NCBI GenBank assembly: GCA_037481775.1
Contig: JBBFKZ010000003.1
Span: 81,826-145,825 of the forward strand
DNA: 64,000 nt
From: Candidatus Bathyarchaeia archaeon
GTDB lineage: Archaea > Thermoproteota > Bathyarchaeia > Bathyarchaeales > Bathycorpusculaceae
Direction of reading: 5' to 3'
The notes beneath the pieces are model-generated. The model had not been told where the DNA came from. It was given only the letters and a program-made list of their open reading frames with translations, and searched no databases. The translations under genes and the position numbers were made by a program. This document shows, piece after piece, positions 1 to 64,000 of the stretch (within the stretch, counting starts at the first letter, position 1; the number at the start of each line of letters is the position of its first letter).

Positions 1-29
1 CACATCAAAGGTTTTTTTCATTACCAAAC

Positions 30-704
30 CTACCATTTCTTAGATTTGACTGTGAAACTTTTGATCATCAAGCGCCCATAACCATTAAGCCTTACCTTCT
101 CGCTTTCAAGAATCTCAAGCCGCTTCCTGAAGATTGGCCCGTCTATTACAAGTGTGTGAAATTCACCATGCTCTCCACAGGGGTCAACGGTACCAAGCCG
201 GCACAGGTCATCAAAGAACGCTTGGGTTATTTCTCTGCCAAGCCACTCTAGCCCCAGCAATTCGGTTTTTACCCTAACCAAGACAGCCTTGAAACCCGCG
301 GCTATGAACTCCCGGAGAATCTGGGTGGTATCGCGATGCCACAGAGGCCTAACAGGCACTAAGCCCACTTCTTTGCAGATACGCTCTAACCAGCCAGCCT
401 CATGCAGAGCCACGTCAAAAACATCCCCAGTCACAATACCTTCCACGCCCTCGGCTTTCAGCTTCAGTAATGCCTTCTTGAAATCTTGCTCGTAAGTCGC
501 GGGGGTGGTTGTCCATTTTTCTATTGGAATACCGATGGCTTCTGATTGGGCATCAAGCAGGTCTGAGGGGATCATGTGGAAATTTGATTTTTGCGGGTCA
601 GACATCATAGTCAACAAATGCGACACAGCGTGCCCTTCCTGGATTGCTTTGTAGCATGCAAAGCAGCTGTCTTTGCCGCCGCTCCATGAAGCAACAAGTT
701 TCAT
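30..704 (-). CDS. PP-loop ATPase, diphthine-ammonia ligase/DUF71 family
   Basis: SWSGGKDS PP-loop and DPCGEHGEFHT motif; last gene of the btu operon. Confidence 0.85.
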   Translation of the reverse strand: MKLVASWSGGKDSCFACYKAIQEGHAVSHLLTMMSDPQKSNFHMIPSDLLDAQSEAIGIPIEKWTTTPATYEQDFKKALLKLKAEGVEGIVTGDVFDVALHEAGWLERICKEVGLVPVRPLWHRDTTQILREFIAAGFKAVLVRVKTELLGLEWLGREITQAFFDDLCRLGTVDPCGEHGEFHTLVIDGPIFRKRLEILESEKVRLNGYGRLMIKSFTVKSKKW

Positions 705-721
705 GCGTTTGATCGCCTCCC

Positions 722-2059
722 CTATTTCTCCTCATTTTTGTTATGAATTTCAGGTTTCAGATGGGCAAGGAATCGGGTTTTTTCTTCCTTAGCTACTTTC
801 AGCTTTTCTGCGGACACATTAAGCAGTGAAAGAAGCTCGGTTTGGTCTTTAACAAAAACGGCGCCCTTATTTTTCAGCTCGGCAAGCAACGCTTTCGCCT
901 TGCCTTTGGTGAAATCTCGGCTTTCAATGGGCACTTCATCAATGACAAATGTGGGAACCCCGCGCTCTAACGATGCGAGGGCAGCTTCCAAGTTCTGAAG
1001 GTTGCCGAAGCCAAAGGGGACAGAGGTTACCACGACAACGCTGGCTTTTTCAATCATTGCCAGGTTATCTTTATGAGTCTTTTCAGTGATAGGTGAGAAC
1101 GGTGCTTCGGACGCCACTGGAATCTTCAGGAATTGGGCTGTTTCAAAATCGGTGTCCAGAACGTTAAGAACGCCTGCGGTTACACTGTAGCCCTCGTCCA
1201 GCAAAGCTTTCATGAGCGCAGTGCCAGTGCCAGCTCCGCATATAAGGTGTATTGCACACTTTCTGGAGGGCGGCGTCTTCTGCGGCGAAAGCGGAATGAC
1301 GAAGAGAGAGTTGGTTACAAGATGTTTTTTCACTATGGCGTCAACATCGAAAACACTCTTGATGTTTTCACTTGTAAGAACCTCTTCCAAGCTTCCAGCA
1401 GCAAATATCTTGCCTTTCTTGAGCATAATGGCTGATGTGCAATAGCGCGCGGCCAAGTTCAAATCGTGAAAAACTGCTAAAACTATCAGCTTCTCATTGT
1501 CACAAAGCGACTTAACAAGATCCATGATCTCCAGCTGGTTAATAATATCCAAATGCGTCAGTGGCTCATCCAGCAGCAATATTTTAGGCTCCTGCGCCAA
1601 TGCGCGCGCAATTATTACACGCTGCCGTTCACCACCACTGAGCTCATTAACGGGGCGCTCGGCAAACTGCCAAGTATTAGTTAAGAGCATAGCCTTCTTC
1701 GCGATTGCCATGTCTTTGCTGCTTTCCATCTGAAAGCGGGACATGTGCGGATTTCTTCCCATCAGCACGATGTCGAGTGCAGCGAAGTTGAAGCCTATGC
1801 TGCTATCCTGCGGCACAACGGCTAATTGCCTTGCAACATCCACGCTTTTGAGAGAATAAATATCGGCCTCATTGAGCAGAATAGTTCCCCTGTAAGGTTT
1901 GAGTGTCCGGCTTATGCTCTTGAGCAACGTGGTTTTTCCAGAACCGTTAGGGCCGAGTATCCCAACGAAGTCGCCTTCTTTTACTGTGAAGCTTACGTTC
2001 TCCAAGACTTTAACAGAGCCGTAGCGGCATTCAATTCCGTCAACGTTTAACACAACCAT
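722..2059 (-). CDS. btuD: Cobalamin/Fe-complex ABC transporter ATPase with C-terminal extension
   Basis: GPNGSGKT, LSGGERQR, LLLDEP; downstream of permease and binding protein. Confidence 0.85.
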   Translation of the reverse strand: MVVLNVDGIECRYGSVKVLENVSFTVKEGDFVGILGPNGSGKTTLLKSISRTLKPYRGTILLNEADIYSLKSVDVARQLAVVPQDSSIGFNFAALDIVLMGRNPHMSRFQMESSKDMAIAKKAMLLTNTWQFAERPVNELSGGERQRVIIARALAQEPKILLLDEPLTHLDIINQLEIMDLVKSLCDNEKLIVLAVFHDLNLAARYCTSAIMLKKGKIFAAGSLEEVLTSENIKSVFDVDAIVKKHLVTNSLFVIPLSPQKTPPSRKCAIHLICGAGTGTALMKALLDEGYSVTAGVLNVLDTDFETAQFLKIPVASEAPFSPITEKTHKDNLAMIEKASVVVVTSVPFGFGNLQNLEAALASLERGVPTFVIDEVPIESRDFTKGKAKALLAELKNKGAVFVKDQTELLSLLNVSAEKLKVAKEEKTRFLAHLKPEIHNKNEEK

Positions 2060-2071
2060 GGCTCATCAGCC

Positions 2072-3169
2072 TCATAACGCGTAGCTTTGCTTCTTTTTTC
2101 TAAACAGAATAATGAAGAAGGGCGCACCCGCCAGCATTGTGATTATGCCCACTGGCAACTCGAGAGTTGAAGCAAACGGCGTCGCGATGACTCGTGCTAT
2201 AGCATCGCAGACAACGAGGAATATGGCGCCAACTATTGTGGATGCGGGGAACAGAATGCGGTGGTCAGGCCCAATAACTAACCGTGTTATGTGCGGAACC
2301 ATTAAGCCGACAAAACCGACGAGCCCGCTTAGCGAAACAGCAGCAGCAGTCACCATCGAAGCAAACACGAGCAGAATCTGCTTTACGCGCTCTATATTCA
2401 CGCCCAAGTGCTGAGCAGTTTCTTCACCTAAAGCAAGCAAATTCAAGTCGCGAGCGTAGAAGTAAACGACTACAACGCCAACGATTATGAACGGTAGCAC
2501 TGCCCAAATGTCCGACCAGAGAACGTTGGAGAAGCCGCCGATTAACCAGAACACTATTGCATGAAGCTCATCGCCGGCTATGACCTCTAAAAGAGCAACA
2601 ACAGCGTAGAGAAAGAAGTTAACAGCTATACCACAGAGCAATAACGTTGTTACCGGGACTCTTGAGCCTACACGGGATATATTATAAACAAGAAACATGG
2701 CAAATAAAGCGCCGAGAAAAGCCGCTATCTGCACAAGCCTTAAGCCGAAGAGGAGAGTGCCTGAGCCAAAAAGCAGCGAGAATGATGCGCCAGTAGCCGC
2801 GCCAGCGGAGACACCTAAAATGTAGGAGTCTGCCATCGGATTTCTGAATACGCCTTGATATACCACGCCTGAAGCCGCGAGGGCAGCGCCCACCACCACG
2901 CCGGCTATTATTCGTGGCAAGCGTATTTGAAGAATAATAGCAGATTCTCTAGGTAAAACCAGAGAAGAATCTATGTAGCCATTTAGAAATGGGATCTGTT
3001 TACCTAGTGTGGCCAGAATATTTGTAAATGGGATTTGAGCATAACCTACATTTAGCGAAATTAAAACTGTTACAAACAAAGCCACCAATAACAAAATTAC
3101 AATTAGCTTCCATCGGGTAGCACGCCGAAAATATGTCCCTTCAACTTCGCTGGTGCTCATGGCGTTCAC
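2072..3169 (-). CDS. btuC: Cobalamin ABC transporter permease (FecCD/BtuC)
   Basis: IRLPR, FRNPMA, GEETAQHLG, GFVGLMVPH motifs; many TM helices. Confidence 0.9.
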   Translation of the reverse strand: MNAMSTSEVEGTYFRRATRWKLIVILLLVALFVTVLISLNVGYAQIPFTNILATLGKQIPFLNGYIDSSLVLPRESAIILQIRLPRIIAGVVVGAALAASGVVYQGVFRNPMADSYILGVSAGAATGASFSLLFGSGTLLFGLRLVQIAAFLGALFAMFLVYNISRVGSRVPVTTLLLCGIAVNFFLYAVVALLEVIAGDELHAIVFWLIGGFSNVLWSDIWAVLPFIIVGVVVVYFYARDLNLLALGEETAQHLGVNIERVKQILLVFASMVTAAAVSLSGLVGFVGLMVPHITRLVIGPDHRILFPASTIVGAIFLVVCDAIARVIATPFASTLELPVGIITMLAGAPFFIILFRKKKQSYAL

Positions 3170-3189
3170 ACAGAAAAAGTGAGAGGAAC

Positions 3190-4155
3190 TTAAAAGAGTT
3201 CTGGATGGAATGCCTTAGCTAACTCCTCTATGGCATCTGCAACTCGTGGCCCAGCTCTTGAGATAGTGTTAGAATCTACTGTATATATCCTGTTGTTTTG
3301 TACAGCGCTTATTGAACTCCAACCAGGCCGCGCCTTAACAGCATCTATACTGACCCAGAAAGGTTCCCCTTTTCCCATACCTTCTTCGGGCAGAATTATC
3401 ACGTCAGGATTCCTTTGAATAACCGCTTCAGAACTTGACTGGAAGTATGCTAAATCCTGATCAGCAAATATGTTGACGCCGCCAGCTTTTTCTATAAGCT
3501 CATTTTGCCATGCTTCCGCACCTGCAGTCCATAAAGACGTGGGATCATACCAGACTTCATAGTACACTGTCGGTTTGAACGCTGAAACAGCCACCTTATT
3601 AACCACAGCGTCGATTCGGCTCTGGACATTATTGATAAGTTCAAGAGCTTCGGTACGTTTACCAGTTGCATTACCAACTAGCTCAATGTCTCGCAAGACA
3701 CCAGCGATGTCTGGAGGATCTAACACTAAAACTTTGTAGCCCAAGTTTCGCAATGTAGTCACAGTTTCTCCCTGAACTCCCGCAGTAGCCAAGATCAGGT
3801 CAGGCTCAAGCGAAGCGATTACCTCCAAATTTGGATTTTTGAAGTCTCCAATACTGGTCATGTTACCCGCGGCAATCCATGCTGAAAAGTTGTATGGATA
3901 ATCGCAGTATTCACTGACACCTACAACCTTATCGTCTAGACCCAAAGCAAACACGATTTCAGTTGTGCTCGGCGCAAGTGAAACAATCTTATTAGGTAAA
4001 GCGTCCATACTTGTAACATAGCCTGTATCGTCCACCAAGTTACGCAATGCCTCAAGTTGCTCGGCACTTGTGCCGGTCTGATAAACATAAATAAAGGCAG
4101 CAACGGCAATTAACGCGACAATTGCTACCACGGCAACAACGATTTTCATGTTCAT
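3190..4155 (-). CDS. btuF: Cobalamin-binding protein
   Basis: N-terminal anchor, KIVSLAPSTTEIVFALG, EPDLIL, SRAGPR; next to cob genes. Confidence 0.85.
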   Translation of the reverse strand: MNMKIVVAVVAIVALIAVAAFIYVYQTGTSAEQLEALRNLVDDTGYVTSMDALPNKIVSLAPSTTEIVFALGLDDKVVGVSEYCDYPYNFSAWIAAGNMTSIGDFKNPNLEVIASLEPDLILATAGVQGETVTTLRNLGYKVLVLDPPDIAGVLRDIELVGNATGKRTEALELINNVQSRIDAVVNKVAVSAFKPTVYYEVWYDPTSLWTAGAEAWQNELIEKAGGVNIFADQDLAYFQSSSEAVIQRNPDVIILPEEGMGKGEPFWVSIDAVKARPGWSSISAVQNNRIYTVDSNTISRAGPRVADAIEELAKAFHPELF

Positions 4156-4190
4156 TTTATTACCTCTTTGGATGGTTTATCCATGCGTGC

Positions 4191-4203
4191 TTATAAAACT
4201 TTA
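4191..4203 (-). promoter_or_regulatory. BRE/TATA box of the btu operon
   Basis: Minus strand TAAAGTTTTATAA about 35 nt upstream of btuF; the identical 13-mer lies at 5481-5493 upstream of the 4783-5430 gene. Confidence 0.55.
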
Positions 4204-4287
4204 TGGAAATAAGCAAACAATGGAAAGCGAAAAACTTCAAGAAGGCACGCAACACTTAAAATAAACCCCGCAATAAGACAGAGGCTG

Positions 4288-4767
4288 ATGAACATGAACG
4301 CTGAAAATCCGCCATTACTAGATTATCTCGAAAAAAAAGGCATAAAACTGGAAGACCTTATATCTGCAGCGCTTGAGCTTTTTGTTCCACACCCAGGTAT
4401 AGAAACAGAAAAGGAGGCGGCGGAACTTCTTCGAGAAGAATTTTACGAAGTTTTGTCCGATGTCAATGTGTCCTGCCTTATAGTCGCCTGCTTCAGAGCA
4501 CAAGAAGATGCTGAAAACGGGTTAATCCCAGGCTTATCAAAAGAAAGATTCATGGGGCGCCCTGGACTCGTAGCCGACGAGTTATTGGGACTTGCAATAG
4601 CCAATTACATTGCAGGCGTAAAGGGCGTGTTTGAATTCACAAGATTTGATCAGGCAAAACCAGGAATCTTGAAAAAGCTCGGTCCACTCACAAACGATGC
4701 TATAGGGGGATTAGTTGCTGGCGTATCATCAAACATGTACACACAAGCCTTTAGGCGCATCAAATGA
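4288..4767 (+). CDS. cobZ: Archaeal alpha-ribazole phosphatase CobZ (PgpA-like)
   Basis: LVADELLGLAIA...FEFTRFDQAKPGIL...DAIGGLVAG pattern; cobalamin context. Confidence 0.75.
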   Translation: MNMNAENPPLLDYLEKKGIKLEDLISAALELFVPHPGIETEKEAAELLREEFYEVLSDVNVSCLIVACFRAQEDAENGLIPGLSKERFMGRPGLVADELLGLAIANYIAGVKGVFEFTRFDQAKPGILKKLGPLTNDAIGGLVAGVSSNMYTQAFRRIK

Positions 4768-4782
4768 TTTCATCTGCGCAGA

Positions 4783-5430
4783 CTATATGCGTTTTTGAAA
4801 TGCGTCTAAAACTCCGTGGCAGTCGCAGGTTGTGGCTACAACGAATTTCTCCCGTTGCCTTGCCCAATTGAAGAAGTCTAGAAGTTCACTGCCTTTAAGC
4901 GCCCCCATGCCCGGCGCCATCGAATGACTGATCAGAATAAACGCGTCTGGACTAGCGAACCTTATCAGCTCGGTCATGGTGCATGGCTTTCTCATGTGCG
5001 TAGAGGGGCAGATGGGGGGCATTGAACATTTTTCTACACAGCTTTTGTCTCTGTTGAAGCTTGTAACAAGCTTTCCCTTCCCAGCAGCCAGCACAACAAC
5101 TTCAGGCAGTTTGGGCAGTATGGCGTTTATGGCTTCAGTCCATGGATCAAGGGCAAACTTGATTTTCGCCAAGTCGGCAGCTATGTGCACGGGTGCTGTG
5201 GGAAATACATACTCGGGTTTAAGCTTTTCAATCAGCTCTAAAACCGTTGAAAGATCACCTTGAACAAAGTGCTCTCCATTAGACAGAGATTGCCTCGAAG
5301 CCGCGAGCCCAAATCTCCTTACGGCAAGACAGTTTGGATAAGTATCAACTACCACAAAGCCTTTGCCTTTCTGCCTTAGATGCTCAACTGCGTAGCACCC
5401 GTATTTCCCGCCGCCAATAATAATATTCAT
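4783..5430 (-). CDS. Uncharacterised Rossmann-fold protein with Cys-rich C-terminal domain
   Basis: IIIGGGKYG dinucleotide-binding motif; CVEKC..C..C and ATTCDCHG. Confidence 0.7.
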   Translation of the reverse strand: MNIIIGGGKYGCYAVEHLRQKGKGFVVVDTYPNCLAVRRFGLAASRQSLSNGEHFVQGDLSTVLELIEKLKPEYVFPTAPVHIAADLAKIKFALDPWTEAINAILPKLPEVVVLAAGKGKLVTSFNRDKSCVEKCSMPPICPSTHMRKPCTMTELIRFASPDAFILISHSMAPGMGALKGSELLDFFNWARQREKFVVATTCDCHGVLDAFQKRI

Positions 5431-5630
5431 CTTTTATTCACTTTAGTCTGCTAAAGGCGAATGGCTATTCCAAAGGTATGTTATAAAACTTTAAGCTAAA
5501 AAAGGTTCTCGGACCATAAAACGCCAGAAACTGGAAGCTTATTGGCCGCGTTTTAGCTGCATTTTTCCAGAAATTACCATAAGACTATAATATTTTGCTT
5601 GCTCAGTGAGATGTGCGCAGCGGAAGCATT

Positions 5631-6791
5631 ATGGGCCAAACAAAGCTATGCGTTGTCACCCATACCTTTCTGCCTCACGTAGGCGGGATAGAGAAGGTTG
5701 TTTATGAGCAGTGTAAACGTTTGATGCGGAAGCAGTTTGAGCCTACGGTGGTGACACATAGAAATTACACGGCTAAAAATTATGTTGTTGATGGAATAGG
5801 TGTCAAATGCTACGATGCGGTTAACATCGGATTTAGGCTCGGAATCCCCTACGCTATTCCGCAGATTAGCAGCTTCAGAACTTTTTTGGAAGCAGTAAAA
5901 GCCAGCGACCTCATACATGCACATGGTCATCCATATCCATCTTCTCTTATCGCTGCGAAAATCGCAAAGAAATATGGGAAACCGGTGGTGCTCACGCAGC
6001 ACAACACGTTCATAGAGTATGAAAACAGCCTCTGGGATCATGTGGAATGGCTAAATGACTGCGCCATTGGAAGAGAAGCCTTGAAAGCTTCTGACAGAAT
6101 AGTTGTCGTCAGCAATGCAACGCGAAATTACGTTTTGAGTTTAGGAGCAGATCCTAAAAAGGTATGTGTGCTCCACAACGGCGTCGACGTAGACCGCTTC
6201 AAACCCTTAGCGGGTGTAAGAGATGAAATGAGAAAGAAACTGGGAATCCCTGAAGCATCACGCGTCGTTTTAACAGTTAGGCGAATAGTTTACAAGAATG
6301 GTGTTGACACGCTAATAGATAGCGCAGAAAAGTCGATTCGGAAGAACCCGCGCTTAGTTTTTCTTGTAGTGGGCAAAGGACCTGACTTTGAGAAGGTAAA
6401 AGAAAAAATAGTCCAGCTGGGAATACAGGAAAATTTCAGGCTCACAGGTTTTGTTTCCGACGATGACTTGCCATTTTATTATAATGCCGCAGACTTCTTT
6501 GTCTTGCCCTCAAAGTCTGGAGAAGGCTTGCCACTAGTGGCGCTTGAAGCCATGGCTTGCGGATTGCCAGTTATTGCGACAAATGTTGGAGGAATCTCTG
6601 AAATTATGAAAGAGGAATGCGGGAAGCTCGTGCCGCCTAATTCACCTGACGTTCTCGCAGAGGCAATATTAGAGTTTTCTAGAAGAGAGTTGGCTTCTCT
6701 CAGAAGAGACTTACGCGTAATGGTTGAGCAGGAACATAGTTGGGACAGGAACGTGGAGAAATTAATCGAAATATACGAAGAGCTTATTTAA
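5631..6791 (+). CDS. Glycosyltransferase family 4
   Basis: GGIE, HNGVD, KNG, EGLPLVALEAMACG. Confidence 0.9.
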   Translation: MGQTKLCVVTHTFLPHVGGIEKVVYEQCKRLMRKQFEPTVVTHRNYTAKNYVVDGIGVKCYDAVNIGFRLGIPYAIPQISSFRTFLEAVKASDLIHAHGHPYPSSLIAAKIAKKYGKPVVLTQHNTFIEYENSLWDHVEWLNDCAIGREALKASDRIVVVSNATRNYVLSLGADPKKVCVLHNGVDVDRFKPLAGVRDEMRKKLGIPEASRVVLTVRRIVYKNGVDTLIDSAEKSIRKNPRLVFLVVGKGPDFEKVKEKIVQLGIQENFRLTGFVSDDDLPFYYNAADFFVLPSKSGEGLPLVALEAMACGLPVIATNVGGISEIMKEECGKLVPPNSPDVLAEAILEFSRRELASLRRDLRVMVEQEHSWDRNVEKLIEIYEELI

Positions 6792-6840
6792 CCAGATTAC
6801 GGAAACTATATAAAATTTCAGCGCTGGAAGTTGCAAGGCA

Positions 6841-7521
6841 ATGACATTGAAGGTAGACATGATTTCAGTAGTGATTCCCACACTCAACGAAGCTGGGAAC
6901 ATCCTTGAGGAATTGACAACAATTGAGAAAGAAGTGAAATACCCGAAAGAGATTATAATTGTAGATGGAGACTCCACCGACGGGACTAAGGAGATAGTGA
7001 AAAAAGCAAATTGCAAACTAATTGTTGAGCCCAGACGCGGCTATGGACTTGCATTGAGAACAGGCTTTAAGCATGCAAAAGGCGATGTCATAGTTATGGT
7101 TGACGGGGATGGCACTTATGAAGTAAGGCACATCAACCTTCTGGTTGACGCATTGATAAAAAACAATGCTGAATTATGCCTTGCAACGCGAATGTACGAT
7201 CCGAATAAAGCGATGGGGTTTATGAATTTTGTTGGAAACAAAATAATAACGTTCTTTTTCGACTTTTTTTACAGACAGTTTATCAGCGATTCACAGTCTG
7301 GTTTCCGTGCTATATCACGTGCGGCAATTGAAAAGGTTGATTTAGAACAGACGGATATGGCATTCGCTACGGAGATGCTGATACAATTCGCTAAAAAAGG
7401 CTTTAAGATGATTGAAGTGCCTTCGACTTATAAGGCAAGGAAATATGGGAAAACTAAGCTGAGAAGGATTAAGTCTGGAATAGAGATTTTCACCACCATG
7501 GTCAGAGGCTTAATAAGGTGA
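6841..7521 (+). CDS. Glycosyltransferase family 2 (polyprenol-phosphate glycosyltransferase-like)
   Basis: VVIPTLNE, VDGDSTDGT, DGDG, DSQSGFRA. Confidence 0.9.
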   Translation: MTLKVDMISVVIPTLNEAGNILEELTTIEKEVKYPKEIIIVDGDSTDGTKEIVKKANCKLIVEPRRGYGLALRTGFKHAKGDVIVMVDGDGTYEVRHINLLVDALIKNNAELCLATRMYDPNKAMGFMNFVGNKIITFFFDFFYRQFISDSQSGFRAISRAAIEKVDLEQTDMAFATEMLIQFAKKGFKMIEVPSTYKARKYGKTKLRRIKSGIEIFTTMVRGLIR

Positions 7522-8060
7522 AGACACTTTCGGAACTAAAGAAAAATATTGCCGAAAGCTTAGGCTATAACGACAGCAAAGGCCACAAAATTGCAGTGGT
7601 GCTTGCGCTGATATTTGTTTCTAGTCTTCTTTTAGGCTATTATTTTGTTTCAAGATCTCCGCCGGAAGGGTATAACACAATTTATTTGTTGGATTATCAG
7701 CATAGAAAAGCTATAGACTATCCTGAACTTTTAGTAATCGCTGGCAACGAAGAAAACAGCACGGTTAGTGTTTGGGTTGTGGTTGAAAATCACATGGGCA
7801 GCAATCAATCTTATCAATTGTTGCAAAAAGTGGTGAGAGGTTCAATTCTTTCCTTTCCAGTTGAAGCTGAAGCAGAGCAAAGTTACATGAAGACGTTAGG
7901 GGATGGCGAAAAATGGGAGATTTTAGCGACTGTTTCCTTAAATGAACCTGGAAGTTACTCGGTGGTTTTTGAGCTTTGGGTTTATGACGCGGGTACAGAA
8001 GCTTTTGTGTTCTCTTACAATTATTGCGTTTTGAACATCGATGCTATAGAACGAACCTAA
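7518..8060 (+). CDS. Membrane-anchored DUF1616-like protein
   Basis: One TM helix, then a beta-rich domain (VVVENHMG, VVFELW); overlaps the GT2 stop codon. Confidence 0.6.
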   Translation: MKTLSELKKNIAESLGYNDSKGHKIAVVLALIFVSSLLLGYYFVSRSPPEGYNTIYLLDYQHRKAIDYPELLVIAGNEENSTVSVWVVVENHMGSNQSYQLLQKVVRGSILSFPVEAEAEQSYMKTLGDGEKWEILATVSLNEPGSYSVVFELWVYDAGTEAFVFSYNYCVLNIDAIERT

Positions 8061-8063
8061 AAC

Positions 8064-9530
8064 TCATTGTGTAGCATCGTGCTGTGCACAATATTCCTCT
8101 TCAGTGGGTATTCTATGAACATTGTTGTATGCGCAGAAGGGTACAATTTTCAAGTCTGGTGTGACATAGTGAACAACGCATCTTCTGACGCGGTTTATGT
8201 CGAATGTGTATGGGTCCATGAAAGCCATGCAGCCTAGGAGGAAGATTCTTCGCCGCAAATTGGCAAGCGACTGATAAGATGGAGAAATATGCATTTTAAG
8301 AATGGTCTTTGTAAGGGTGAATATGCCAATTTCTTTGGTAACCAAGAGCCAGTTTAGAGATTGCATAGACGCCAAAAACAGTGCCGAGAGTATAGAGAAG
8401 CGCCCTTTGGTCTTCACCGATTTCGCCGTTTTCTGCAGGACGCGGAAGAAACGCTCAAAATTAACAAAGTGATTAATGGGGATAATTTTTCCTTTTTTTG
8501 ATACGTACATCCAGTTTACGAGGCCGCACTGTGGACTGCAGGAAAACAGGGGCCAGGGCTTTTTCATGAATTTGCTCATGACTATTATAGGTGAAGTCAT
8601 AATGGAAAGGGGAAAGAGATCGGTGGTTTTAATTTCGCCGTTGGTTTGCGTTTCAACTTCTTCGGCGAAGCTTGTATCTCGCCATTCTTCTCGTAATGGA
8701 TTATCAACCGCTCGACCAGTAAACGCGATAGGCTGGAAGATTATTCCCCGTATAATGTAGGAGTTCTGCGCCGCGAATCGTATAATGGCGCCAACTTCAG
8801 CGTCATTTACTCCACGCACCAGAGTAGTGACCAGTATTACTTCTATGTCATATTTACGGCAGTTTTCTATGGCTTTCATCTTGGTTTGCAGTAGCTTCTT
8901 ACCGCGCAGTTTCTCGTAAATTTCATCGTGAAAACTGTCAAACTGCAAATAAACTATGTTCAAACCTTTTTCCTTGAGCTTTTTAACAAGCTCTTCGGAA
9001 CGCGCCAATTTAACACCATTAGTTGCCAAGATAGTCATGAACCGCAGTTTATGCGCAGCAGCAATTATCTCCGGCATGTCCTCGCGTTCCAGCGGTTCAC
9101 CGCCTGAAAACAAGATTGCCGGCGGCTTAGGATTACGGTTGCTTAAGAACTCCAGCATATTCACTATTTTTTCTTTGCTAGGTTCGTAGTCAACTTCATG
9201 TCCGGAAAAAGTGGCAAAGCAAACAGGGCATCTTAAATCGCAGCGTTTTGTAACGTCAATTACGCCGATCACTGTGCTGGAGGCATGCTTATCACAAAAG
9301 CACGTGTAGGGGCAACCATCAGGATTCTTAGGAAAGCTTGCGTCTCCGAAATATTTGAAATAATCATATTCCTCGGCAAACTTGAAGACACAAGGACTTT
9401 CCCAATGCGCAGCGGAAAATGTTCCGTGCTCTTTACAGGTTTTGGTAAGTAAAATTTTACCGTTCACTTCAGTTAATTCAGCATCTATTTTTTTATGGCA
9501 TACTGGGCAGATGCTTTTTGTTTTCCTCAC
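8064..9530 (-). CDS. tes: Radical SAM enzyme, tetraether lipid synthase (Tes/GDGT-MAS, MJ0619) family
   Basis: N-terminal CPVC...CKEHG, CPYTCFC, CxxxCxxC (CDLRCPVC), GGEP, C-terminal FMDPYTFD..RVRRC..HY...PFCAYN; family clear, exact activity uncertain. Confidence 0.75.
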   Translation of the reverse strand: MRKTKSICPVCHKKIDAELTEVNGKILLTKTCKEHGTFSAAHWESPCVFKFAEEYDYFKYFGDASFPKNPDGCPYTCFCDKHASSTVIGVIDVTKRCDLRCPVCFATFSGHEVDYEPSKEKIVNMLEFLSNRNPKPPAILFSGGEPLEREDMPEIIAAAHKLRFMTILATNGVKLARSEELVKKLKEKGLNIVYLQFDSFHDEIYEKLRGKKLLQTKMKAIENCRKYDIEVILVTTLVRGVNDAEVGAIIRFAAQNSYIIRGIIFQPIAFTGRAVDNPLREEWRDTSFAEEVETQTNGEIKTTDLFPLSIMTSPIIVMSKFMKKPWPLFSCSPQCGLVNWMYVSKKGKIIPINHFVNFERFFRVLQKTAKSVKTKGRFSILSALFLASMQSLNWLLVTKEIGIFTLTKTILKMHISPSYQSLANLRRRIFLLGCMAFMDPYTFDINRVRRCVVHYVTPDLKIVPFCAYNNVHRIPTEEEYCAQHDATQ

Positions 9531-10423
9531 AGGAATCCTCCAATCACTGGCAATAGCGCCTCGATTATCAGCGAAAGCGGAAGCAACATCATGGACATCG
9601 TTATCAGCCGCTCGTATTTTCGCACATTCTCAACTATTGATGCGGAAATCACAAGGCGAATTGAAGAGTAAAGAAGAAGAACACTCCAGAGCAGCATAAG
9701 CGGCAAGTAATACAGGGTGAATTGATTTAGAAGGTAAGGCAGCGGCGTAGACAAACTTGTTACAATAAAGAAGACAGCCGCGACCCTTACAGCGTTGGCA
9801 CTGCCGATTTTCTGAGGAAGCGTTGGATACCTCACCTTGGCGTCGCCCTCTATGCTTAAAACATCCCGGAGGACATTGCCGCCTATTGTGCCAAACGCGA
9901 TGGGATACAAACTTAAAGAGGCAAAAGTTAAAGCACCCGGGCTTATCACATCAGCACCCAAGGTAACGGCTTCACCATATAGGAAGGCGGTTCCAGTTAA
10001 TAGACCAACAAGAATGTTAGCGGCGAAACCTGATTTCCGCTTGATAAATGCAGAGTATATCACAAGCAATATGGAGTCAACTATGAGAATTATGAGGCAG
10101 AGCTTGTTTATTAAAGCGGCAAGGCTGAGACCGAGGACGAAAAAGAGAACCGCAATGGTCACAACTTGCTTAAGCGACAACGCGCCGGACGGAATAGGGC
10201 GTTTTGGTTTAATAACCGCGTCGCTTTCTCTGTCAAAATAGTCATTCAGCGCAAAGCCCGCAGAAGTGATAAACGCCATAGAGAAGAATGTTAACAGCGC
10301 AACTTCTGGGTTAAGAAAGCTTTTGGTTATGGCAAAGGCAGTTAGAAGCGCTAAACCGCCTGTCATCATCCAGTAGGGAATGCGCAAAAGAGCGAAAACA
10401 CCTTTAACAGCAGATGTGGTCAT
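9527..10423 (-). CDS. UbiA-family prenyltransferase, DGGGP-synthase-like
   Basis: NDYFDRESDAVIKPKRPIPSG and RDVLSIEGD motifs; multi-TM. Confidence 0.85.
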   Translation of the reverse strand: MTTSAVKGVFALLRIPYWMMTGGLALLTAFAITKSFLNPEVALLTFFSMAFITSAGFALNDYFDRESDAVIKPKRPIPSGALSLKQVVTIAVLFFVLGLSLAALINKLCLIILIVDSILLVIYSAFIKRKSGFAANILVGLLTGTAFLYGEAVTLGADVISPGALTFASLSLYPIAFGTIGGNVLRDVLSIEGDAKVRYPTLPQKIGSANAVRVAAVFFIVTSLSTPLPYLLNQFTLYYLPLMLLWSVLLLYSSIRLVISASIVENVRKYERLITMSMMLLPLSLIIEALLPVIGGFL

Positions 10424-11355
10424 GCGAACATTCTCCTTTCCAAGATGAGCTCTCTCAAATTATCTTCAAGGCTTATTTTCGGCTGCCAGCCTAAGACCTT
10501 CTTCACCTTGCCTATGTCAAACCAGATAGTGTTTATGTCGCCTTTCCAAGGAACATTAGTAGTAGTTATAACCGTTTTATTAGATAAACCGAGAATTTTC
10601 AGGATCATCTTAGCAAGGTCTATTATCTTTATTGTTCTACCATAACCAATGTTGAAGGTTTCTCCTATTGCCGCGTCGCTTGTAGCCGCAAGAAACAGCG
10701 CGTCCACCACATCGAAGACATGGACAAAATCGCGGGACTGCAGACCGCTACCAATTATTTCCAGTTTCTCCGGGTTTCTGCTAATTTTATTCAAAAAGTC
10801 CTCTATGACACCATGGCATCTTGGACCATAAACATTAGCTAAACGTAGAATAGTGATGTCTAGGCCATACTGCTTTGAATACATATTACAGTACTGCTCA
10901 CCAACCACTTTAGACAAGCCATAACAGGAGGCTGGGCTGTAACCGTAGCTTTCAGGCGTCGGCAACACAGGAGTATTACCGTAAACTGCCGCGCTTGAAG
11001 TGAAAACTACTCTTGCATCGTCTTTCCGCGCTTTTTCCAGCACATTTAACGTGCCCCGCGCGTTTGTTTCAAAATCTTCTATGGGGTTCTCCATTGAGTA
11101 AGGAACAACAACTTGAGCGGCTAAATGGAAAATTACATCAGCTTTCTCTTGAGATTGAAGCTTCTTTAAATCGCGTATATCCGCCTTCACAAAGCGCACC
11201 TGCGGAACATGCTTGACGTTCTCCACTTTCCCGCTTGACAAGTTATCGTAAATTGTTAGGCTGCTGGTTAATTCGGATAATTTCTTGCAGAGGTGAAAAC
11301 CTATAAAACCGGCGCCGCCGGTTACAAGTATTCTCGCTTCATTCAGTTTACCCAT
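10420..11355 (-). CDS. NAD-dependent sugar-nucleotide epimerase/dehydratase
   Basis: VTGGAGFIG, SSAAVYG, YGLSK, NVYGP. Confidence 0.9.
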   Translation of the reverse strand: MGKLNEARILVTGGAGFIGFHLCKKLSELTSSLTIYDNLSSGKVENVKHVPQVRFVKADIRDLKKLQSQEKADVIFHLAAQVVVPYSMENPIEDFETNARGTLNVLEKARKDDARVVFTSSAAVYGNTPVLPTPESYGYSPASCYGLSKVVGEQYCNMYSKQYGLDITILRLANVYGPRCHGVIEDFLNKISRNPEKLEIIGSGLQSRDFVHVFDVVDALFLAATSDAAIGETFNIGYGRTIKIIDLAKMILKILGLSNKTVITTTNVPWKGDINTIWFDIGKVKKVLGWQPKISLEDNLRELILERRMFA

Positions 11356-11403
11356 GAAATTCACGACAAAGTCTATATCTTTATTTGGCTCCGTGTAGGC
11401 TAT

Positions 11404-12207
11404 ATGTCGAAGATGAAAGCTATAAAAACTTTTAGGGATTTACTTGCTTTCCTAACAATAATTCCATTAGGCAAAACTGACGATTTTGTGGTAACCTCCG
11501 CTGAAGCCATGTTCCTATTCCCCGTAATAGGCGGATTTATAGGCCTGCTGGCTGCTGCCTACTTTACCGGCTGCAGCTTCCTAATCACGCATATCTTCTC
11601 GTTTATCAGCTCACTCAGCCAATTTCCCACGGAACTCCTGACTCAGATTCTTCCCGCTGTTATGACGCTGGCGCTTATTCTTGTTTTAACCGGGCTTCAA
11701 CATTTCGATGGGCTAGTAGACTTGGGCAACGCGGTAGGCGTCGGCGGCATAAAAGAGAGAAGAGCCGCGGCGCACGTGTGGACTGTAACGTATAAAGGTG
11801 CCTTATTAGCGATTTTTGTTGAGTTTTTGGCTGTCTTAGGACTGTTTTTAATGAAGGCAGAATCCGCGTTTGGCGTGATAATTGCAGCTGAGGTGGCAGC
11901 CAAGCTAGGTATGGTCACAATTGCTTGCCTAGGAAAATCGACACATAGCGGTTTAGGCGCCCTTTTTGTTGAAGCAGCAAAGCGTAAGCGTAACTTGGCG
12001 GCTTACTTTCTCGCAATCTTGATTGTTTATCCACTTTTAGGTTGGCTGGGCTTTTTGGCGATTTTTGTAAGTGTTCTTTTAGGCGCCTTCATGTGCGGCG
12101 TAGCCCATAACGTTTTCGGCGGCGTTTCCGGCGACGCCATAGGAGCAACAAACGAGATCACTAGAGCAACGGTTTTATTGCTTATAGCATGGGTGCTGAT
12201 GTCATGA
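11404..12207 (+). CDS. cobS: Adenosylcobinamide-GDP ribazoletransferase
   Basis: FLTIIP, TGLQHFDGLVD, FGGVSGDAIGA; start moved to ATG 11404. Confidence 0.9.
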   Translation: MSKMKAIKTFRDLLAFLTIIPLGKTDDFVVTSAEAMFLFPVIGGFIGLLAAAYFTGCSFLITHIFSFISSLSQFPTELLTQILPAVMTLALILVLTGLQHFDGLVDLGNAVGVGGIKERRAAAHVWTVTYKGALLAIFVEFLAVLGLFLMKAESAFGVIIAAEVAAKLGMVTIACLGKSTHSGLGALFVEAAKRKRNLAAYFLAILIVYPLLGWLGFLAIFVSVLLGAFMCGVAHNVFGGVSGDAIGATNEITRATVLLLIAWVLMS

Positions 12208-12824
12208 AGATTCCTGCGTTGATAATGGCTGGTGGTAAAGGCAAAAGAATGGGATCGAAAGTTGAGAAGCCAATGTTGCCTTTCTTCGGCAAACCACTAA
12301 TCGATTGGGTCGCAGAAGCAGTGGCGTCGGCGGCGAAAGTTTCAGAATTTTACGTGGTCACGAGCACCAATACGCCGGAAACAGAAAGGCACTGTAAAAC
12401 CAAGGGCTGGCGTGTTCTGCGAACCGACGCTATGGGTTATCATGAAGATTTGAAGCAGGCTGTTCGCGCTGCCGGCCTAGAGGGAGCGGTGCTTACTCTG
12501 CCCGCGGATCTGCCAGCGTTAACTGGAAAGTTTCTGGACAAGGTTATAAGTGAATTTGAGACATGTGGCAAAGATTTTTTGGCGGTTTTTGTACCCATAG
12601 AAACGCGTGAATCACTGGGGCTTTCAGTTTCATCCATAGACGAACATAAGGGTGTTTGGTACGCTGTTGCCGGCGTCAACATTGTGAACGGCTCGAAGAT
12701 TCAGGGAGAAGGAAAAATTGAGACAAGCGCCATAATAACCGAGGAAGTTGAGGTTCTCTTAAACATTAACACGCTGAATGATCTGGAAATCGCGGAAAAA
12801 ATCATACAAAACATGAAGAGATAA
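12204..12824 (+). CDS. cobY: Adenosylcobinamide-phosphate guanylyltransferase
   Basis: MAGGKGKRM..EKP, PADLP, NINT; ATGA overlap with cobS. Confidence 0.8.
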   Translation: MKIPALIMAGGKGKRMGSKVEKPMLPFFGKPLIDWVAEAVASAAKVSEFYVVTSTNTPETERHCKTKGWRVLRTDAMGYHEDLKQAVRAAGLEGAVLTLPADLPALTGKFLDKVISEFETCGKDFLAVFVPIETRESLGLSVSSIDEHKGVWYAVAGVNIVNGSKIQGEGKIETSAIITEEVEVLLNINTLNDLEIAEKIIQNMKR

Positions 12825-12983
12825 GCGATAACGCGGCAGTGCAAAATTAAGCGAGAAATGGTTTTCGCGTGGAGCAGCGCTGTGGCGTGCTGACTGCAGT
12901 TTTCCATTAGAAACATGCATTAGCCTTGGAAGGTTTTATATAAGGCAACCGTCCGAGCAATGGAGAAAAGGAGTTGGAGCAAA

Positions 12984-13097
12984 ATGGTTAGTGCATCAAT
13001 GTTGGTTTTGCTTGGTGCAGGTTCATCTTCGCTGCTTGTAGCATTTATTGAGTACGCTTATCAGCGTAGAAAGAGAAAGCAGGCTGGGCTGGCTTAG
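12984..13097 (+). CDS. 37-aa single-TM small protein (below the ORF-track cutoff)
   Basis: MVSASMLVLLGAGSSSLLVAFIEYAYQRRKRKQAGLA; TTTTATATA at 12934-12942 and AAGGAG/GGAG upstream. Confidence 0.5.
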   Translation: MVSASMLVLLGAGSSSLLVAFIEYAYQRRKRKQAGLA

Positions 13098-13105
13098 GCA
13101 AGCTT

Positions 13106-14547
13106 TCAGGCTGGCGGTTTTCTCCAGAATAGGTAGATTTTGGTTTGGGCTGTGAAGCTTAGGCGCTTAAGCGTTAGCGCTAGGTCGTCTATGCTCATGG
13201 TGGAGATTTTCGCTAGGAATTCTTCGTGCTTTGGGTAGACGCTTTTTAGTTTGGCTAGGCGTCTGCGTATGGTGGCGTCGCGTTGGGATAGCGTTTCAAG
13301 CACTGTAAGAATCTTGTTACAGCCTATTTGGTTGATTTTTTGTTTGCAGTATTCGGTGTTGGTGAGCAGCGGAGTGTCGAAGCCGAGTTTTTGCAGTTGT
13401 GTTAGCGCGTTTGTTATGTGAGGGCGGGGTTTGCTTTCGGCTATGCGTTGCATGCCGGCTTTTTCGAAGAATGGGTTGTAGCGTGCCATTACGGCGACTG
13501 TTTCTACGCAGGGTGTTCCTGCTTGTGTGAGGGTTTCGGCGACGAGTTTGGCGCCTAGGCCTATGCTGCGGTATTTTGGGTGTATTATTACTCGGCTGAT
13601 GGTGCTGATTTCCCGTTGTAACTGTGTGAGTGTGCCTTTCCATGCTTTGCTGCGTCCGAAGCATGTTGGCGGCGGGTAGCTGTAGACGATTACGCCGATT
13701 GTTTCGTTTTTTCGTTTGAGAAGATTTTTAGGTGTGGTGGCAGGTGTGCGGTGCGGTAGTGGAATTGGCTGAGTGCTTTGTAGTCGTCTATTGTGCCCTG
13801 TGTGATGCGTGTTTGTCTTGTTAGGCTGCAGCTTTGGGCTTTTGCGTGTGGGTTGTAGCTTATGTGGATTTCTTTTCCGTAGCGTTTATGGATGTGTACG
13901 TTTGGTGCTAAGTCAGTTTTGATGTCGATGTGTGTGGTTGCTGCGATTACAGCTTTGCCGAGTGTGCGTGCGAGTTTTTGGAGGTTGTAGGCGATGATTT
14001 TGGCGGTGTCGCGGTCCAGTGTGCTGGTGAATTCGTCTATTATCCACCATTGTGCTGGTGTTTCTGCGAGGCGTGCGATTTGGTAGCGGTGTTTTTGGCC
14101 GTCGCTAAGTTGCGTGTATGTGCGGAGGAAGAGGAAGGCGTCGTTTAGGCCGACTTTGCTGAGGAGTTCTAGGGCTTCTTGTGTGTTTGCACCTATGGTG
14201 TCGATTATGGGTGTGTTTTTGTCGAATTGGAGGTCGCGTGTGTCCTGTGCTGCTGTGCCGAGGTCGGTTTTGATGGCTTGGAGTAGGGCGCTTTTGCCGC
14301 TGCCGCTGTCGCCTGTGATGAGGACGATGTCGGTTGGGCGTATGCGTATGCGGGTGTTGTCGTATATTGTGAAGTGCTGTGTGTTGTCGGCGCCGAGTCC
14401 GAAGGCTTCTGCGACGGCGCATGTGCGTTGTGTTTGTGTGGCGGGTGCGGTTTCGTAGGTGATGGTGTAGGTGAATGTGTTGGTTTTGCGGTTGTAGGTT
14501 CGTTTGAGTGCTTGGATGCGGAAGTGCTCTGGTTTGCGCCGTGTCAT
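13106..14547 (-). pseudogene. ABC-type ATPase fused to GNAT/Mom-like acetyltransferase (COG2401-like), frameshifted near 13720
   Basis: GDSGSGKS, LSDGQ, IIDEF, ATTH; after the shift the frame reads GVIVYSYPP...ISRVIIHPKYRSIGLGAKLV...MARYNPFFEKAGM. Confidence 0.8.
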
Positions 14548-15979
14548 CTGGTTGTGCCTTCTGTTTTGTGGCGGTTTAGTCTTTGTCGTAGCTTGTTGAG
14601 GCTTGTTTTGCCCTTGCTTGTTTTGGAGATTACCCAAAGTTGCGGTTGTGGCGGGGTGCGTGCGGCGTAGACGGCGAGTGCGAGAGCCCAGAAGCGGTCG
14701 TCGTGTGTGCCTGGTGGGTGTGAGAGTAGGATTTTGCCGTCTTTGGTGAGCGTGTAGCGTTCAGTGTTTAGTTCGGCGATTAGGTTGCTGTCGTATGGTA
14801 TGCGTAGGCGTTTTTCGGTCATTGTTTGCCGGAGCCATTGGGCCATTTCCTGTTTTGTTTGTTGGGTGAATTTTGCGGCTTCTGTGTTTGTTAGGCCTGT
14901 GTTGGTCATGTCTTCAGTTATGTAGTCGCCTACGCCGCTGCTGTCGGTGAGGATTTTGTGGATTTTTTGCCATCGGTCGTTTATGGTTTTGACGTAGCCG
15001 ATGACGCTTGCGTATGGTGTGTTTAGTGGGAAGCGATGCATGTGTGTTAGTTTTAGTGTGTTGTTTTCTGTTTTTATTATGGCGAGGACGCTGTGGTCTT
15101 GGTGTTTGCCGAGGTCTAGTCCGGCGTAGAAGTCGCCTGTTTGTGTTTCTTCGAATTGGGCGTACTCCAGTGTGGAGTCGATGCATTGGGTGATTAGTGC
15201 TTGGGGGAGCCAGACGTTTTCGTTTTCTGCCCATTGGGCTTCCATTTCGCGTTGCCAGCGGGCGGGGTCGCCTTCGAGTTGGCGTTTTATGCGGGTGAGT
15301 ATTTGCGGTTTTAGTGGTCCGGCGGGTTCTAGTGCTTGTTGCCATGTTACGTGTGTTTTGGCGTAGTCGGCGTATGTGGGGTCGTGGAAGATTTTGTAGA
15401 AAATATGCTGTTTGTGTGCCATGGTGTGCTGGTGCAGATGAATTTGCCGTTTGTTGTGCCGAGCGTGAAGAGCATGGCGTCGTAGAGTTCTTCGCCGTTT
15501 GGGATGAAGTTGAATTCGTCGGCGTAGACGATGTGGAGTTTGGGTCCGCGTATGGTTTCGGGGTTGTTTGGGTATGCTTCGATGGTGCTGCCGTTGTTGA
15601 GTGCGACGGTGGTTTTCTGTGGTTTTTTGTAGGCGTTTCGTGGGAGCTTGGTGAGGAAGCTGTTGATGTGTTTGATGATGAGTTTGGTTTGTCTCCAGCT
15701 TGGTCCGACTATGCCGATGTTTACGTTTGGGTTTGTAAGCGCGTAGTGGAGGAGTAGGGCGCTTATGATGTGGCTTTTTCCTGTTTGTCTTGCCCAGCGG
15801 GCGGCTATGAATTGGCTGTTTTGGAATTGGCGTATGAGTTCGGCTTGGTAGGTGGTGGGTGTGAAGCCGAGGGTTTCGGTGCAGAACTGAAGTGGGTCTG
15901 CGGGGACGGCGAATTTTTTCATTTGGGCGGTTTTCTGTTTGAGCTGCCGGAGTTCTCTTTCCAGCGTTGTGAGGGTCAT
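14544..15979 (-). pseudogene. terL: Terminase large subunit, frameshifted near 15400
   Basis: ARQTGKS Walker A, VYADE Walker B and STP (15347-15979); nuclease GLDLG, DSSGVG, HDDRFWALAL (14544-15422). Confidence 0.85.
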
Positions 15980-16326
15980 TGTTTTTCGAGTTCTCCTATG
16001 GTTTTGCGGAGTTGTTCGAGTTCGGTTTTGATTTGGGTGATGTCGTAGGTTTTGCTGATGCTGTTGATGACTTGGCTGATGTAGGCGGATAGGCGCACCC
16101 AGTTTTGGCGTTCTGCTGGTTTTTTGCCTCCTGTTTCGAGAGCTTGTTCTGTTGCTATTTCGAGGAGGCTTCGGAGTTCTTGAATGAGTTGGCTGCGAAT
16201 TCGTTGGGTGTCGCCGTCGAATTTTTCGGTGAGGTCGGTTATTCTTTTCTGTAAAAAGCGTTTATGACGGGGAGATTCTCCTCTCCCTCTATAGGTTTTC
16301 TGCATAGATTGGCTATTAGGCTCCAA
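15976..16326 (-). CDS. Helical protein, candidate terminase small subunit
   Basis: Directly upstream of terL with ATGA overlap; TTG start after GGAGG; positional inference only. Confidence 0.45.
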   Translation of the reverse strand: MEPNSQSMQKTYRGRGESPRHKRFLQKRITDLTEKFDGDTQRIRSQLIQELRSLLEIATEQALETGGKKPAERQNWVRLSAYISQVINSISKTYDITQIKTELEQLRKTIGELEKQ

Positions 16327-16343
16327 ATATGTTCGCCTCCGGG

Positions 16344-16595
16344 CTATGTTTTCTGCGCGATTAGTATGCCTGTGATTGTGCCTGCCAAGCCTGTGATGGC
16401 CGCGAAGACTTCGCTGTTCCATGCGCCTAAGAGCGCGAGGTGCGCGATTTCTATGGCTGTTAGGCTGAAGGTTAGGGCGATGGCGAATTTTACGCTGAGC
16501 ACTAGGCGCTCGCTGGGCTCCGCTTCCGCTGCTGCTTGCGTGGCTGTCTTGTCGGTGGTTTTCCGCGTCAAAGCCCGCTTAATCCAGTCAGTCAT
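16344..16595 (-). CDS. Small two-TM protein of the viral cassette
   Basis: Two hydrophobic segments; overlaps the upstream gene. Confidence 0.6.
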   Translation of the reverse strand: MTDWIKRALTRKTTDKTATQAAAEAEPSERLVLSVKFAIALTFSLTAIEIAHLALLGAWNSEVFAAITGLAGTITGILIAQKT

Positions 16596-16989
16596 GGTTT
16601 CTCACCCTCTGCTGCCGCAGGCAGCGGCCTAAGCTGGGCTTTTTGTTTTTGGCTTTCTCGTTGATTAGGAAGCTGTTCAGCAGCTGCTTCGCCTCCTCGG
16701 CTGCAACATGCGCCTTGGCTAAGACGGTGACGCCTGTGGCCCACGGCACCGGCACCGCCGTGTAGTCAATGTCATATAAGCCATCGCTGTAGCGAAAGCA
16801 ATTCTGCGCTAATATTATGTGCTTGCGCTTCTGCCCCAGCACGCCGACGAAGACGCCCCAGCTCTTGACGGGCACGTCTATGCCGCTGACGCCATTGCTT
16901 AAGCTCTTGCCGATGCTGGCGTCATGCCACTCTAACATGACAAGGTCGCCAGCGCTTAAGCCCTTAATCTGGTTGAGGACTTCCTTCAT
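16588..16989 (-). CDS. Hypothetical beta-rich (SH3-like) viral protein
   Basis: GDLVMLEWHDAS...SWGVFVG pattern resembling small phage VxWxDA proteins. Confidence 0.6.
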   Translation of the reverse strand: MKEVLNQIKGLSAGDLVMLEWHDASIGKSLSNGVSGIDVPVKSWGVFVGVLGQKRKHIILAQNCFRYSDGLYDIDYTAVPVPWATGVTVLAKAHVAAEEAKQLLNSFLINEKAKNKKPSLGRCLRQQRVRNHD

Positions 16990-17040
16990 GTGTTATTATC
17001 AAAAGAAAACGCGATCAATCGCAAATATAAAGACTCGCTA

Positions 17041-17060
17041 AATTTACCAATTGGTAAATT
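17041..17060. repeat. Perfect 20-bp palindrome AATTTACCAATTGGTAAATT
   Basis: Read directly; lies in the divergent intergenic region about 50 nt upstream of the viral cassette. Confidence 0.9.
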
Positions 17061-17209
17061 CACACATTTACAAAAGGCAAATGAGTAGTTTGAGCAAAAT
17101 CAGCATCTCTATGTAGCAAATATGAGATTTGAAATTTGAATAAAATAAAGTTTAAACGAAATACCAAAGTATATATTGCTATTTGATGAAATTAATAAAT
17201 TGACAGAAC

Positions 17210-17560
17210 ATGACGTTATTTGAAGTGATGGCTGCCTTATCCGCAACATTTGCCTTAGGTATTCCGACATTTATGGAAAAAGTCATGCGTCCCAAATACG
17301 AAGAACGCTTTTCGGAGTTCAGAGAGGCGAGAAGAGATTCATTCATAGATGAATTTGAAAAAGCATTACCTCAATTGAAACAGGCCAAACAAGAACTAAC
17401 CCCTGAGATAATAGAGACGATGGAATCATTGTTTAATGAATGGGAAGAAGTTAAGTCGGATGAAAACAAACTTACGGTTTTACTCAATTGTAGAAAGTTT
17501 TTCTTTATCTTTTGGTTAGTGTCTTGTGCCACGTCATTATTTGCGATTCAATATTCGAAC
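17210..17560 (+). pseudogene. 3'-truncated AT-rich membrane protein gene (reads through to 17728)
   Basis: Composition and protein character change abruptly near 17560. Confidence 0.5.
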
Positions 17561-17722
17561 CGCAGCGGACGCGTCAACATACGTCTCATCAGGACCAGAA
17601 ACCACACTCAAAACCAAACGCATCTTATCTTTCAATTCGGAATGCAGAAAAACAAGGTGCTCCCACCGCTCTTCATTCAGAGTCACCTCAGTGTCATCGA
17701 AAACCACAACCAGCATCAGCAA
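17537..17722 (-). pseudogene. Truncated RelE/BECR-fold toxin-like gene
   Basis: VTLNEERWEHLVFLHSELKD...PDETY resembles the N-terminal half of PBECR/RelE-like RNases; C-terminal half absent. Confidence 0.45.
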
Positions 17723-17928
17723 CCTTAAACATTAGACCCCTCAATCAACCTATAAAACTAACTCAAAATATGCCTGACACCTCTTCAAAACTCCCCCAAG
17801 CCACACACCCAATAACTTTTCACCGATGCCAACAGCGATGACGCCTAGACCAATCCAGCCATTCCCGCAGCTTCGCCAAAAACTTATATCCCCTCTGTGC
17901 TCATACCAATGGCTAAGGAAATGAGAAA

Positions 17929-18249
17929 ATGAAAGGAGCCATAGTTTTTCTAGCAGTCTTCGCCATAGCAGTCATAATAACCATTGGAAACACGGCAATA
18001 CCCCCGGGAAAAGCAATCTACGACGCCCTCTTACCAAACACTGAAGCAGCCTCAGGCTACCTCGTCGGCGGCCAAGTAGACGCTATAACACTGATAATCG
18101 CAGTTTTTAACGGCGTAATATACGGCTTCATCGCCTGGCTAATATTCACCATAATAAACGCAGTATTCAAAAAAGACAAAAAACAAACCGTCCAGCAAGT
18201 AGTAAACGTCAACATCAGCGACAAAGACAAAAATGCCACCGTAAAATAG
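17929..18249 (+). CDS. Hypothetical two-TM membrane protein
   Basis: Clean ORF with two hydrophobic helices. Confidence 0.7.
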   Translation: MKGAIVFLAVFAIAVIITIGNTAIPPGKAIYDALLPNTEAASGYLVGGQVDAITLIIAVFNGVIYGFIAWLIFTIINAVFKKDKKQTVQQVVNVNISDKDKNATVK

Positions 18250-18453
18250 CGCACACCACACACAAAACGCATACAAAATACCTATGCTCTACATTTTTTC
18301 ACTTAAACCCTTAACAAGCTACACGCCAACAGCACCCTACACAAGCAAAAGCAGTTTTCACTCATCAAACCTCCAGCACAAGACCCGTTAAAACTTGAAA
18401 ACGGGAATGTTTTTATGGCTTCACGCAACTAACAAGCATGGTGAAAACAAAAA

Positions 18454-18684
18454 ATGAACACACCACTTGAAAAGAAAGTACAAGCAGCCCTCGCCGAAAT
18501 AAAACCGCAAATCCAAGCAGACGGCGGAGACATCGACCTCGTCGCCGTGGAAAACGACACCGTAAAAGTCCGCCTACGAGGCGCATGCGCAGGCTGCCCC
18601 ATGTCTATGCTAACGCTCAAACAAGGCGTGGAACGCATAATCAAACAGAAAGTTCCCGAAATAAAACGCGTCGAAGCAGTCTAA
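18454..18684 (+). CDS. NifU/Nfu-domain Fe-S scaffold
   Basis: DGGDI...LRGACAGCPMS..TLKQGVE. Confidence 0.9.
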   Translation: MNTPLEKKVQAALAEIKPQIQADGGDIDLVAVENDTVKVRLRGACAGCPMSMLTLKQGVERIIKQKVPEIKRVEAV

Positions 18685-18755
18685 CCGCCAAACAGCCCTG
18701 CCAAACAGAACCAAGTTTTCTCCTTTTAACGGCGTCCGAAGCCGAAGGCATCAAG

Positions 18756-19418
18756 CTAAGGCTTAGCCTTCCGCCTTTTCCGCTTAGACCGCAAACGCTT
18801 CTCCCAGCAGGAAGGACAATAAACAGGCTTACCACCCCCAAACTGAAAAGGCACAGCACACGAGCCGCCGCATACACTACACACTGCACCGCTAGCCCCG
18901 CCCTGCTGGAACTGCCGGAAAAGCCTGTAGCGCTTCAGCCGCGGCAACGCCGTCTTCGCATACCGCAGCATCCTAGGATTAGCCTTCAACCACCCGAGCA
19001 TGTGAAAGAAGCTCTTCGCCCGCTTCTCCTCGCGGTCAGCAAGCGGCTCATAACCCAAATTCCGCAGCTCGTCCAAATAGGCGATTTCCACAAGCCGCTG
19101 CGCCTCGCCCGCAACCCGCACCCGCTTAACCCGCGCCTCACCGTAAACCCGCTGCAGCTCAGCCGCCGCCACATCAAAAACATAACCCTGACACACATGA
19201 ATCTCCTCGTCAAACCCAGGCCTCAAAGCAGCCACAAGCCGCAACGTTAAACGCGCAGCCTCCTGCAAATAGGCTTTCGCAGCAAAAAGCGCCGGGTCCT
19301 GATAAAACCTGACGTCAACCAAGTCGTATTTGAACTCGCCAGTTTCCTCGCGGTAAACGCCCACAACCACGCCGAAAAGCAAGTCGCCGCTACCCGCGTC
19401 ATCCACAACAAGCGTCAT
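18756..19418 (-). CDS. RNase H-like fold protein with C-terminal CxxC-x17-CxxC zinc ribbon
   Basis: VVDDAGSG (RNase HII-like), VCQGYVF, CSVC...VPF...KPVYCPSC. Confidence 0.7.
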   Translation of the reverse strand: MTLVVDDAGSGDLLFGVVVGVYREETGEFKYDLVDVRFYQDPALFAAKAYLQEAARLTLRLVAALRPGFDEEIHVCQGYVFDVAAAELQRVYGEARVKRVRVAGEAQRLVEIAYLDELRNLGYEPLADREEKRAKSFFHMLGWLKANPRMLRYAKTALPRLKRYRLFRQFQQGGASGAVCSVCGGSCAVPFQFGGGKPVYCPSCWEKRLRSKRKRRKAKP

Positions 19419-19506
19419 AGAAACTGCTAAGCCTCTTTCCCCAAGCATAACCCAAACACGTATAAAAACAGTATTCTAAAAACCCAGAGAAAACCGCGCA
19501 ACGCAA

Positions 19507-21336
19507 CTAAGGCCGCCGCAGCCGCCTTCGCCTAACATAAACCGCACCCGCGAAAGCCACAGCCAAAACAATGGCCACATCAAAATAAGGCGCTAACAAC
19601 TCACCGTAATCAGCCGCCTCCACGTAGCCTCCAGCGCCTTCGGCGCCCTGAAGCAGCTGCCCAGAGCCGTTAAGCGGTTCAATCTTTAGGTTCTTGAATG
19701 CCACAGCCCTCTCCGTGTTATTCGCTATAAGCATCACCAGCCCTCCGGCATCTGCCACTTCCCGCGGCGCCTCCAAAGTCTCCAGAAACGTCCCATTCGC
19801 ATCTTGCAACTGCGCAGTCACCTCATCCTCAGTTATCTTCGCAGCCACCCTATACCACACGCCTTCTTCTATACGCTCCGACATATTCATGAAAGCAACT
19901 TCGCTGAGCGCACTTACCTGATTGATATCATGATAGTCTAAGCCCTTAACATTCACCGTGTAATTGCCGACGCCGCTGTTCTGCAAGATAAGCGCAAACT
20001 GACTATGCATCGTCTCCGCCAAGTCCTCAGGCAACCTCAACGGCTGAAAACCCTGCGGTATCTCAATTTCCTCAAGAACCTCCAGCGCCTCTTCTTCCGC
20101 AGAAACCGTAATCAGCCGCCCGCTTCTCAGCACAATAAACTCGCCAGTAAGCAGGACGCCGGCGCCGGACAGCTGAGCATCAAGGAAATCTTCAACTCCC
20201 TGCCATAAGCTGAGCTCGTAATGGGCAACGTAAGTGCGGCCGTAAGTGTAATAGTAGCCGACGCTCTCGAACTGAACAAGCGACGCGGGAAACCCGATGA
20301 AAACCGTCAGCGCTTCGCTGTCTGCGCCTGCAACCTCCGCGTTGCCACCCCAGCTTGCCCGCACATAATAGGTGCCTGACGAAGTGACATTCCAGCTGAA
20401 AGAGTAGCAGCCGCAAGAATCCGTCTCCGTTCGGTACGCATCATACGCGATGCCATTATGGCTGACATACAGCACGACGGTTTCGTTTTCCCGTGCAGGC
20501 GTAAGCACGCCGGAAACTATCAGCTGCCGCTTCTCAAGGCTTACCTCTGCTGCAGCAGAGAGAGTAATTGTTAGAGACGCCGAAGGCAACGGGCTGCCCC
20601 AGCCTGCCGCGATTTGCGCTGGCAATGCAGGCTCGCTGTTTTCAAGCGTAATAATCCACGGTTGCTCCTCCGCCAAAACAGGCGGCACATCACCTACTTT
20701 CCACTCCATTGCAGCGGTACACTCGGCTATCCAGTATTTCCTGCCGCTCGACTCGTAGCCGGTGGCAGGCAGCCACCACCATGTGCCGCGCGGCGTGCAG
20801 GGCAAGTAGACGCCAACGTTAATGTGATGCGCCTCTTTGAAGTAGAGCAGGACAACGTCTAAGCCGCCGGCCTTCATGATTGACGCGGCGAGAAGCGACA
20901 GCGTATCACATTTCCCAGCGTTCTCCACTAGCGTCTCAACTGGATACTTGACGTCGCCGCTGGCGTAGGGAATCTGGTGAACCAGCATCAGCACGGCGTT
21001 AGCGAAATCTTCGTCACTGCGCTCGCCGTTGTCGGTGATGCTGCGGAGGCGCTCTGCAACCTGCTTAAACGCGTCAGGCGTAACAAGCGCAGCGTAGTCG
21101 CTGTCCCGAGTAATCCGTGGAGTTTTGGCATCGTAATACTCATAAAGCGAGGATGGCACGGCAACATACAGTTTCTGGCTGACGAGACCGAATTGAAAAT
21201 GGAAACTGAAAGTTCGCTCGTAATTGCCAGCAAAAGAGGCAGGAGTAAAAAACACCAGCAACAGAAGGGCAACAAGCAAAATGCCGAGGTTTCGATGCCG
21301 AAAACGCATGTGTTCTCTATGATAATATATTGTCAC
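19507..21336 (-). CDS. Cell-surface protein: transglutaminase-like domain, Ig-like domains, C-terminal TM anchor
   Basis: Signal peptide; GKCDTLS / HINVGV / YWIAECT putative triad; TM followed by an RRRR tail. Confidence 0.75.
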   Translation of the reverse strand: MTIYYHREHMRFRHRNLGILLVALLLLVFFTPASFAGNYERTFSFHFQFGLVSQKLYVAVPSSLYEYYDAKTPRITRDSDYAALVTPDAFKQVAERLRSITDNGERSDEDFANAVLMLVHQIPYASGDVKYPVETLVENAGKCDTLSLLAASIMKAGGLDVVLLYFKEAHHINVGVYLPCTPRGTWWWLPATGYESSGRKYWIAECTAAMEWKVGDVPPVLAEEQPWIITLENSEPALPAQIAAGWGSPLPSASLTITLSAAAEVSLEKRQLIVSGVLTPARENETVVLYVSHNGIAYDAYRTETDSCGCYSFSWNVTSSGTYYVRASWGGNAEVAGADSEALTVFIGFPASLVQFESVGYYYTYGRTYVAHYELSLWQGVEDFLDAQLSGAGVLLTGEFIVLRSGRLITVSAEEEALEVLEEIEIPQGFQPLRLPEDLAETMHSQFALILQNSGVGNYTVNVKGLDYHDINQVSALSEVAFMNMSERIEEGVWYRVAAKITEDEVTAQLQDANGTFLETLEAPREVADAGGLVMLIANNTERAVAFKNLKIEPLNGSGQLLQGAEGAGGYVEAADYGELLAPYFDVAIVLAVAFAGAVYVRRRRLRRP

Positions 21337-21461
21337 ATCTAAGACTTAAACGTTAGTTAGGGCGCGTCCATATTTGAAAGATAAAGCTTGAATTCTTATC
21401 GAAGCACAGTGCCCGCCGATTTCACTGTCCACTGAAAACGCCAAAAAAAGAGGCGGAGAGG

Positions 21462-22361
21462 TTAGAGCAGCAGGTCATTGGCGAATGAGTCACTTAATAC
21501 TGGCGTCTGGTATTTGCAGTTAGCCTTCGCATAGTCAAAAGCTTCCTCGACAGTAACATCCGCCTGTCCAGAAATGTGGTCGATTACGTCGGCATATTCA
21601 TGGAGCATCCCTTGATCCGCGAAGTAGTATGTGAACTGGCCGTTTTGGACGCTTTCAAACTCGTAGGATAGGCTGGACTCAGCACAAGCCATAACCACGA
21701 TTCGACCCGCAGCGGCAAGATCTGTCATCCCCCCAGCATAGCATGAGTCGAAAATGAAAATTATCCGTGAAGCCGCAACCTCAGAAAACAGGGCTGCAAG
21801 CTGCCCATCCCAGATCAGCGATTCAGCTGTGCACTCATAAGGAACTATGGCTTCATCAATAGCTTCCTTATCGCCGTCGTTGGCTTTGCCTCTTGCGCCG
21901 TGACCGCTATAGAAGAAGATAACTTCATCACCAGCGCTTACCCTTCCTTTTAACGACTTGATAGCTTCCACTATATTGTCGCGAGTTGCAGCGTCATTAG
22001 TGAGTAGTATAATATTAGTCTCTGAATACCCGTAAACTGTGATTAGAGCAGTCTTCATGTCCGAGGCATCGTCGTCCGCATATTCCAGATCGTTCGCGTT
22101 GCCAGCATAGTCGGAAATGCCTATAACGATAGCCCATTTACTTGCTCCCTGACCGAGCTCATCGCCTAGTGTGCCTGTTGCAGCTTGCCTCGGCGGTTTC
22201 GCGGGCTTGCCCATGGCCGCTGGCCCCTTAACGGTGATTTTCGGCGTTATCTCAACATCTGATGCATGCGGTGAAGCAGCGTAAGCCATCACCGGCAAGA
22301 GCAGGCTTAACAACAAAATAGCTATTGCTCCAAACAAAATTGCCCGTTTCATAATAACCAT
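21462..22361 (-). CDS. Secreted caspase-family (peptidase C14) protein
   Basis: AIVIGISDY, FFYSGHG and IFDSCYAG dyad motifs; signal peptide. Confidence 0.85.
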   Translation of the reverse strand: MVIMKRAILFGAIAILLLSLLLPVMAYAASPHASDVEITPKITVKGPAAMGKPAKPPRQAATGTLGDELGQGASKWAIVIGISDYAGNANDLEYADDDASDMKTALITVYGYSETNIILLTNDAATRDNIVEAIKSLKGRVSAGDEVIFFYSGHGARGKANDGDKEAIDEAIVPYECTAESLIWDGQLAALFSEVAASRIIFIFDSCYAGGMTDLAAAGRIVVMACAESSLSYEFESVQNGQFTYYFADQGMLHEYADVIDHISGQADVTVEEAFDYAKANCKYQTPVLSDSFANDLLL

Positions 22362-22512
22362 CCAAATTTAATTTAAGCATTAGAATTGCTTAAAAGACTT
22401 GTTCCCGCTCTGAAAACAGGCAGCGCTTCTGGCTGTAAGAGATTTTTCGCAACCTTTCCCACATTTATCTCGGTACCAAAGTGTATTCTTGCCATGAAAA
22501 GAGCGCGTTGTT

Positions 22513-22680
22513 CTAGGTGTGCTGGCGCCAAGTGTCTAGTTTCAGCCGTTTAATGAGGGCTTTGACTTTTTCCTTGTCTGCTAGAGCTTCCTCGATGACG
22601 GCTTTTGCAAGCTCGTATATGCGCAGGTCATTCAGCAGAGCCAGCTGCTTAATTCGCTGATGCAAGTCAGCGGTTATGGA
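22513..22680 (-). pseudogene. 5'-truncated ribbon-helix-helix regulator
   Basis: Open frame SITADLHQRIKQLALLNDLRIYELAKAVIEEAL... preceded by a stop, no ATG. Confidence 0.45.
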
Positions 22681-22896
22681 TTATGCGAAAGAGTTAAGTT
22701 TGATGAAGGAAAGTATACATCGTGGCAAAAATCAGAGCTTAAATTTCTAGTGTACACTTATTTTTTTCATTATCTGGTTCCGATTCGGTGTCTACAAATA
22801 AAGCCAAATTTAAATTAACTTTAAATGTATAAGCGCTATATTATATGCACAAGCCCTCAGATCAAGGCGGCTACAAGAAAGTGAGGTGCGCAAAGA

Positions 22897-23244
22897 TTGG
22901 CAAAAAACCCAGCAGAGTTTGATAGAGTGTTATTAAGCGCTATTGATGAGGCTTTAAGTTCTCTTGGCGAGGCAGTGAGACATTCAATTTACTTCCACAT
23001 AGAAAGCAAATTCAATGTGCCAAGAAACAGAATCCCAGAAAACCTCGAAGAGTTCCAAGAAGCCCTTGAAAAAATCTTCGGCACTGGCGCGAGATTTATA
23101 GAGATTTTGATCATGAAAAACTTGTACTCAAAAGTTGGGCTTCCGCTCAAAATAGAAGATAAACAGCTGGAATTTGTTAAGTATGTTGACGCTGTGAGGG
23201 AAGGCTTCCTGAAAAAACGCGTACAAGCGAACTATAATTTTTAA
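22897..23244 (+). CDS. DUF3227/NitrOD5-like signalling domain protein
   Basis: AIDEALSSLGE..IYFHIE...F..ALEKIFG.GA..IE pattern. Confidence 0.65.
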   Translation: MAKNPAEFDRVLLSAIDEALSSLGEAVRHSIYFHIESKFNVPRNRIPENLEEFQEALEKIFGTGARFIEILIMKNLYSKVGLPLKIEDKQLEFVKYVDAVREGFLKKRVQANYNF

Positions 23245-23327
23245 GCCAATTAATGCAAATTCATATCGAAAGTTCATAAAGGCTTTATCAATGCTTTAAT
23301 CCTTTAGCTAACTTAAGTGAAGGAAGT

Positions 23328-23798
23328 ATGGGCGAAGCTGCGAGAATCCTGGTTATTGATGATGACGAAAACATAAGAAAAGTGTTGAAGACTATCCTTG
23401 AAGACGAAGGATACATCGTTGACACGGCAGAGACAGCCAAAGAAAGCATAGAGAAAAGTGAGAATTCATTCTATAATCTGGCGCTCATTGACGTTCGCCT
23501 GCCAGATATGGAGGGCATTGAGCTCTTGTCAAAACTGCGCGATACCAAGCCGAAGATGCGAAAGATAATAGTTACAGGATATCCAACGCTTCAAAACGCC
23601 ATCGCCGCGGTGAATAAAGGCGCGGACGCTTACATAGTTAAGCCCTTTGAGGTAGATAAAATCCTTGAAATCATTCGGGAGCAGTTGAAGAAGCAAGAGG
23701 AAGAAAGCCACTACAGCGAAGAAAAAGTCGTTGAATTCATTGAAACACGCATCAAAGCATTAGAAGCAACAGGCAAAAAAGCCACAAAAAAGGCTTAG
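23328..23798 (+). CDS. Stand-alone response regulator receiver protein
   Basis: ILVIDDD, LIDVRLPDMEG, VTG, YIVKP. Confidence 0.9.
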   Translation: MGEAARILVIDDDENIRKVLKTILEDEGYIVDTAETAKESIEKSENSFYNLALIDVRLPDMEGIELLSKLRDTKPKMRKIIVTGYPTLQNAIAAVNKGADAYIVKPFEVDKILEIIREQLKKQEEESHYSEEKVVEFIETRIKALEATGKKATKKA

Positions 23799-24148
23799 GC
23801 CCTTTTTTCTTTAGAAAGTGCCTCATGCATTAATTGGTGTCATCTTTCTAAAAGCGTCTGTTTACGATGTTAAACGCAAAGACATTAATGAAATAGGTGC
23901 TTATGCAAGTTGCTTGCTTATAATTTTTTTCCGCTGTTTCGTGAGTAAACGCGGCATTCTTTTCGGTATTTCAAAAAACAGACGTTAAAAAAGTTTTTCT
24001 GAGCTTATATAACAATATCGGATCGTTAACGGTCAAAGCTGCGTGAGGGGCTTTGACTTAACTTTAGCATACTCAACTTAGTTATGTATATTTTCGATGA
24101 TGAGGTACCAGTTTATTTCATTTTCAATGTAAACAATAACTAAATAAT

Positions 24149-24164
24149 ACACTACTATTAGTGT
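24149..24164. promoter_or_regulatory. NrdR-box-like palindrome ACACTACTATTAGTGT
   Basis: Matches both 6-bp arms of the acaCwAtATaTwGtgt consensus; about 44 nt upstream of nrdR. Confidence 0.55.
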
Positions 24165-24207
24165 GGGTTGTTTGCTACTATCCACTATCAGCCATGTGTG
24201 ATCATCT

Positions 24208-24654
24208 GTGAAATGTCCGTATTGCGGGTCTGATGAATTCAAGACTTTGGAAACACGTGATTCGCCAGACAACACTACGCGGCGCAGGAAAGAATGCGTA
24301 AACTGCGGGAAGCGCTTCACAACTTATGAGTATGTGGAAACGGTGGAGCTTATGGTGCGGAAGAAAGACGGCAAACTTGAACGCTTCGACGCGAACAAGA
24401 TAATCCGCGGCTTGCAGAAAGCTTGCGAAAAACGGCCCGTAACCATGGAGCAGATCAATGAGTTAGCAAGCCAAGTACGCCAAGACCTCATGCTGAAAGG
24501 CAAAGAAGAGGTTACTTCCCGAGAAATCGGCGACTTAGTAATGAAATACTTGAAAACACTCGACCGCATCGCGTACATCCGCTTCGCTAGCGTATACAAG
24601 CAGTTTGAAGAGCCTGAAGACTTCAGGCGAGTACTCCTTGAGGTGAAAAAATGA
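24208..24654 (+). CDS. nrdR: Transcriptional repressor NrdR
   Basis: CPYC...RRRKEC..C..RFTTYE zinc ribbon, ATP cone, AYIRFASVY. Confidence 0.95.
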   Translation: MKCPYCGSDEFKTLETRDSPDNTTRRRKECVNCGKRFTTYEYVETVELMVRKKDGKLERFDANKIIRGLQKACEKRPVTMEQINELASQVRQDLMLKGKEEVTSREIGDLVMKYLKTLDRIAYIRFASVYKQFEEPEDFRRVLLEVKK

Positions 24655-26777
24655 AGTTTGTAAGAAAACGTGATGGAAAATTAGAACCATTTGATCAAGA
24701 ACGTATAACAAACGCCATTTGGAAAGCCGCCAAAGCTGTGGGCGGCAAAGATCGCGAGCAAGCGAAGCGCATAAGCGACCAAGTGGTCGCTGAGCTGAAC
24801 AGGCGCTTCGGCGAAGACGGCTGCCCCACAGTGGAGGAAATTCAGGATATAGTTGAAAAAATGCTTATCGAAAACGGCCACGCGCGAACGGCTAAGGCAT
24901 ACATTCTCTATAGGAAGCAGCATCAAGACATGCGAGAGCTCGCGGCGCTTTTAAGCTCCGCGGACATGGTTGACCAGTACCTGGAGATTGAGGATTGGCG
25001 GGTTAAAGAGAACTCGAACATGAGCTATTCGCTGCAGGGCTTGAACAATTACCTTTCATCCACCGTCATCGCCAAGTACTGGATATCAAGGATTTACCCG
25101 TCGGAAATTGCTGAAGCACACTTTTCCGGCGACATCCACATTCACGACCTAGGCGTTTTAGGCCCCTACTGCGTCGGCTGGAACATCAGCGATTTGCTGC
25201 TTTCAGGGTTCGGCGGCGTCCCCGGCAAGATCGAGAGCAAGCCAGCGAAGCATTTCAGAACAGCGCTAGGTCAAGTGGTTAACTTCTTCTATACGCTTCA
25301 GGGCGAGGCGGCAGGCGCACAAGCGTTCAGCAACTTTGACACTTACTTGGCGCCATTCATACGCTACGACCGCTTGAACCAGAAAGAGGTGGAGCAGGCG
25401 CTGCAGGAGTTCTTTTTCAACATGAACGTGCCGACCCGCGTGGGCTTCCAGACGCCTTTCACCAACGTAACTCTGGACTTGACGGTGCCGGATTTCATGA
25501 AGGACGAGGCTGTGCTCTATAATGGAAGACTCACTGAGGATACTTACGGTGACATGGCTGCAGAGATGGAGATGTTCAACATAGCCTTCGCCAAAGTTTT
25601 AAGCCAAGGCGATGCGAGAGGAAGAGTTTTCACTTTCCCAATACCGACGTACAACATAACCAAGGATTTCCCATGGGACTCCCCCGTTACCGAGGCGATT
25701 TTTGAGGTAACAGCCAAGTATGGAGTGCCCTACTTCTCAAACTTCGTTAACAGCGACTTGCACCCTGAAGATGTACGTAGTATGTGCTGCCGCCTTCGCA
25801 TTGACAACCGTGAACTACGCAAACGAGGAGGAGGCTTCTTCGGCGCTAACCCCTTGACCGGCTCCATCGGCGTGGTTACCATTAACATGCCGCGGATCGG
25901 CTACTTATCCAAGGACGAAGCAGAGTTCTTCCAGCGTTTAGAATCGATTATGGAGATAGCCAAAACCAGCTTAGAGATCAAACGCAAAGTGCTCGAAGCG
26001 TTTACTGAGAAGGGATTGTATCCATATTCGCGTCGGTATTTACGTAACATCAAAGAGGGCTATGGAAAGTACTGGAAGAATCACTTTTCAACCATAGGCT
26101 TAGTCGGCATTAATGAGGCCATCTTGAATCTCCTAGGCGTGAACATAGCAACGAAAGAGGGAAAGGACTTCGCCATCAAAATACTCAAATTCATGCGCGA
26201 GCGGCTGGCGGACTTCCAAGAGGAAACCGGAAACATTTACAATCTAGAAGCAACGCCCGCAGAGGGCACTTCTTACAGGCTTGCTCGCATTGACAAACGC
26301 AGATACCCACAGATCATAGTAGCAAACGAACGCTACGTGACGGATAAACGCGCCGAGCCCTTCTACACAAACTCCTCGCAGCTGCCTGTGGACTATGAAG
26401 GCGACTTGTTCGAGGCGCTGGAGCATCAGGAAGGCTTGCAGACGCTTTACACTGGCGGCACAGTTTTCCATATTTTCCTCGGCGAACGCCTGCACTCGTG
26501 GAAGTCTGCAGCGGAGCTTATCAGGAAGGTAACTTGGAACTCGCGCCTACCCTATTTCACGCTGACACCCACCTTCAGCATATGCCCCACGCACGGCTAC
26601 ATTAGCGGCGAGCACAAGCAGTGCCCAATATGCAGTGCCAGCTGCGAAGTCTACTCGCGTGTTGTCGGCTATCTGCGGCCAGTAGACCAGTGGAACGATG
26701 GGAAACAAGCGGAGTTTGCAATTAGAAGAACCTTTGACAAGTCTGCCATGATGGTAACTGTGCCTGTTTCCGCTTAA
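24651..26777 (+). CDS. nrdD: Class III anaerobic ribonucleotide reductase
   Basis: ATP cone, IHIHDL, SMCCRL, EATPAEG, RVVGY glycyl-radical loop. Confidence 0.95.
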   Translation: MKFVRKRDGKLEPFDQERITNAIWKAAKAVGGKDREQAKRISDQVVAELNRRFGEDGCPTVEEIQDIVEKMLIENGHARTAKAYILYRKQHQDMRELAALLSSADMVDQYLEIEDWRVKENSNMSYSLQGLNNYLSSTVIAKYWISRIYPSEIAEAHFSGDIHIHDLGVLGPYCVGWNISDLLLSGFGGVPGKIESKPAKHFRTALGQVVNFFYTLQGEAAGAQAFSNFDTYLAPFIRYDRLNQKEVEQALQEFFFNMNVPTRVGFQTPFTNVTLDLTVPDFMKDEAVLYNGRLTEDTYGDMAAEMEMFNIAFAKVLSQGDARGRVFTFPIPTYNITKDFPWDSPVTEAIFEVTAKYGVPYFSNFVNSDLHPEDVRSMCCRLRIDNRELRKRGGGFFGANPLTGSIGVVTINMPRIGYLSKDEAEFFQRLESIMEIAKTSLEIKRKVLEAFTEKGLYPYSRRYLRNIKEGYGKYWKNHFSTIGLVGINEAILNLLGVNIATKEGKDFAIKILKFMRERLADFQEETGNIYNLEATPAEGTSYRLARIDKRRYPQIIVANERYVTDKRAEPFYTNSSQLPVDYEGDLFEALEHQEGLQTLYTGGTVFHIFLGERLHSWKSAAELIRKVTWNSRLPYFTLTPTFSICPTHGYISGEHKQCPICSASCEVYSRVVGYLRPVDQWNDGKQAEFAIRRTFDKSAMMVTVPVSA

Positions 26778-26790
26778 GAGTGAAAGAGGC

Positions 26791-27468
26791 ATGAAGTTCA
26801 GCGGCTTACAGAAAATCAGCCTCATCGATTATCCGAACAAGATAGCGTCAGTGCTCTTCACGCCAGGCTGCAATCTACGCTGCCCCTTCTGCCACAACTG
26901 GCGCATAGTTGTCGACCCGAAGCCGCCGTTTCTGCAGGAAGCCGTAGCGCTGGAGCTGCTGGAAAGACGCAAGAAATACGTGGACGCCGTCGTGGTGACC
27001 GGCGGCGAGCCGACAATGCACAGCGAGCTGCCCAAGTTTCTGGAGAAGCTGAAAGAGCGCGGGTTCGAGGTAAAGCTAGACACAAACGGCTTCTATCCGG
27101 AAGCACTAGAAGAATGCCTGCCCTACCTGGATTATGTGGCTTTAGACGTGAAAACCTCGCTGGAGAAGTACAAGCAGCTAGGCGCCGAGGATGCTACTGG
27201 ATTAATGCGCACCATCGAAATCTTAAAGACAGGAAAAGTGCCTTACGAGTTCAGGACCACAGTGGTGCCAGAGCTGGTTACAGCTGAAGACGTAGAGCGC
27301 ATAGGCGAAATGGTGAAAGGCGCTAAAACATACGCGTTACAGCAGTTCGTGCCACAGGATACGTTGGACAAGCGGTTTGAAACGTTCAGACCATACACGC
27401 CGGAAGCAATCTCCAACTTCGCAGAATTAATACGCAAATACGCTGAAAATGTTATTCTGCGCATATAG
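26791..27468 (+). CDS. nrdG: Anaerobic RNR activating enzyme
   Basis: GCNLRCPFCHN, TGGEPT, KLDTNG, YEFRTT. Confidence 0.9.
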   Translation: MKFSGLQKISLIDYPNKIASVLFTPGCNLRCPFCHNWRIVVDPKPPFLQEAVALELLERRKKYVDAVVVTGGEPTMHSELPKFLEKLKERGFEVKLDTNGFYPEALEECLPYLDYVALDVKTSLEKYKQLGAEDATGLMRTIEILKTGKVPYEFRTTVVPELVTAEDVERIGEMVKGAKTYALQQFVPQDTLDKRFETFRPYTPEAISNFAELIRKYAENVILRI

Positions 27469-27560
27469 CTGCGCCCAGCTTTTTTTGTTCGTAAAGAGGC
27501 TATTCGACGGTGACCTAGCTTAGGCCCGCGTGTCAAACCTGAGTAAATGTTTTTCGTTTC

Positions 27561-28922
27561 TTAGAGATTTAAGCAGAAGCCAAAAATGCTTAGTTCAATC
27601 CATAAAACCAGCGATGCCGCTGACACTTCAACTATGGATAAGATGGAACCCACCTTCAAGTAGTCTCTTAGGCCTATTCCAACGCCTTTGCGCCTCATTG
27701 TCTCCAGCCACATAAGAATAGCCAAAGAGCCCAACGGGAAAAAGTGTGGGCCAAGATTGTTCCCGATGATGTTGGAGAAAATCAGTCCAGTTAACGCTTG
27801 CCCGCTTAAGCCAGCAGTCGCCATTGCTTGGCGTATAGCCATTAACCCGAGAATTGTCATCGGCCAGTTGTTCATGAAGCTTGCGCCAACCGTCACCACC
27901 AAACTTGGGGCCAACACACTTAACAAGGATGGGAATGCACTGGTGGCTACGAGCGTGGAAGATAGAAGCTCAATAATGTATGCATTTCGTAAGCCTTGAA
28001 CGACGATGAAAATGCTGAGCATGAAGAGCACGATGTCCCAGTTGATTTCTTTCGCCAATGCCAGAATGCCTTTTCGTTCACCCTTGAAAGAGGATATCCC
28101 GCGTAGAGACATCCAATAAACAGTCAGAAGGAACAATGCGCCTGAGCAGATTACTATGGAAACGGGAACTCTGTTCCATGAGGCCAAAACGTAGCCAACA
28201 TCAATAGCAATTAACGTGGCAATACTTATTTTCAACAGGTTAGGCGTAATGGGCTGTGTGCCATTAGACAAGATATTCGCAAGTTCCCTGTCATATTTCT
28301 TCGGAATTTTCTTTCTAAAGAAAACATAAACCAGTAACAGGCTGCTTGCGATAGTTACCACGGCAACTGGAGCCATGAAAACTAAATGGTCAACAAAACT
28401 GTACTTGAAGAAATCTGCGCTCACAATGTTAATCGGATTACTCGTGATAAGCGGCATTGCCGCAGTGTCCGCAATCAGCCCCGCAGAAAAGAGATACGCC
28501 AACCGCCCGTCTGAGTCAATCTTTAACTGGCTGATAATCTCAAGAACGATGGGTGTGAGAATTAGCACGGCGCTGTCGTTGGCAAACAGTATGCTCACTG
28601 CAGCCGTTAACAGCGACACATAGAAGTAGAGCCGCACTCCGCTTCCACGTGCCAGTTTCACCACCTGCAACGCAGCCCACTTGAAAAAGCCCATCGCGTC
28701 TAACACCACTGAAAAGGCGACTATTCCGATAAACGCTAAAGCCGCGTCCCAAATCTCCATAAACGCCTGCGCCGCCTCGCTCAGAGATACCGTGCCGAGC
28801 AGCAGCGATGCAGCAGCGCCGACGCCGGCGGCATAGCCCAGTTTTAAACCGCGTGGGCGCTTAATCATCAAAAAGAGCGTAACCACGAAGACGCCGAGCG
28901 CCGCCACACCCAAGTGATCCAT
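27561..28922 (-). CDS. arsB: ArsB/NhaD-family anion (arsenite) permease
   Basis: FANDSAVLILTP, DTAAMPLITSNPINI, MNNWP, GSLAILMW. Confidence 0.75.
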   Translation of the reverse strand: MDHLGVAALGVFVVTLFLMIKRPRGLKLGYAAGVGAAASLLLGTVSLSEAAQAFMEIWDAALAFIGIVAFSVVLDAMGFFKWAALQVVKLARGSGVRLYFYVSLLTAAVSILFANDSAVLILTPIVLEIISQLKIDSDGRLAYLFSAGLIADTAAMPLITSNPINIVSADFFKYSFVDHLVFMAPVAVVTIASSLLLVYVFFRKKIPKKYDRELANILSNGTQPITPNLLKISIATLIAIDVGYVLASWNRVPVSIVICSGALFLLTVYWMSLRGISSFKGERKGILALAKEINWDIVLFMLSIFIVVQGLRNAYIIELLSSTLVATSAFPSLLSVLAPSLVVTVGASFMNNWPMTILGLMAIRQAMATAGLSGQALTGLIFSNIIGNNLGPHFFPLGSLAILMWLETMRRKGVGIGLRDYLKVGSILSIVEVSAASLVLWIELSIFGFCLNL

Positions 28923-29288
28923 GAATTAGGTCCCATACCCCGTTTTATTTGGAAAGAAGCGCTTTCATCAGATATAAAAGAATAACGTGGAGAACAGCGG
29001 AAACAATAATGAAGACTGCTTTTGGTGCTTCAACGTAAGCCCTAATCAGCGACAGCACCATGTTGCTGCCAGCAATTTTAGAACGGCAAAGTTCCTGTAG
29101 CACACAGCAAGCTTCATCAGCCGAAAAAGAATGAAGTTTTGAGGCGGCGCAAAATGATAGCATTTTTCGGCGCTAGAAAAGTTTAACTGTCAAGCAAGCA
29201 TTTGCTAATTCGGAAAAATTATCAGCAGAAGATTTGGAAAAACAAAGCTGACAAGAAGGCATGAAGCGAAGCGAGGTGAACAATAAGC

Positions 29289-29564
29289 ATGGTGGACGTG
29301 ATAGTTGATGTGTCTGAACTTAAAGATGAAGGAAAAGAAGTGATTCAAGCGCTTGTCTCATTCATGAAGGAGAAAACAGCAGCAGAGGTCACTAATGAAG
29401 CAAACAAGATTACAGTCAAAACCCAAGCGGTTTCCAAAAAGCACTTGCGAGTGCTTGTGAAAAGATTCTTGCACAAGCAAGGACTGAATGACTACTTCAG
29501 AGTCATAAGTAGCAAAGAAAACACGTTGAAGATTAAAGAAAGAAAACTCGGAGAAGAAGACTAA
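29289..29564 (+). CDS. rpl22e: Ribosomal protein eL22 (L22e) homologue
   Basis: SKKHLRVLVKRFLHKQGLNDYFRVIS parallels eukaryotic SKRYLKYLTKKYLKK..LRDWLRVV; GAGGTGA upstream. Confidence 0.75.
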   Translation: MVDVIVDVSELKDEGKEVIQALVSFMKEKTAAEVTNEANKITVKTQAVSKKHLRVLVKRFLHKQGLNDYFRVISSKENTLKIKERKLGEED

Positions 29565-29851
29565 AACACATCTGCAAGACAAGCGCATCCCCTTTTCCAT
29601 TTAGAAAACGGTCATGTTTTTGAGTAGCTTCAGTTGACTGAGCATATAAACCTCAACGTAACGGCTCAACGCAGCGTGCACACCCTTTACTTTTTTTAAA
29701 AGGCAAGTAGCAGTTGATTTTCTGCTGCCGTGATAGACCCTCTATAGATTTCTGCACAGAATTGCTATACCTCTATTCGCATGCAGAAACTAGTAGAAGG
29801 ATAAAAAAAAAGGCAAATTCTGCCAAGCAGTGGAAACGGAAAAACAAGTAG

Positions 29852-30187
29852 CTAACCTTTTAGTTTGTTGTGGAAGCAGGTTTCGTTTCCCGTGTGGCAT
29901 GCGGGTCCTTTCTGCTCTACAACAAAGAGCAATGTGTCGTAGTCGCAGTCTACGAGGATGTCTTTGATTTTCTGCGTGTGCCCCGAGGTTTCGCCCTTCA
30001 TCCACAGCTGGTTTCGCGAGCGGCTCCAGTAATGCGCGTAGCCCGTGCTCAGTGTTTTCTCAAGCGCTTCGCTGTTGGTGTATGCCAGCATAAGCACAGC
30101 TTTTGACGTGGCGTCTTGCACAACCACGGGGATGAGTCCGCCGCCCTTTGCAAAATCCAGCTTTTTAAGCAATTCTTCATTTACCAC
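29852..30187 (-). CDS. hisI: Phosphoribosyl-AMP cyclohydrolase
   Basis: [28 protein letters not shown]. Confidence 0.95.
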
Positions 30188-30987
30188 GGTCTCACATTCA
30201 CCCCCTGCCTACGCAGATAGCCCTTTACAACTGGAACAGGATACTTGTTATAATGGAAGACAGAGGCAGCCAACGCTGCATCAGCCTTCCCATCCGTGAA
30301 AACTTGAAGGAAATGCTCCGGTTTTCCTGCGCCTCCGCTTGCGATGACTGGAACATTAACTTTCTCCGAAATCGTGCGTGTTAACTCTATGTCGTAGCCG
30401 TCTTCTGTGCCATCCCTGTCCATCGAGGTTACGAGAAACTCGCCTGCGCCTAGCTGCTCAGCCTGCAGCGCCCACTCGACGGCGTCTATCCCTGTGGGTC
30501 TTCGTCCTCCATAGGTGTAAACCTCAAACCAGACGGGCCCCTCGCTTGTTTCGACCGTTACCCTATCCGCCTGCCGCCCGCTTCTACGTTTGGCGTCGAT
30601 GGCTACCACAACGCACTGTTGCCCAAACACTTCAGCCAGCTCAGTTATTAACCGCGGGTTTTCGACAGCAGCCGTGTTCACCGAGACCTTGTCTGCGCCG
30701 CTGCAGAGAATCAGCCGAGCGTCGGCGACGCTACGGATTCCGCCGCCGACGGTGAAGGGAATGTTTATCGCTTTCGCCACGCCCTCCACGACGCCACGCA
30801 AGATGTCTCTTTTTTCCGCGGATGCAGTGATGTCAAGGAAAACCAGCTCGTCAGCGCCCTCGTCTGAGTAGCGCTTCGCCAACTCCACTGGGTCGCCTGC
30901 CTTCTTCAGGTTTACGAAGTTGATTCCCTTAACCACTTTGCCATGGTCAACATCCAAGCATGGAATTATCCGCTTCGCCAACGTCAT
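30181..30987 (-). CDS. hisF: Imidazole glycerol phosphate synthase, cyclase subunit
   Basis: [25 protein letters not shown]. Confidence 0.97.
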
Positions 30988-30993
30988 AGCTTC

Positions 30994-31719
30994 TCAAGCT
31001 TCTCCTATGCTGTTTAATGCCTCTTTCAAAGTGAAGCTGCCCTCGTAAAGAGCCTTACCAATAACCACGCCCGCCACGCCTATACGTTTCAGCGCTATTA
31101 AATCATTTAAGCTGCCTATTCCGCCAGCAGCGATTATCTCCACATCCGACTGTGCGCATGCTTCCTGTAGCGTTTCAAGGTCTGGACCTGAAAGGGTGCC
31201 ATCCCGAGTTATGGAAGTTATGAGGAATACGCGAACGCCTAACGCGGTGAACTTTTCCATTGTTTCCTGCAGGCACGTCGCTGCCTCTGTTTGCCAGCCC
31301 GCCACCATTATTTTTCCATCTCTATTATCCAAGGCTACAATCACGGCTTCTGCGCCGAATTCCCGCTGAATCTGCGTTATCGCCGATGGATCGGTGAATG
31401 CCAACGCGCCGAGGATCACTTGTTTTATTCCCAGCTTTAGCAGCCTTCGTGCAGTTTCGAGGCTGCGGATTCCGCCGCCAACCTGGATAGGCAAATTCAC
31501 ACTTTTCGCGATTTCCGCGATAACAGCCAAGTTGTCTCCAAAGCCGAAAGCCGCGTCTAAATCTATAATATGCAGCTTCCCAGCGCCTTCTGCACTCCAT
31601 TTCTTCGCAGTTTCCACAGGCCCGCCGAACTGATCGTACACCTTCGCTGTTTTCGGATCGCCCCGTGTCAACCTAACAATTTTGCCGTTCATCAAGTCAA
31701 TAGCTGGAATCAACTGCAA
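30994..31719 (-). CDS. hisA: ProFAR isomerase
   Basis: IPAIDL, QVGGGIR, RDGTLSG. Confidence 0.95.
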   Translation of the reverse strand: MQLIPAIDLMNGKIVRLTRGDPKTAKVYDQFGGPVETAKKWSAEGAGKLHIIDLDAAFGFGDNLAVIAEIAKSVNLPIQVGGGIRSLETARRLLKLGIKQVILGALAFTDPSAITQIQREFGAEAVIVALDNRDGKIMVAGWQTEAATCLQETMEKFTALGVRVFLITSITRDGTLSGPDLETLQEACAQSDVEIIAAGGIGSLNDLIALKRIGVAGVVIGKALYEGSFTLKEALNSIGEA

Positions 31720-31727
31720 CTACCGCA

Positions 31728-32336
31728 TCACCTTTTCACTAACTTAGCAAAGTTCTCAAGAATCTTCAAGCCCACGCTACCTGATTTTTCAGGGTGAAAC
31801 TGCGTACCGTACACATTTTTGCTTGCGACCGCGGAAGCGAACGCAGCGCCGTAGTCTGTTTCAGCCGCGACAATGGCCTTGTCAGCGGGAACAGGATAAA
31901 GCGAGTGCACAAAATACACGTAAACTCCGTCGGCAACCCCATCAAATAGCTCGTTAGGCTTGACTATGTGCAGTGTATTCCAGCCCATGTGCGGCACCTT
32001 CACTTGACCACGTAACCGGACGGTTTTTCCCTTGAAAAGCGCCAAGCCCCTTCCAGGGCCCTCCTCGCTTTCCTCGAAGAAAAGCTGCAGCCCCAAGCAT
32101 ATTCCAAGAACGGGTTTGCCGCGTTCCACCGCGGCCAGCAACGTCTCTTTTACAGCCTCAAGTTTGGCGACAGCAGCAGAAAAGTTTCCAACACCGGGTA
32201 ACGCGACGGCATCTGCATCGCGTAAATCAAGCGCTGACTCAGTGATTTTCGCTTTTAATCCTACCTTTTCCAAAGCGCACTTTAGGCTTAGAAGGTTTCC
32301 AACACCATAATCAAATATCGCTACTTGAGCCATCAA
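31728..32336 (-). CDS. hisH: IGP synthase glutaminase subunit
   Basis: DYGVGN, GICLG, PHMGWN, QFHPEKS. Confidence 0.97.
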   Translation of the reverse strand: MMAQVAIFDYGVGNLLSLKCALEKVGLKAKITESALDLRDADAVALPGVGNFSAAVAKLEAVKETLLAAVERGKPVLGICLGLQLFFEESEEGPGRGLALFKGKTVRLRGQVKVPHMGWNTLHIVKPNELFDGVADGVYVYFVHSLYPVPADKAIVAAETDYGAAFASAVASKNVYGTQFHPEKSGSVGLKILENFAKLVKR

Positions 32337-32908
32337 ATTACTCCCTTGGAGCTTGGCACACCCTTACGTCTGGGGTCAACAGCCACTGCTTGCCTCAGCG
32401 CCAGCGCCAACGCTTTAACCGCCGCCTCAGCCTTGTGGTGATCGTTGCTGCCGTACTGAACGAATACGTGAACGTTCGCGCAGAGCGAAGTAGCCAACGA
32501 CTCGAAAAAGTGGTTAATGTCTTCTGTGGGCATGTCCTCGATTTTCTTGCCGCGAAGTTTCAAGTCAACCTTGAAGTAGGGGCGCTTCACGAGGTCAACG
32601 GCGGCGAAAGCTAAAGAGCAGTCCATGGGCGCTGCTGCGTAGCCGAAGCGCACTATGCCTTCGCGTGTGCCTAACGCCTTGTTCAGCGCGTCGCCTAGGC
32701 CGATGGCGAGGTCTTCAACCGAGTGGTGCCGCAAGTCGCCTTTAACCTTGGCGGTTATGTCTATCAGGCTGTGCGTTGCCAACGAAGTAAGCAGGTGGTC
32801 GAGAAATGCCACGCCAGTATCAACAGCGGCTTTTCCTTCGCCGTCAAGATTTACGCTTACTTGAACTTCGGTTTCCTTAGTTTTTCTATAAACTTCCTCT
32901 CTCCTCAT
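32333..32908 (-). CDS. hisB: Imidazoleglycerol-phosphate dehydratase
   Basis: HHSVED, NDHHKAEA, PSSKG. Confidence 0.95.
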   Translation of the reverse strand: MRREEVYRKTKETEVQVSVNLDGEGKAAVDTGVAFLDHLLTSLATHSLIDITAKVKGDLRHHSVEDLAIGLGDALNKALGTREGIVRFGYAAAPMDCSLAFAAVDLVKRPYFKVDLKLRGKKIEDMPTEDINHFFESLATSLCANVHVFVQYGSNDHHKAEAAVKALALALRQAVAVDPRRKGVPSSKGVI

Positions 32909-34026
32909 ACACTTTCACCCAAGCACTCTTTTAACGCGTTAAGGAGTTTAACGTTCATTTCAGGCAAGCCTACTGTGGCTCTGAGACAGTTCTCGTACGT
33001 CAATAGGCGCCCAAGTTTCTTGACTATTATGCCTCTCCTCAGCAGATCAACGTAAACATCCCCGTATGGCTTGCTTGTGTTGAGGAGCACAAAGTTTGCC
33101 TGCGAATCGAACGCCTCCACACCTCTTATCTCGTTCAGCCTGCTTATCAGTTTTCTCCGCTCATCCTTCAACGCGGCAACAGCCTCCTGTACTGTGCCAA
33201 TGTTCTCCAGCAGTTTGCGGCCCATAGTCAACGATACAATGTTTATTGCGTAAGGCGCAGGAATCTTGTTAATAGCTTTCGCCAGCGCCGGGTTAGCCAC
33301 TGCATAGCCGAGTCGAAGCCCAGCCAAGCCGAAAGCCTTCGAGAACGTGCGCAGAACCACAAGGTTCTCGTACTTTTCTATAAGTGGAATAACCGAGTAA
33401 TCCGCGTATTCTCCATAAGCTTCATCAATCATTACTAAACCCGGAAAATCCTCAATTAAAGCCTCAATCTCTTCAAGGGCAAACTGGTTTCCAGTAGGGT
33501 TGTTCGGCGAGCACAAGTATAGCATTCTTGTTTCAGTGGTGAAGGCAGCGCGTAATCCGTCAACATCAAGCGCGAAGTCTTTCCGAAGCGGCACAGCCGC
33601 ATATTCAGCGCCGTTGTATTTCACGCAGTAACGGAACACGCTGAAAGTTGGCGTAAAAGTCACAGCAACAGCGCCTTTCTCCAAGAATAGCCGCGTAACT
33701 CGGTCCATTACCTCGTCGCTGGAGTTGCCTACGGCAATGCACTCGGGTTGCAATTGGAGGTACTTGGCTATGGCTTCGCGTAGCTGCTCTTCCTCCTCCT
33801 GCGGATAAAGCCTTAAATCGCATTCGTCTGCCACCTCCTTCAAAAGCTCGGCAATTTTTTCCCTGGGGATGTATAGGTTTTCATTGAAATTCAGCTTGAT
33901 GATGTCGGCAGGCGAAAGCGCATACTCCTTTGCCACGCTTTCTATGGTTTTTTCAGGAGCGTAGCTTTCTAAGGCTTCTATTTTCGCCAGCTTGCTTTCC
34001 AGCCACTTCCTACCTTTCGCGTTCAT
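32905..34026 (-). CDS. hisC: Histidinol-phosphate aminotransferase
   Basis: CSPNNPTG, DEAY, RTFSKAFGLAGLRLGY. Confidence 0.95.
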   Translation of the reverse strand: MNAKGRKWLESKLAKIEALESYAPEKTIESVAKEYALSPADIIKLNFNENLYIPREKIAELLKEVADECDLRLYPQEEEEQLREAIAKYLQLQPECIAVGNSSDEVMDRVTRLFLEKGAVAVTFTPTFSVFRYCVKYNGAEYAAVPLRKDFALDVDGLRAAFTTETRMLYLCSPNNPTGNQFALEEIEALIEDFPGLVMIDEAYGEYADYSVIPLIEKYENLVVLRTFSKAFGLAGLRLGYAVANPALAKAINKIPAPYAINIVSLTMGRKLLENIGTVQEAVAALKDERRKLISRLNEIRGVEAFDSQANFVLLNTSKPYGDVYVDLLRRGIIVKKLGRLLTYENCLRATVGLPEMNVKLLNALKECLGESV

Positions 34027-35327
34027 TTTTCCAGTCTCGCTTCGAGAGCTTTATAGTGATTGGGAAGGTTTTCTGCTTCAGTTATGACCTTCACAAGCGC
34101 TTGCGCACGTTGCAGTCCTTCCCTTGAGCATTCAACAATGTTTACTCTTCTTACGAAATCAAGCGCTGACAAACCTGAAAAGGCGCTTCCGAAGCCGCCT
34201 GTGGGTAAAACATGATTTGTTCCGCTTGCATAATCGCTTAAGGCAACAGGGCTATAAGGGCCAATAAGGATTAATCCGGCTGACGTTATTCGCTCTGCTA
34301 TTTTCTCAGGTTCGCGGGTCATTATCTCTATGTGCTCGGGAGCAAAAACATTTGCCAGCTCAACGGCTTCAGCCATGTCTTTACAGGTTATTATGAAGCC
34401 AAAATTCTCCAGCGCTTTAGTAACTACTTCGCGGCGTTCCGCTGCGGCAACTGATTTCTCCAGCCAAAACTGCACTTCCTTTGCAAGCCGCTCAGAAGTG
34501 GTTATCATCCCAGCAACGCTGTCCACGCCGTGTTCCGCCTGCGAAATCATGTCAAGAGCAATAAGCCGCGGGTTCGCCGTCTCATCAGCCAAAACGAGAA
34601 CCTCGCTGGGTCCTGCAGGCATGTCAACTGCAACATCCTTTGAAACCAAAATCTTCGCCGCTGTCACATACCTATTTCCTGGACCTACAATTTTCTTAAC
34701 CGGCTTAATTGTTTCTGTTCCATACGCCAAAGCAGCAATCGCTTGGGCGCCTCCAACCTTGTAGACTTCATTGACGCCGCAGATGTCCGCGGCAACAAGC
34801 ACCAGCGGGTTCACTTCATCCTTAGCGTTAGGCGGCGAACAAACCACTATCCTCGGCACACCAGCCACTTTTGCGGGCACTGCGGTCATGATCAGCGTGC
34901 TTGGATAAGCCGCTAGGCCGCCTGGGACATAGCAGCCTACGCTTTCGATTGGGCGCAGAACGCTTTGGATGATGATGCCGTCTTTGGAGGTTTTCAGGGG
35001 CACTTGCTTCAGCTTTAGGCTTTCGAATGCGCTAATTTTATCTTTCATCAGCTTAAGCGCGGAAACCTGTTCTTGGCTCACTGATTTATAGGCAGCTTCA
35101 ACTTCTGCTGGCTTGACGCTTAAGTCTTCGGCGTCTAAGCGAACTTTATCAAATTTTTCTGTTAACTCGACAAGCGCAGCGTCGCCTTCTTTTGTGACTT
35201 GGCTGATTATGGCTTTAACGGCGCTTTCAAGCTGCTCGTTTGCTGTATCATTCGGCACTTGCCTGCTGAACCAGCCCGCTGGAAGCGCAGTAGATTTCCA
35301 GAGTTTCACTGGCGCTCGGCTTCGCAC
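34023..35327 (-). CDS. hisD: Histidinol dehydrogenase
   Basis: GGAQAIAALAYG, GPSE, SQAEH, GTNHVLPT. Confidence 0.97.
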   Translation of the reverse strand: MRSRAPVKLWKSTALPAGWFSRQVPNDTANEQLESAVKAIISQVTKEGDAALVELTEKFDKVRLDAEDLSVKPAEVEAAYKSVSQEQVSALKLMKDKISAFESLKLKQVPLKTSKDGIIIQSVLRPIESVGCYVPGGLAAYPSTLIMTAVPAKVAGVPRIVVCSPPNAKDEVNPLVLVAADICGVNEVYKVGGAQAIAALAYGTETIKPVKKIVGPGNRYVTAAKILVSKDVAVDMPAGPSEVLVLADETANPRLIALDMISQAEHGVDSVAGMITTSERLAKEVQFWLEKSVAAAERREVVTKALENFGFIITCKDMAEAVELANVFAPEHIEIMTREPEKIAERITSAGLILIGPYSPVALSDYASGTNHVLPTGGFGSAFSGLSALDFVRRVNIVECSREGLQRAQALVKVITEAENLPNHYKALEARLEK

Positions 35328-36304
35328 CTGTTTTCTTCTCTCCTGCTTATCTCATCCAAAGCCAGCACTTGCCGTGGTTCATAAACAACAAGTCCCTGCG
35401 CAAGCTTGCGAATTTTAGGCAAGAGATCTATGAGGCAGTCTTTTTCGATTATCGTGTTAACGGAGCACCAGTTTTCATCCGCCAACGGCGCAATCGTGGG
35501 GTTCTTCAACGCGGGCAGCTCTGCGATTAGCTTCTTCAGGTTCTTTTTTTCCACGTTTACGAATATGTGAATGCGTTTGGCGCCGTCCACTACTCCCTTT
35601 AGTAGGGTTAGGATATCGTAGATTTTTTCTTTCTTCTGCACATCAGTTAGCGCTTTCTTGTTCGCTATGAGCACAGCTGAAGATTGCATTACCGTCTCGA
35701 TTATCTTCAAGTTGTTTGCGTCCAAGGTTGAACCAGTTTCGGTGACGTCGATTATGCAGTCAGCGTTTTCTGGAGGTTTGGCTTCTGTAGCGCCGAAAGA
35801 CAAGAATATTTTTGCCCGTGGGTTTTCACCTTTTCTCCACCATGGCGTTACTATAAGCGGCTCCGCGTCGCCGAAACGCTTCTTATAGGCAGGGTTATTT
35901 TTCACGTATGCCGCGGCAATGTTCAAGTATTCAGTGGATACCCGAAAGTTTTTTCCGCTGCTCCAAACATTCTCCATGAGCTCCGACAACGTGTTTGCAT
36001 TCGAACTCTTGGGTATAGCTACTACCAGCCGTATTTTTCCGTACTCCAAGTTCTGGAGCACTTCAACGTCCGCGCATGTTTCTTTAATCCAGTCTTGACC
36101 AGTGATGCCTACATCTTGCAAGCCTTCGCCGACGAAGACGGGAATCTCCTGCGGTCGAATGATTTTCAATTCGATTTTGGGATCATTGATTGTCGGGCGG
36201 TAAGTGCGGTCTTGACCAGAGATTTTGTATCCAGAGCGCTGCAGGATTTCAAAGGTTGCTTTGGCTAAAGAGCCGGCGGGTATGGCAAATCTTACTTTTT
36301 CCAT
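35306..36304 (-). CDS. hisG: ATP phosphoribosyltransferase (long form)
   Basis: RPQEIP, GATE, DVTETGSTL, C-terminal regulatory domain. Confidence 0.95.
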   Translation of the reverse strand: MEKVRFAIPAGSLAKATFEILQRSGYKISGQDRTYRPTINDPKIELKIIRPQEIPVFVGEGLQDVGITGQDWIKETCADVEVLQNLEYGKIRLVVAIPKSSNANTLSELMENVWSSGKNFRVSTEYLNIAAAYVKNNPAYKKRFGDAEPLIVTPWWRKGENPRAKIFLSFGATEAKPPENADCIIDVTETGSTLDANNLKIIETVMQSSAVLIANKKALTDVQKKEKIYDILTLLKGVVDGAKRIHIFVNVEKKNLKKLIAELPALKNPTIAPLADENWCSVNTIIEKDCLIDLLPKIRKLAQGLVVYEPRQVLALDEISRREENRCEAERQ

Positions 36305-36340
36305 TTTTTAATCACCTTCAATTTTTTGTTACAGTTATTA

Positions 36341-36491
36341 CTCCTAAACGAAATTAGGAGGCTTCTTGAAAAAACTATTCTTTTGAGGGATGCGCATAGT
36401 ATAGGGTACTTGCTTGTTTTTAGGCTAAAGATTTTTGGGCTGCTTCTGCTGCTAATGAATGCAACCGCCTTGTATGAACGCAATCCCTCAA
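36341..36491 (-). promoter_or_regulatory. Candidate structured leader of the his operon
   Basis: Inverted repeats 36383-36391/36483-36491 (9 bp, extendable) and 36341-36347/36354-36360 (7 bp). Confidence 0.35.
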
Positions 36492-36570
36492 CTTTATCAC
36501 TAAAGCGCACCATAAGCTAGTCAGTTCCTAATAAACCTATCCATCTGAAACGCAGCGAGCATTCTCGATG

Positions 36571-37164
36571 TTACTGAAGGGGTGGCGCTTTTTGCGGTTT
36601 TATTTCGAAAACTAGCGGAGGCACAGTGGTTTTAATGTCCAGCTTCACGTCGAATAGACCTTCCAGGATGCCTTGCCAAATTTCCACGTGGCTTATGAAA
36701 GGCATTTTTATGAGCAGATACTTGTCTTTTAGATAGAAGTCGCCGAACCCCTGAACTCTTAAGCGTTTGAAGATGCTTTCCCAATTTTCACGTTGCATCG
36801 CTTGAAGACCCAGGGTTGTTTCCATTGAGACTTTCAAGGCTTCACCCATTTTTACCCCGAGTTCACGCCACTTCTCTCTTGGAATATGCTGAAGTAAAAT
36901 ATTAAGTAACTCCACGTTAACGAAAGCGATGCGGCTTATGCCGCAGTAATATTCGCCGGGAAAGCGCCAATCATAAACCATCATGCTTCGGTAAACGTCA
37001 AGCATTTTGGATATGAGAGGTTTGATGCCTGGTTCTTTTCCCTCTTTTATAAGCGAGTCTACGAATTCTCTTTCTTCCTTATCTAGTATGATCGTTGTTC
37101 TTTTTGTCGGTTCCTCATCTTTTCCAACAATTTCCTCTAGTCGTTTTCTTTTATCATTCTGCAT
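36571..37164 (-). CDS. Hypothetical protein, possible RHH plus V4R-like regulator
   Basis: Clean ORF; KRTTIILD ribbon-like segment; G..MG and QGFG motifs. Confidence 0.6.
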   Translation of the reverse strand: MQNDKRKRLEEIVGKDEEPTKRTTIILDKEEREFVDSLIKEGKEPGIKPLISKMLDVYRSMMVYDWRFPGEYYCGISRIAFVNVELLNILLQHIPREKWRELGVKMGEALKVSMETTLGLQAMQRENWESIFKRLRVQGFGDFYLKDKYLLIKMPFISHVEIWQGILEGLFDVKLDIKTTVPPLVFEIKPQKAPPLQ

Positions 37165-37260
37165 ACTAATTATTCCTTCGTGAATATTTTATATGCTTTT
37201 CCAACTGTGCAAGAAAACCGAAGAAAATTTAATAGCTGCGGCTGCGGCTTTCTAGAAAAT

Positions 37261-37316
37261 GCCGATGAAGAATCCAAAATGCTGACTGTGATGATGCACC
37301 CTGGGGTATCTGAGGC
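37261..37316 (+). ncRNA. Box C/D guide sRNA
   Basis: GCC stem, C box ATGAAGA (37265), D' CTGA (37282), C' GTGATGA (37288), D CTGA (37310), GGC stem; AT-rich TATA-like element upstream. Confidence 0.75.
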
Positions 37317-37321
37317 AAAAC

Positions 37322-37564
37322 TTAGAATTCGACAATCTTCTTTTTGACAAGAAAGAGCAGCAGCAATAAGCCTGCTATGAATAAGATGAAGCCTGAAACC
37401 ACTGAGGCAACATAGTTCACGTTTAAAACGTCTGCGAGCATGTAGGAAACATATGTGGGACCTGCGAAAATAAGGAAAGTAGCAAAAATTATCAGAAAAA
37501 TTCTCATGAATTTTGAATTGACAACAGTGCCCTCCATGTTATTGCTTTCATCTTTCTCAATCAT
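37322..37564 (-). CDS. Small two-TM membrane protein
   Basis: Two hydrophobic helices; follows the PAC2 gene. Confidence 0.65.
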   Translation of the reverse strand: MIEKDESNNMEGTVVNSKFMRIFLIIFATFLIFAGPTYVSYMLADVLNVNYVASVVSGFILFIAGLLLLLFLVKKKIVEF

Positions 37565-37606
37565 TCTGAACCCTACTTTGCAAGTGTTTAGATTTAATGC
37601 TTTTTC

Positions 37607-38251
37607 TTATAACCCCTCTTTTATCTCTTTTCCTAAAATCTTCATTAAAAACTTGAAAACCATAAAGCCAGCGCCACGATCAGCCTTAAATCCAGGCGTA
37701 CTGCCAAGTAAGCATATGCCGTCTATGTTGTGTTCTTTTGCAAGAGCCAGCGTAAGCCCAGTTCCCCCCACTATTCGGCCTTTACTGTATAGTACGGCGC
37801 CTTTTTCCATGAACTCAGCAGCTAACCGTGGTGAAGTTGCGGCCACATACACTTGAGGCTTATCTTCTAGCATGGGCACTCCGCCGAGTGTTATTGCAAA
37901 ATGGCAGCCCATCTTCTCGATGAAATCTACTATTTCAGCACAAACGTGATAATGTGCCACAACATCATCAAACGAAGGCTGCATTTCTCCCGTCATAATA
38001 ACAAGATTGTTCTTCTCCATCGGCGCGAAGTAAAACTCGTATTTTGGCAATAAGCATATTCCCTTTGAACTCACAGATACATAGTCTGGAAAATAAGGTG
38101 AATAAAATTCTGCAAAGAGTTTCGCTCCGCAAAATTTTATCAAAAGATGCGCGGCTATTCTTCCGACATTGCCGAAGCCCGGGAGCCCTTGGACAAAAAC
38201 TGGATTTTCAAATGCTGGCTTGAATATTTCACGCAGGTACGGTTTATCCAT
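37607..38251 (-). CDS. Proteasome assembly chaperone (PAC2) family protein
   Basis: GLPGFGNVG, ITLGG, IVGGTG, CLLGST. Confidence 0.85.
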   Translation of the reverse strand: MDKPYLREIFKPAFENPVFVQGLPGFGNVGRIAAHLLIKFCGAKLFAEFYSPYFPDYVSVSSKGICLLPKYEFYFAPMEKNNLVIMTGEMQPSFDDVVAHYHVCAEIVDFIEKMGCHFAITLGGVPMLEDKPQVYVAATSPRLAAEFMEKGAVLYSKGRIVGGTGLTLALAKEHNIDGICLLGSTPGFKADRGAGFMVFKFLMKILGKEIKEGL

Positions 38252-38382
38252 TCACTATGCACCATTGCTAAAGAGGTATAATCGCAACTAAAATGCTTTC
38301 GCCAAAAGTAAAAAAGAAACTATTAATATTTGGCAAGTTAGTAGTTACTAAACGGATTTGAAAGAGCAGCTTGCATAAACGA

Positions 38383-38461
38383 AGCGGGGTGGGGTAGCCA
38401 GGATTAACCCGCTGGGCTCATAACCCAGAGATCAGTAGTTCAAATCTACTCCCCGCTACCA
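38383..38461 (+). tRNA. Initiator tRNA-Met (CAT)
   Basis: AGCGGGG/CCCCGCT acceptor stem (A1-U72), CTGGG-CTCATAA-CCCAG anticodon arm with three G-C pairs, TTCAAAT loop, encoded CCA. Confidence 0.95.
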
Positions 38462-38525
38462 AAATTTATGCTTACTTTGGAATATAGAACGGAAAAAGCG
38501 TTATGCCAGAAATTAATGGTTTGAG

Positions 38526-38762
38526 TTAGAGGCTTGACAGTTCGCCTGTTGTTAATCCATTTAGGTTGCCGTTTCCAAAATCAATTGTATAACCATTTAT
38601 TGTTAATTTCTCAACTTCCAAGAGAGATTGCCAAAATTCTGCCTCCAGCCGCTGCAGCTTCAGGCTTTCTTTAACTTTTTGGAGAACACAGACTTTTTTT
38701 GCGGTAGACAAAGTAAGTAAGTTAATTTTTTTAGGTTTATGGTTTTTCTTTCTTGTACTCAT
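38526..38762 (-). CDS. Hypothetical protein
   Basis: 78-aa ORF filling the gap; no recognisable motif. Confidence 0.4.
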   Translation of the reverse strand: MSTRKKNHKPKKINLLTLSTAKKVCVLQKVKESLKLQRLEAEFWQSLLEVEKLTINGYTIDFGNGNLNGLTTGELSSL

Positions 38763-38943
38763 CTGCTTTACCCGCTACGAAGATATCGCATGTATTAATA
38801 AATCCGTTCTTTCTTGCTGCAGCACATGTCAAAATTAGACATATTTCCAATTTTCAATGGAGCCAAAGAAGATTTAGGAAGATCAACGAAAAAATGATAT
38901 AAGAAAAAAGGTCGGGTATTGCTGCGATAAAATATTTCGGCTT

Positions 38944-39141
38944 TCAGGCTTTCCCTTTTTCTTCCTTGCCGAAATACGTTGTCCATTTGAGCTTGCGCGC
39001 GTCTCTTCTAAACTCTAGCGAGCTTTTTTTGCATTTGCTTGAACAGAACCATAAAATGGAGCCATCGTTTCTCACGTACATCATACCAGTGCCAGCTGGG
39101 AAATCATTACCGCAAAACGAACATTTTCGTGGTTTAGGCAT
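38944..39141 (-). CDS. rpl24e: Ribosomal protein L24e
   Basis: CSFCG...GTG.MYV..DG...FCSSKC...KLKWT. Confidence 0.95.
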
Positions 39142-39177
39142 TGGCAACTCCTCTTTGACTGTCTGACCCCGCATTTT

Positions 39178-39411
39178 TTATCGGGTAATTTTCTTTGCTT
39201 CCCTTTCTGTTTCTCTCAGCATTAAGATGTCTTGAACCCGCACTGGACCCTTAACATTGCGCGTTATGATGCGCCCTTTGTCTTTTCCTTCCAAAATGCG
39301 CACTCGCACTTGAGTAATTTCTCCAGTAACTCCTGTGCGCCCTATTATTTGGATTACTTCTGAGGGAGTAAGTTCCTCTTCAGCTGCTGCTTTTTCTGCT
39401 TTGCTCATCAC
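39178..39411 (-). CDS. rps28e: Ribosomal protein S28e
   Basis: [26 protein letters not shown]. Confidence 0.95.
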
Positions 39412-39788
39412 TGAGCTCCTCTTTTAATCTGCTCAATTCGTGTGATGATTTCTTTGATTAATCCTGTAGCTTCTCCTTCCTTTATGATGCATGCGGAAGC
39501 AGCAGGAACCTCTATGCCCACTGCATTGCCCAACTTGTCCTTATTTGGGACGAACACGAAGGGAATTTTTCTTTCTTCACAAAGGAGCGGCAAATGAGCG
39601 ACAACTTCCGGCGGGTCAACATCTTCAGCTATAACCACAAGCTTCGCTTGAGCTCGTTCAACAGCTTTGGTTGCCTCGTTTGTTCCTTTTCTGACTACGC
39701 CTGTTTTTGAAGCTATCTGCAGGGCTTCATAGGCTGCGTCTACTAACTCTTTCGGTGTTTCATATTTTACATAGAATGGTTTGGACAT
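39408..39788 (-). CDS. rpl7ae: Ribosomal protein L7Ae
   Basis: [27 protein letters not shown]. Confidence 0.97.
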
Positions 39789-40062
39789 ATAGCCTCACCC
39801 TTTTAAGGCACAGTCTATTCAACACTTCTTATTTATGAAGCTTTCTGCTAAAAAAGTAAGTATCGAGTTGAAAAGTTCAGCGCAGAAGCGGCTTTCGTAT
39901 TGTGCTGCCTTGAAAACGCCTGATAACGATGCTGGAGACAAATGAGCAAACTGATCAGCTGCCACTAATGCCACATAAACAAGCGCCTTCAGAAAAAAGG
40001 GCAGGGGATGCAGCTTTATTCTGCTTTATGAAAAAGTGGGCTGTGACTACCAGGCTTAACGG

Positions 40063-40971
40063 TTATGCTTTACGTGCTTTCTCAATTTGGCAAAGTATTT
40101 CGAATATCACTCTGGCGGCAGCAACTGCTGAAATTCCTTGATCATAAACGGGCGCGATCTCGACAACATCAAACCCGACGACGCGCTTATCGCATAATGC
40201 GCACAAGATGTCCAGCAGAGTATGTGTTTCAAGCCCTTCTGGCTCGGGATTTTGCACCGCAGGCGCGAAAGCAGGATCAAGAACATCCATGTCAACCGTC
40301 AAGTAAATGCGCTTATACGGTGAAAGCGTGTCTTTAAGATGACTTATGATTTGCGCTGCGCCCTCCTTCCGCACTTGGTGCGACGTGTAAAACTTTATTC
40401 CCGCTTTTTCAGCATAATCTAACTCATCTCGGCAAACAGCTCTTGTGCCCACTTCAACAATCTTCGCTGGCTTCGCTTCCTCGTTTATCAGCTGCATGAA
40501 AGTTGTATGCGAAAGCGTTAAACCCATAAACTCTCGGCGCAAATCCAAGTGTGCATCAAAGCTCACCACAGCAGTTTCTTTAGCTTTGCCACCGAAGCCC
40601 TTCATAATGCCCAAGGTTATTGTGTGCTCGCCGCCAATCGCTATGGGAATTTTGCCAGCCGCCAAAATATCATCAACCACCAGCCGCAAAGTATCCACAG
40701 TCTTCTCTGGACTCGTAGAAACATGCAAGTCGCCCACGTCATGCAAAGGCAAATCCTCAACATCCACGCCAGTGCGAAAGCTGTAGGTTTCAATATTCAA
40801 AGACGCCTGGCGAATGGCGGTGGGACCAAAACGCGCGCCAGTACGGTACGTGCTTGTAACATCAAAAGGAACGCCGAAAACCACATACCTCGCCTTTTCA
40901 AACGGCTTCTGAAAACCGCTGAAAACGTTTGATTGCGAAACGAACAGTTCCCAATTACTCATTAGGCTCAT
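40063..40971 (-). CDS. speB: Agmatinase
   Basis: GGEH, DAHLD, DMDVLDP. Confidence 0.9.
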   Translation of the reverse strand: MSLMSNWELFVSQSNVFSGFQKPFEKARYVVFGVPFDVTSTYRTGARFGPTAIRQASLNIETYSFRTGVDVEDLPLHDVGDLHVSTSPEKTVDTLRLVVDDILAAGKIPIAIGGEHTITLGIMKGFGGKAKETAVVSFDAHLDLRREFMGLTLSHTTFMQLINEEAKPAKIVEVGTRAVCRDELDYAEKAGIKFYTSHQVRKEGAAQIISHLKDTLSPYKRIYLTVDMDVLDPAFAPAVQNPEPEGLETHTLLDILCALCDKRVVGFDVVEIAPVYDQGISAVAAARVIFEILCQIEKARKA

Positions 40972-41204
40972 CCGCCAAACTGCTTACTGTGAGGGTTGCT
41001 CTAAACTTTTTCGCCCCTTATCTCAGTGTTGCCACGCACGATTTCCAATAAAAATCTCGCGGGGCTCCAGATTTATGTAAAATAGCGTCTCGGCGTACGT
41101 TGAACTCGCCAATTTTATGCGGCACATCTATTGCCGTGATGCTTCAAGTTTGATTACGCTTATTCGGCGTTGCGCTTGTAGATACTCTTTTAAATTGTCA
41201 TTAC

Positions 41205-42587
41205 GTGTTGATTTTGGGTCTAAGCGTGTTTGTTAGGCTGTCCTATGCTAGGGGTACCATCCTAATCGAGGGCGATGTTTCCACGCCTTTCGGTCAGTGG
41301 GATCCGCGTGTTCGCGCCTACAGGGCGCCAGCATGCCACTACAGCGACATACTACGCTACTTAAGAAGTAGCCGCGTAAGCTTTGAGGATCATGTTTTGA
41401 AGCCGCCGCCAGCGCCTGCTACAGTAAATGGGCACGTGGCGCTTTACCCTTACCAGCAGGAAGCTTTCCAGCGCTGGATTGAAAACGGCGGCCGTGGCAT
41501 AATATGCATAGCGACGGCAGGCGGCAAAACCTTCATCGGCCTCAAAGCCGTCGAAAACCTGAGGCAGGCCACGCTTGTTCTGGTGCCAACCCTCGCGCTG
41601 GTTGACCAGTGGACGCAGCGTTTCAAAGAGGCGCTCGGCGTTGACGCTGGAGTCTACGGCGGCGGCAAACGTGAATTAAGCTGGGTCACCGTGAGCACTT
41701 ATGATTCCGCCTACATCCACGCAGAAGAGTTAGGCGACAAATTTGGACTGCTCATCGCTGATGAGGTACATCACCTGTTCGCACCAGGCTATAGCCAAGC
41801 GGCTGAGATGCTCGTTGCTCCCTACAGGCTTGGGTTAACCAGCACGCTGCATCGTGCGGACATGCGGCATCTGGACGCGCCAAGGCTTATTGGCGCCGTG
41901 GTCTACGAGGCAGGCCACGAGGAGCTTGCAGGCGAGTACATCGCGCCATACAAGCATGAGAAAGTTTTTGTGGAGTTGGCACCGCAGGAGAAGGAGGAGT
42001 ATGATCGGCACTGGAGGGTGTACACGGCTTATCTGGCGACGCGAGGCTTGGAAATGAAGAGCGAACTGGATTTTCAAAGGCTCATTAAGCTTTCAGCCTT
42101 CGATCCAAAGGCGCGGGAAGCCGTTTTAGCCCGTAACAAAGCGTTGAAGATCGCTTTGAATTCGGAGGCGAAGATGCGGTTCCTCGCAGAGCAGCTGCAG
42201 GTGTCAAGCGAGAAAACGCTTATTTTCACGCAGTTTAACAGCCTCGTTTATGCCATTAGCCGGCGGTTCCTGATTCCTGCGATAACGCATAAGACGTCGG
42301 AAGCAGAAAGGCGGCTTATACTATCTCGCTTTAAAAGCGGCGAGTACACAGCCATCGTTACCAGCCAAGTGCTTGACGAAGGCTTAGATGTGCCTGACGC
42401 AAGCCGCGGCATTGTGCTCAGCGGAACTGGCAGCCAACGACAGCACATCCAGCGCTTGGGTCGGCTATTGCGGAAGCACGACGGTAAGGTAGCTGTGCTT
42501 TATGAGGTTATATCGAAGGAGACAAAGGAGATGGAGCTTGCAAGACGCAGAAGGAGGAAGCATGCTGACAGCTTGGCCGAAGAGTAA
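41205..42587 (+). CDS. xpb: XPB/Rad25-like SF2 helicase
   Basis: ATAGGKT, DEVHH, DEGLDVP, QRLGRLLR. Confidence 0.9.
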   Translation: MLILGLSVFVRLSYARGTILIEGDVSTPFGQWDPRVRAYRAPACHYSDILRYLRSSRVSFEDHVLKPPPAPATVNGHVALYPYQQEAFQRWIENGGRGIICIATAGGKTFIGLKAVENLRQATLVLVPTLALVDQWTQRFKEALGVDAGVYGGGKRELSWVTVSTYDSAYIHAEELGDKFGLLIADEVHHLFAPGYSQAAEMLVAPYRLGLTSTLHRADMRHLDAPRLIGAVVYEAGHEELAGEYIAPYKHEKVFVELAPQEKEEYDRHWRVYTAYLATRGLEMKSELDFQRLIKLSAFDPKAREAVLARNKALKIALNSEAKMRFLAEQLQVSSEKTLIFTQFNSLVYAISRRFLIPAITHKTSEAERRLILSRFKSGEYTAIVTSQVLDEGLDVPDASRGIVLSGTGSQRQHIQRLGRLLRKHDGKVAVLYEVISKETKEMELARRRRRKHADSLAEE

Positions 42588-42620
42588 GCCGCACGCATAT
42601 GCCCGTGGTGGTGACATGGT

Positions 42621-44159
42621 GTGCTACCTTCTGAACTGTTAAGGGCCAGCTACTGGCGCGGGAACATCAGACCGAAGTACTCAGGCTTCAGCGCTGCGGA
42701 CTTGCAAGCAGCGAAGGCGGTTATAAGAGCATACGCGGAGAATGTAGGGCGAAAACGCGCTTGGATTCGCGAGCGCATACTAGAGCTTGAGGACCTTTAC
42801 GGCTTCAAGTTTGTGCGGGGCCTAGCGTTGCTTGTAGAGCGCAAATGCGTTTTCGCCTCCCAGGCCCGGATTAACCCCGTGGAAGCGCGGCATGCTGTTT
42901 TCGCTGAAGCAGCGAAAAACGGTTTACCCGCGACTTGGATGGCGCGAAGGCGCATGCTTGAGGCGGCTGCGGAAAGGCTTGGGGTTTCGGCTGAGCAGCT
43001 TGATGAATGGTTGTATGCCGATCTAGACGCAGAGGCTACGCTGGAGCTTGCGGCTGAAGTTAAGCCTCTGGAGCTGTTGAAGTTATACAATCTGAGCTTG
43101 ACGCAGACACTTCTTTTCATGGCAACTGAGCTGTCGTTTAATGCGGCAGGGAACTGGCAGCGGATCTTCCGCGCCGTAAAGCACTACGGACTGATGTACT
43201 CGGTTACGCGGCAGCATAGCCACTTCAGCGTGAAGGTTGAAGGCCCCACTTCCCTTTTCAAGTTGACACGGAGATACGGCACATGCCTAGCTAAGGTTCT
43301 GCCCGAGATCATGCACGCCCCAGCATGGAGCATAGAAGCGAAGATACTGCGTAACAATCGCCTATTCGCCTTCAGCTTGGACAACGGCAAACATGGCTGG
43401 CTCTTCCCCGCAGCCGTTTCAAGCGAAGGCTTTGACAGCAAAGTCGAAGAAGAGTTCGCAGCCAAATTCAGAAGCCTAGGCTCGGCTTGGACTGTGCAGC
43501 GCGAGCCCGAGCCGCTTCAAGCCGGCGTCTCGGTGCTAATTCCAGATTTCGTATTCACGCTTGGCAGCGCACGCGTGTATATGGAGATTGTCGGCTTCTG
43601 GACACGCGAGTATCTCAGGCGCAAGCTCGAAAAGCTTGCTGAGGTAAGGGATACACATTTGATTGTTGCTATAGACGAGGTGCTTGCATGTGACAAGCTT
43701 ACCGAATTAAAATCCACTAACCCACACTTGCACTTAATCCGCTACAAGGGTAGTATCCCGCTGCGCGCGGTTCTGCAAGTATTAGCGGGCTATGCCGAAG
43801 AAACGGTGCAAACGCAAGCAGCTCAATTAAAACTTGAGCTGACAAAGCATATTGTGCCGCTTAAGGAACTGGCAGCAGAACACGGCGTGACTATTGAAGC
43901 CGCGCGCCGGGCTGCATCCTCCGTGGACACGCATGTGCTGATAGGCGAAGCGTTAGTGGCGAAGACACTTATGGAGACGGCGAAGCAGCAGCTCCAAAGT
44001 ATCGTGAAAGACGAAACGCCGCTGCCCACAGTGCTAAAGCTTTTACAGCCCTATCAGTTTCCAGAACCATTAGCGATCATAGCGCATTGCGGGTTCCAGG
44101 TTATGTGGCGCGGCCTAATGCCCGCAGATGCAACTGTAACCCGCAGCTCCCGCGCATAG
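42621..44159 (+). CDS. bax1: Bax1 (DUF790) endonuclease
   Basis: MLPSELL, YNLSLTQT, GPTSLF...RYG, FDSKVE, IPDF, EIVGFWT. Confidence 0.9.
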   Translation: MLPSELLRASYWRGNIRPKYSGFSAADLQAAKAVIRAYAENVGRKRAWIRERILELEDLYGFKFVRGLALLVERKCVFASQARINPVEARHAVFAEAAKNGLPATWMARRRMLEAAAERLGVSAEQLDEWLYADLDAEATLELAAEVKPLELLKLYNLSLTQTLLFMATELSFNAAGNWQRIFRAVKHYGLMYSVTRQHSHFSVKVEGPTSLFKLTRRYGTCLAKVLPEIMHAPAWSIEAKILRNNRLFAFSLDNGKHGWLFPAAVSSEGFDSKVEEEFAAKFRSLGSAWTVQREPEPLQAGVSVLIPDFVFTLGSARVYMEIVGFWTREYLRRKLEKLAEVRDTHLIVAIDEVLACDKLTELKSTNPHLHLIRYKGSIPLRAVLQVLAGYAEETVQTQAAQLKLELTKHIVPLKELAAEHGVTIEAARRAASSVDTHVLIGEALVAKTLMETAKQQLQSIVKDETPLPTVLKLLQPYQFPEPLAIIAHCGFQVMWRGLMPADATVTRSSRA

Positions 44160-44318
44160 ATTTGACTTCGACATTTCCTAACTGCTTATTCAACAAAAAG
44201 CAATATAATATTCATTTTTTGGAAAATGTTCATTACTGAACCATATTATTTTTAAGGATTGAACCTACAATATAATTAAATATTCGGTTCAAAATTAAAT
44301 AAGCCGCGGGTTTCAAAC

Positions 44319-46007
44319 ATGCTTGCTTACGAGCTCTTTCTGAAAAATAAAGATTGGAACGAAGAATTTGTTAACCCCACAAATGTCAAAAAAGTTTACG
44401 TTAAAGCTACCGCCCCTGCATCATCCATTACCATTAATTTCGACGATAAAACACTACAAGAATACGGAGATAACAAAGATTCTAAAGAATTACTAAAGAA
44501 CCTGCTTCAAATGCCAAGAAACACGCTAAAAGCTGTGGGCTTGCCCTTTAGAGGGACAGGTGCTAACTCCCCACGTGCCTACGTTGAATTTTACGGAGTT
44601 CTCAAGAAAAATACTCTCGCAATTTCCGTTAGCGGTAGACATGGAACTGGCAAGATTGTTTGGAAATTCACCTTCGACTTCGAAAAAGAATCTGAAAACT
44701 ACAGCGTTGATTCAGACCTAATAAAACTACGTTTAGACAAAGAAAACTACTTTGTTCAGAACAATGCCCTTTTCGACTGTTATATTCAAGATGGAATAAT
44801 AAACAAAAATTGTGAGCTCCAAAAAAGAATTTTTCTTGAAGTGTGCCGCAAATTTGTTAGTCTATGCAAGACTAAAAATCTCAAAGATAAACTTGCCGAC
44901 TACAAAGGAAACGAACGTTTCCGATTGGTAATTTTGCCATACTCGGCAATGATCACTCCTTTCGTTGAGTATCACGAGACAACAGAAAATGATCCAACAA
45001 ATAACTTCATAGATGCTTTTGGAATGACTTCCTCCGCATATCCGTCTAAGAGCACACAAACAGCAAAATTTCTCTCCTATGATGATCCAGCTTTTTCAAT
45101 AAATTGTACACGCAATCAAGAGTTTTATATGAATCTGGGCATAGGGTGTGCTTCATTTGAAAAAATAAATATGCCTCCAGAGGGTGCAATTGAAATTTCA
45201 GGTTTAAGCTGGTACTTTTTCGACATTAACGATCCAACATCGACACTTGAGAAAAAAGCAAGCGGCTTCTACGATAATCTGCTGAGCGGGTTCAATTCAT
45301 TACAGAAGAATTATGCATCAACACAGACTATTGCAATGCTAAAAATACTATGCGTTAAGAAAAGTCAAGCCAAACTTGAAGTCTTGATTGATGAAAACCT
45401 AACTTTCACGCAACTTAAAAAGATACTCAGCCGCGGCGATTTTATATATTGCCCAATGGTTTTTGAGTCATTAATCAAAAAGAAAAATCAGGAAGTAATA
45501 TGGAGCGATTATGTTAATGCTATACGCTTTTACATTAAAGGTTTATTTTTTGAGCGCAACATGCTTGTTAAACGTATTGTTCAAGAGATTCGTGAAAATC
45601 TATTTGATTGGCTTCACGAACCCAAACTCAGAGATTCTTCCTTATTTTCAAAGTCAAGTTTTCTCCTTAAAATATTAACTAAAGAAGGTGAGAAAATGGA
45701 CCTGAATGAGGAATACGCCTATAAAATAGGAAAAATAGCTGGAAAATACGTAAACCTAAAGAAAGCCGCAGGCGAAGCAGGCAGTTCAATCAATGAGATC
45801 TTAACCTATACAAAGTATGACCGCGAAAGACTACGGCATGCCTATAAACGTGTATGCTTGGGCGCTGCCCTAATTAAAGACATGGAAAAGGCAGACGAAT
45901 TAAATCAGTTCATCAAAGCTAACACGCCGCCCACAGAAATTGATGACACAAAAGCCGGCGAAGACTATTCCTACTGGTTCTACAAGGGTGTCTTTGAAAC
46001 ACTTTAA
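44319..46007 (+). CDS. cas8b: Type I-B Cascade large subunit, divergent
   Basis: Position before cas7; C-terminal AYKIG...FYKG helical bundle; weak overall resemblance. Confidence 0.65.
   Translation: MLAYELFLKNKDWNEEFVNPTNVKKVYVKATAPASSITINFDDKTLQEYGDNKDSKELLKNLLQMPRNTLKAVGLPFRGTGANSPRAYVEFYGVLKKNTLAISVSGRHGTGKIVWKFTFDFEKESENYSVDSDLIKLRLDKENYFVQNNALFDCYIQDGIINKNCELQKRIFLEVCRKFVSLCKTKNLKDKLADYKGNERFRLVILPYSAMITPFVEYHETTENDPTNNFIDAFGMTSSAYPSKSTQTAKFLSYDDPAFSINCTRNQEFYMNLGIGCASFEKINMPPEGAIEISGLSWYFFDINDPTSTLEKKASGFYDNLLSGFNSLQKNYASTQTIAMLKILCVKKSQAKLEVLIDENLTFTQLKKILSRGDFIYCPMVFESLIKKKNQEVIWSDYVNAIRFYIKGLFFERNMLVKRIVQEIRENLFDWLHEPKLRDSSLFSKSSFLLKILTKEGEKMDLNEEYAYKIGKIAGKYVNLKKAAGEAGSSINEILTYTKYDRERLRHAYKRVCLGAALIKDMEKADELNQFIKANTPPTEIDDTKAGEDYSYWFYKGVFETL
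45696..46007 (+). CDS. cas11: Predicted internally translated Cas11 small subunit
   Basis: In-frame ATG 45696 preceded by GAAGGTGA; 103 aa, helical. Confidence 0.5.
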   Translation: MDLNEEYAYKIGKIAGKYVNLKKAAGEAGSSINEILTYTKYDRERLRHAYKRVCLGAALIKDMEKADELNQFIKANTPPTEIDDTKAGEDYSYWFYKGVFETL

Positions 46008-46020
46008 GGGAGGTGAAAGC

Positions 46021-46998
46021 GTGGAGTTAAAAGACATTCGAAAAGAACTATTATTCTATTATGAGTCGCGCGCCAACCCTAACGGCGATCCTGGCTTTGA
46101 AAACCAGCCTCGACTAATGCCTGATGGTACAATAATAGTAACCGACGTGAGAATAAAAAGAACCATACGCGATTACGCAGCGGCACACTTGGGCTATAAA
46201 ATATTTGTTGACTACGACGAAAACGGCAACCCAACAACTGCCGACGATCGCGCAAAAGAGTTAATCGGCAACCTAAAAGGTGATGTGATAAAAGAACTTT
46301 TACTCAAAACTTTCGATGTTCCTCTCTTCGGCGCACTAGTAACAATTCGATCAGAAAATACCGGCGAAGGCGGTTCGCATAAGCTTACCGGTCCTGTACA
46401 ATTCTCTTTAGGCAGAAGCGTAAACAAAGTTGACATAATTAACCCGATGATTTCATCGAAATTTGTAGGAAAAGAAAAAAAGCCTAAAAAAGAAGGAGAA
46501 GAAATACAGCAATCTGGCACCTTCGGCAAATTTTACGCTGTAGACTACGCATTAATAAAGACCCAAGCGACCATCAACCCAATGAACCTTGGCAAGTACA
46601 TTGAGAATAGCGATGTTGTGAAACGCTTTATGGAGCTGGAATCAACGCTTGCCAGCTGCCTATGGGATGGAACAAACGCTCTGGTGACACGATCCAAATA
46701 TCCACAACGCAGCGTCTTTTTGATAGAAGTTACCTACAATAACGCAATATATAACGACTTAAGCACACTAGTAGAAGAAGACGCCGAAATGAAAGGAAAA
46801 ACATGTGGCCTCACGGCGAAACCACTAAAGTTCAATAAACTAATAGCAGCGTTACACGAGCGCAAACAAAAGGTTACTAAGGTCAGAGTAGCCTCATGTA
46901 AAGAACTATTCAGTGACACACAGCACCTAAGCGAAGACATAAAAGCATGTGGGATACCGGTGGAATGGGCAGACGTAAAGGCGACTGACACTGCGTGA
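46021..46998 (+). CDS. cas7: Cas7 (Csh2/Csd2 family)
   Basis: ANPNGDP..NQPR, VTDVRIKRTIRDY, DVPLFG, TGPVQF; GTG start after GGAGGTGA. Confidence 0.92.
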   Translation: MELKDIRKELLFYYESRANPNGDPGFENQPRLMPDGTIIVTDVRIKRTIRDYAAAHLGYKIFVDYDENGNPTTADDRAKELIGNLKGDVIKELLLKTFDVPLFGALVTIRSENTGEGGSHKLTGPVQFSLGRSVNKVDIINPMISSKFVGKEKKPKKEGEEIQQSGTFGKFYAVDYALIKTQATINPMNLGKYIENSDVVKRFMELESTLASCLWDGTNALVTRSKYPQRSVFLIEVTYNNAIYNDLSTLVEEDAEMKGKTCGLTAKPLKFNKLIAALHERKQKVTKVRVASCKELFSDTQHLSEDIKACGIPVEWADVKATDTA

Positions 46999-47020
46999 TC
47001 AGAAATAGAGGAAGCTACAA

Positions 47021-47782
47021 ATGCAATTAATTTCTTTTGCTGTTGAAGGAGACTTCGCCGCTTTTCGTGACCCTTCAGTAACAACAAACCAGACCGTTAG
47101 TTTGATTCCGCCAAAAAGTGCCGTAATCGGCATAATCGCCGCCATAATTGGTGTGCGCAGATCGCATTCTATACATGCAAATTTGTATTCTCCAGAATAC
47201 TTAAAACTCCTCGGTGAAACCCACGTAGGCATTAAACTCGCACGTATTCCCAGCAAAATAACATTTCACACAAATCATCGATCGCTAAAAGAGCCCAAAA
47301 CTAAACCCTTCAAGACTGAATTAATGGTATCGCCAAGTTATATTTTCTATGTGGCTTCCTCTGATGAAGTAAAAACCCTCCTTTTAACGAGACTTAAAGA
47401 ATATAATTTTGTTTTTTCACCAACACTCGGTCACGCATACTGCCCAGCAAGAATCTCTGATGTCAAAATTTTTGAGGTTTCAGAAGTTGAGCCAGAAAAC
47501 GTCCAAGTTTCCACAGTTATTTTAGACGAGGTAATGGAAGTTAATACTGTAAACTCTGGGGTCTTAATGGAATTGGATGTCGGTCAAGAAGTAGTGGTGG
47601 AACGCTTACTTTATCATTACATCAAAAAGCACAACCTCGAGCGCATAGTTTTACGCCATTTTATTCCCATACCAACAGAAAAAGGCGAATCCTCAATTAA
47701 GATTGAAAGAGTCGAAAGGCCTCTATCAGTTTCAAGATATTTTGCCGTCAAAGGTTCTGACGAAACGCTGTGTCTCTATTAG
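47021..47782 (+). CDS. cas5: Cas5
   Basis: GDFAAFR, PPKSAVIGIIAAIIG, PTLG. Confidence 0.9.
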   Translation: MQLISFAVEGDFAAFRDPSVTTNQTVSLIPPKSAVIGIIAAIIGVRRSHSIHANLYSPEYLKLLGETHVGIKLARIPSKITFHTNHRSLKEPKTKPFKTELMVSPSYIFYVASSDEVKTLLLTRLKEYNFVFSPTLGHAYCPARISDVKIFEVSEVEPENVQVSTVILDEVMEVNTVNSGVLMELDVGQEVVVERLLYHYIKKHNLERIVLRHFIPIPTEKGESSIKIERVERPLSVSRYFAVKGSDETLCLY

Positions 47783-47798
47783 TGGCGGGCACATTTAA

Positions 47799-49985
47799 AT
47801 GCCTTTTTACGCGCACCCAAAGAACGAAGCCCAGACTGATCTTGAAAAGCACTTATTGAAGACTGCAAACTTGGCGCGGATGCTAGTTGAAGGTTTAGGT
47901 TTAGAAAACACAACGTATTATGCAGGTTTGATGCATGATCTAGGAAAGCTTAATCCGTATTACCAAAGGCTATTTTCGGCTTCTGATCAAGAAAGGCGCT
48001 GTGTCGAACAATTTCTTCAACAAGAATATGTTCGTGCGCACTCGGTTTTCTCTGCGTTGGCTGCTTATCGCTTATCGCGAAAACTGTCGCCTGCTGATCG
48101 GGCCAAAGTTGTATGTGCAGTCGCGGCACATCACAGCAAGTTACTCCCACTTCATAAGGTGTTTGCTCCTTTCAGTGCTGGTGATAAGCGATTGGAGAAC
48201 TCTAAGGAGGGGTTTTTTAATAATATAACGCTTTTTAGTCAAAATAGCAGTCTAAATTTAGACTGGGCTGATCTTCTAAAAAATCAGAAAATACCACAAC
48301 TGAATTTTTTCACAGCGGATGAGCAGAATCATATTCAAGAGTATTTGGAATTTAACATTGTTTTCTCAGCTTTAATCTTAGCTGACCGAGGTAGCTTCTT
48401 TGATCAATGGAAAAAGTCCAAATACACTTTAAGCTGCAACACTGATGCTTTGGCGCGTCAAAGCACACTTGCGCATCTGCGTACTGAGTTCCAAAAGTGC
48501 GTACTTGCAGAAAACAGTTTCAATGAACGAATAATGGTTTTAAAAGCACCAACAGGAATAGGCAAAACTAAAATGTTTCTCGACATAATAAACACCATTG
48601 CTTGCCGAGGGAATTTGGATCGTGTGTTTTATTTTTCGCCTTTGCTCGCTCTCACTGAAGACTTTGAAGGCAAACTTAAGCAAGTTTTAGACGAGCGCTC
48701 ATTGAGACGAGTGCTAGTCTATAACCATGCTTTTACGGGCAGTCTCGCTGAGCGCGAAAGCGAATTATCAGAGTCAACTGAAGAGTTTTTCAAGTCACAA
48801 GAGTACTTTGAGCGTGAATCTTTTAGCTATGAATTTGTTGTGACAACCACTCAGCGCCTATTGATCACACTTTATTCCAACAGGCCACAAGACAAAATGA
48901 AGATGTTGGCTTTCCGAAATGCCCTTCTGATAATTGATGAAGTACAGACTATTCCAAAGTTCTTGTTACCCAACTTGGTTAATCTGCTAAGTGTTATCGC
49001 CGAAAAGTTCAATTCACGCATTCTTTTTGTGAGTGCTACAATTCCAGATGCACTTTGCATGCTGCCTACGTTGAAATATCCTCAAAAAACAGAAGATACA
49101 TATCTAAACGCGACTCTAAAGTATATTCAGTATCTTCCACAATTAGATGTTGCGGATATTGATGGAGAAGCTGGCCGCGTATTGATAATGGTCAACACGA
49201 GGCGAAAAGCACACGATATCTACCACCAAATTTCCAAATTCAGAGAAGGCGTTATTTATTATTTGTCGTCTGGAATAACCAAAAGGCAACGGCGCAAAAT
49301 TATTCGCGAAATTAATAAAGAACCCCTGTTGGTTGTTTCTACGCAGGTCTTGGAGGCTGGTGTAGACATAAGTTTTGATAGGATTTATCGTGAGGTTGCG
49401 CCTCTCGATAACATTGTGCAAACGATGGGACGCCTTAATAGAGAAGGTTACTCAAAAATTACGCCATTGTTAACTATTTTTCAGCTTGATGAAGATGTAG
49501 CGCCTTACGATGATCTTGAAATGAAACTTTCAAAAAAAATTCTTCCTCATGTAAGTGATTCAAAAGAACTGTACAGGGCATTACAAAGTTATTATAGCGA
49601 ATTAGCTAAAGCTCATGCAACGAACAAAAAGTTGAGCGAAGAATTACGAATCAAAATGTGCAAGCTGTGGTTTGATGAAGTCTGGGATTTTGTGAAGAAA
49701 AAAGTATTGCCTGCTGATATTGGTGACACAGTGTTCGTTCCGTGCGCCGAAAAGTGGGAAGATGTGAAGAATGCTTTTTTGAATGGTAAAATTAACAGAT
49801 TCGCCGAGTTCGCGGCCGAGTTGCCTAAGACTTTTGTAGAGCTGGATAAGCAGCATAATTTGCGAAGAATGTTCGACGCTGATTTGCTTGAAAAAAACGT
49901 GCTATTGCCTAAAAAAGAGCACTTGAGCGACATTTACGATTCAGAAATAGGTCTTGATAAGTGGGTTACTTCAGCAGCTATTTAG
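47799..49985 (+). CDS. cas3: Cas3 HD nuclease-helicase
   Basis: HDLGK, AHH, APTGIGKT, DEVQ, SAT, QTMGRLNR. Confidence 0.95.
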   Translation: MPFYAHPKNEAQTDLEKHLLKTANLARMLVEGLGLENTTYYAGLMHDLGKLNPYYQRLFSASDQERRCVEQFLQQEYVRAHSVFSALAAYRLSRKLSPADRAKVVCAVAAHHSKLLPLHKVFAPFSAGDKRLENSKEGFFNNITLFSQNSSLNLDWADLLKNQKIPQLNFFTADEQNHIQEYLEFNIVFSALILADRGSFFDQWKKSKYTLSCNTDALARQSTLAHLRTEFQKCVLAENSFNERIMVLKAPTGIGKTKMFLDIINTIACRGNLDRVFYFSPLLALTEDFEGKLKQVLDERSLRRVLVYNHAFTGSLAERESELSESTEEFFKSQEYFERESFSYEFVVTTTQRLLITLYSNRPQDKMKMLAFRNALLIIDEVQTIPKFLLPNLVNLLSVIAEKFNSRILFVSATIPDALCMLPTLKYPQKTEDTYLNATLKYIQYLPQLDVADIDGEAGRVLIMVNTRRKAHDIYHQISKFREGVIYYLSSGITKRQRRKIIREINKEPLLVVSTQVLEAGVDISFDRIYREVAPLDNIVQTMGRLNREGYSKITPLLTIFQLDEDVAPYDDLEMKLSKKILPHVSDSKELYRALQSYYSELAKAHATNKKLSEELRIKMCKLWFDEVWDFVKKKVLPADIGDTVFVPCAEKWEDVKNAFLNGKINRFAEFAAELPKTFVELDKQHNLRRMFDADLLEKNVLLPKKEHLSDIYDSEIGLDKWVTSAAI

Positions 49986-50000
49986 GAAGATGATGGCGAA

Positions 50001-50717
50001 ATGTCCCATTTAAAATCGGCATCAAAGCAAATTCGGTGTTCACAAGTGGCGGAACCTAAGGATTTGGCGTTTTATGTTAAGATTTGCCGAGTAATTTTTG
50101 ATTTTGCTGAGGATGTACATGTATCTGCTGCGCAGCTTAGAGGTTTTTTGGGATATGTGTTCATTGACGATGCAGAGTTCCACCATCACTCTGATAAAGC
50201 GTATCATTATCCGCTCATACAATACAAAAACGTTGCTGGAAACCTCTGTGTCTTAGGGCTTCAAAATTATGCTGCATTATTGGCCAAGAAAATTGCTGCG
50301 GTTGATGTTATATCAACGCCGCAGAGCACGTTGCATGTAAGATGTAAGCGAATCAGAATACAAATAGAAGAAATTGTGCAGAAATTTTGTTATTATGAGT
50401 TTATTACGCCGTGGCTTGCGCTTAACGAAATTAATTACAGCTTGTTCAGGACTTTAGATAAGCGTAAACGGAGGAAGTTTCTTGAGAGAATATTAGTTGC
50501 AAATGTTCTAAGCTGCCTCAAGGGATTGGGCATACATGTTAATTTCCGGATTAAAGCGAATATCTATCAGTATAAAGCACTGCGCGTTAAGGTTCATGAT
50601 AACCTGTTTGTAGGATTTTTGTTGCGATTTCGTTTAAACATCTTGTTGCCTGATTTGATAGGTTTGGGAAAAAGTGTTTCAAAGGGATATGGAACAATAC
50701 GACGGGTTGATGTTTAG
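50001..50717 (+). CDS. cas6: Cas6b-type crRNA endonuclease
   Basis: LRGFLG, HHH, YPLIQYK, TPWLALN, GLGKSVSKGYG G-loop. Confidence 0.88.
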   Translation: MSHLKSASKQIRCSQVAEPKDLAFYVKICRVIFDFAEDVHVSAAQLRGFLGYVFIDDAEFHHHSDKAYHYPLIQYKNVAGNLCVLGLQNYAALLAKKIAAVDVISTPQSTLHVRCKRIRIQIEEIVQKFCYYEFITPWLALNEINYSLFRTLDKRKRRKFLERILVANVLSCLKGLGIHVNFRIKANIYQYKALRVKVHDNLFVGFLLRFRLNILLPDLIGLGKSVSKGYGTIRRVDV

Positions 50718-50720
50718 TGT

Positions 50721-51677
50721 ATGATTCTCGAAATCAGTGAACATGGTAGTGTACTCAAACGTAACCATGAGTGTTTCCTTATCAAAACTGCCGAAAATAA
50801 ATTGGAGGTACCTGCGGAAAAGGTGGATGCGGTAATTATTACAGCTAATGCGTTAGTCAGTACTCAAGTTATGTCCCTTTGCATAGAGAAAGGAATTCAA
50901 TTGGTTTTGTCTGAATGGTCTGGTAGGCCCTTTGGTAGGTTATGGGCATGTACACTTGGGAAAGCGGCGGAACTTCGTAGAAAGCAGTATTTGAATCAAG
51001 ATTCTGTTGTTGCCTTTAAGTTTTCGAAAGATATTGTAGCGAAGAAACTGAAGGAGCAGAAAAAGTTTCTTGTAGAAATTAGGAATAATAGATGTGTCAA
51101 TGATGTTACTGTTGATCACGCCGTCCGCTTTTTACAGCGGAGCTTAAATGAACTTAAAAAGATCGAGTATTCTAAGTCATTTAAGCAAGAGTTGCTTGGT
51201 CTTGAGGGTTCTTCTGCGTCTGCATATTTTTCTGCTATTTCAAGTGTTTTGCCTAAGAAATATAAATTTACGGAACGAAGCCGGCGACCTGCTGTTGATC
51301 CATTTAACGCTGTGCTGAATTATGCATATGGACTTGCATATGGTGGCGTGGAAAAAGTGGTTATTTTGAGTGGCTTGGATCCTAATGCTGGTTTTTATCA
51401 TGCTGATGCCTATGGCAAACCCACATTGGTTTTTGATCTTATTGAGTTGTTCAGAACAAGGGTTGATCGTATAGCTGTGAAAGTTTTCACGAAAAAAATT
51501 GCCCGAGACGGCTGGTTTCAAATACTGAAGCATGGAGATAGTGTGAGTGTGTTTTTGGCCAAAGAGGCAAGGAAGTATATCATTAAGGAATATGTGAGCA
51601 GCGTGGAGGGTGTCGTGGAGAAGGAAGGGTGGAATTATTGCAGGAAACTTATAGATCTGTTGCTTTGTGAGGGGTGA
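50721..51677 (+). CDS. cas1: Cas1
   Basis: GLEG, DPFNAVLNYAYG, GFYH, LVFDLIE. Confidence 0.95.
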   Translation: MILEISEHGSVLKRNHECFLIKTAENKLEVPAEKVDAVIITANALVSTQVMSLCIEKGIQLVLSEWSGRPFGRLWACTLGKAAELRRKQYLNQDSVVAFKFSKDIVAKKLKEQKKFLVEIRNNRCVNDVTVDHAVRFLQRSLNELKKIEYSKSFKQELLGLEGSSASAYFSAISSVLPKKYKFTERSRRPAVDPFNAVLNYAYGLAYGGVEKVVILSGLDPNAGFYHADAYGKPTLVFDLIELFRTRVDRIAVKVFTKKIARDGWFQILKHGDSVSVFLAKEARKYIIKEYVSSVEGVVEKEGWNYCRKLIDLLLCEG

Positions 51678-51680
51678 CTT

Positions 51681-51977
51681 TTGAAGAAACATATGTATTA
51701 CGCGGTTTATGATGTTTCGGATAATCAGACGCGAACGCGCGTTGCCCAAGCCCTTAAAGACGCTGGCTTTATTAGGGTGCAAAAGAGCGTTTTTTGTGGT
51801 TCTCTCTCGTCGCAGCAGAAAAAAGACCTTGTGGAAAAACTGAAAAGAATAGCGGCGAGTTCAGATTCTGTTTATTTAATTTTAACTTGCCATAAATGCT
51901 TTGGTAAAGTTACAATTATTGGGCAAGGTTTTGATAAGGATTATGTAGCTGGTGAATTGGAGAGTCTTGTGATTTGA
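51681..51977 (+). CDS. cas2: Cas2
   Basis: AVYDVSD, RVQKSVF. Confidence 0.95.
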   Translation: MKKHMYYAVYDVSDNQTRTRVAQALKDAGFIRVQKSVFCGSLSSQQKKDLVEKLKRIAASSDSVYLILTCHKCFGKVTIIGQGFDKDYVAGELESLVI

Positions 51978-52567
51978 GCCTGTCTGTTACTAATGTTGTG
52001 GAACATGCTTTTTGCCCCAGGTTTACATATTTTCAGCTTGTCTTAGGTATACAGCAGAGAGAGGAAAAGCGGGGAACCGTTATTGCTGGGCGCGAGCTTC
52101 ACAGGCGCCATTCAACCACTAATCGAAACTATATAATCGCAGGGGTCAAAGGTAAAAAATTTGTAGAGGCATATATGTACTCAGAGAAGCTTCAACTTTC
52201 TGGCAAAATTGATGAGGCTATCGAGACTGCTGATGAGATTATAATAATTGAAAGAAAGTATAGTGATTATGTGAATGTCGGGGAAACGTTGAAGACGCAG
52301 CTGGGATTATTGGCTTTATTGGCTGAAGAAAATTTTAACAAGCGCGTTAAGCGAGCAATAGTGATTTTTCAAAAGAAGCATCGCGTGAAAATTCGTGTTA
52401 ACATAACCGAAAAAACTAAAAGCTTTGCATTAAAAGTGTTTCAGAACACCCGTTCTGTGATACAAACAGGAATTATGCCTCGATCAAAACAGGATAATCG
52501 ATGTATAAATTGTTGCTACAGAAAATTATGTCCACCCAACAGATTAAAGAACCAAGTGACGAATTAA
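51974..52567 (+). CDS. cas4: Cas4
   Basis: CPR, GKID, ERK, CINCCYRKLC. Confidence 0.93.
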   Translation: MSLSVTNVVEHAFCPRFTYFQLVLGIQQREEKRGTVIAGRELHRRHSTTNRNYIIAGVKGKKFVEAYMYSEKLQLSGKIDEAIETADEIIIIERKYSDYVNVGETLKTQLGLLALLAEENFNKRVKRAIVIFQKKHRVKIRVNITEKTKSFALKVFQNTRSVIQTGIMPRSKQDNRCINCCYRKLCPPNRLKNQVTN

Positions 52568-52674
52568 TGATTTTGTTTATAAATACTCAAATAATTTATA
52601 GAGCACAATAATCTAACTTCAAAAAGATGGGAGGAATCAATCTAAAAAACAAAAAGAAGACCAAAAAACCTGCC
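52568..52674 (+). promoter_or_regulatory. CRISPR leader
   Basis: AT-rich with TTTATAAA; lies between cas4 and the first repeat. Confidence 0.7.
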
Positions 52675-55170
52675 GTCGAAAAGACTAATCCAACAAAACA
52701 AGGATTGAAACTCCCAGATGTTCATGCATGTAGCCCTGAAGGTTTCCGTCGAAAAGACTAATCCAACAAAACAAGGATTGAAACAATGGCTATTCCTTTC
52801 GTTCCACACCAAACCCGTGAGTCGAAAAGACTAATCCAACAAAACAAGGATTGAAACTAAGCATCTCATAGTCGCTTGGCAAATGCAAATCGTCGTCGAA
52901 AAGACTAATCCAACAAAACAAGGATTGAAACTGATCAGTGGTTTCAGGTTAAGACTGCGGTTGGAAGGTCGAAAAGACTAATCCAACAAAACAAGGATTG
53001 AAACCGCCTAAAAAATGGCACTGACAGACTTGTGCTATACGTCGAAAAGACTAATCCAACAAAACAAGGATTGAAACTATGAGTAGAAGTTGTAAGCATG
53101 TATCTGTCAAAACGTCGAAAAGACTAATCCAACAAAACAAGGATTGAAACTTTTTTCATATTTAGAAGTGTTTAAATAAGTCGATGGTCGAAAAGACTAA
53201 TCCAACAAAACAAGGATTGAAACCCATTTTCATCAACACAAAGCACTTTTTCACCAACAAGTCGAAAAGACTAATCCAACAAAACAAGGATTGAAACCAT
53301 TCACGTTGACTGCAACGGCTTGGGGTTTCTATGTCGAAAAGACTAATCCAACAAAACAAGGATTGAAACTTTAGTATCCTTTTTTTTCCTTTCTTTTCTT
53401 GGAGTCGAAAAGACTAATCCAACAAAACAAGGATTGAAACAAAAGTTTAACGGATGGCTAGATGAAATGCTGAAGAGTCGAAAAGACTAATCCAACAAAA
53501 CAAGGATTGAAACCCGTCAGGCGAGATGTATGCTTCCTGTAGGCTGTGTCGAAAAGACTAATCCAACAAAACAAGGATTGAAACTTTAGCTGTAGGTTTT
53601 GAGGTGATGTTAGCGTAATATTGTCGAAAAGACTAATCCAACAAAACAAGGATTGAAACACGTTCCAGCCTGCTATAAGATGTGGCTGAGTGTCTTGTCG
53701 AAAAGACTAATCCAACAAAACAAGGATTGAAACGGTTAACTGTTCAAAGCCGCCACTGTCGGCTACTAAGTCGAAAAGACTAATCCAACAAAACAAGGAT
53801 TGAAACTCAGTGTCAGCAGACGGTGAAGTTGCAGCGCGCGAGTCGAAAAGACTAATCCAACAAAACAAGGATTGAAACTTGGTGCGGGGGACGGTGAAGC
53901 AAGAGGATACATTGAGTCGAAAAGACTAATCCAACAAAACAAGGATTGAAACTTGTGAGCGGTAACAGTGTCCCACGAGCTGGAACACACGTCGAAAAGA
54001 CTAATCCAACAAAACAAGGATTGAAACCAAGGATAACATGGTTAGGCACTTCGACACAATATGGTCGAAAAGACTAATCCAACAAAACAAGGATTGAAAC
54101 TAGGCTTCTGGACCGAATAAGTTGTGGCGGGGGTGAAGTCGAAAAGACTAATCCAACAAAACAAGGATTGAAACCATTTCAACCAGCATTTTCTGTGTTC
54201 GGCGACAACGTCGAAAAGACTAATCCAACAAAACAAGGATTGAAACTTCGTCGGTGTTCAGTAAATGGCAGATAGAGAACAAGTCGAAAAGACTAATCCA
54301 ACAAAACAAGGATTGAAACAACCGTCTATTCTCCATCTATTTCGTTTATACCAGTCGAAAAGACTAATCCAACAAAACAAGGATTGAAACACGAGATGAG
54401 CAAGCCTTTCAACGCCAGCCGTCTGTCGAAAAGACTAATCCAACAAAACAAGGATTGAAACAATAATTAACCTTATGATAAGCTATGTATAGATTCTGTC
54501 GAAAAGACTAATCCAACAAAACAAGGATTGAAACGCTTCGGGACGCGAAGAATCTTCATGAGTTCTTTGTCGAAAAGACTAATCCAACAAAACAAGGATT
54601 GAAACTGGTTAGCTAGATTCTTTGACGTAGAAGACTGGAGAGTCGAAAAGACTAATCCAACAAAACAAGGATTGAAACTATTTCACCAGGTCAGTGTCTG
54701 AGAGGACTTTGTAGTCGAAAAGACTAATCCAACAAAACAAGGATTGAAACGCGAGTGGCTGAACGAAATGTTAGCGATCACCAGGGGTCGAAAAGACTAA
54801 TCCAACAAAACAAGGATTGAAACTTATATACGGTCAAAGAAAAAAAAGAGAAGGTGAGTCGAAAAGACTAATCCAACAAAACAAGGATTGAAACGAACTT
54901 GCCGAATTTCTTCAGCAAACCTAAGATCAGTCGAAAAGACTAATCCAACAAAACAAGGATTGAAACTATGCTTACACGAGCCTATAACACATTACAAAAA
55001 GTCGAAAAGACTAATCCAACAAAACAAGGATTGAAACCGTACCCCTATTATTTGTCCTCCTAAAACTATGGGTCGAAAAGACTAATCCAACAAAACAAGG
55101 ATTGAAACTGTTCACGTAAACAGGATCGGCTGTGATGTTAAAAGTCGAAAAGACTAATCCAACAAAACAA
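52675..55170 (+). CRISPR. CRISPR array: 34 identical 37-bp repeats plus one truncated terminal repeat, 34 spacers of 34-38 bp
   Basis: Repeat GTCGAAAAGACTAATCCAACAAAACAAGGATTGAAAC counted by eye; last copy (55144-55170) lacks GGATTGAAAC. Confidence 0.98.
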
Positions 55171-55177
55171 TTACTGC

Positions 55178-55599
55178 TTACATTAAAATCTCACCCGAGA
55201 TAGGGTGATCTTCTAGACACTGCCGCGAGTTGATGAGAAAATCTTCGGAATAGCCACCTAAGCAACGCGATAAGCGTCTTCTAAAAGTCAAGGCGGCGAT
55301 TAGCGAAGAGAGCAGGTAACCTGTGGCTTGCAAAAGTCCACTTTAACTAATAAGATATTAGAAGGGTGCAATGGAGCACCATAAAGCACGCGGCATAGTC
55401 ATGTTAGAAGGATGATGGGCCGCAAGAGTGTGTTGGCAACATGAATATACTTCAACATTTAACAAGCAACTTCGCTGGCAACCCATATGGATACCATGCA
55501 AAAGCAGTTTCAACTATGGAAGAAGCGTGCAAGCTCCAAGTGTGCTTCGAGTACGTCTGCGCCGTGGATGGAAAGAAACTGTTCAGAAAGCGGAAGTGA
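55178..55599 (+). pseudogene. Decayed tyrosine integrase, C-terminal catalytic region
   Basis: Broken frames give LPRVDEKIFG / SRRRLAKRAGNLWLAKVHF / IRY*KGAMEHHK / HVRRMMGRKSVLAT*IY / EEACKLQVCFEYVCAVDGKKLFRKRK*. Confidence 0.7.
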
Positions 55600-55679
55600 G
55601 CGCGGAACATACAATTGAAAAGAGGAACACTAAATTTATTAATATAGCAGTCTCTTGCTAAGATTTAAGGCGGTTAAAA

Positions 55680-56066
55680 ATGTCCTTTAAATCAAAACTT
55701 AACGTTAATGACGCACGCAAGTTAGCGCCGGTTGCTTTCTACGGCGCAGTTGGCATAATTTTCCTCGCGCTTCTGCCATTCGCCAATTTTCCGCCACATA
55801 TAGGCCTAACAGGAATACTCAACCTCATTGCGGCTTATGGACTCTTTAAGAAGAGATTCTGGGCGTTATGGCTGGTTGTCGCCTTGTTTGCCGTTGGCAC
55901 CACACTTTCCCTTTACACGCTATATGTGCTTGCTTTCAGCAACTGGCTTGTAAGCATAAGCATGGCCGCTTACGCCATACTAACATGGGTATTCACTGCA
56001 TACGTAACCGCAAAAAGGAAAACAGGGATCATAGACTCAACTTACTCTTCAGAAGGGTTACCGTAA
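55680..56066 (+). CDS. Hypothetical four-TM membrane protein
   Basis: Four hydrophobic helices. Confidence 0.7.
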   Translation: MSFKSKLNVNDARKLAPVAFYGAVGIIFLALLPFANFPPHIGLTGILNLIAAYGLFKKRFWALWLVVALFAVGTTLSLYTLYVLAFSNWLVSISMAAYAILTWVFTAYVTAKRKTGIIDSTYSSEGLP

Positions 56067-57276
56067 CCTCTTCGCCCGAGTCAATGAATTGTTGATTTTC
56101 AGGAATCTCCACGAACCCGTCAGCCTTCGCAAGCGTTGTTATGGCTCCGGACGCGCCTGTTTCCACAGGCACAGCAACAAACCCTCTTAGCGCATCAGGT
56201 TTTAATTTGACCATTACGAAGGTTCTCCTGCCTTTAGCCGAAAACATCCTCGTGGATGCTGCCGCTTTAACTGTCTTGTCCTCAAGCGCGGTTCTGCCTG
56301 CCATACGCTGAATGACGGGCCGCACAAGCAGATGAAATATTAGAAGCGCAGAAGCAGGGTGTCCTGGAAGCGCAAAAACCGGCTTCTCGCCGACGAGCGC
56401 TATTGTCGTTGGTTTTCCCGGTTTCACCGCTATCCCGCAGACAAGCAATCCGGGCTCACCTAAAGAGGACACTGTCTGAGGCGTCAAATCCTTCGGCCCC
56501 ACAGAAACGCCGCCTGAGGTTATCACCATGTCCGCTGAGGACAGTGCATGCTTCAATGCGGCTTGTAGCGCGGCTTTATCGTCTGGGATTACGCCTAGAT
56601 AAAGGGGTTTTCCGCCGCTTTCAAGAATTGCCGTGCTAATGCTGTAAGCGTTTATATCGTAGATTTTCCCAGCTGGCAGCGGCTTGCCGGGTTCGGTTAC
56701 TTCGGCGCCAGTTGATAGAACCGCAACCACTGGAACCTTGAAAACTTTAGCTTTGCTATAGCCTAAAGCCGCCAAGACGCCTATTTCGGAAGCGCCTAAA
56801 ACCTGGCCTGCCTTAAGCACTGTTTCACCTTTTTTTATATCCGCGCCTTTTTTCATCACGTTTTCATCGCGGGTTACGGCTCTGTAAACACGTAGCAAAT
56901 GGTCTTCGCTGTCAGTGTCCTCAACCATTACAACGGCATCTGTGCCCTCAGGAATGGGTGCGCCTGTAACTATTTCCGCGGCTTCACCAGGGTTAACCAT
57001 TACTTTCGGCTGCTCACCCACGCTAACTTGGCCGCAGATTCGCAGTTGCACAGGCTGGTTTTCCTCTGCTCCGACGGTGTCAGCGGCCTTTACTGCGTAG
57101 CCGTCAACTGTTGACCGGTTGAAAGGCGGAATATCCATGGTGGCGACTACATCTTCAGCTAAAACGCGGTTATAGGCTTCCAACAGGGAGATTTCTTCTT
57201 CGCCTAAGATCTTAAGCTTCAACTGTTCATTTACAACTTTTTTCGCTTCTTCAAACGTCATTAACTGTCTGAACAT
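56029..57276 (-). CDS. moeA: Molybdopterin molybdotransferase MoeA
   Basis: PPFNRSTVDGYA, STGAEV, SGGVSVG, KPGKPT, LPGHP. Confidence 0.93.
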   Translation of the reverse strand: MFRQLMTFEEAKKVVNEQLKLKILGEEEISLLEAYNRVLAEDVVATMDIPPFNRSTVDGYAVKAADTVGAEENQPVQLRICGQVSVGEQPKVMVNPGEAAEIVTGAPIPEGTDAVVMVEDTDSEDHLLRVYRAVTRDENVMKKGADIKKGETVLKAGQVLGASEIGVLAALGYSKAKVFKVPVVAVLSTGAEVTEPGKPLPAGKIYDINAYSISTAILESGGKPLYLGVIPDDKAALQAALKHALSSADMVITSGGVSVGPKDLTPQTVSSLGEPGLLVCGIAVKPGKPTTIALVGEKPVFALPGHPASALLIFHLLVRPVIQRMAGRTALEDKTVKAAASTRMFSAKGRRTFVMVKLKPDALRGFVAVPVETGASGAITTLAKADGFVEIPENQQFIDSGEEVTVTLLKSKLSL

Positions 57277-57277
57277 C

Positions 57278-58519
57278 TCAGCGCTCTTCCTCCACGCTGC
57301 CGAACAAATGCACAAGCACGTTTTCGCCTTCTGCAATGCCCTCTCTATTTTCTGGAACAATTACGAAACCGTTACTTCGAGTCATTGTGGAAATCGCTCC
57401 AGAACCGCGGGCGCTGATTGGCTCAGCAAAGTAAGCTTCGTTTTTCCGGGTTACGCAAACACGCACAAACGTTTTTCTTCCAAGCGCAGTAGCAACTCTC
57501 CGCGCCATAACGGCGTTAACCGCGGGTCGCTGTTCCATCTGAGGCGTGCCAAGCAATCTGCAAATTAAAGGCCTGCCGAAAACTTCAAAGCCGATGGCCG
57601 CTGCAACAGGGTTGCCTGAGAGAATCAAGACAGGTTTCCCTTCAACCGCAGCAAGAGCAGTTGGCATGGCAGGCCTCATGGCTATACCATGCGCTATTAC
57701 TCCAGGCTTGCCTAGGCTGTTAACTGCTTCTGGAACAAGGTCGAATCCGCCGACGCTGGTTCCTCCTGAAGTGATTACGGCATCATATTTTTGCAGTGCT
57801 GCCCTTAGTTTTCCAGTTATCTCTGACAGTTCATCTTTGGCTATACCGAAGTCCACTGGCTCCGCGCCGAGTTCACGACACAGAGCAGAGAGCATTACGC
57901 GGTTTGATTCAAAAATTTGGCTTTCAGAAGGCTCTGCACCTGCTTCAATCAGCTCGTTTCCCGTGGCTAAAATGCCTATGCGCGGTTTTTCCGCGACTTT
58001 TACTGTGCTGTGGCCTAATGCGGCAAGAAGCGCTAGATGGTAAGGCGTCAGTCTCGTGCCGGCTGCGATGATTTTTTCGCCTTTTTTGACGTCTTCGCCT
58101 TTTTTTGACACGTTGCCGCCTTTTGCAAGCTGAACCCAAACTTCTAATTTCCCATCACGTAGCTGAGTGTTCTCCAGCATTACCACAGTGTCTGCGCCTT
58201 CGGGAAGCGGGTTTCCAGTCCAGATTTGACGCGCTTGTCCCTGAGCTATCGTGTTTGACTCGGTTATGCTGAACGTGATGGGTTTGAATTGTGATGCGCC
58301 TATGGTGTCCTCAGCCCTGAGCGCGTAGCCGTCAACAGCTGACTTGTCAAATCTTGGCAAATCTTCTTGGGCGATTACATCCGCTGCAGAAACGCGGTTT
58401 AATGCTTCGGTAACGGGTATTGTAACTTGGCTTGGGCAGCTAATTTTCAAAACGCTTAACCACTTCTGCAACGCCTCATCCGCAGAGGTTAATTTTTGAA
58501 AGCCTTTCAATCTTGCCAA
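57278..58519 (-). CDS. moeA: Molybdopterin molybdotransferase MoeA (second paralogue)
   Basis: SAVDGYA, TGNEL, SGGTSVG, SGNP. Confidence 0.93.
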   Translation of the reverse strand: MARLKGFQKLTSADEALQKWLSVLKISCPSQVTIPVTEALNRVSAADVIAQEDLPRFDKSAVDGYALRAEDTIGASQFKPITFSITESNTIAQGQARQIWTGNPLPEGADTVVMLENTQLRDGKLEVWVQLAKGGNVSKKGEDVKKGEKIIAAGTRLTPYHLALLAALGHSTVKVAEKPRIGILATGNELIEAGAEPSESQIFESNRVMLSALCRELGAEPVDFGIAKDELSEITGKLRAALQKYDAVITSGGTSVGGFDLVPEAVNSLGKPGVIAHGIAMRPAMPTALAAVEGKPVLILSGNPVAAAIGFEVFGRPLICRLLGTPQMEQRPAVNAVMARRVATALGRKTFVRVCVTRKNEAYFAEPISARGSGAISTMTRSNGFVIVPENREGIAEGENVLVHLFGSVEEER

Positions 58520-58774
58520 TACGCATCATCAACTAAGAGCATTGCAGCTTATGGTAAAAAATGTATCGAGAACAACTACGCGCGTCTGCATTCTAGCGTA
58601 TATTAATTCTAAGACTACCCTGCAGCTTCTACGCAACTGTTGCCGCGATAGCCCCTCTATAGGTTTCTGCAATGAATCGCTAATAGGCGCCAAATATGAA
58701 GCTACAAACACGCCAAAACATCACCAACAAACCATGCGCAAACGACAAAAAAGCATGCTTAAGTGGACACTGCA

Positions 58775-60469
58775 TTATTCACTTTTGTATCGACCTTTCT
58801 TTGAGAACTGCCGCTCATAAATTCGCCTAACCGTCTCGATAGTATCTGCCTCCTCCGGCGTCTTATCATCTCGTATGCGGATTATACGCGCAAACCTAAG
58901 CGCCAAACCAGATCGATACTTCGGGCTTCTCTGAACTTCATTAAAGGCAACCTCAACCACAACCCGCGGAAGCACCTCCACACGGTTGCCCTCCTCACGC
59001 ACAGCCAACGTCTTAAGCCGCTTCGTCATCTCAGCTAACTCCGCATCCGTTAGACCCTTAAACGTCTTACCCACATTCAAAAACTCGCCTCCGGCAACAT
59101 CCCACGCAGCCAAATAATAATCCGAAAGCCACCCATGCCGACGCCCATACCCATATTCAGCCGCCGTAATCACCAAATCCAACGTCTCCAACACAGGCTT
59201 AATCTTAAACCAACGCTTCCCACGCGCCCCAGGCAAATAAGGACTATCAAGTTTCTTCGCCATCAACCCCTCATGCCCGGCATCCATGGCCTCCTTCAAA
59301 AACGCCTCTGCCACATCCACGCTGCTAGTAACAGCTTGCTTGGTTAACGGTATCTCTCCAGCAGCCTTTGCCAATAGCCGCCGACGCTGCACATACGGAA
59401 GCGAAATCAGGCTTTCCCCGTCCAGATAAAGAACATCAAACAAGTAAAGCCTAACAGGAATCTTCTCAGCGGCATCTTGCACTCCATGAACACGCCTAAA
59501 CCTACGCATCAAATGCTGAAAAGGAATAGGACTGCCGCTACGATCTACAGCAATAACCTCACCCTCCATAATGGCTTCATTCGCCTTAACATTAGCTCTA
59601 ACAGCCTCAACAACCTCAGGAAGACTCCGAGTCACATCAGTAAGCCTCCGACTGAAAACACGTACCACATCGTCGCGCTTATGAATCTGAACCCGCGCTC
59701 CATCATACTTATACTCCAAAGCTGTTTCGCCACCATGCTCCGCCAAAGCCTCAGCAACACCACCTGCCATCTGAGCCAACATCAGCGCCACAGGCCTAAA
59801 AACTCGAAAACCAAACTGCTCCAACCGCGCCCTGCCCTCAGTCTTCGCCAACGCAGCCACTTCAGCAATGTCGCCAAGCGCCATGCTTGCCTTCTGCACC
59901 GTCGCCAACGGAACATCAAAAGCCCGCGCAACCGCCTGCTCCATCAACCCCTCATGCAATCCAGTACGCATCTCGCCAATGAAAAGCTTCACTAAATACT
60001 TAATCTCCAAAGGCGAAGCCTGACTAAAAAGCGTCATCATCAAACGCTCCTTCTTTTCCCTTGAACCCGAACCAGCAACATCAGCAATAGACTCAAGTAA
60101 ACGCCTAACCTCAAGAATCGTCAACACCTTGTCTAGCAGCAGCGCTTGCTTCTTCACAGCGGTTTTTTCAAAAACAACCTTCGCCGCAGCGCCAACATCC
60201 CCAGTGCCCGCGAAAGCCTCATGGAAAACACTCCAGCCAGCGCCCGTTAACCGCTGAAGCACCCCGCGGAGAGTTGCCCAACTTACATCCAAAGTCTTCT
60301 GGCTCCACTTCGGAAACGCCCGCCCAAGAATCATAGACACCGCAGGCTCCACCTCCTCCGCTTCTAGTCGCTTCAAAAAATCAACCGCCAACTCAACTAT
60401 CTCCAACCGTTTCTTAGTAGCCTCTACCTTTTCAAGCAGAAACGCCAAAGACTCAAAAAGCATCGCCAT
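58775..60469 (-). CDS. lig: ATP-dependent DNA ligase
   Basis: EYKYDG, EGE, FDVL, EGLMAK, WFKIK, ALRFAR. Confidence 0.95.
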   Translation of the reverse strand: MAMLFESLAFLLEKVEATKKRLEIVELAVDFLKRLEAEEVEPAVSMILGRAFPKWSQKTLDVSWATLRGVLQRLTGAGWSVFHEAFAGTGDVGAAAKVVFEKTAVKKQALLLDKVLTILEVRRLLESIADVAGSGSREKKERLMMTLFSQASPLEIKYLVKLFIGEMRTGLHEGLMEQAVARAFDVPLATVQKASMALGDIAEVAALAKTEGRARLEQFGFRVFRPVALMLAQMAGGVAEALAEHGGETALEYKYDGARVQIHKRDDVVRVFSRRLTDVTRSLPEVVEAVRANVKANEAIMEGEVIAVDRSGSPIPFQHLMRRFRRVHGVQDAAEKIPVRLYLFDVLYLDGESLISLPYVQRRRLLAKAAGEIPLTKQAVTSSVDVAEAFLKEAMDAGHEGLMAKKLDSPYLPGARGKRWFKIKPVLETLDLVITAAEYGYGRRHGWLSDYYLAAWDVAGGEFLNVGKTFKGLTDAELAEMTKRLKTLAVREEGNRVEVLPRVVVEVAFNEVQRSPKYRSGLALRFARIIRIRDDKTPEEADTIETVRRIYERQFSKKGRYKSE

Positions 60470-60574
60470 AACCCTTAACCTGAAAACTCCTAAATACACT
60501 CGCGTTAATTACATAGGCGAATTCGAGGTAAAAAAGGTGAACGGTAGACGACGCTGACGAAACACGAAAAACGT

Positions 60575-60949
60575 TTAGAAACTGCTCTCGAGCTTTGCTT
60601 TAACCTCTTTAATCCGCTTATCCAGCTCCTCAACCTTCGCAGCGTTTCCCAAAGCTCTGTAACAGTCTCTTGCAAAATCTAAAGCACTCAAACCGAAACG
60701 GTCATAGCCCTTCTCAAAAGAAAGCTCCGCAGACCGCATAAACGCCTCAGCAGCGCTCTCATATTCCTTCAGGCTAAAGTTGCACTCGCCAGCCTTGTAA
60801 AGCATAGTTGTAGCATCAAAAAAATTCTGCTTCTTTCTATAAAGCTCAGCAGTCCTCAAGAAAAGCTCACGTGCCTCCACAAACTTGCCAGCATCAAAGA
60901 GGTTATTCGCATCCTTATGCATCTTAACCGGGTCTTCTTTTTCACTCAT
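60575..60949 (-). CDS. TPR-like helical repeat protein
   Basis: Repeating A..F...AE.Y and KAGEC helices. Confidence 0.7.
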   Translation of the reverse strand: MSEKEDPVKMHKDANNLFDAGKFVEARELFLRTAELYRKKQNFFDATTMLYKAGECNFSLKEYESAAEAFMRSAELSFEKGYDRFGLSALDFARDCYRALGNAAKVEELDKRIKEVKAKLESSF

Positions 60950-61076
60950 AACCTTTCAACTCATAGGCTATATCAAGCAACGCACTCCAATTTAGATTTT
61001 CCCCTCAAGGCAACATGAAAAACATAGAGTTAAAAATAACACAAACCAAATAACAACTATAAAAGTGGGGATACAC

Positions 61077-61616
61077 ATGAACACGGAGAAAAACACTTTC
61101 AAAACACCACTTAAATTAACGATAGCAACAATCTTTGCCGCACTAGTGTTCATAGTAACCTCACAGATTCCACCCATACCCATACCAGCCACATCAGGCT
61201 ACTTCAACATTGGAGAAACAACAATCTACATCGCAGCATTGCTTTTCGGTTCCTTCGTAGGCGCACTTTCAGGCGGAGTAGGCGCTGGGTTAGCAGACAT
61301 CTACTTAGGCTTCGGCGTATTCGCACCAGCCACGCTGGTAATCAAAGGCATAGAAGGCGCAATCGTAGGCTTTCTAAATCAGAAACTCAAAAAATACACA
61401 CCAAACACCACCGTCTGCGCCATCATCTCAGTTACAGCAGGCGGATTATCGATGGTCACAGGCTATTTCCTATATGAGCAGCTTGTTCTAGGCTACCCCC
61501 TTGCTTTGGCGCTAGCAGAAGTACCGTTCAACATTGTACAAATGCTCATAGGCTTAGCAATCGCAGTGCCAATCATGCACGCAGTGCTACGCGTTTTCCC
61601 ACAACTTAAAAGCTAG
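61077..61616 (+). CDS. ECF transporter S component
   Basis: GYFNIGE, GAGLADI, PATLVIKG, NIVQ. Confidence 0.88.
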   Translation: MNTEKNTFKTPLKLTIATIFAALVFIVTSQIPPIPIPATSGYFNIGETTIYIAALLFGSFVGALSGGVGAGLADIYLGFGVFAPATLVIKGIEGAIVGFLNQKLKKYTPNTTVCAIISVTAGGLSMVTGYFLYEQLVLGYPLALALAEVPFNIVQMLIGLAIAVPIMHAVLRVFPQLKS

Positions 61617-61645
61617 AGATACAACATTCTATCCTGTGAAACAAA

Positions 61646-62653
61646 ATGAAGCTGCCGCCTGGAAAAATCCCCATTGACATACTAAAAGAAGTTGTTTTCA
61701 AAAACCTAGGCGCCGAACGCAAAGAAGTCACCGTAGGTCCCGCAGCCGGAATCGACGGCGCAGTGCTAGACCTTGAAAACAACTCGCTAATCGTCTCCAT
61801 GGACCCCATAACCGGCGCGGTTGAGCGCATAGGCTGGCTAGCCGTTAACGTAAACGCTAATGACGTAGCCACCTTCGGCGTTGAGCCCGCCTTCCTATTC
61901 TCATGCATGCTGCTTCCAGAAAATGCAGACAGAGCGCTCGTAGAAGCCATAAGCATCCAGATGAACACGGCAGCTAAAGACTTGGGCATAGCCATAGTAG
62001 GCGGACACTGTGAGTCAACGCCAGGCTTAGCAAACCCAATAGTTGTCGGCTGCATAATGGGCGTAACAGAAAAAGGCCGCTACGTAACCGCAGGCGACGC
62101 AAAAGCAGGAGACAAACTCATACTAACAAAAAGCGCGGGCATCGAAGGCACAGCCATCCTAGCCACAGATAGAGAACACACACTTAAACAGGTCATAAAC
62201 ACGCAGACGCTGCAAGCAGCAAAAAACTTCTACAAGCAAATAAGCGTGGTAAAAGACGCCTTAACCGCCTACAGGACAGGCGGAGTCCACGCCATGCACG
62301 ACCCAACCGAAGGCGGAGTAGCCGGCGGCATTCATGAAATGGCAGACGCCGCAAACCTAGGCGTGAAAATTTTCAGAGAAGCCATTCCAGTTCAGCTTGA
62401 AACAGCACAAATCTGCAGCCACTTCCAAATTGACCCACTACAGCTAATCAGTTCAGGCGCACTACTCATAGCCGCAGAAACAAAAAGTACTGACGCAATA
62501 ATCAGCAACCTAAAGCGTGAACAAATCCAGGCGTCAATAATTGGGGAATTCACAGAAAACACAAACCAACGAATACTCATAGAAAAGCACGGAGAGCCCA
62601 CTGTCTTGCCGAAGCCTCTATCGGATCACCTTTGGCTTGCGTTGAGACGTTAA
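61646..62653 (+). CDS. AIR synthase-related (PurM/HypE/ThiL family) protein
   Basis: DPITG, NANDVA, GGHCE, MHDPTEGG. Confidence 0.88.
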   Translation: MKLPPGKIPIDILKEVVFKNLGAERKEVTVGPAAGIDGAVLDLENNSLIVSMDPITGAVERIGWLAVNVNANDVATFGVEPAFLFSCMLLPENADRALVEAISIQMNTAAKDLGIAIVGGHCESTPGLANPIVVGCIMGVTEKGRYVTAGDAKAGDKLILTKSAGIEGTAILATDREHTLKQVINTQTLQAAKNFYKQISVVKDALTAYRTGGVHAMHDPTEGGVAGGIHEMADAANLGVKIFREAIPVQLETAQICSHFQIDPLQLISSGALLIAAETKSTDAIISNLKREQIQASIIGEFTENTNQRILIEKHGEPTVLPKPLSDHLWLALRR

Positions 62654-63400
62654 GAGGCCTCTGGCGCCGTGAATTGAAAGCTGAAGAAACCACTGGATCA
62701 TAAAAATCGGATAATAAAAGATGTAGGAGTAAATATGTGAATAAAGCACGCCGCATCTGAAATCAACAATAGCTTGGGAAACGCCATTCTGCAAGCGCCA
62801 GTTCGCCGGCGGCTTAAAATGTAAACAGTAAATTTCGTCACCAACCACGATTTTGTATCCTTTCTCTTTTATCCAATTGACTATGTATGCGTCTTCGTAA
62901 GCATGCAGCTGCTCAGGAATATGAATGCCCTCAACAGCCTCGCGGCGAATAAGCGTATCATGCATTCCGCCTCTTACGCAGAAGCATTGTCTGGCGATAA
63001 GACTCTGCAATTTTAGAATGTGCTTATCCTTCATGTTGGGGATTACGTCGATGTTCACGCCCCAAACTGCGCCCACGTCTGCGGCCAAGTGCGCCTCCGC
63101 CTTTCTGAACCAACCTCTGCTAAGGACCACATCGCTATCAACAAACATGAACCAGTCCGTGGTGACCTGCTGAATGCCTTTCTCTCTTGCACGCGCTCTT
63201 GTGCCCTCTAGGGTTAGAACTTTAATGTTCCCATACTTCTTATCGGCTTCTTCCACGATTCTTAAGGTTCGGTCAGTTGAAAAGCCATCAACTACTATCA
63301 GGTTTTTAACAGGCACGTTTCGATATATCGATGCCAAACACCTTTCCAGCAGGTGCTCGCTATTCTTTGTAAGCACCACAACATCTATCGACTGCGCCAT
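62618..63400 (-). CDS. Glycosyltransferase family 2
   Basis: VVVLTKNSE, VDGFSTDRT, VDSD, YED. Confidence 0.9.
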   Translation of the reverse strand: MAQSIDVVVLTKNSEHLLERCLASIYRNVPVKNLIVVDGFSTDRTLRIVEEADKKYGNIKVLTLEGTRARAREKGIQQVTTDWFMFVDSDVVLSRGWFRKAEAHLAADVGAVWGVNIDVIPNMKDKHILKLQSLIARQCFCVRGGMHDTLIRREAVEGIHIPEQLHAYEDAYIVNWIKEKGYKIVVGDEIYCLHFKPPANWRLQNGVSQAIVDFRCGVLYSHIYSYIFYYPIFMIQWFLQLSIHGARGLLTSQRKPKVIR

Positions 63401-64000
63401 CGTACCACTTCGACCATTTCCTTTTATCTAAAGCTCATTTTGATTAACGGTAATTTATGAAGCTGAAGAGAAAATAAGAGTTTACCCAGATTTATCCTGA
63501 AACTCGCGGAATGAACGTTATCTGCGCCGTTGGTTCTTCTTGTTGGCAAAAAGCTGGTAAAGCGAGTACGCAGTGTAGAAGCCGTAAGCAAGCGTTAATT
63601 TAGCCAGCAAAGTTAATTTGCCAACGCTGATGGCATCCGATATTATGCTTAAGCTTCCGCGAAGGGTCCAAACACTTTCAGGGCGGTAATGAATACAGAA
63701 GGGGCTATAGCACGCAACCAGCTTGTAGCCTTTCCGCGTTATCCAATCCATGATATAGGCATCCTCAAAAACATGAAGGACCTTCGGGATTTTTATGTCT
63801 CTAATCGCGTCTGTGCGGATAAGAGTGTCATGTGTTCCTCCTCTGATGTCAAATATTTTGCGCGTTATCCACAAAAACAGCTTGAGAACAAGGGGATTTT
63901 TGAGAGTAGACCAAACTTCAATTCCCCAAACTGCGCCCACGTCTGCGGCCAAGTGCGCCTCCGCCTTTCTGAACCAACCTCTGCTAAGGACCACATCGCT
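63060..64000 (+). repeat. Exact 77-bp direct repeat (63060-63136 and 63924-64000, second copy runs to the edge)
   Basis: Base-by-base identity between the two GT2 genes. Confidence 0.9.
63518..64000 (-). CDS. Glycosyltransferase family 2 paralogue (5' end outside window)
   Basis: GGTHDTLIR, FEDAYI, CIHY; parallels the neighbouring GT2. Confidence 0.85.
   Translation of the reverse strand, partial: SDVVLSRGWFRKAEAHLAADVGAVWGIEVWSTLKNPLVLKLFLWITRKIFDIRGGTHDTLIRTDAIRDIKIPKVLHVFEDAYIMDWITRKGYKLVACYSPFCIHYRPESVWTLRGSLSIISDAISVGKLTLLAKLTLAYGFYTAYSLYQLFANKKNQRRR

Follow-up and report, generated by a model that had tools for sequence, protein, structure and literature searches.

The window, as we call the whole 64,000-nucleotide stretch of DNA analysed here, carries one large two-sided unit of strand skew, in which kilobase tracts of opposite keto/amino composition flank an unskewed centre. 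The left tract (13100..16300; + strand 71% G+T) is the terminase/ABC-ATPase cassette of a Bathyarchaeia virus-like element, set on the - strand. At the distal cassette end lies a 127-aa ORF without family match (13106..13489; G+T at position 3 of the coding strand, GT3, 0.19); next to it are a phage-type ABC ATPase gene (13690..14637; PF00005, 1.4e-11; phrog_293, 7.5e-36; GT3 0.10) and the terminase large subunit (14544..15979; PF03237, 5.5e-14, and PF17289; phrog_2, 2.9e-29; phrog_5909, 2.3e-17; GT3 0.11-0.13), the latter as two overlapping ORFs for its nuclease half (14544-15422) and its ATPase half (15347-15979). (At 15400, contigs from two other studies are shorter by 2 nt; by arithmetic, this places the terminase halves in one frame.) Upstream of the terminase is a 148-aa coiled-coil ORF (15976..16422, - strand; GT3 0.23), across which the skew climbs and for which family searches gave no match.

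The centre begins with the 133-aa cassette head gene (16588..16989, - strand), which is unskewed (plus-strand position-3 G+T 0.58) and in whose product a fold was looked for and none recognised. It continues through an AT-rich divergent intergenic region (16990..17209; GC ~0.33) into the first 110 codons of a 172-aa ORF (17210..17540, + strand), likewise unskewed (position-3 G+T 0.47). The intergenic region contains a 14-nt perfect palindrome (17044-17057), which the initial annotation, placing it at 17041, had nominated as a switch-point motif; it is absent from other switch points and from the sister-species loci, and the nomination lapses. The right tract (17560..19550; + strand 35% G+T) covers genes for a 106-aa membrane protein (17929..18249, +; GT3 0.14), a NifU-like domain (18454..18684, +; PF01106, 3.4e-29; GT3 0.16) and a 230-aa treble-clef zinc-finger protein that is conserved in the genus (18756..19448, -; PF23477, 1.7e-9; coding GT3 0.77). 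The skew fades along the gene of a 609-aa surface-type protein (19507..21336, -), in which plus-strand position-3 G+T by thirds from the 3' end is 0.26, 0.43 and 0.47.

The two domains had been claimed from short counts, 46 G+T of 60 at 14701-14760 and 47 A+C of 60 at 17701-17760. Recounting gives the same figures, and the domains are real: G+T of the + strand is 0.712 over 13100-16300 (A.126, C.162, G.348, T.364) and 0.347 over 17560-19550, that is, 4.5 to 7 sd from a whole-genome mean of 0.500 (sd 0.030 in 3.2-kb windows, n=1064; sd 0.034 in 2-kb windows with the same mean, n=1742). The spacer (16301-17559) stands at 0.517, and the weakening skew of 19551-21000 at 0.439. Borders are sharp at ~13.08-13.10 kb and ~17.55 kb and gradual at 16.2-16.7 kb and 19.55-20.4 kb. 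Within the left domain the skew forms a level plateau up to an abrupt outer edge at the cassette 3' end, here and likewise in the relatives G002 and G008 (G000 being this genome). In the left domain GC and TA skews average +0.37 and +0.49, in the right domain -0.30 each, and the two skews correlate over 12-22 kb (r=0.76, compared with r=-0.20 in the remaining window).

The skew sits at codon position 3. On the + strand, position-3 G+T is 0.77-0.90 in the five - strand ORFs of the left domain; in the right domain it is as low in genes of the - strand (0.23 for the zinc-finger protein, 0.26 for the last third of the 609-aa gene) as it is low in the 106-aa and NifU-like genes of the + strand (0.14 and 0.16). 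Since + and - genes there carry values of the same sign, right-domain polarity belongs to the physical strand; a skew that follows the coding strand fails as an account of this locus, and the original view that codon preference is not the cause, and that the footprint is one of strand-specific substitution, is borne out. Independence from gene direction holds for the right domain and not genome-wide, where the coding strand is A+C-rich in about three quarters of patch windows (31 vs 9 in G000 and 115 vs 36 in G013, with the coding strand called from purine loading, a proxy that gave the right strand for 86% of 720 control genes, and with 30 and 53 ambiguous windows, respectively, left out). 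Genome-wide, coding GT3 of adjacent genes shows a correlation of r=+0.40 when the two share a strand (n=912 pairs) and of r=-0.17 when they lie on opposite strands (n=477).

This skew is a real, inherited mutation footprint. The same locus order is found in four sister species, with single contigs spanning the syntenic locus in G002 and G005; the left domain is common to G001, G002 and G004 (85-87% identity to the window) and the right domain to G001, G002 and G005. An 11,238-nt contig from an unrelated metagenome study spans 13104-21500 with 81 differences (~99% identity) and includes both domains, and parts of the locus are also on contigs from two further studies. The skewed tracts of the window are single-copy, and their proteins are intact and conserved, the skew lying at silent sites. 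The genome is a metagenome assembly in 54 contigs, which speaks for an artefact (wrong sequencing or assembly, a chimeric join, or the division of a single skewed block by inversion); set against these observations, such an origin is exceedingly improbable. A chimeric join fails on sister-species synteny and on the other study's bridging contig, and inversion of one block on the lack of inverted repeats >37 nt between the two halves and on the order cassette - head gene - opposite domain, which is kept in other genera and recurs in G008 and G013. On terminal branches of the sister species, the left domain shows 57 changes to amino vs 17 to keto bases (78 vs 89 in the flank); its relaxation there implies that the skewing process is not constant.

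The supposition that the 17-kb region is a special feature does not survive a genome-wide view: this 1.8-Mb genome has 136 such segments, and the pattern is family-wide. The share of the genome that lies in skewed patches is ~4.5% here and 13% in a relative; 232 segments are present in a related genome of 1.46 Mb, and individual segments measure 0.1-7 kb. Housekeeping genes (DNA ligase, CysRS, NifU) are hit, in either sense. Patches have a preferred order. In G000, keto precedes amino in 22 pairs of opposite-sign neighbours <=1.5 kb apart and follows it in 4 (p=5e-4), and for directly abutting patches the counts are 18 vs 1; the corresponding counts in G013 are 11 vs 3 for patches >=1 kb within 5 kb of one another (p=0.057) and, as a trend only, 29 vs 17 with all segments counted (p=0.10). 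The mean profile of the 18 direct flips in G000 passes from 0.67-0.685 to 0.358, with outward decay over ~1.2 kb, and the flip centres are AT-rich (GC 0.37-0.38). Half of these flips (9/18) lie in divergent intergenic regions, which account for 17.5% of gene junctions, and none lies in a convergent one. GGCC occurs within 40 nt of none of the 18.

The packaging cassette is skewed in the same direction as here in five to six genera searched. A homologue of the 133-aa gene adjoins the cassette in 10 of the 12 sequences searched (and in 103 viral-contig stretches as well). With the cassette set on the - strand, the + strand over it is G/T-rich in seven of the ten loci that have the 133-aa gene, these seven coming from five genera, and the cassette skew begins 500-750 nt past the start codon of that gene. 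An A/C-rich domain lies on the other side within 5 kb in four of the seven, over unrelated host-type genes that stand in either orientation and differ between genera. The halves, at first described as mirror images, are opposite in sign but unequal. Position-3 G+T in the cassette is 0.04-0.09 in G013, G008 and G015 (0.99 in one G013 ORF), and GT3 of the terminase match is 0.04-0.23 in G013, G008, G015, G007 and G017, with the frame open over 432-542 codons.

Substitutions run from amino to keto bases on one strand, transversions included. This direction, which the initial annotation had proposed to establish by comparison with orthologues, was read at position 3 of a DNA-ligase patch, with changes polarised against G002=G005=G018. 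Rates are 0.56-0.72 for A>G and 0.59-0.63 for C>T, and 0.11-0.13 for each of the transversions A>T and C>G, as against reverse changes of 0.07-0.11 (G>A), 0.01-0.04 (T>C), 0-0.01 (T>A) and 0 (G>C) (Fisher p=0.025 and 0.002). The ligase patch of G007 is the mirror image: antisense through two genes in G000, G001 and G004, the patch has the opposite sign on the same genes in G007. DNA ligase is vertical within the genus and skewed in some species only. Deamination had been offered as the source of A>G and C>T; the keto-enriched strand does show both changes, but pure deamination is not supported, transversions to the same base class being raised as well.

NucS, present in this genome, is the only mismatch enzyme detected in the organism (NucS/EndoMS); MutS_V was not found in this 96.7% complete genome. 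As described in the consulted portions of two papers, NucS/EndoMS barely cuts A/C, A/A and C/C mispairs (PMC4838380; PMC6159521). These are exactly the mispairs that would turn a new strand A+C-rich, and they include the two transversion types observed here. No paper found ties NucS to local skew, and a literature search for NucS together with GRINS (see below) brought up unrelated papers. Acting genome-wide, NucS alone explains neither the places nor the bursts, and the transversions do not single it out, since abasic-site bypass could also yield them.

In each tract, A/C has gone to G/T on the strand with its 3' end facing the centre or, what is equivalent, G/T has gone to A/C on the strand that outward synthesis from the centre would make; silent sites took the change because the proteins were held by purifying selection. 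We tentatively favour, while giving it somewhat less than even odds, a mechanism of repeated one-strand exposure and resynthesis proceeding outward from a fixed centre (at this locus 1.1 kb, from the 133-aa head gene through its divergent promoter region into the beginning of the gene that follows). One strand would be removed and remade repeatedly from a preferred start zone. The trigger might be a double-strand break or nick followed by 5'-3' resection (the break at this locus perhaps being a cut by the cassette's own terminase near the cassette head) or, alternatively, nick- or transcript-primed strand replacement. C>U and A>hypoxanthine lesions would gather on the strand left single, mispairs that NucS/EndoMS barely cuts would persist in the new one, and the two effects would push the same way. 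The polarity was from the outset described as the opposite of that usual at origins; it is opposite to that of the Orc1-linked origin of G013, hence not origin-like, and is as expected for 5'-3' resection from a central break.

Several observations count against this mechanism or parts of it. The left domain stays level and stops abruptly at the cassette 3' end, without decay over distance, and a plateau of this kind is easier to reconcile with a unit bounded by transcript or cassette than with randomly long resection tracts. The centre is unskewed, though DNA adjacent to a break should be the most exposed; a double-strand gap refilled on both strands would account for this, as an added assumption. 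Near-saturation, as in the cassettes at 0.04-0.09 and 0.99, takes a very large number of events at a single place over long periods, the process is not constant, the order of all segments in G013 is only a trend, and no break, nick site or common motif was found.

The plateau that halts at the operon end also favours a transcription-coupled origin, which is possible, if on the doubtful side. Each tract would then be a transcription unit, including read-through into genes of either orientation, with biased damage or repair enriching the non-template strand in A+C or its template partner in G+T. Of 66 tract ends that would serve as starts, 41% are <=100 nt from a gene start (random points: 18% of 5000), and 28% of 67 far ends are near a gene stop (vs 17%). 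The gene at such a start faces into the tract in 20 cases and away from it in 10, and the divergent placement of flips and the A+C-rich coding strand of most patch windows agree. The sign, however, is the reverse of that in the classical asymmetry of transcription, which enriches the exposed non-template strand in G+T; there is no mean trend along genes (GT3 0.508 in the first 20-codon bin and 0.458-0.476 in all later ones, n=1102); the genes hit are not obviously the highly expressed ones; and the ligase patch runs antisense through two genes in three genomes and has the opposite sign in G007.

Selection in place of mutation, for non-self-pairing mRNA from a strand without G+T or for DNA free of palindromes or restriction sites, might be useful to a virus-derived cassette and would suit its near-saturation across genera with an open terminase frame, as well as the joint excess of transitions and transversions to one base class, as fixation bias would give. 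It is nonetheless unlikely: the same sign spans genes on both strands and intergenic DNA, so that the target cannot be any one property of an mRNA; at each silent site selection would have very little strength; patches fall on housekeeping genes in either sense; and cassette relatives on viral contigs are mostly unskewed. That last observation also weighs on imported composition, that is, pieces of a fully skewed virus or other donor inserted either way round. The viral nature of the cassette and the strong over-representation of terminase genes among skewed genes (16 of 28 matches in 41 genomes have GT3 <=0.30 or >=0.65, vs 104 of 1691 genes in G000) are in its favour, but 55 of 73 viral-contig loci are unskewed (0.45-0.55) and 3 are <=0.38 (of 80 loci kept, 7 were too short, and in the other 73 the cassette side is present), the head gene of the cassette itself lacks skew, the genes under the right domain are unrelated, of host type and not the same from genus to genus, and the ligase, though vertical, is skewed only in some species; import is very improbable. 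Little probability attaches, too, to a replication-linked origin, whether a fork-convergence or termination zone (the former already suggested in the annotation) or a cryptic, repeatedly firing origin of an integrated element. The centre is AT-rich, and by the rule that holds within the lineage the sign is that of a terminus: the best Orc1/Cdc6 gene of G013 (1,080,125) coincides with the minimum of cumulative skew, and 20-kb keto skew turns there from -0.08/-0.04 to +0.04/+0.05. The segments are nevertheless far too many and too short for termini, and their amplitude is ~10x that of chromosome-wide skew. The two Orc1/Cdc6 matches in this genome are on C1 and C10, and none is on the window's contig.

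Among known systems, replication-associated asymmetry makes the leading strand G+T-rich, with sign changes at origin and terminus. It shares with the present tracts the base-class pair, GC and TA skews that move together and a point where the sign flips; the tracts differ in their tenfold amplitude, in a length of 1-7 kb in place of a replichore, in numbering dozens to hundreds per genome, and in a sign opposite to the Orc1-linked flip of G013. The asymmetry of vertebrate mitochondrial DNA stems from deamination of the strand left single in strand-displacement replication. It has a similar silent-site magnitude, with almost no G+T on one strand, and implies the same two transitions, but it extends as one polarity gradient over a whole small replicon, whereas the tracts are local patches in an otherwise unskewed chromosome. 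Kataegis, the clustering of mutations on single-stranded DNA at resected double-strand breaks, predicts the same geometry, damage to 3'-ended strands on either side of a break giving opposite signs left and right; its clusters arise in single events, each leaving between a few and some tens of C changes made by a known deaminase, whereas the tracts approach saturation over evolutionary time under purifying selection and change A as frequently as C.

The closest known kind is GRINS. In the consulted parts of their description, GRINS, like the tracts, have intense GC and TA skews that share their sign, abrupt switches between G+T-coded and C+A-coded DNA within ~1 kb, the strongest skew at third codon positions, and the same amino-acid shift (Gly, Val, Cys, Trp vs Pro, Thr, His, Gln) in proteins that remain functional. 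Those parts also mention skewed single-copy regions, and in them no description of a preferred two-sided order around a centre, such as the tracts have, was found. GRINS are there defined as duplicated (>80% identity within one PKS cluster), are tied to gene conversion and come from bacteria and some eukaryotes, whereas the tracts described here are archaeal and are not repeats but single-copy, extending over several unrelated genes and intergenic DNA.

On the plus strand, G+T makes up 71.2% of 13100-16300 and 34.7% of 17560-19550, and the 1.26-kb spacer between these left (~3.2 kb) and right (~2.0 kb) domains is unskewed at 51.7%; the background of this genome (54 contigs, 1.82 Mb), taken in 3.2-kb windows, has a mean G+T fraction of 0.500 with a standard deviation of 0.030. 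(The counts in the initial annotation, 46 of 60 G+T at 14701-14760 and 47 of 60 A+C at 17701-17760, are reproduced exactly.) Skew changes abruptly at the outer edge of the left domain (~13.08-13.10 kb) and at the inner edge of the right one (~17.55 kb), and gradually at the remaining two, fading over 19551-21000 (43.9% G+T). Mean absolute GC and TA skews, in 150-nt windows with a 30-nt step, are 0.37 and 0.49 in the left domain and 0.30 and 0.30 in the right, and GC skew follows TA skew over 12-22 kb with r=0.76.

The skew is carried by codon position 3, where the G+T fraction of the coding strand (GT3) is 0.10-0.23 or 0.74-0.77, against 0.31-0.62 at positions 1 and 2 (GT1 and GT2). The five ORFs of the left domain are all on the minus strand and have coding GT3 of 0.10-0.23. 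The right domain holds genes of both orientations, whose position-3 G+T, read on the plus strand, is 0.14 in a plus-strand 106-aa gene, 0.16 in a plus-strand NifU-like gene (PF01106, 3.4e-29), 0.23 in a minus-strand 230-aa zinc-finger gene and 0.26 in the last third of a minus-strand 609-aa gene. Polarity in the window is therefore a property of the physical strand, as initially proposed for the right domain. Codon positions 1 and 2 are also shifted, and the terminase and ATPase sequences of the left domain are rich in Thr, Gln, His, Pro and Asn for that reason. (A 3-kb stretch at window 52250-55250, with 39-41% G+T, owes its bias to A excess alone, with AT skew of about -0.3, GC skew near 0 and GC content of 35-43%, and so differs in kind from the coupled GC/TA skew of the patches.)

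The juxtaposition of the two domains is not an artefact of assembly. All five other species of the genus retain the surrounding 14 kb in synteny, at 78-87% identity, and two of them (G002 and G005) have it on single contigs; the left domain is shared by the sister species G001, G002 and G004, and the right domain by G001, G002 and G005. Near-identical DNA is present in sequencing runs of several studies, and an 11,238-nt contig from a different study spans 13104-21500 with 81 differences. The initial annotation had named a chimeric join, and one skewed block split by inversion, as readings that would undo its own. The synteny and the independent bridging contig dispose of the join; against the inversion stand the lack of long inverted repeats between the left and right halves, and the recurrence in other genera of the order cassette, head gene, opposite domain.

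The left domain is a viral packaging cassette. It encodes a terminase large subunit, whose ATPase and nuclease halves occupy two overlapping ORFs (PF03237, PF17289, phrog_2, phrog_5909), followed by an ABC ATPase of phage type (PF00005; phrog_293, 7.5e-36), as in the head-tail virus packaging cassette of Bathyarchaeia; ORFs of 148 and 127 aa have no family match, and no acyltransferase part was detected. A complete provirus, with capsid, portal, tail or integrase genes, is not present, in that genes within 12.2-22.4 kb include no viral family match among the neighbours, no tRNA lies in 8-26 kb, and neither attachment sites nor flanking repeats surround the cassette. At window 15400, where the two terminase ORFs overlap, contigs of two other studies are 2 nt shorter, and one of them carries 4 additional nt after 13719, close to the ATPase ORF's end; the interrupted frames of cassette genes in the assembly may therefore be strain-specific or assembly errors.

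The first gene of the cassette (16588-16989, minus strand) is unskewed and encodes a conserved 133-aa protein without Pfam or PHROG family match and with nothing below E=0.03 in a PDB sequence search. Its structure model (pLDDT 77.8) gives only weak small-barrel and ribosomal-protein matches in a Foldseek search of the PDB (E>=0.016, TM<=0.43), and uncharacterised phage proteins only in BFVD (E>=1.3e-3). The divergent intergenic region upstream of this head gene contains a perfect 14-nt palindrome (17044-17057) inside a longer 20-nt palindrome. A proposal that switch points might share it is not borne out: among 234 loci it occurs only here and in one close viral contig (L084), where it lies ~56 nt upstream of that contig's own 133-aa gene. 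It may be an operator.

The cassette acts as an anchor of the skew. Terminase_6N has 28 matches, spread over 20 of 41 related genomes, and GT3 of the matched part is at most 0.30 in 11 (four of these being one orthologous locus of the window's genus), at least 0.65 in 5, and between in 12; equally extreme GT3 is found in 104 of 1691 called genes of the window's genome. (The simple caller behind those calls chose antisense ORFs in the terminase region and so called it wrongly.) A tblastn search recovered the 133-aa gene in 10 of the 12 sequences examined. When loci are aligned on it, a G+T-rich plus strand (K) covers the cassette in seven (the window, G002, G004, G008, G013, G017, G023), starting 500-750 nt beyond the start codon of the 133-aa gene, and is absent from three more distant cassettes (G007:C15, G014, G040). 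In four of the seven (the window, G002, G008, G013), a domain with an A+C-rich plus strand (M) lies on the other side within 5 kb, over unrelated genes of either strand. The genome G015 likewise has K, gap and M, with no head gene detected. Among viral contigs bearing the head gene, the cassette side is strongly skewed in only 3 of 73 assessable loci and unskewed in 55; the virus family as such therefore does not carry the skew, which is a feature of the cassette copies resident in this host family. The link of the skew with a virus-derived cassette is confirmed.

Skewed patches are not confined to the cassette. A three-state HMM on G+T content finds 136 segments in the window's genome (81.7 kb, 4.5%) and 232 (13.2%) in the 1.46-Mb contig of G013, which represents another genus of the same family. 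Housekeeping genes are hit in either sense (GT3 is 0.81 for DNA ligase and 0.21 for CysRS). Repeats or mobile copies do not account for the patches: 25 islands of the genome are not copies of each other, no pair among them exceeds 80% DNA identity, the best pair being two Cas6-like genes with 72-78% identity over 163-791 nt, and no repeat longer than 37 nt lies within 12.7-22.5 kb. (The Cas6-like genes at C5:57928-58746 and C6:27709-28521 of the same genome, 72% identical in DNA, have a G+T-rich coding strand, with GT3 of 0.78 and 0.75.) Coding GT3 of adjacent genes is correlated at r=0.40 on the same strand (n=912) and at r=-0.17 on opposite strands (n=477).

Patches of opposite sign are preferentially ordered K|M, an order that is identical when read on either strand. 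In the window's genome, opposite-sign neighbours within 1.5 kb are K|M in 22 cases vs M|K in 4 (p=5e-4), and directly abutting tracts in 18 vs 1. The mean G+T profile of these 18 direct flips drops from 0.67-0.685 to 0.358 at an AT-rich centre and decays outward over ~1.2 kb; nine of them are in divergent intergenic regions (which make up 17.5% of gene junctions) and none in convergent ones. In G013, all segments together show a trend only (29 vs 17, p=0.10); counting just those patches that are 1 kb or longer and no more than 5 kb apart makes it clearer (11 vs 3, p=0.057), and most such pairs are separated, like those of the window, by an unskewed gap of 0.5-4 kb. A gene common to the centres of the G013 units was looked for by eye, and their ORF contents proved heterogeneous. 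No motif is shared by the switch points (ATACA, which scores best among 5-mers with p=5.7e-5 in 425 tests, is a composition word, and no 6-mer is of note), and GGCC occurs within 40 nt of none of the 18 flips. One 32-kb stretch, G013:C1:346923-379360 (overlapping locus L074, G013:C1:360000-379999), alternates K, M, K, M, K, M, with ORFs at GT3 of 0.99 and of 0.04-0.08 and a single direct M|K switch, located within the cassette ATPase gene or at its end.

Start-type tract ends (left of M, right of K) have a gene start no more than 100 nt away in 41% of 66 cases (random points: 18%), and far ends have a gene stop nearby in 28% of 67 (random points: 17%); at the start end, the adjoining gene runs into the tract in 20 cases and away from it in 10. 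A general 5' effect is rejected, the average gene having no gradient. With purine loading, which is transition-proof and was correct for 86% of 720 control genes, as a proxy for the coding strand, the A+C-rich strand is the coding strand in 31 windows vs 9 in the window's genome and in 115 vs 36 in G013, leaving out 30 and 53 ambiguous windows, respectively. The initial claim of independence from gene direction thus holds for the right domain of the window and fails for the phenomenon overall. Tracts tend to begin at gene 5' ends and to run with the first gene, and then ignore the orientation of later genes. Classical transcription-associated asymmetry enriches the coding (non-template) strand in G+T along transcribed genes; here the coding strand is A+C-rich in 31 of 40 and 115 of 151 assignable windows.

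Nor does the window locus show the skew switch of an origin or terminus, which would lie beside an initiator gene or where the cumulative skew of the chromosome peaks or bottoms out: the Orc1/Cdc6 matches of the genome are on C1 and C10, with none on the window's contig. The patch units in general are not origin-like, because replication skew at the Orc1-linked origin of G013 changes sign in the opposite sense, which bears out the initial remark that their polarity is opposite to the usual one. (Cumulative GC and keto skew of G013:C1 have their minimum at ~1,060-1,080 kb, at the best Orc1/Cdc6 match, 1,080,125-1,080,403; the polarity of this Bathyarchaeia family at its origin is thus weak and of bacterial type.)

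The direction and tempo of change can be followed in a second strong patch, window 58600-62650 (C3:140.4-144.5 kb of the genome), with an A+C-rich plus strand. At ~58.8-62.6 kb it holds the minus-strand DNA ligase gene, a minus-strand TPR gene (GT3 0.72) and two plus-strand genes (0.25 each). Ligase GT3 is 0.88 in G001 and G004, 0.52-0.54 in G002 and G005, 0.13 in G007 (another genus) and 0.35-0.60 in the other 12 orthologues, one row (L015) being left out of the comparison; the patch genes as a group are likewise more extreme in G001/G004, unskewed in G002/G005 and of opposite sign in G007. Polarised at sites where G002, G005 and G018 agree, position-3 changes of this patch in the window's genome, G001 and G004 have rates of 0.56-0.72 for A>G, 0.59-0.63 for C>T, 0.11-0.13 for A>T and likewise for C>G, 0.07-0.11 for G>A, 0.01-0.04 for T>C, 0-0.01 for T>A and 0 for G>C; those of G007 are the mirror image. 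The transversion asymmetries of G001 are significant (p=0.025 and 0.002), with values inflated by multiple hits. G001 and G002 ligases are 74.8% identical in protein and 74.0% in DNA, beside 90.6% DNA identity in the unskewed flank at the window's locus; patches can therefore build fast and alter proteins.

Skew in the relative has the same direction in 9 of 10 alignments of patches to G002/G005. The sole usable lineage-specific patch (506 nt) has A>G 19 vs G>A 7, C>T 32 vs T>C 10, A>T 9 vs T>A 3 and C>G 6 vs G>C 2. Terminal-branch changes of the left domain in G001, G002 and G004 (with the window's genome as outgroup) number 57 to amino (A/C) and 17 to keto (G/T), with 78 and 89 in the flank, so that left-domain skew is now decaying there. 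Strains differ at 18 left-domain sites, of which only 10 are polarisable: the window strain has 4 derived changes to amino, and the other strain 3 to keto, 1 to amino and 2 within class, numbers too small to be of use.

A left-hand K, a right-hand M, a centre that is sharp or gapped, and outward decay form the pattern expected of 5'-3' resection that starts at a central break. Strands with 3' ends, left single, would take C>U and A>hypoxanthine damage, and the resected strands would then be resynthesised outward from the centre; alternatively, nick- or transcript-primed strand replacement from the centre would produce the same signs. At the window locus, cleavage by the cassette's own terminase near its head is a plausible source of recurrent breaks. 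NucS is present in the genome and MutS_V was not found. EndoMS/NucS barely cuts A/C, A/A and C/C mispairs (PMC4838380); the resynthesised strand would thus retain the very errors that enrich it in A+C, and these would include both of the observed transversion classes. This reading fits poorly with the left domain being a flat plateau that stops at the operon end, with the unskewed centre, with near-saturation maintained across genera and with the 3:1 association of skew with gene direction, and a process bounded by transcription units is for these reasons kept as the main rival. A more novel reading, which we put forward as a possibility on the doubtful side, is an undescribed tract-wise recoding, in which bursts of one-strand replacement over 1-7 kb start from fixed centres (in many cases promoters, and in the window the head of a terminase cassette that has been domesticated) and blindness of NucS to A/C-only mispairs pushes the new strand to A+C, so that even an essential gene could be rewritten within a genus; such recoding would be what GRINS of NucS-bearing Actinobacteria have as their single-copy counterpart, and would supply the mechanism that they lack.

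Standard models of prokaryote genome evolution do not include local mutation pressure of this strength, in which one base class fills 90-99% of silent sites and an essential enzyme has as many as a quarter of its residues replaced within a genus. Such tracts distort gene calling, the detection of codon usage and horizontal transfer, and phylogenies of the genes affected. If they mark recurrent one-strand resynthesis, they chart, at no cost and from sequence alone, the places at which breaks or strand replacement begin in uncultured archaea, and offer a testable cause for GRINS. Listings from literature searches contained neither an account of patches like these in archaea nor a connection between GRINS and NucS.

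GRINS (PMC8256042) are the closest described kind, and are defined as longer than 500 bp, with mean absolute GC and TA skew above 0.15, and duplicated at >80% DNA identity within a gene cluster. Both domains of the window exceed this length and both skew values, and their GC and TA skews are correlated and strongest at third codon positions. Coupled skews, abrupt switches, third-position load and amino-acid shifts are all common to GRINS and the tracts described here. The tracts differ in lacking the defining repeat (no pair among the 25 islands reaches >80% identity), and in being archaeal, multi-gene and preferentially two-sided.
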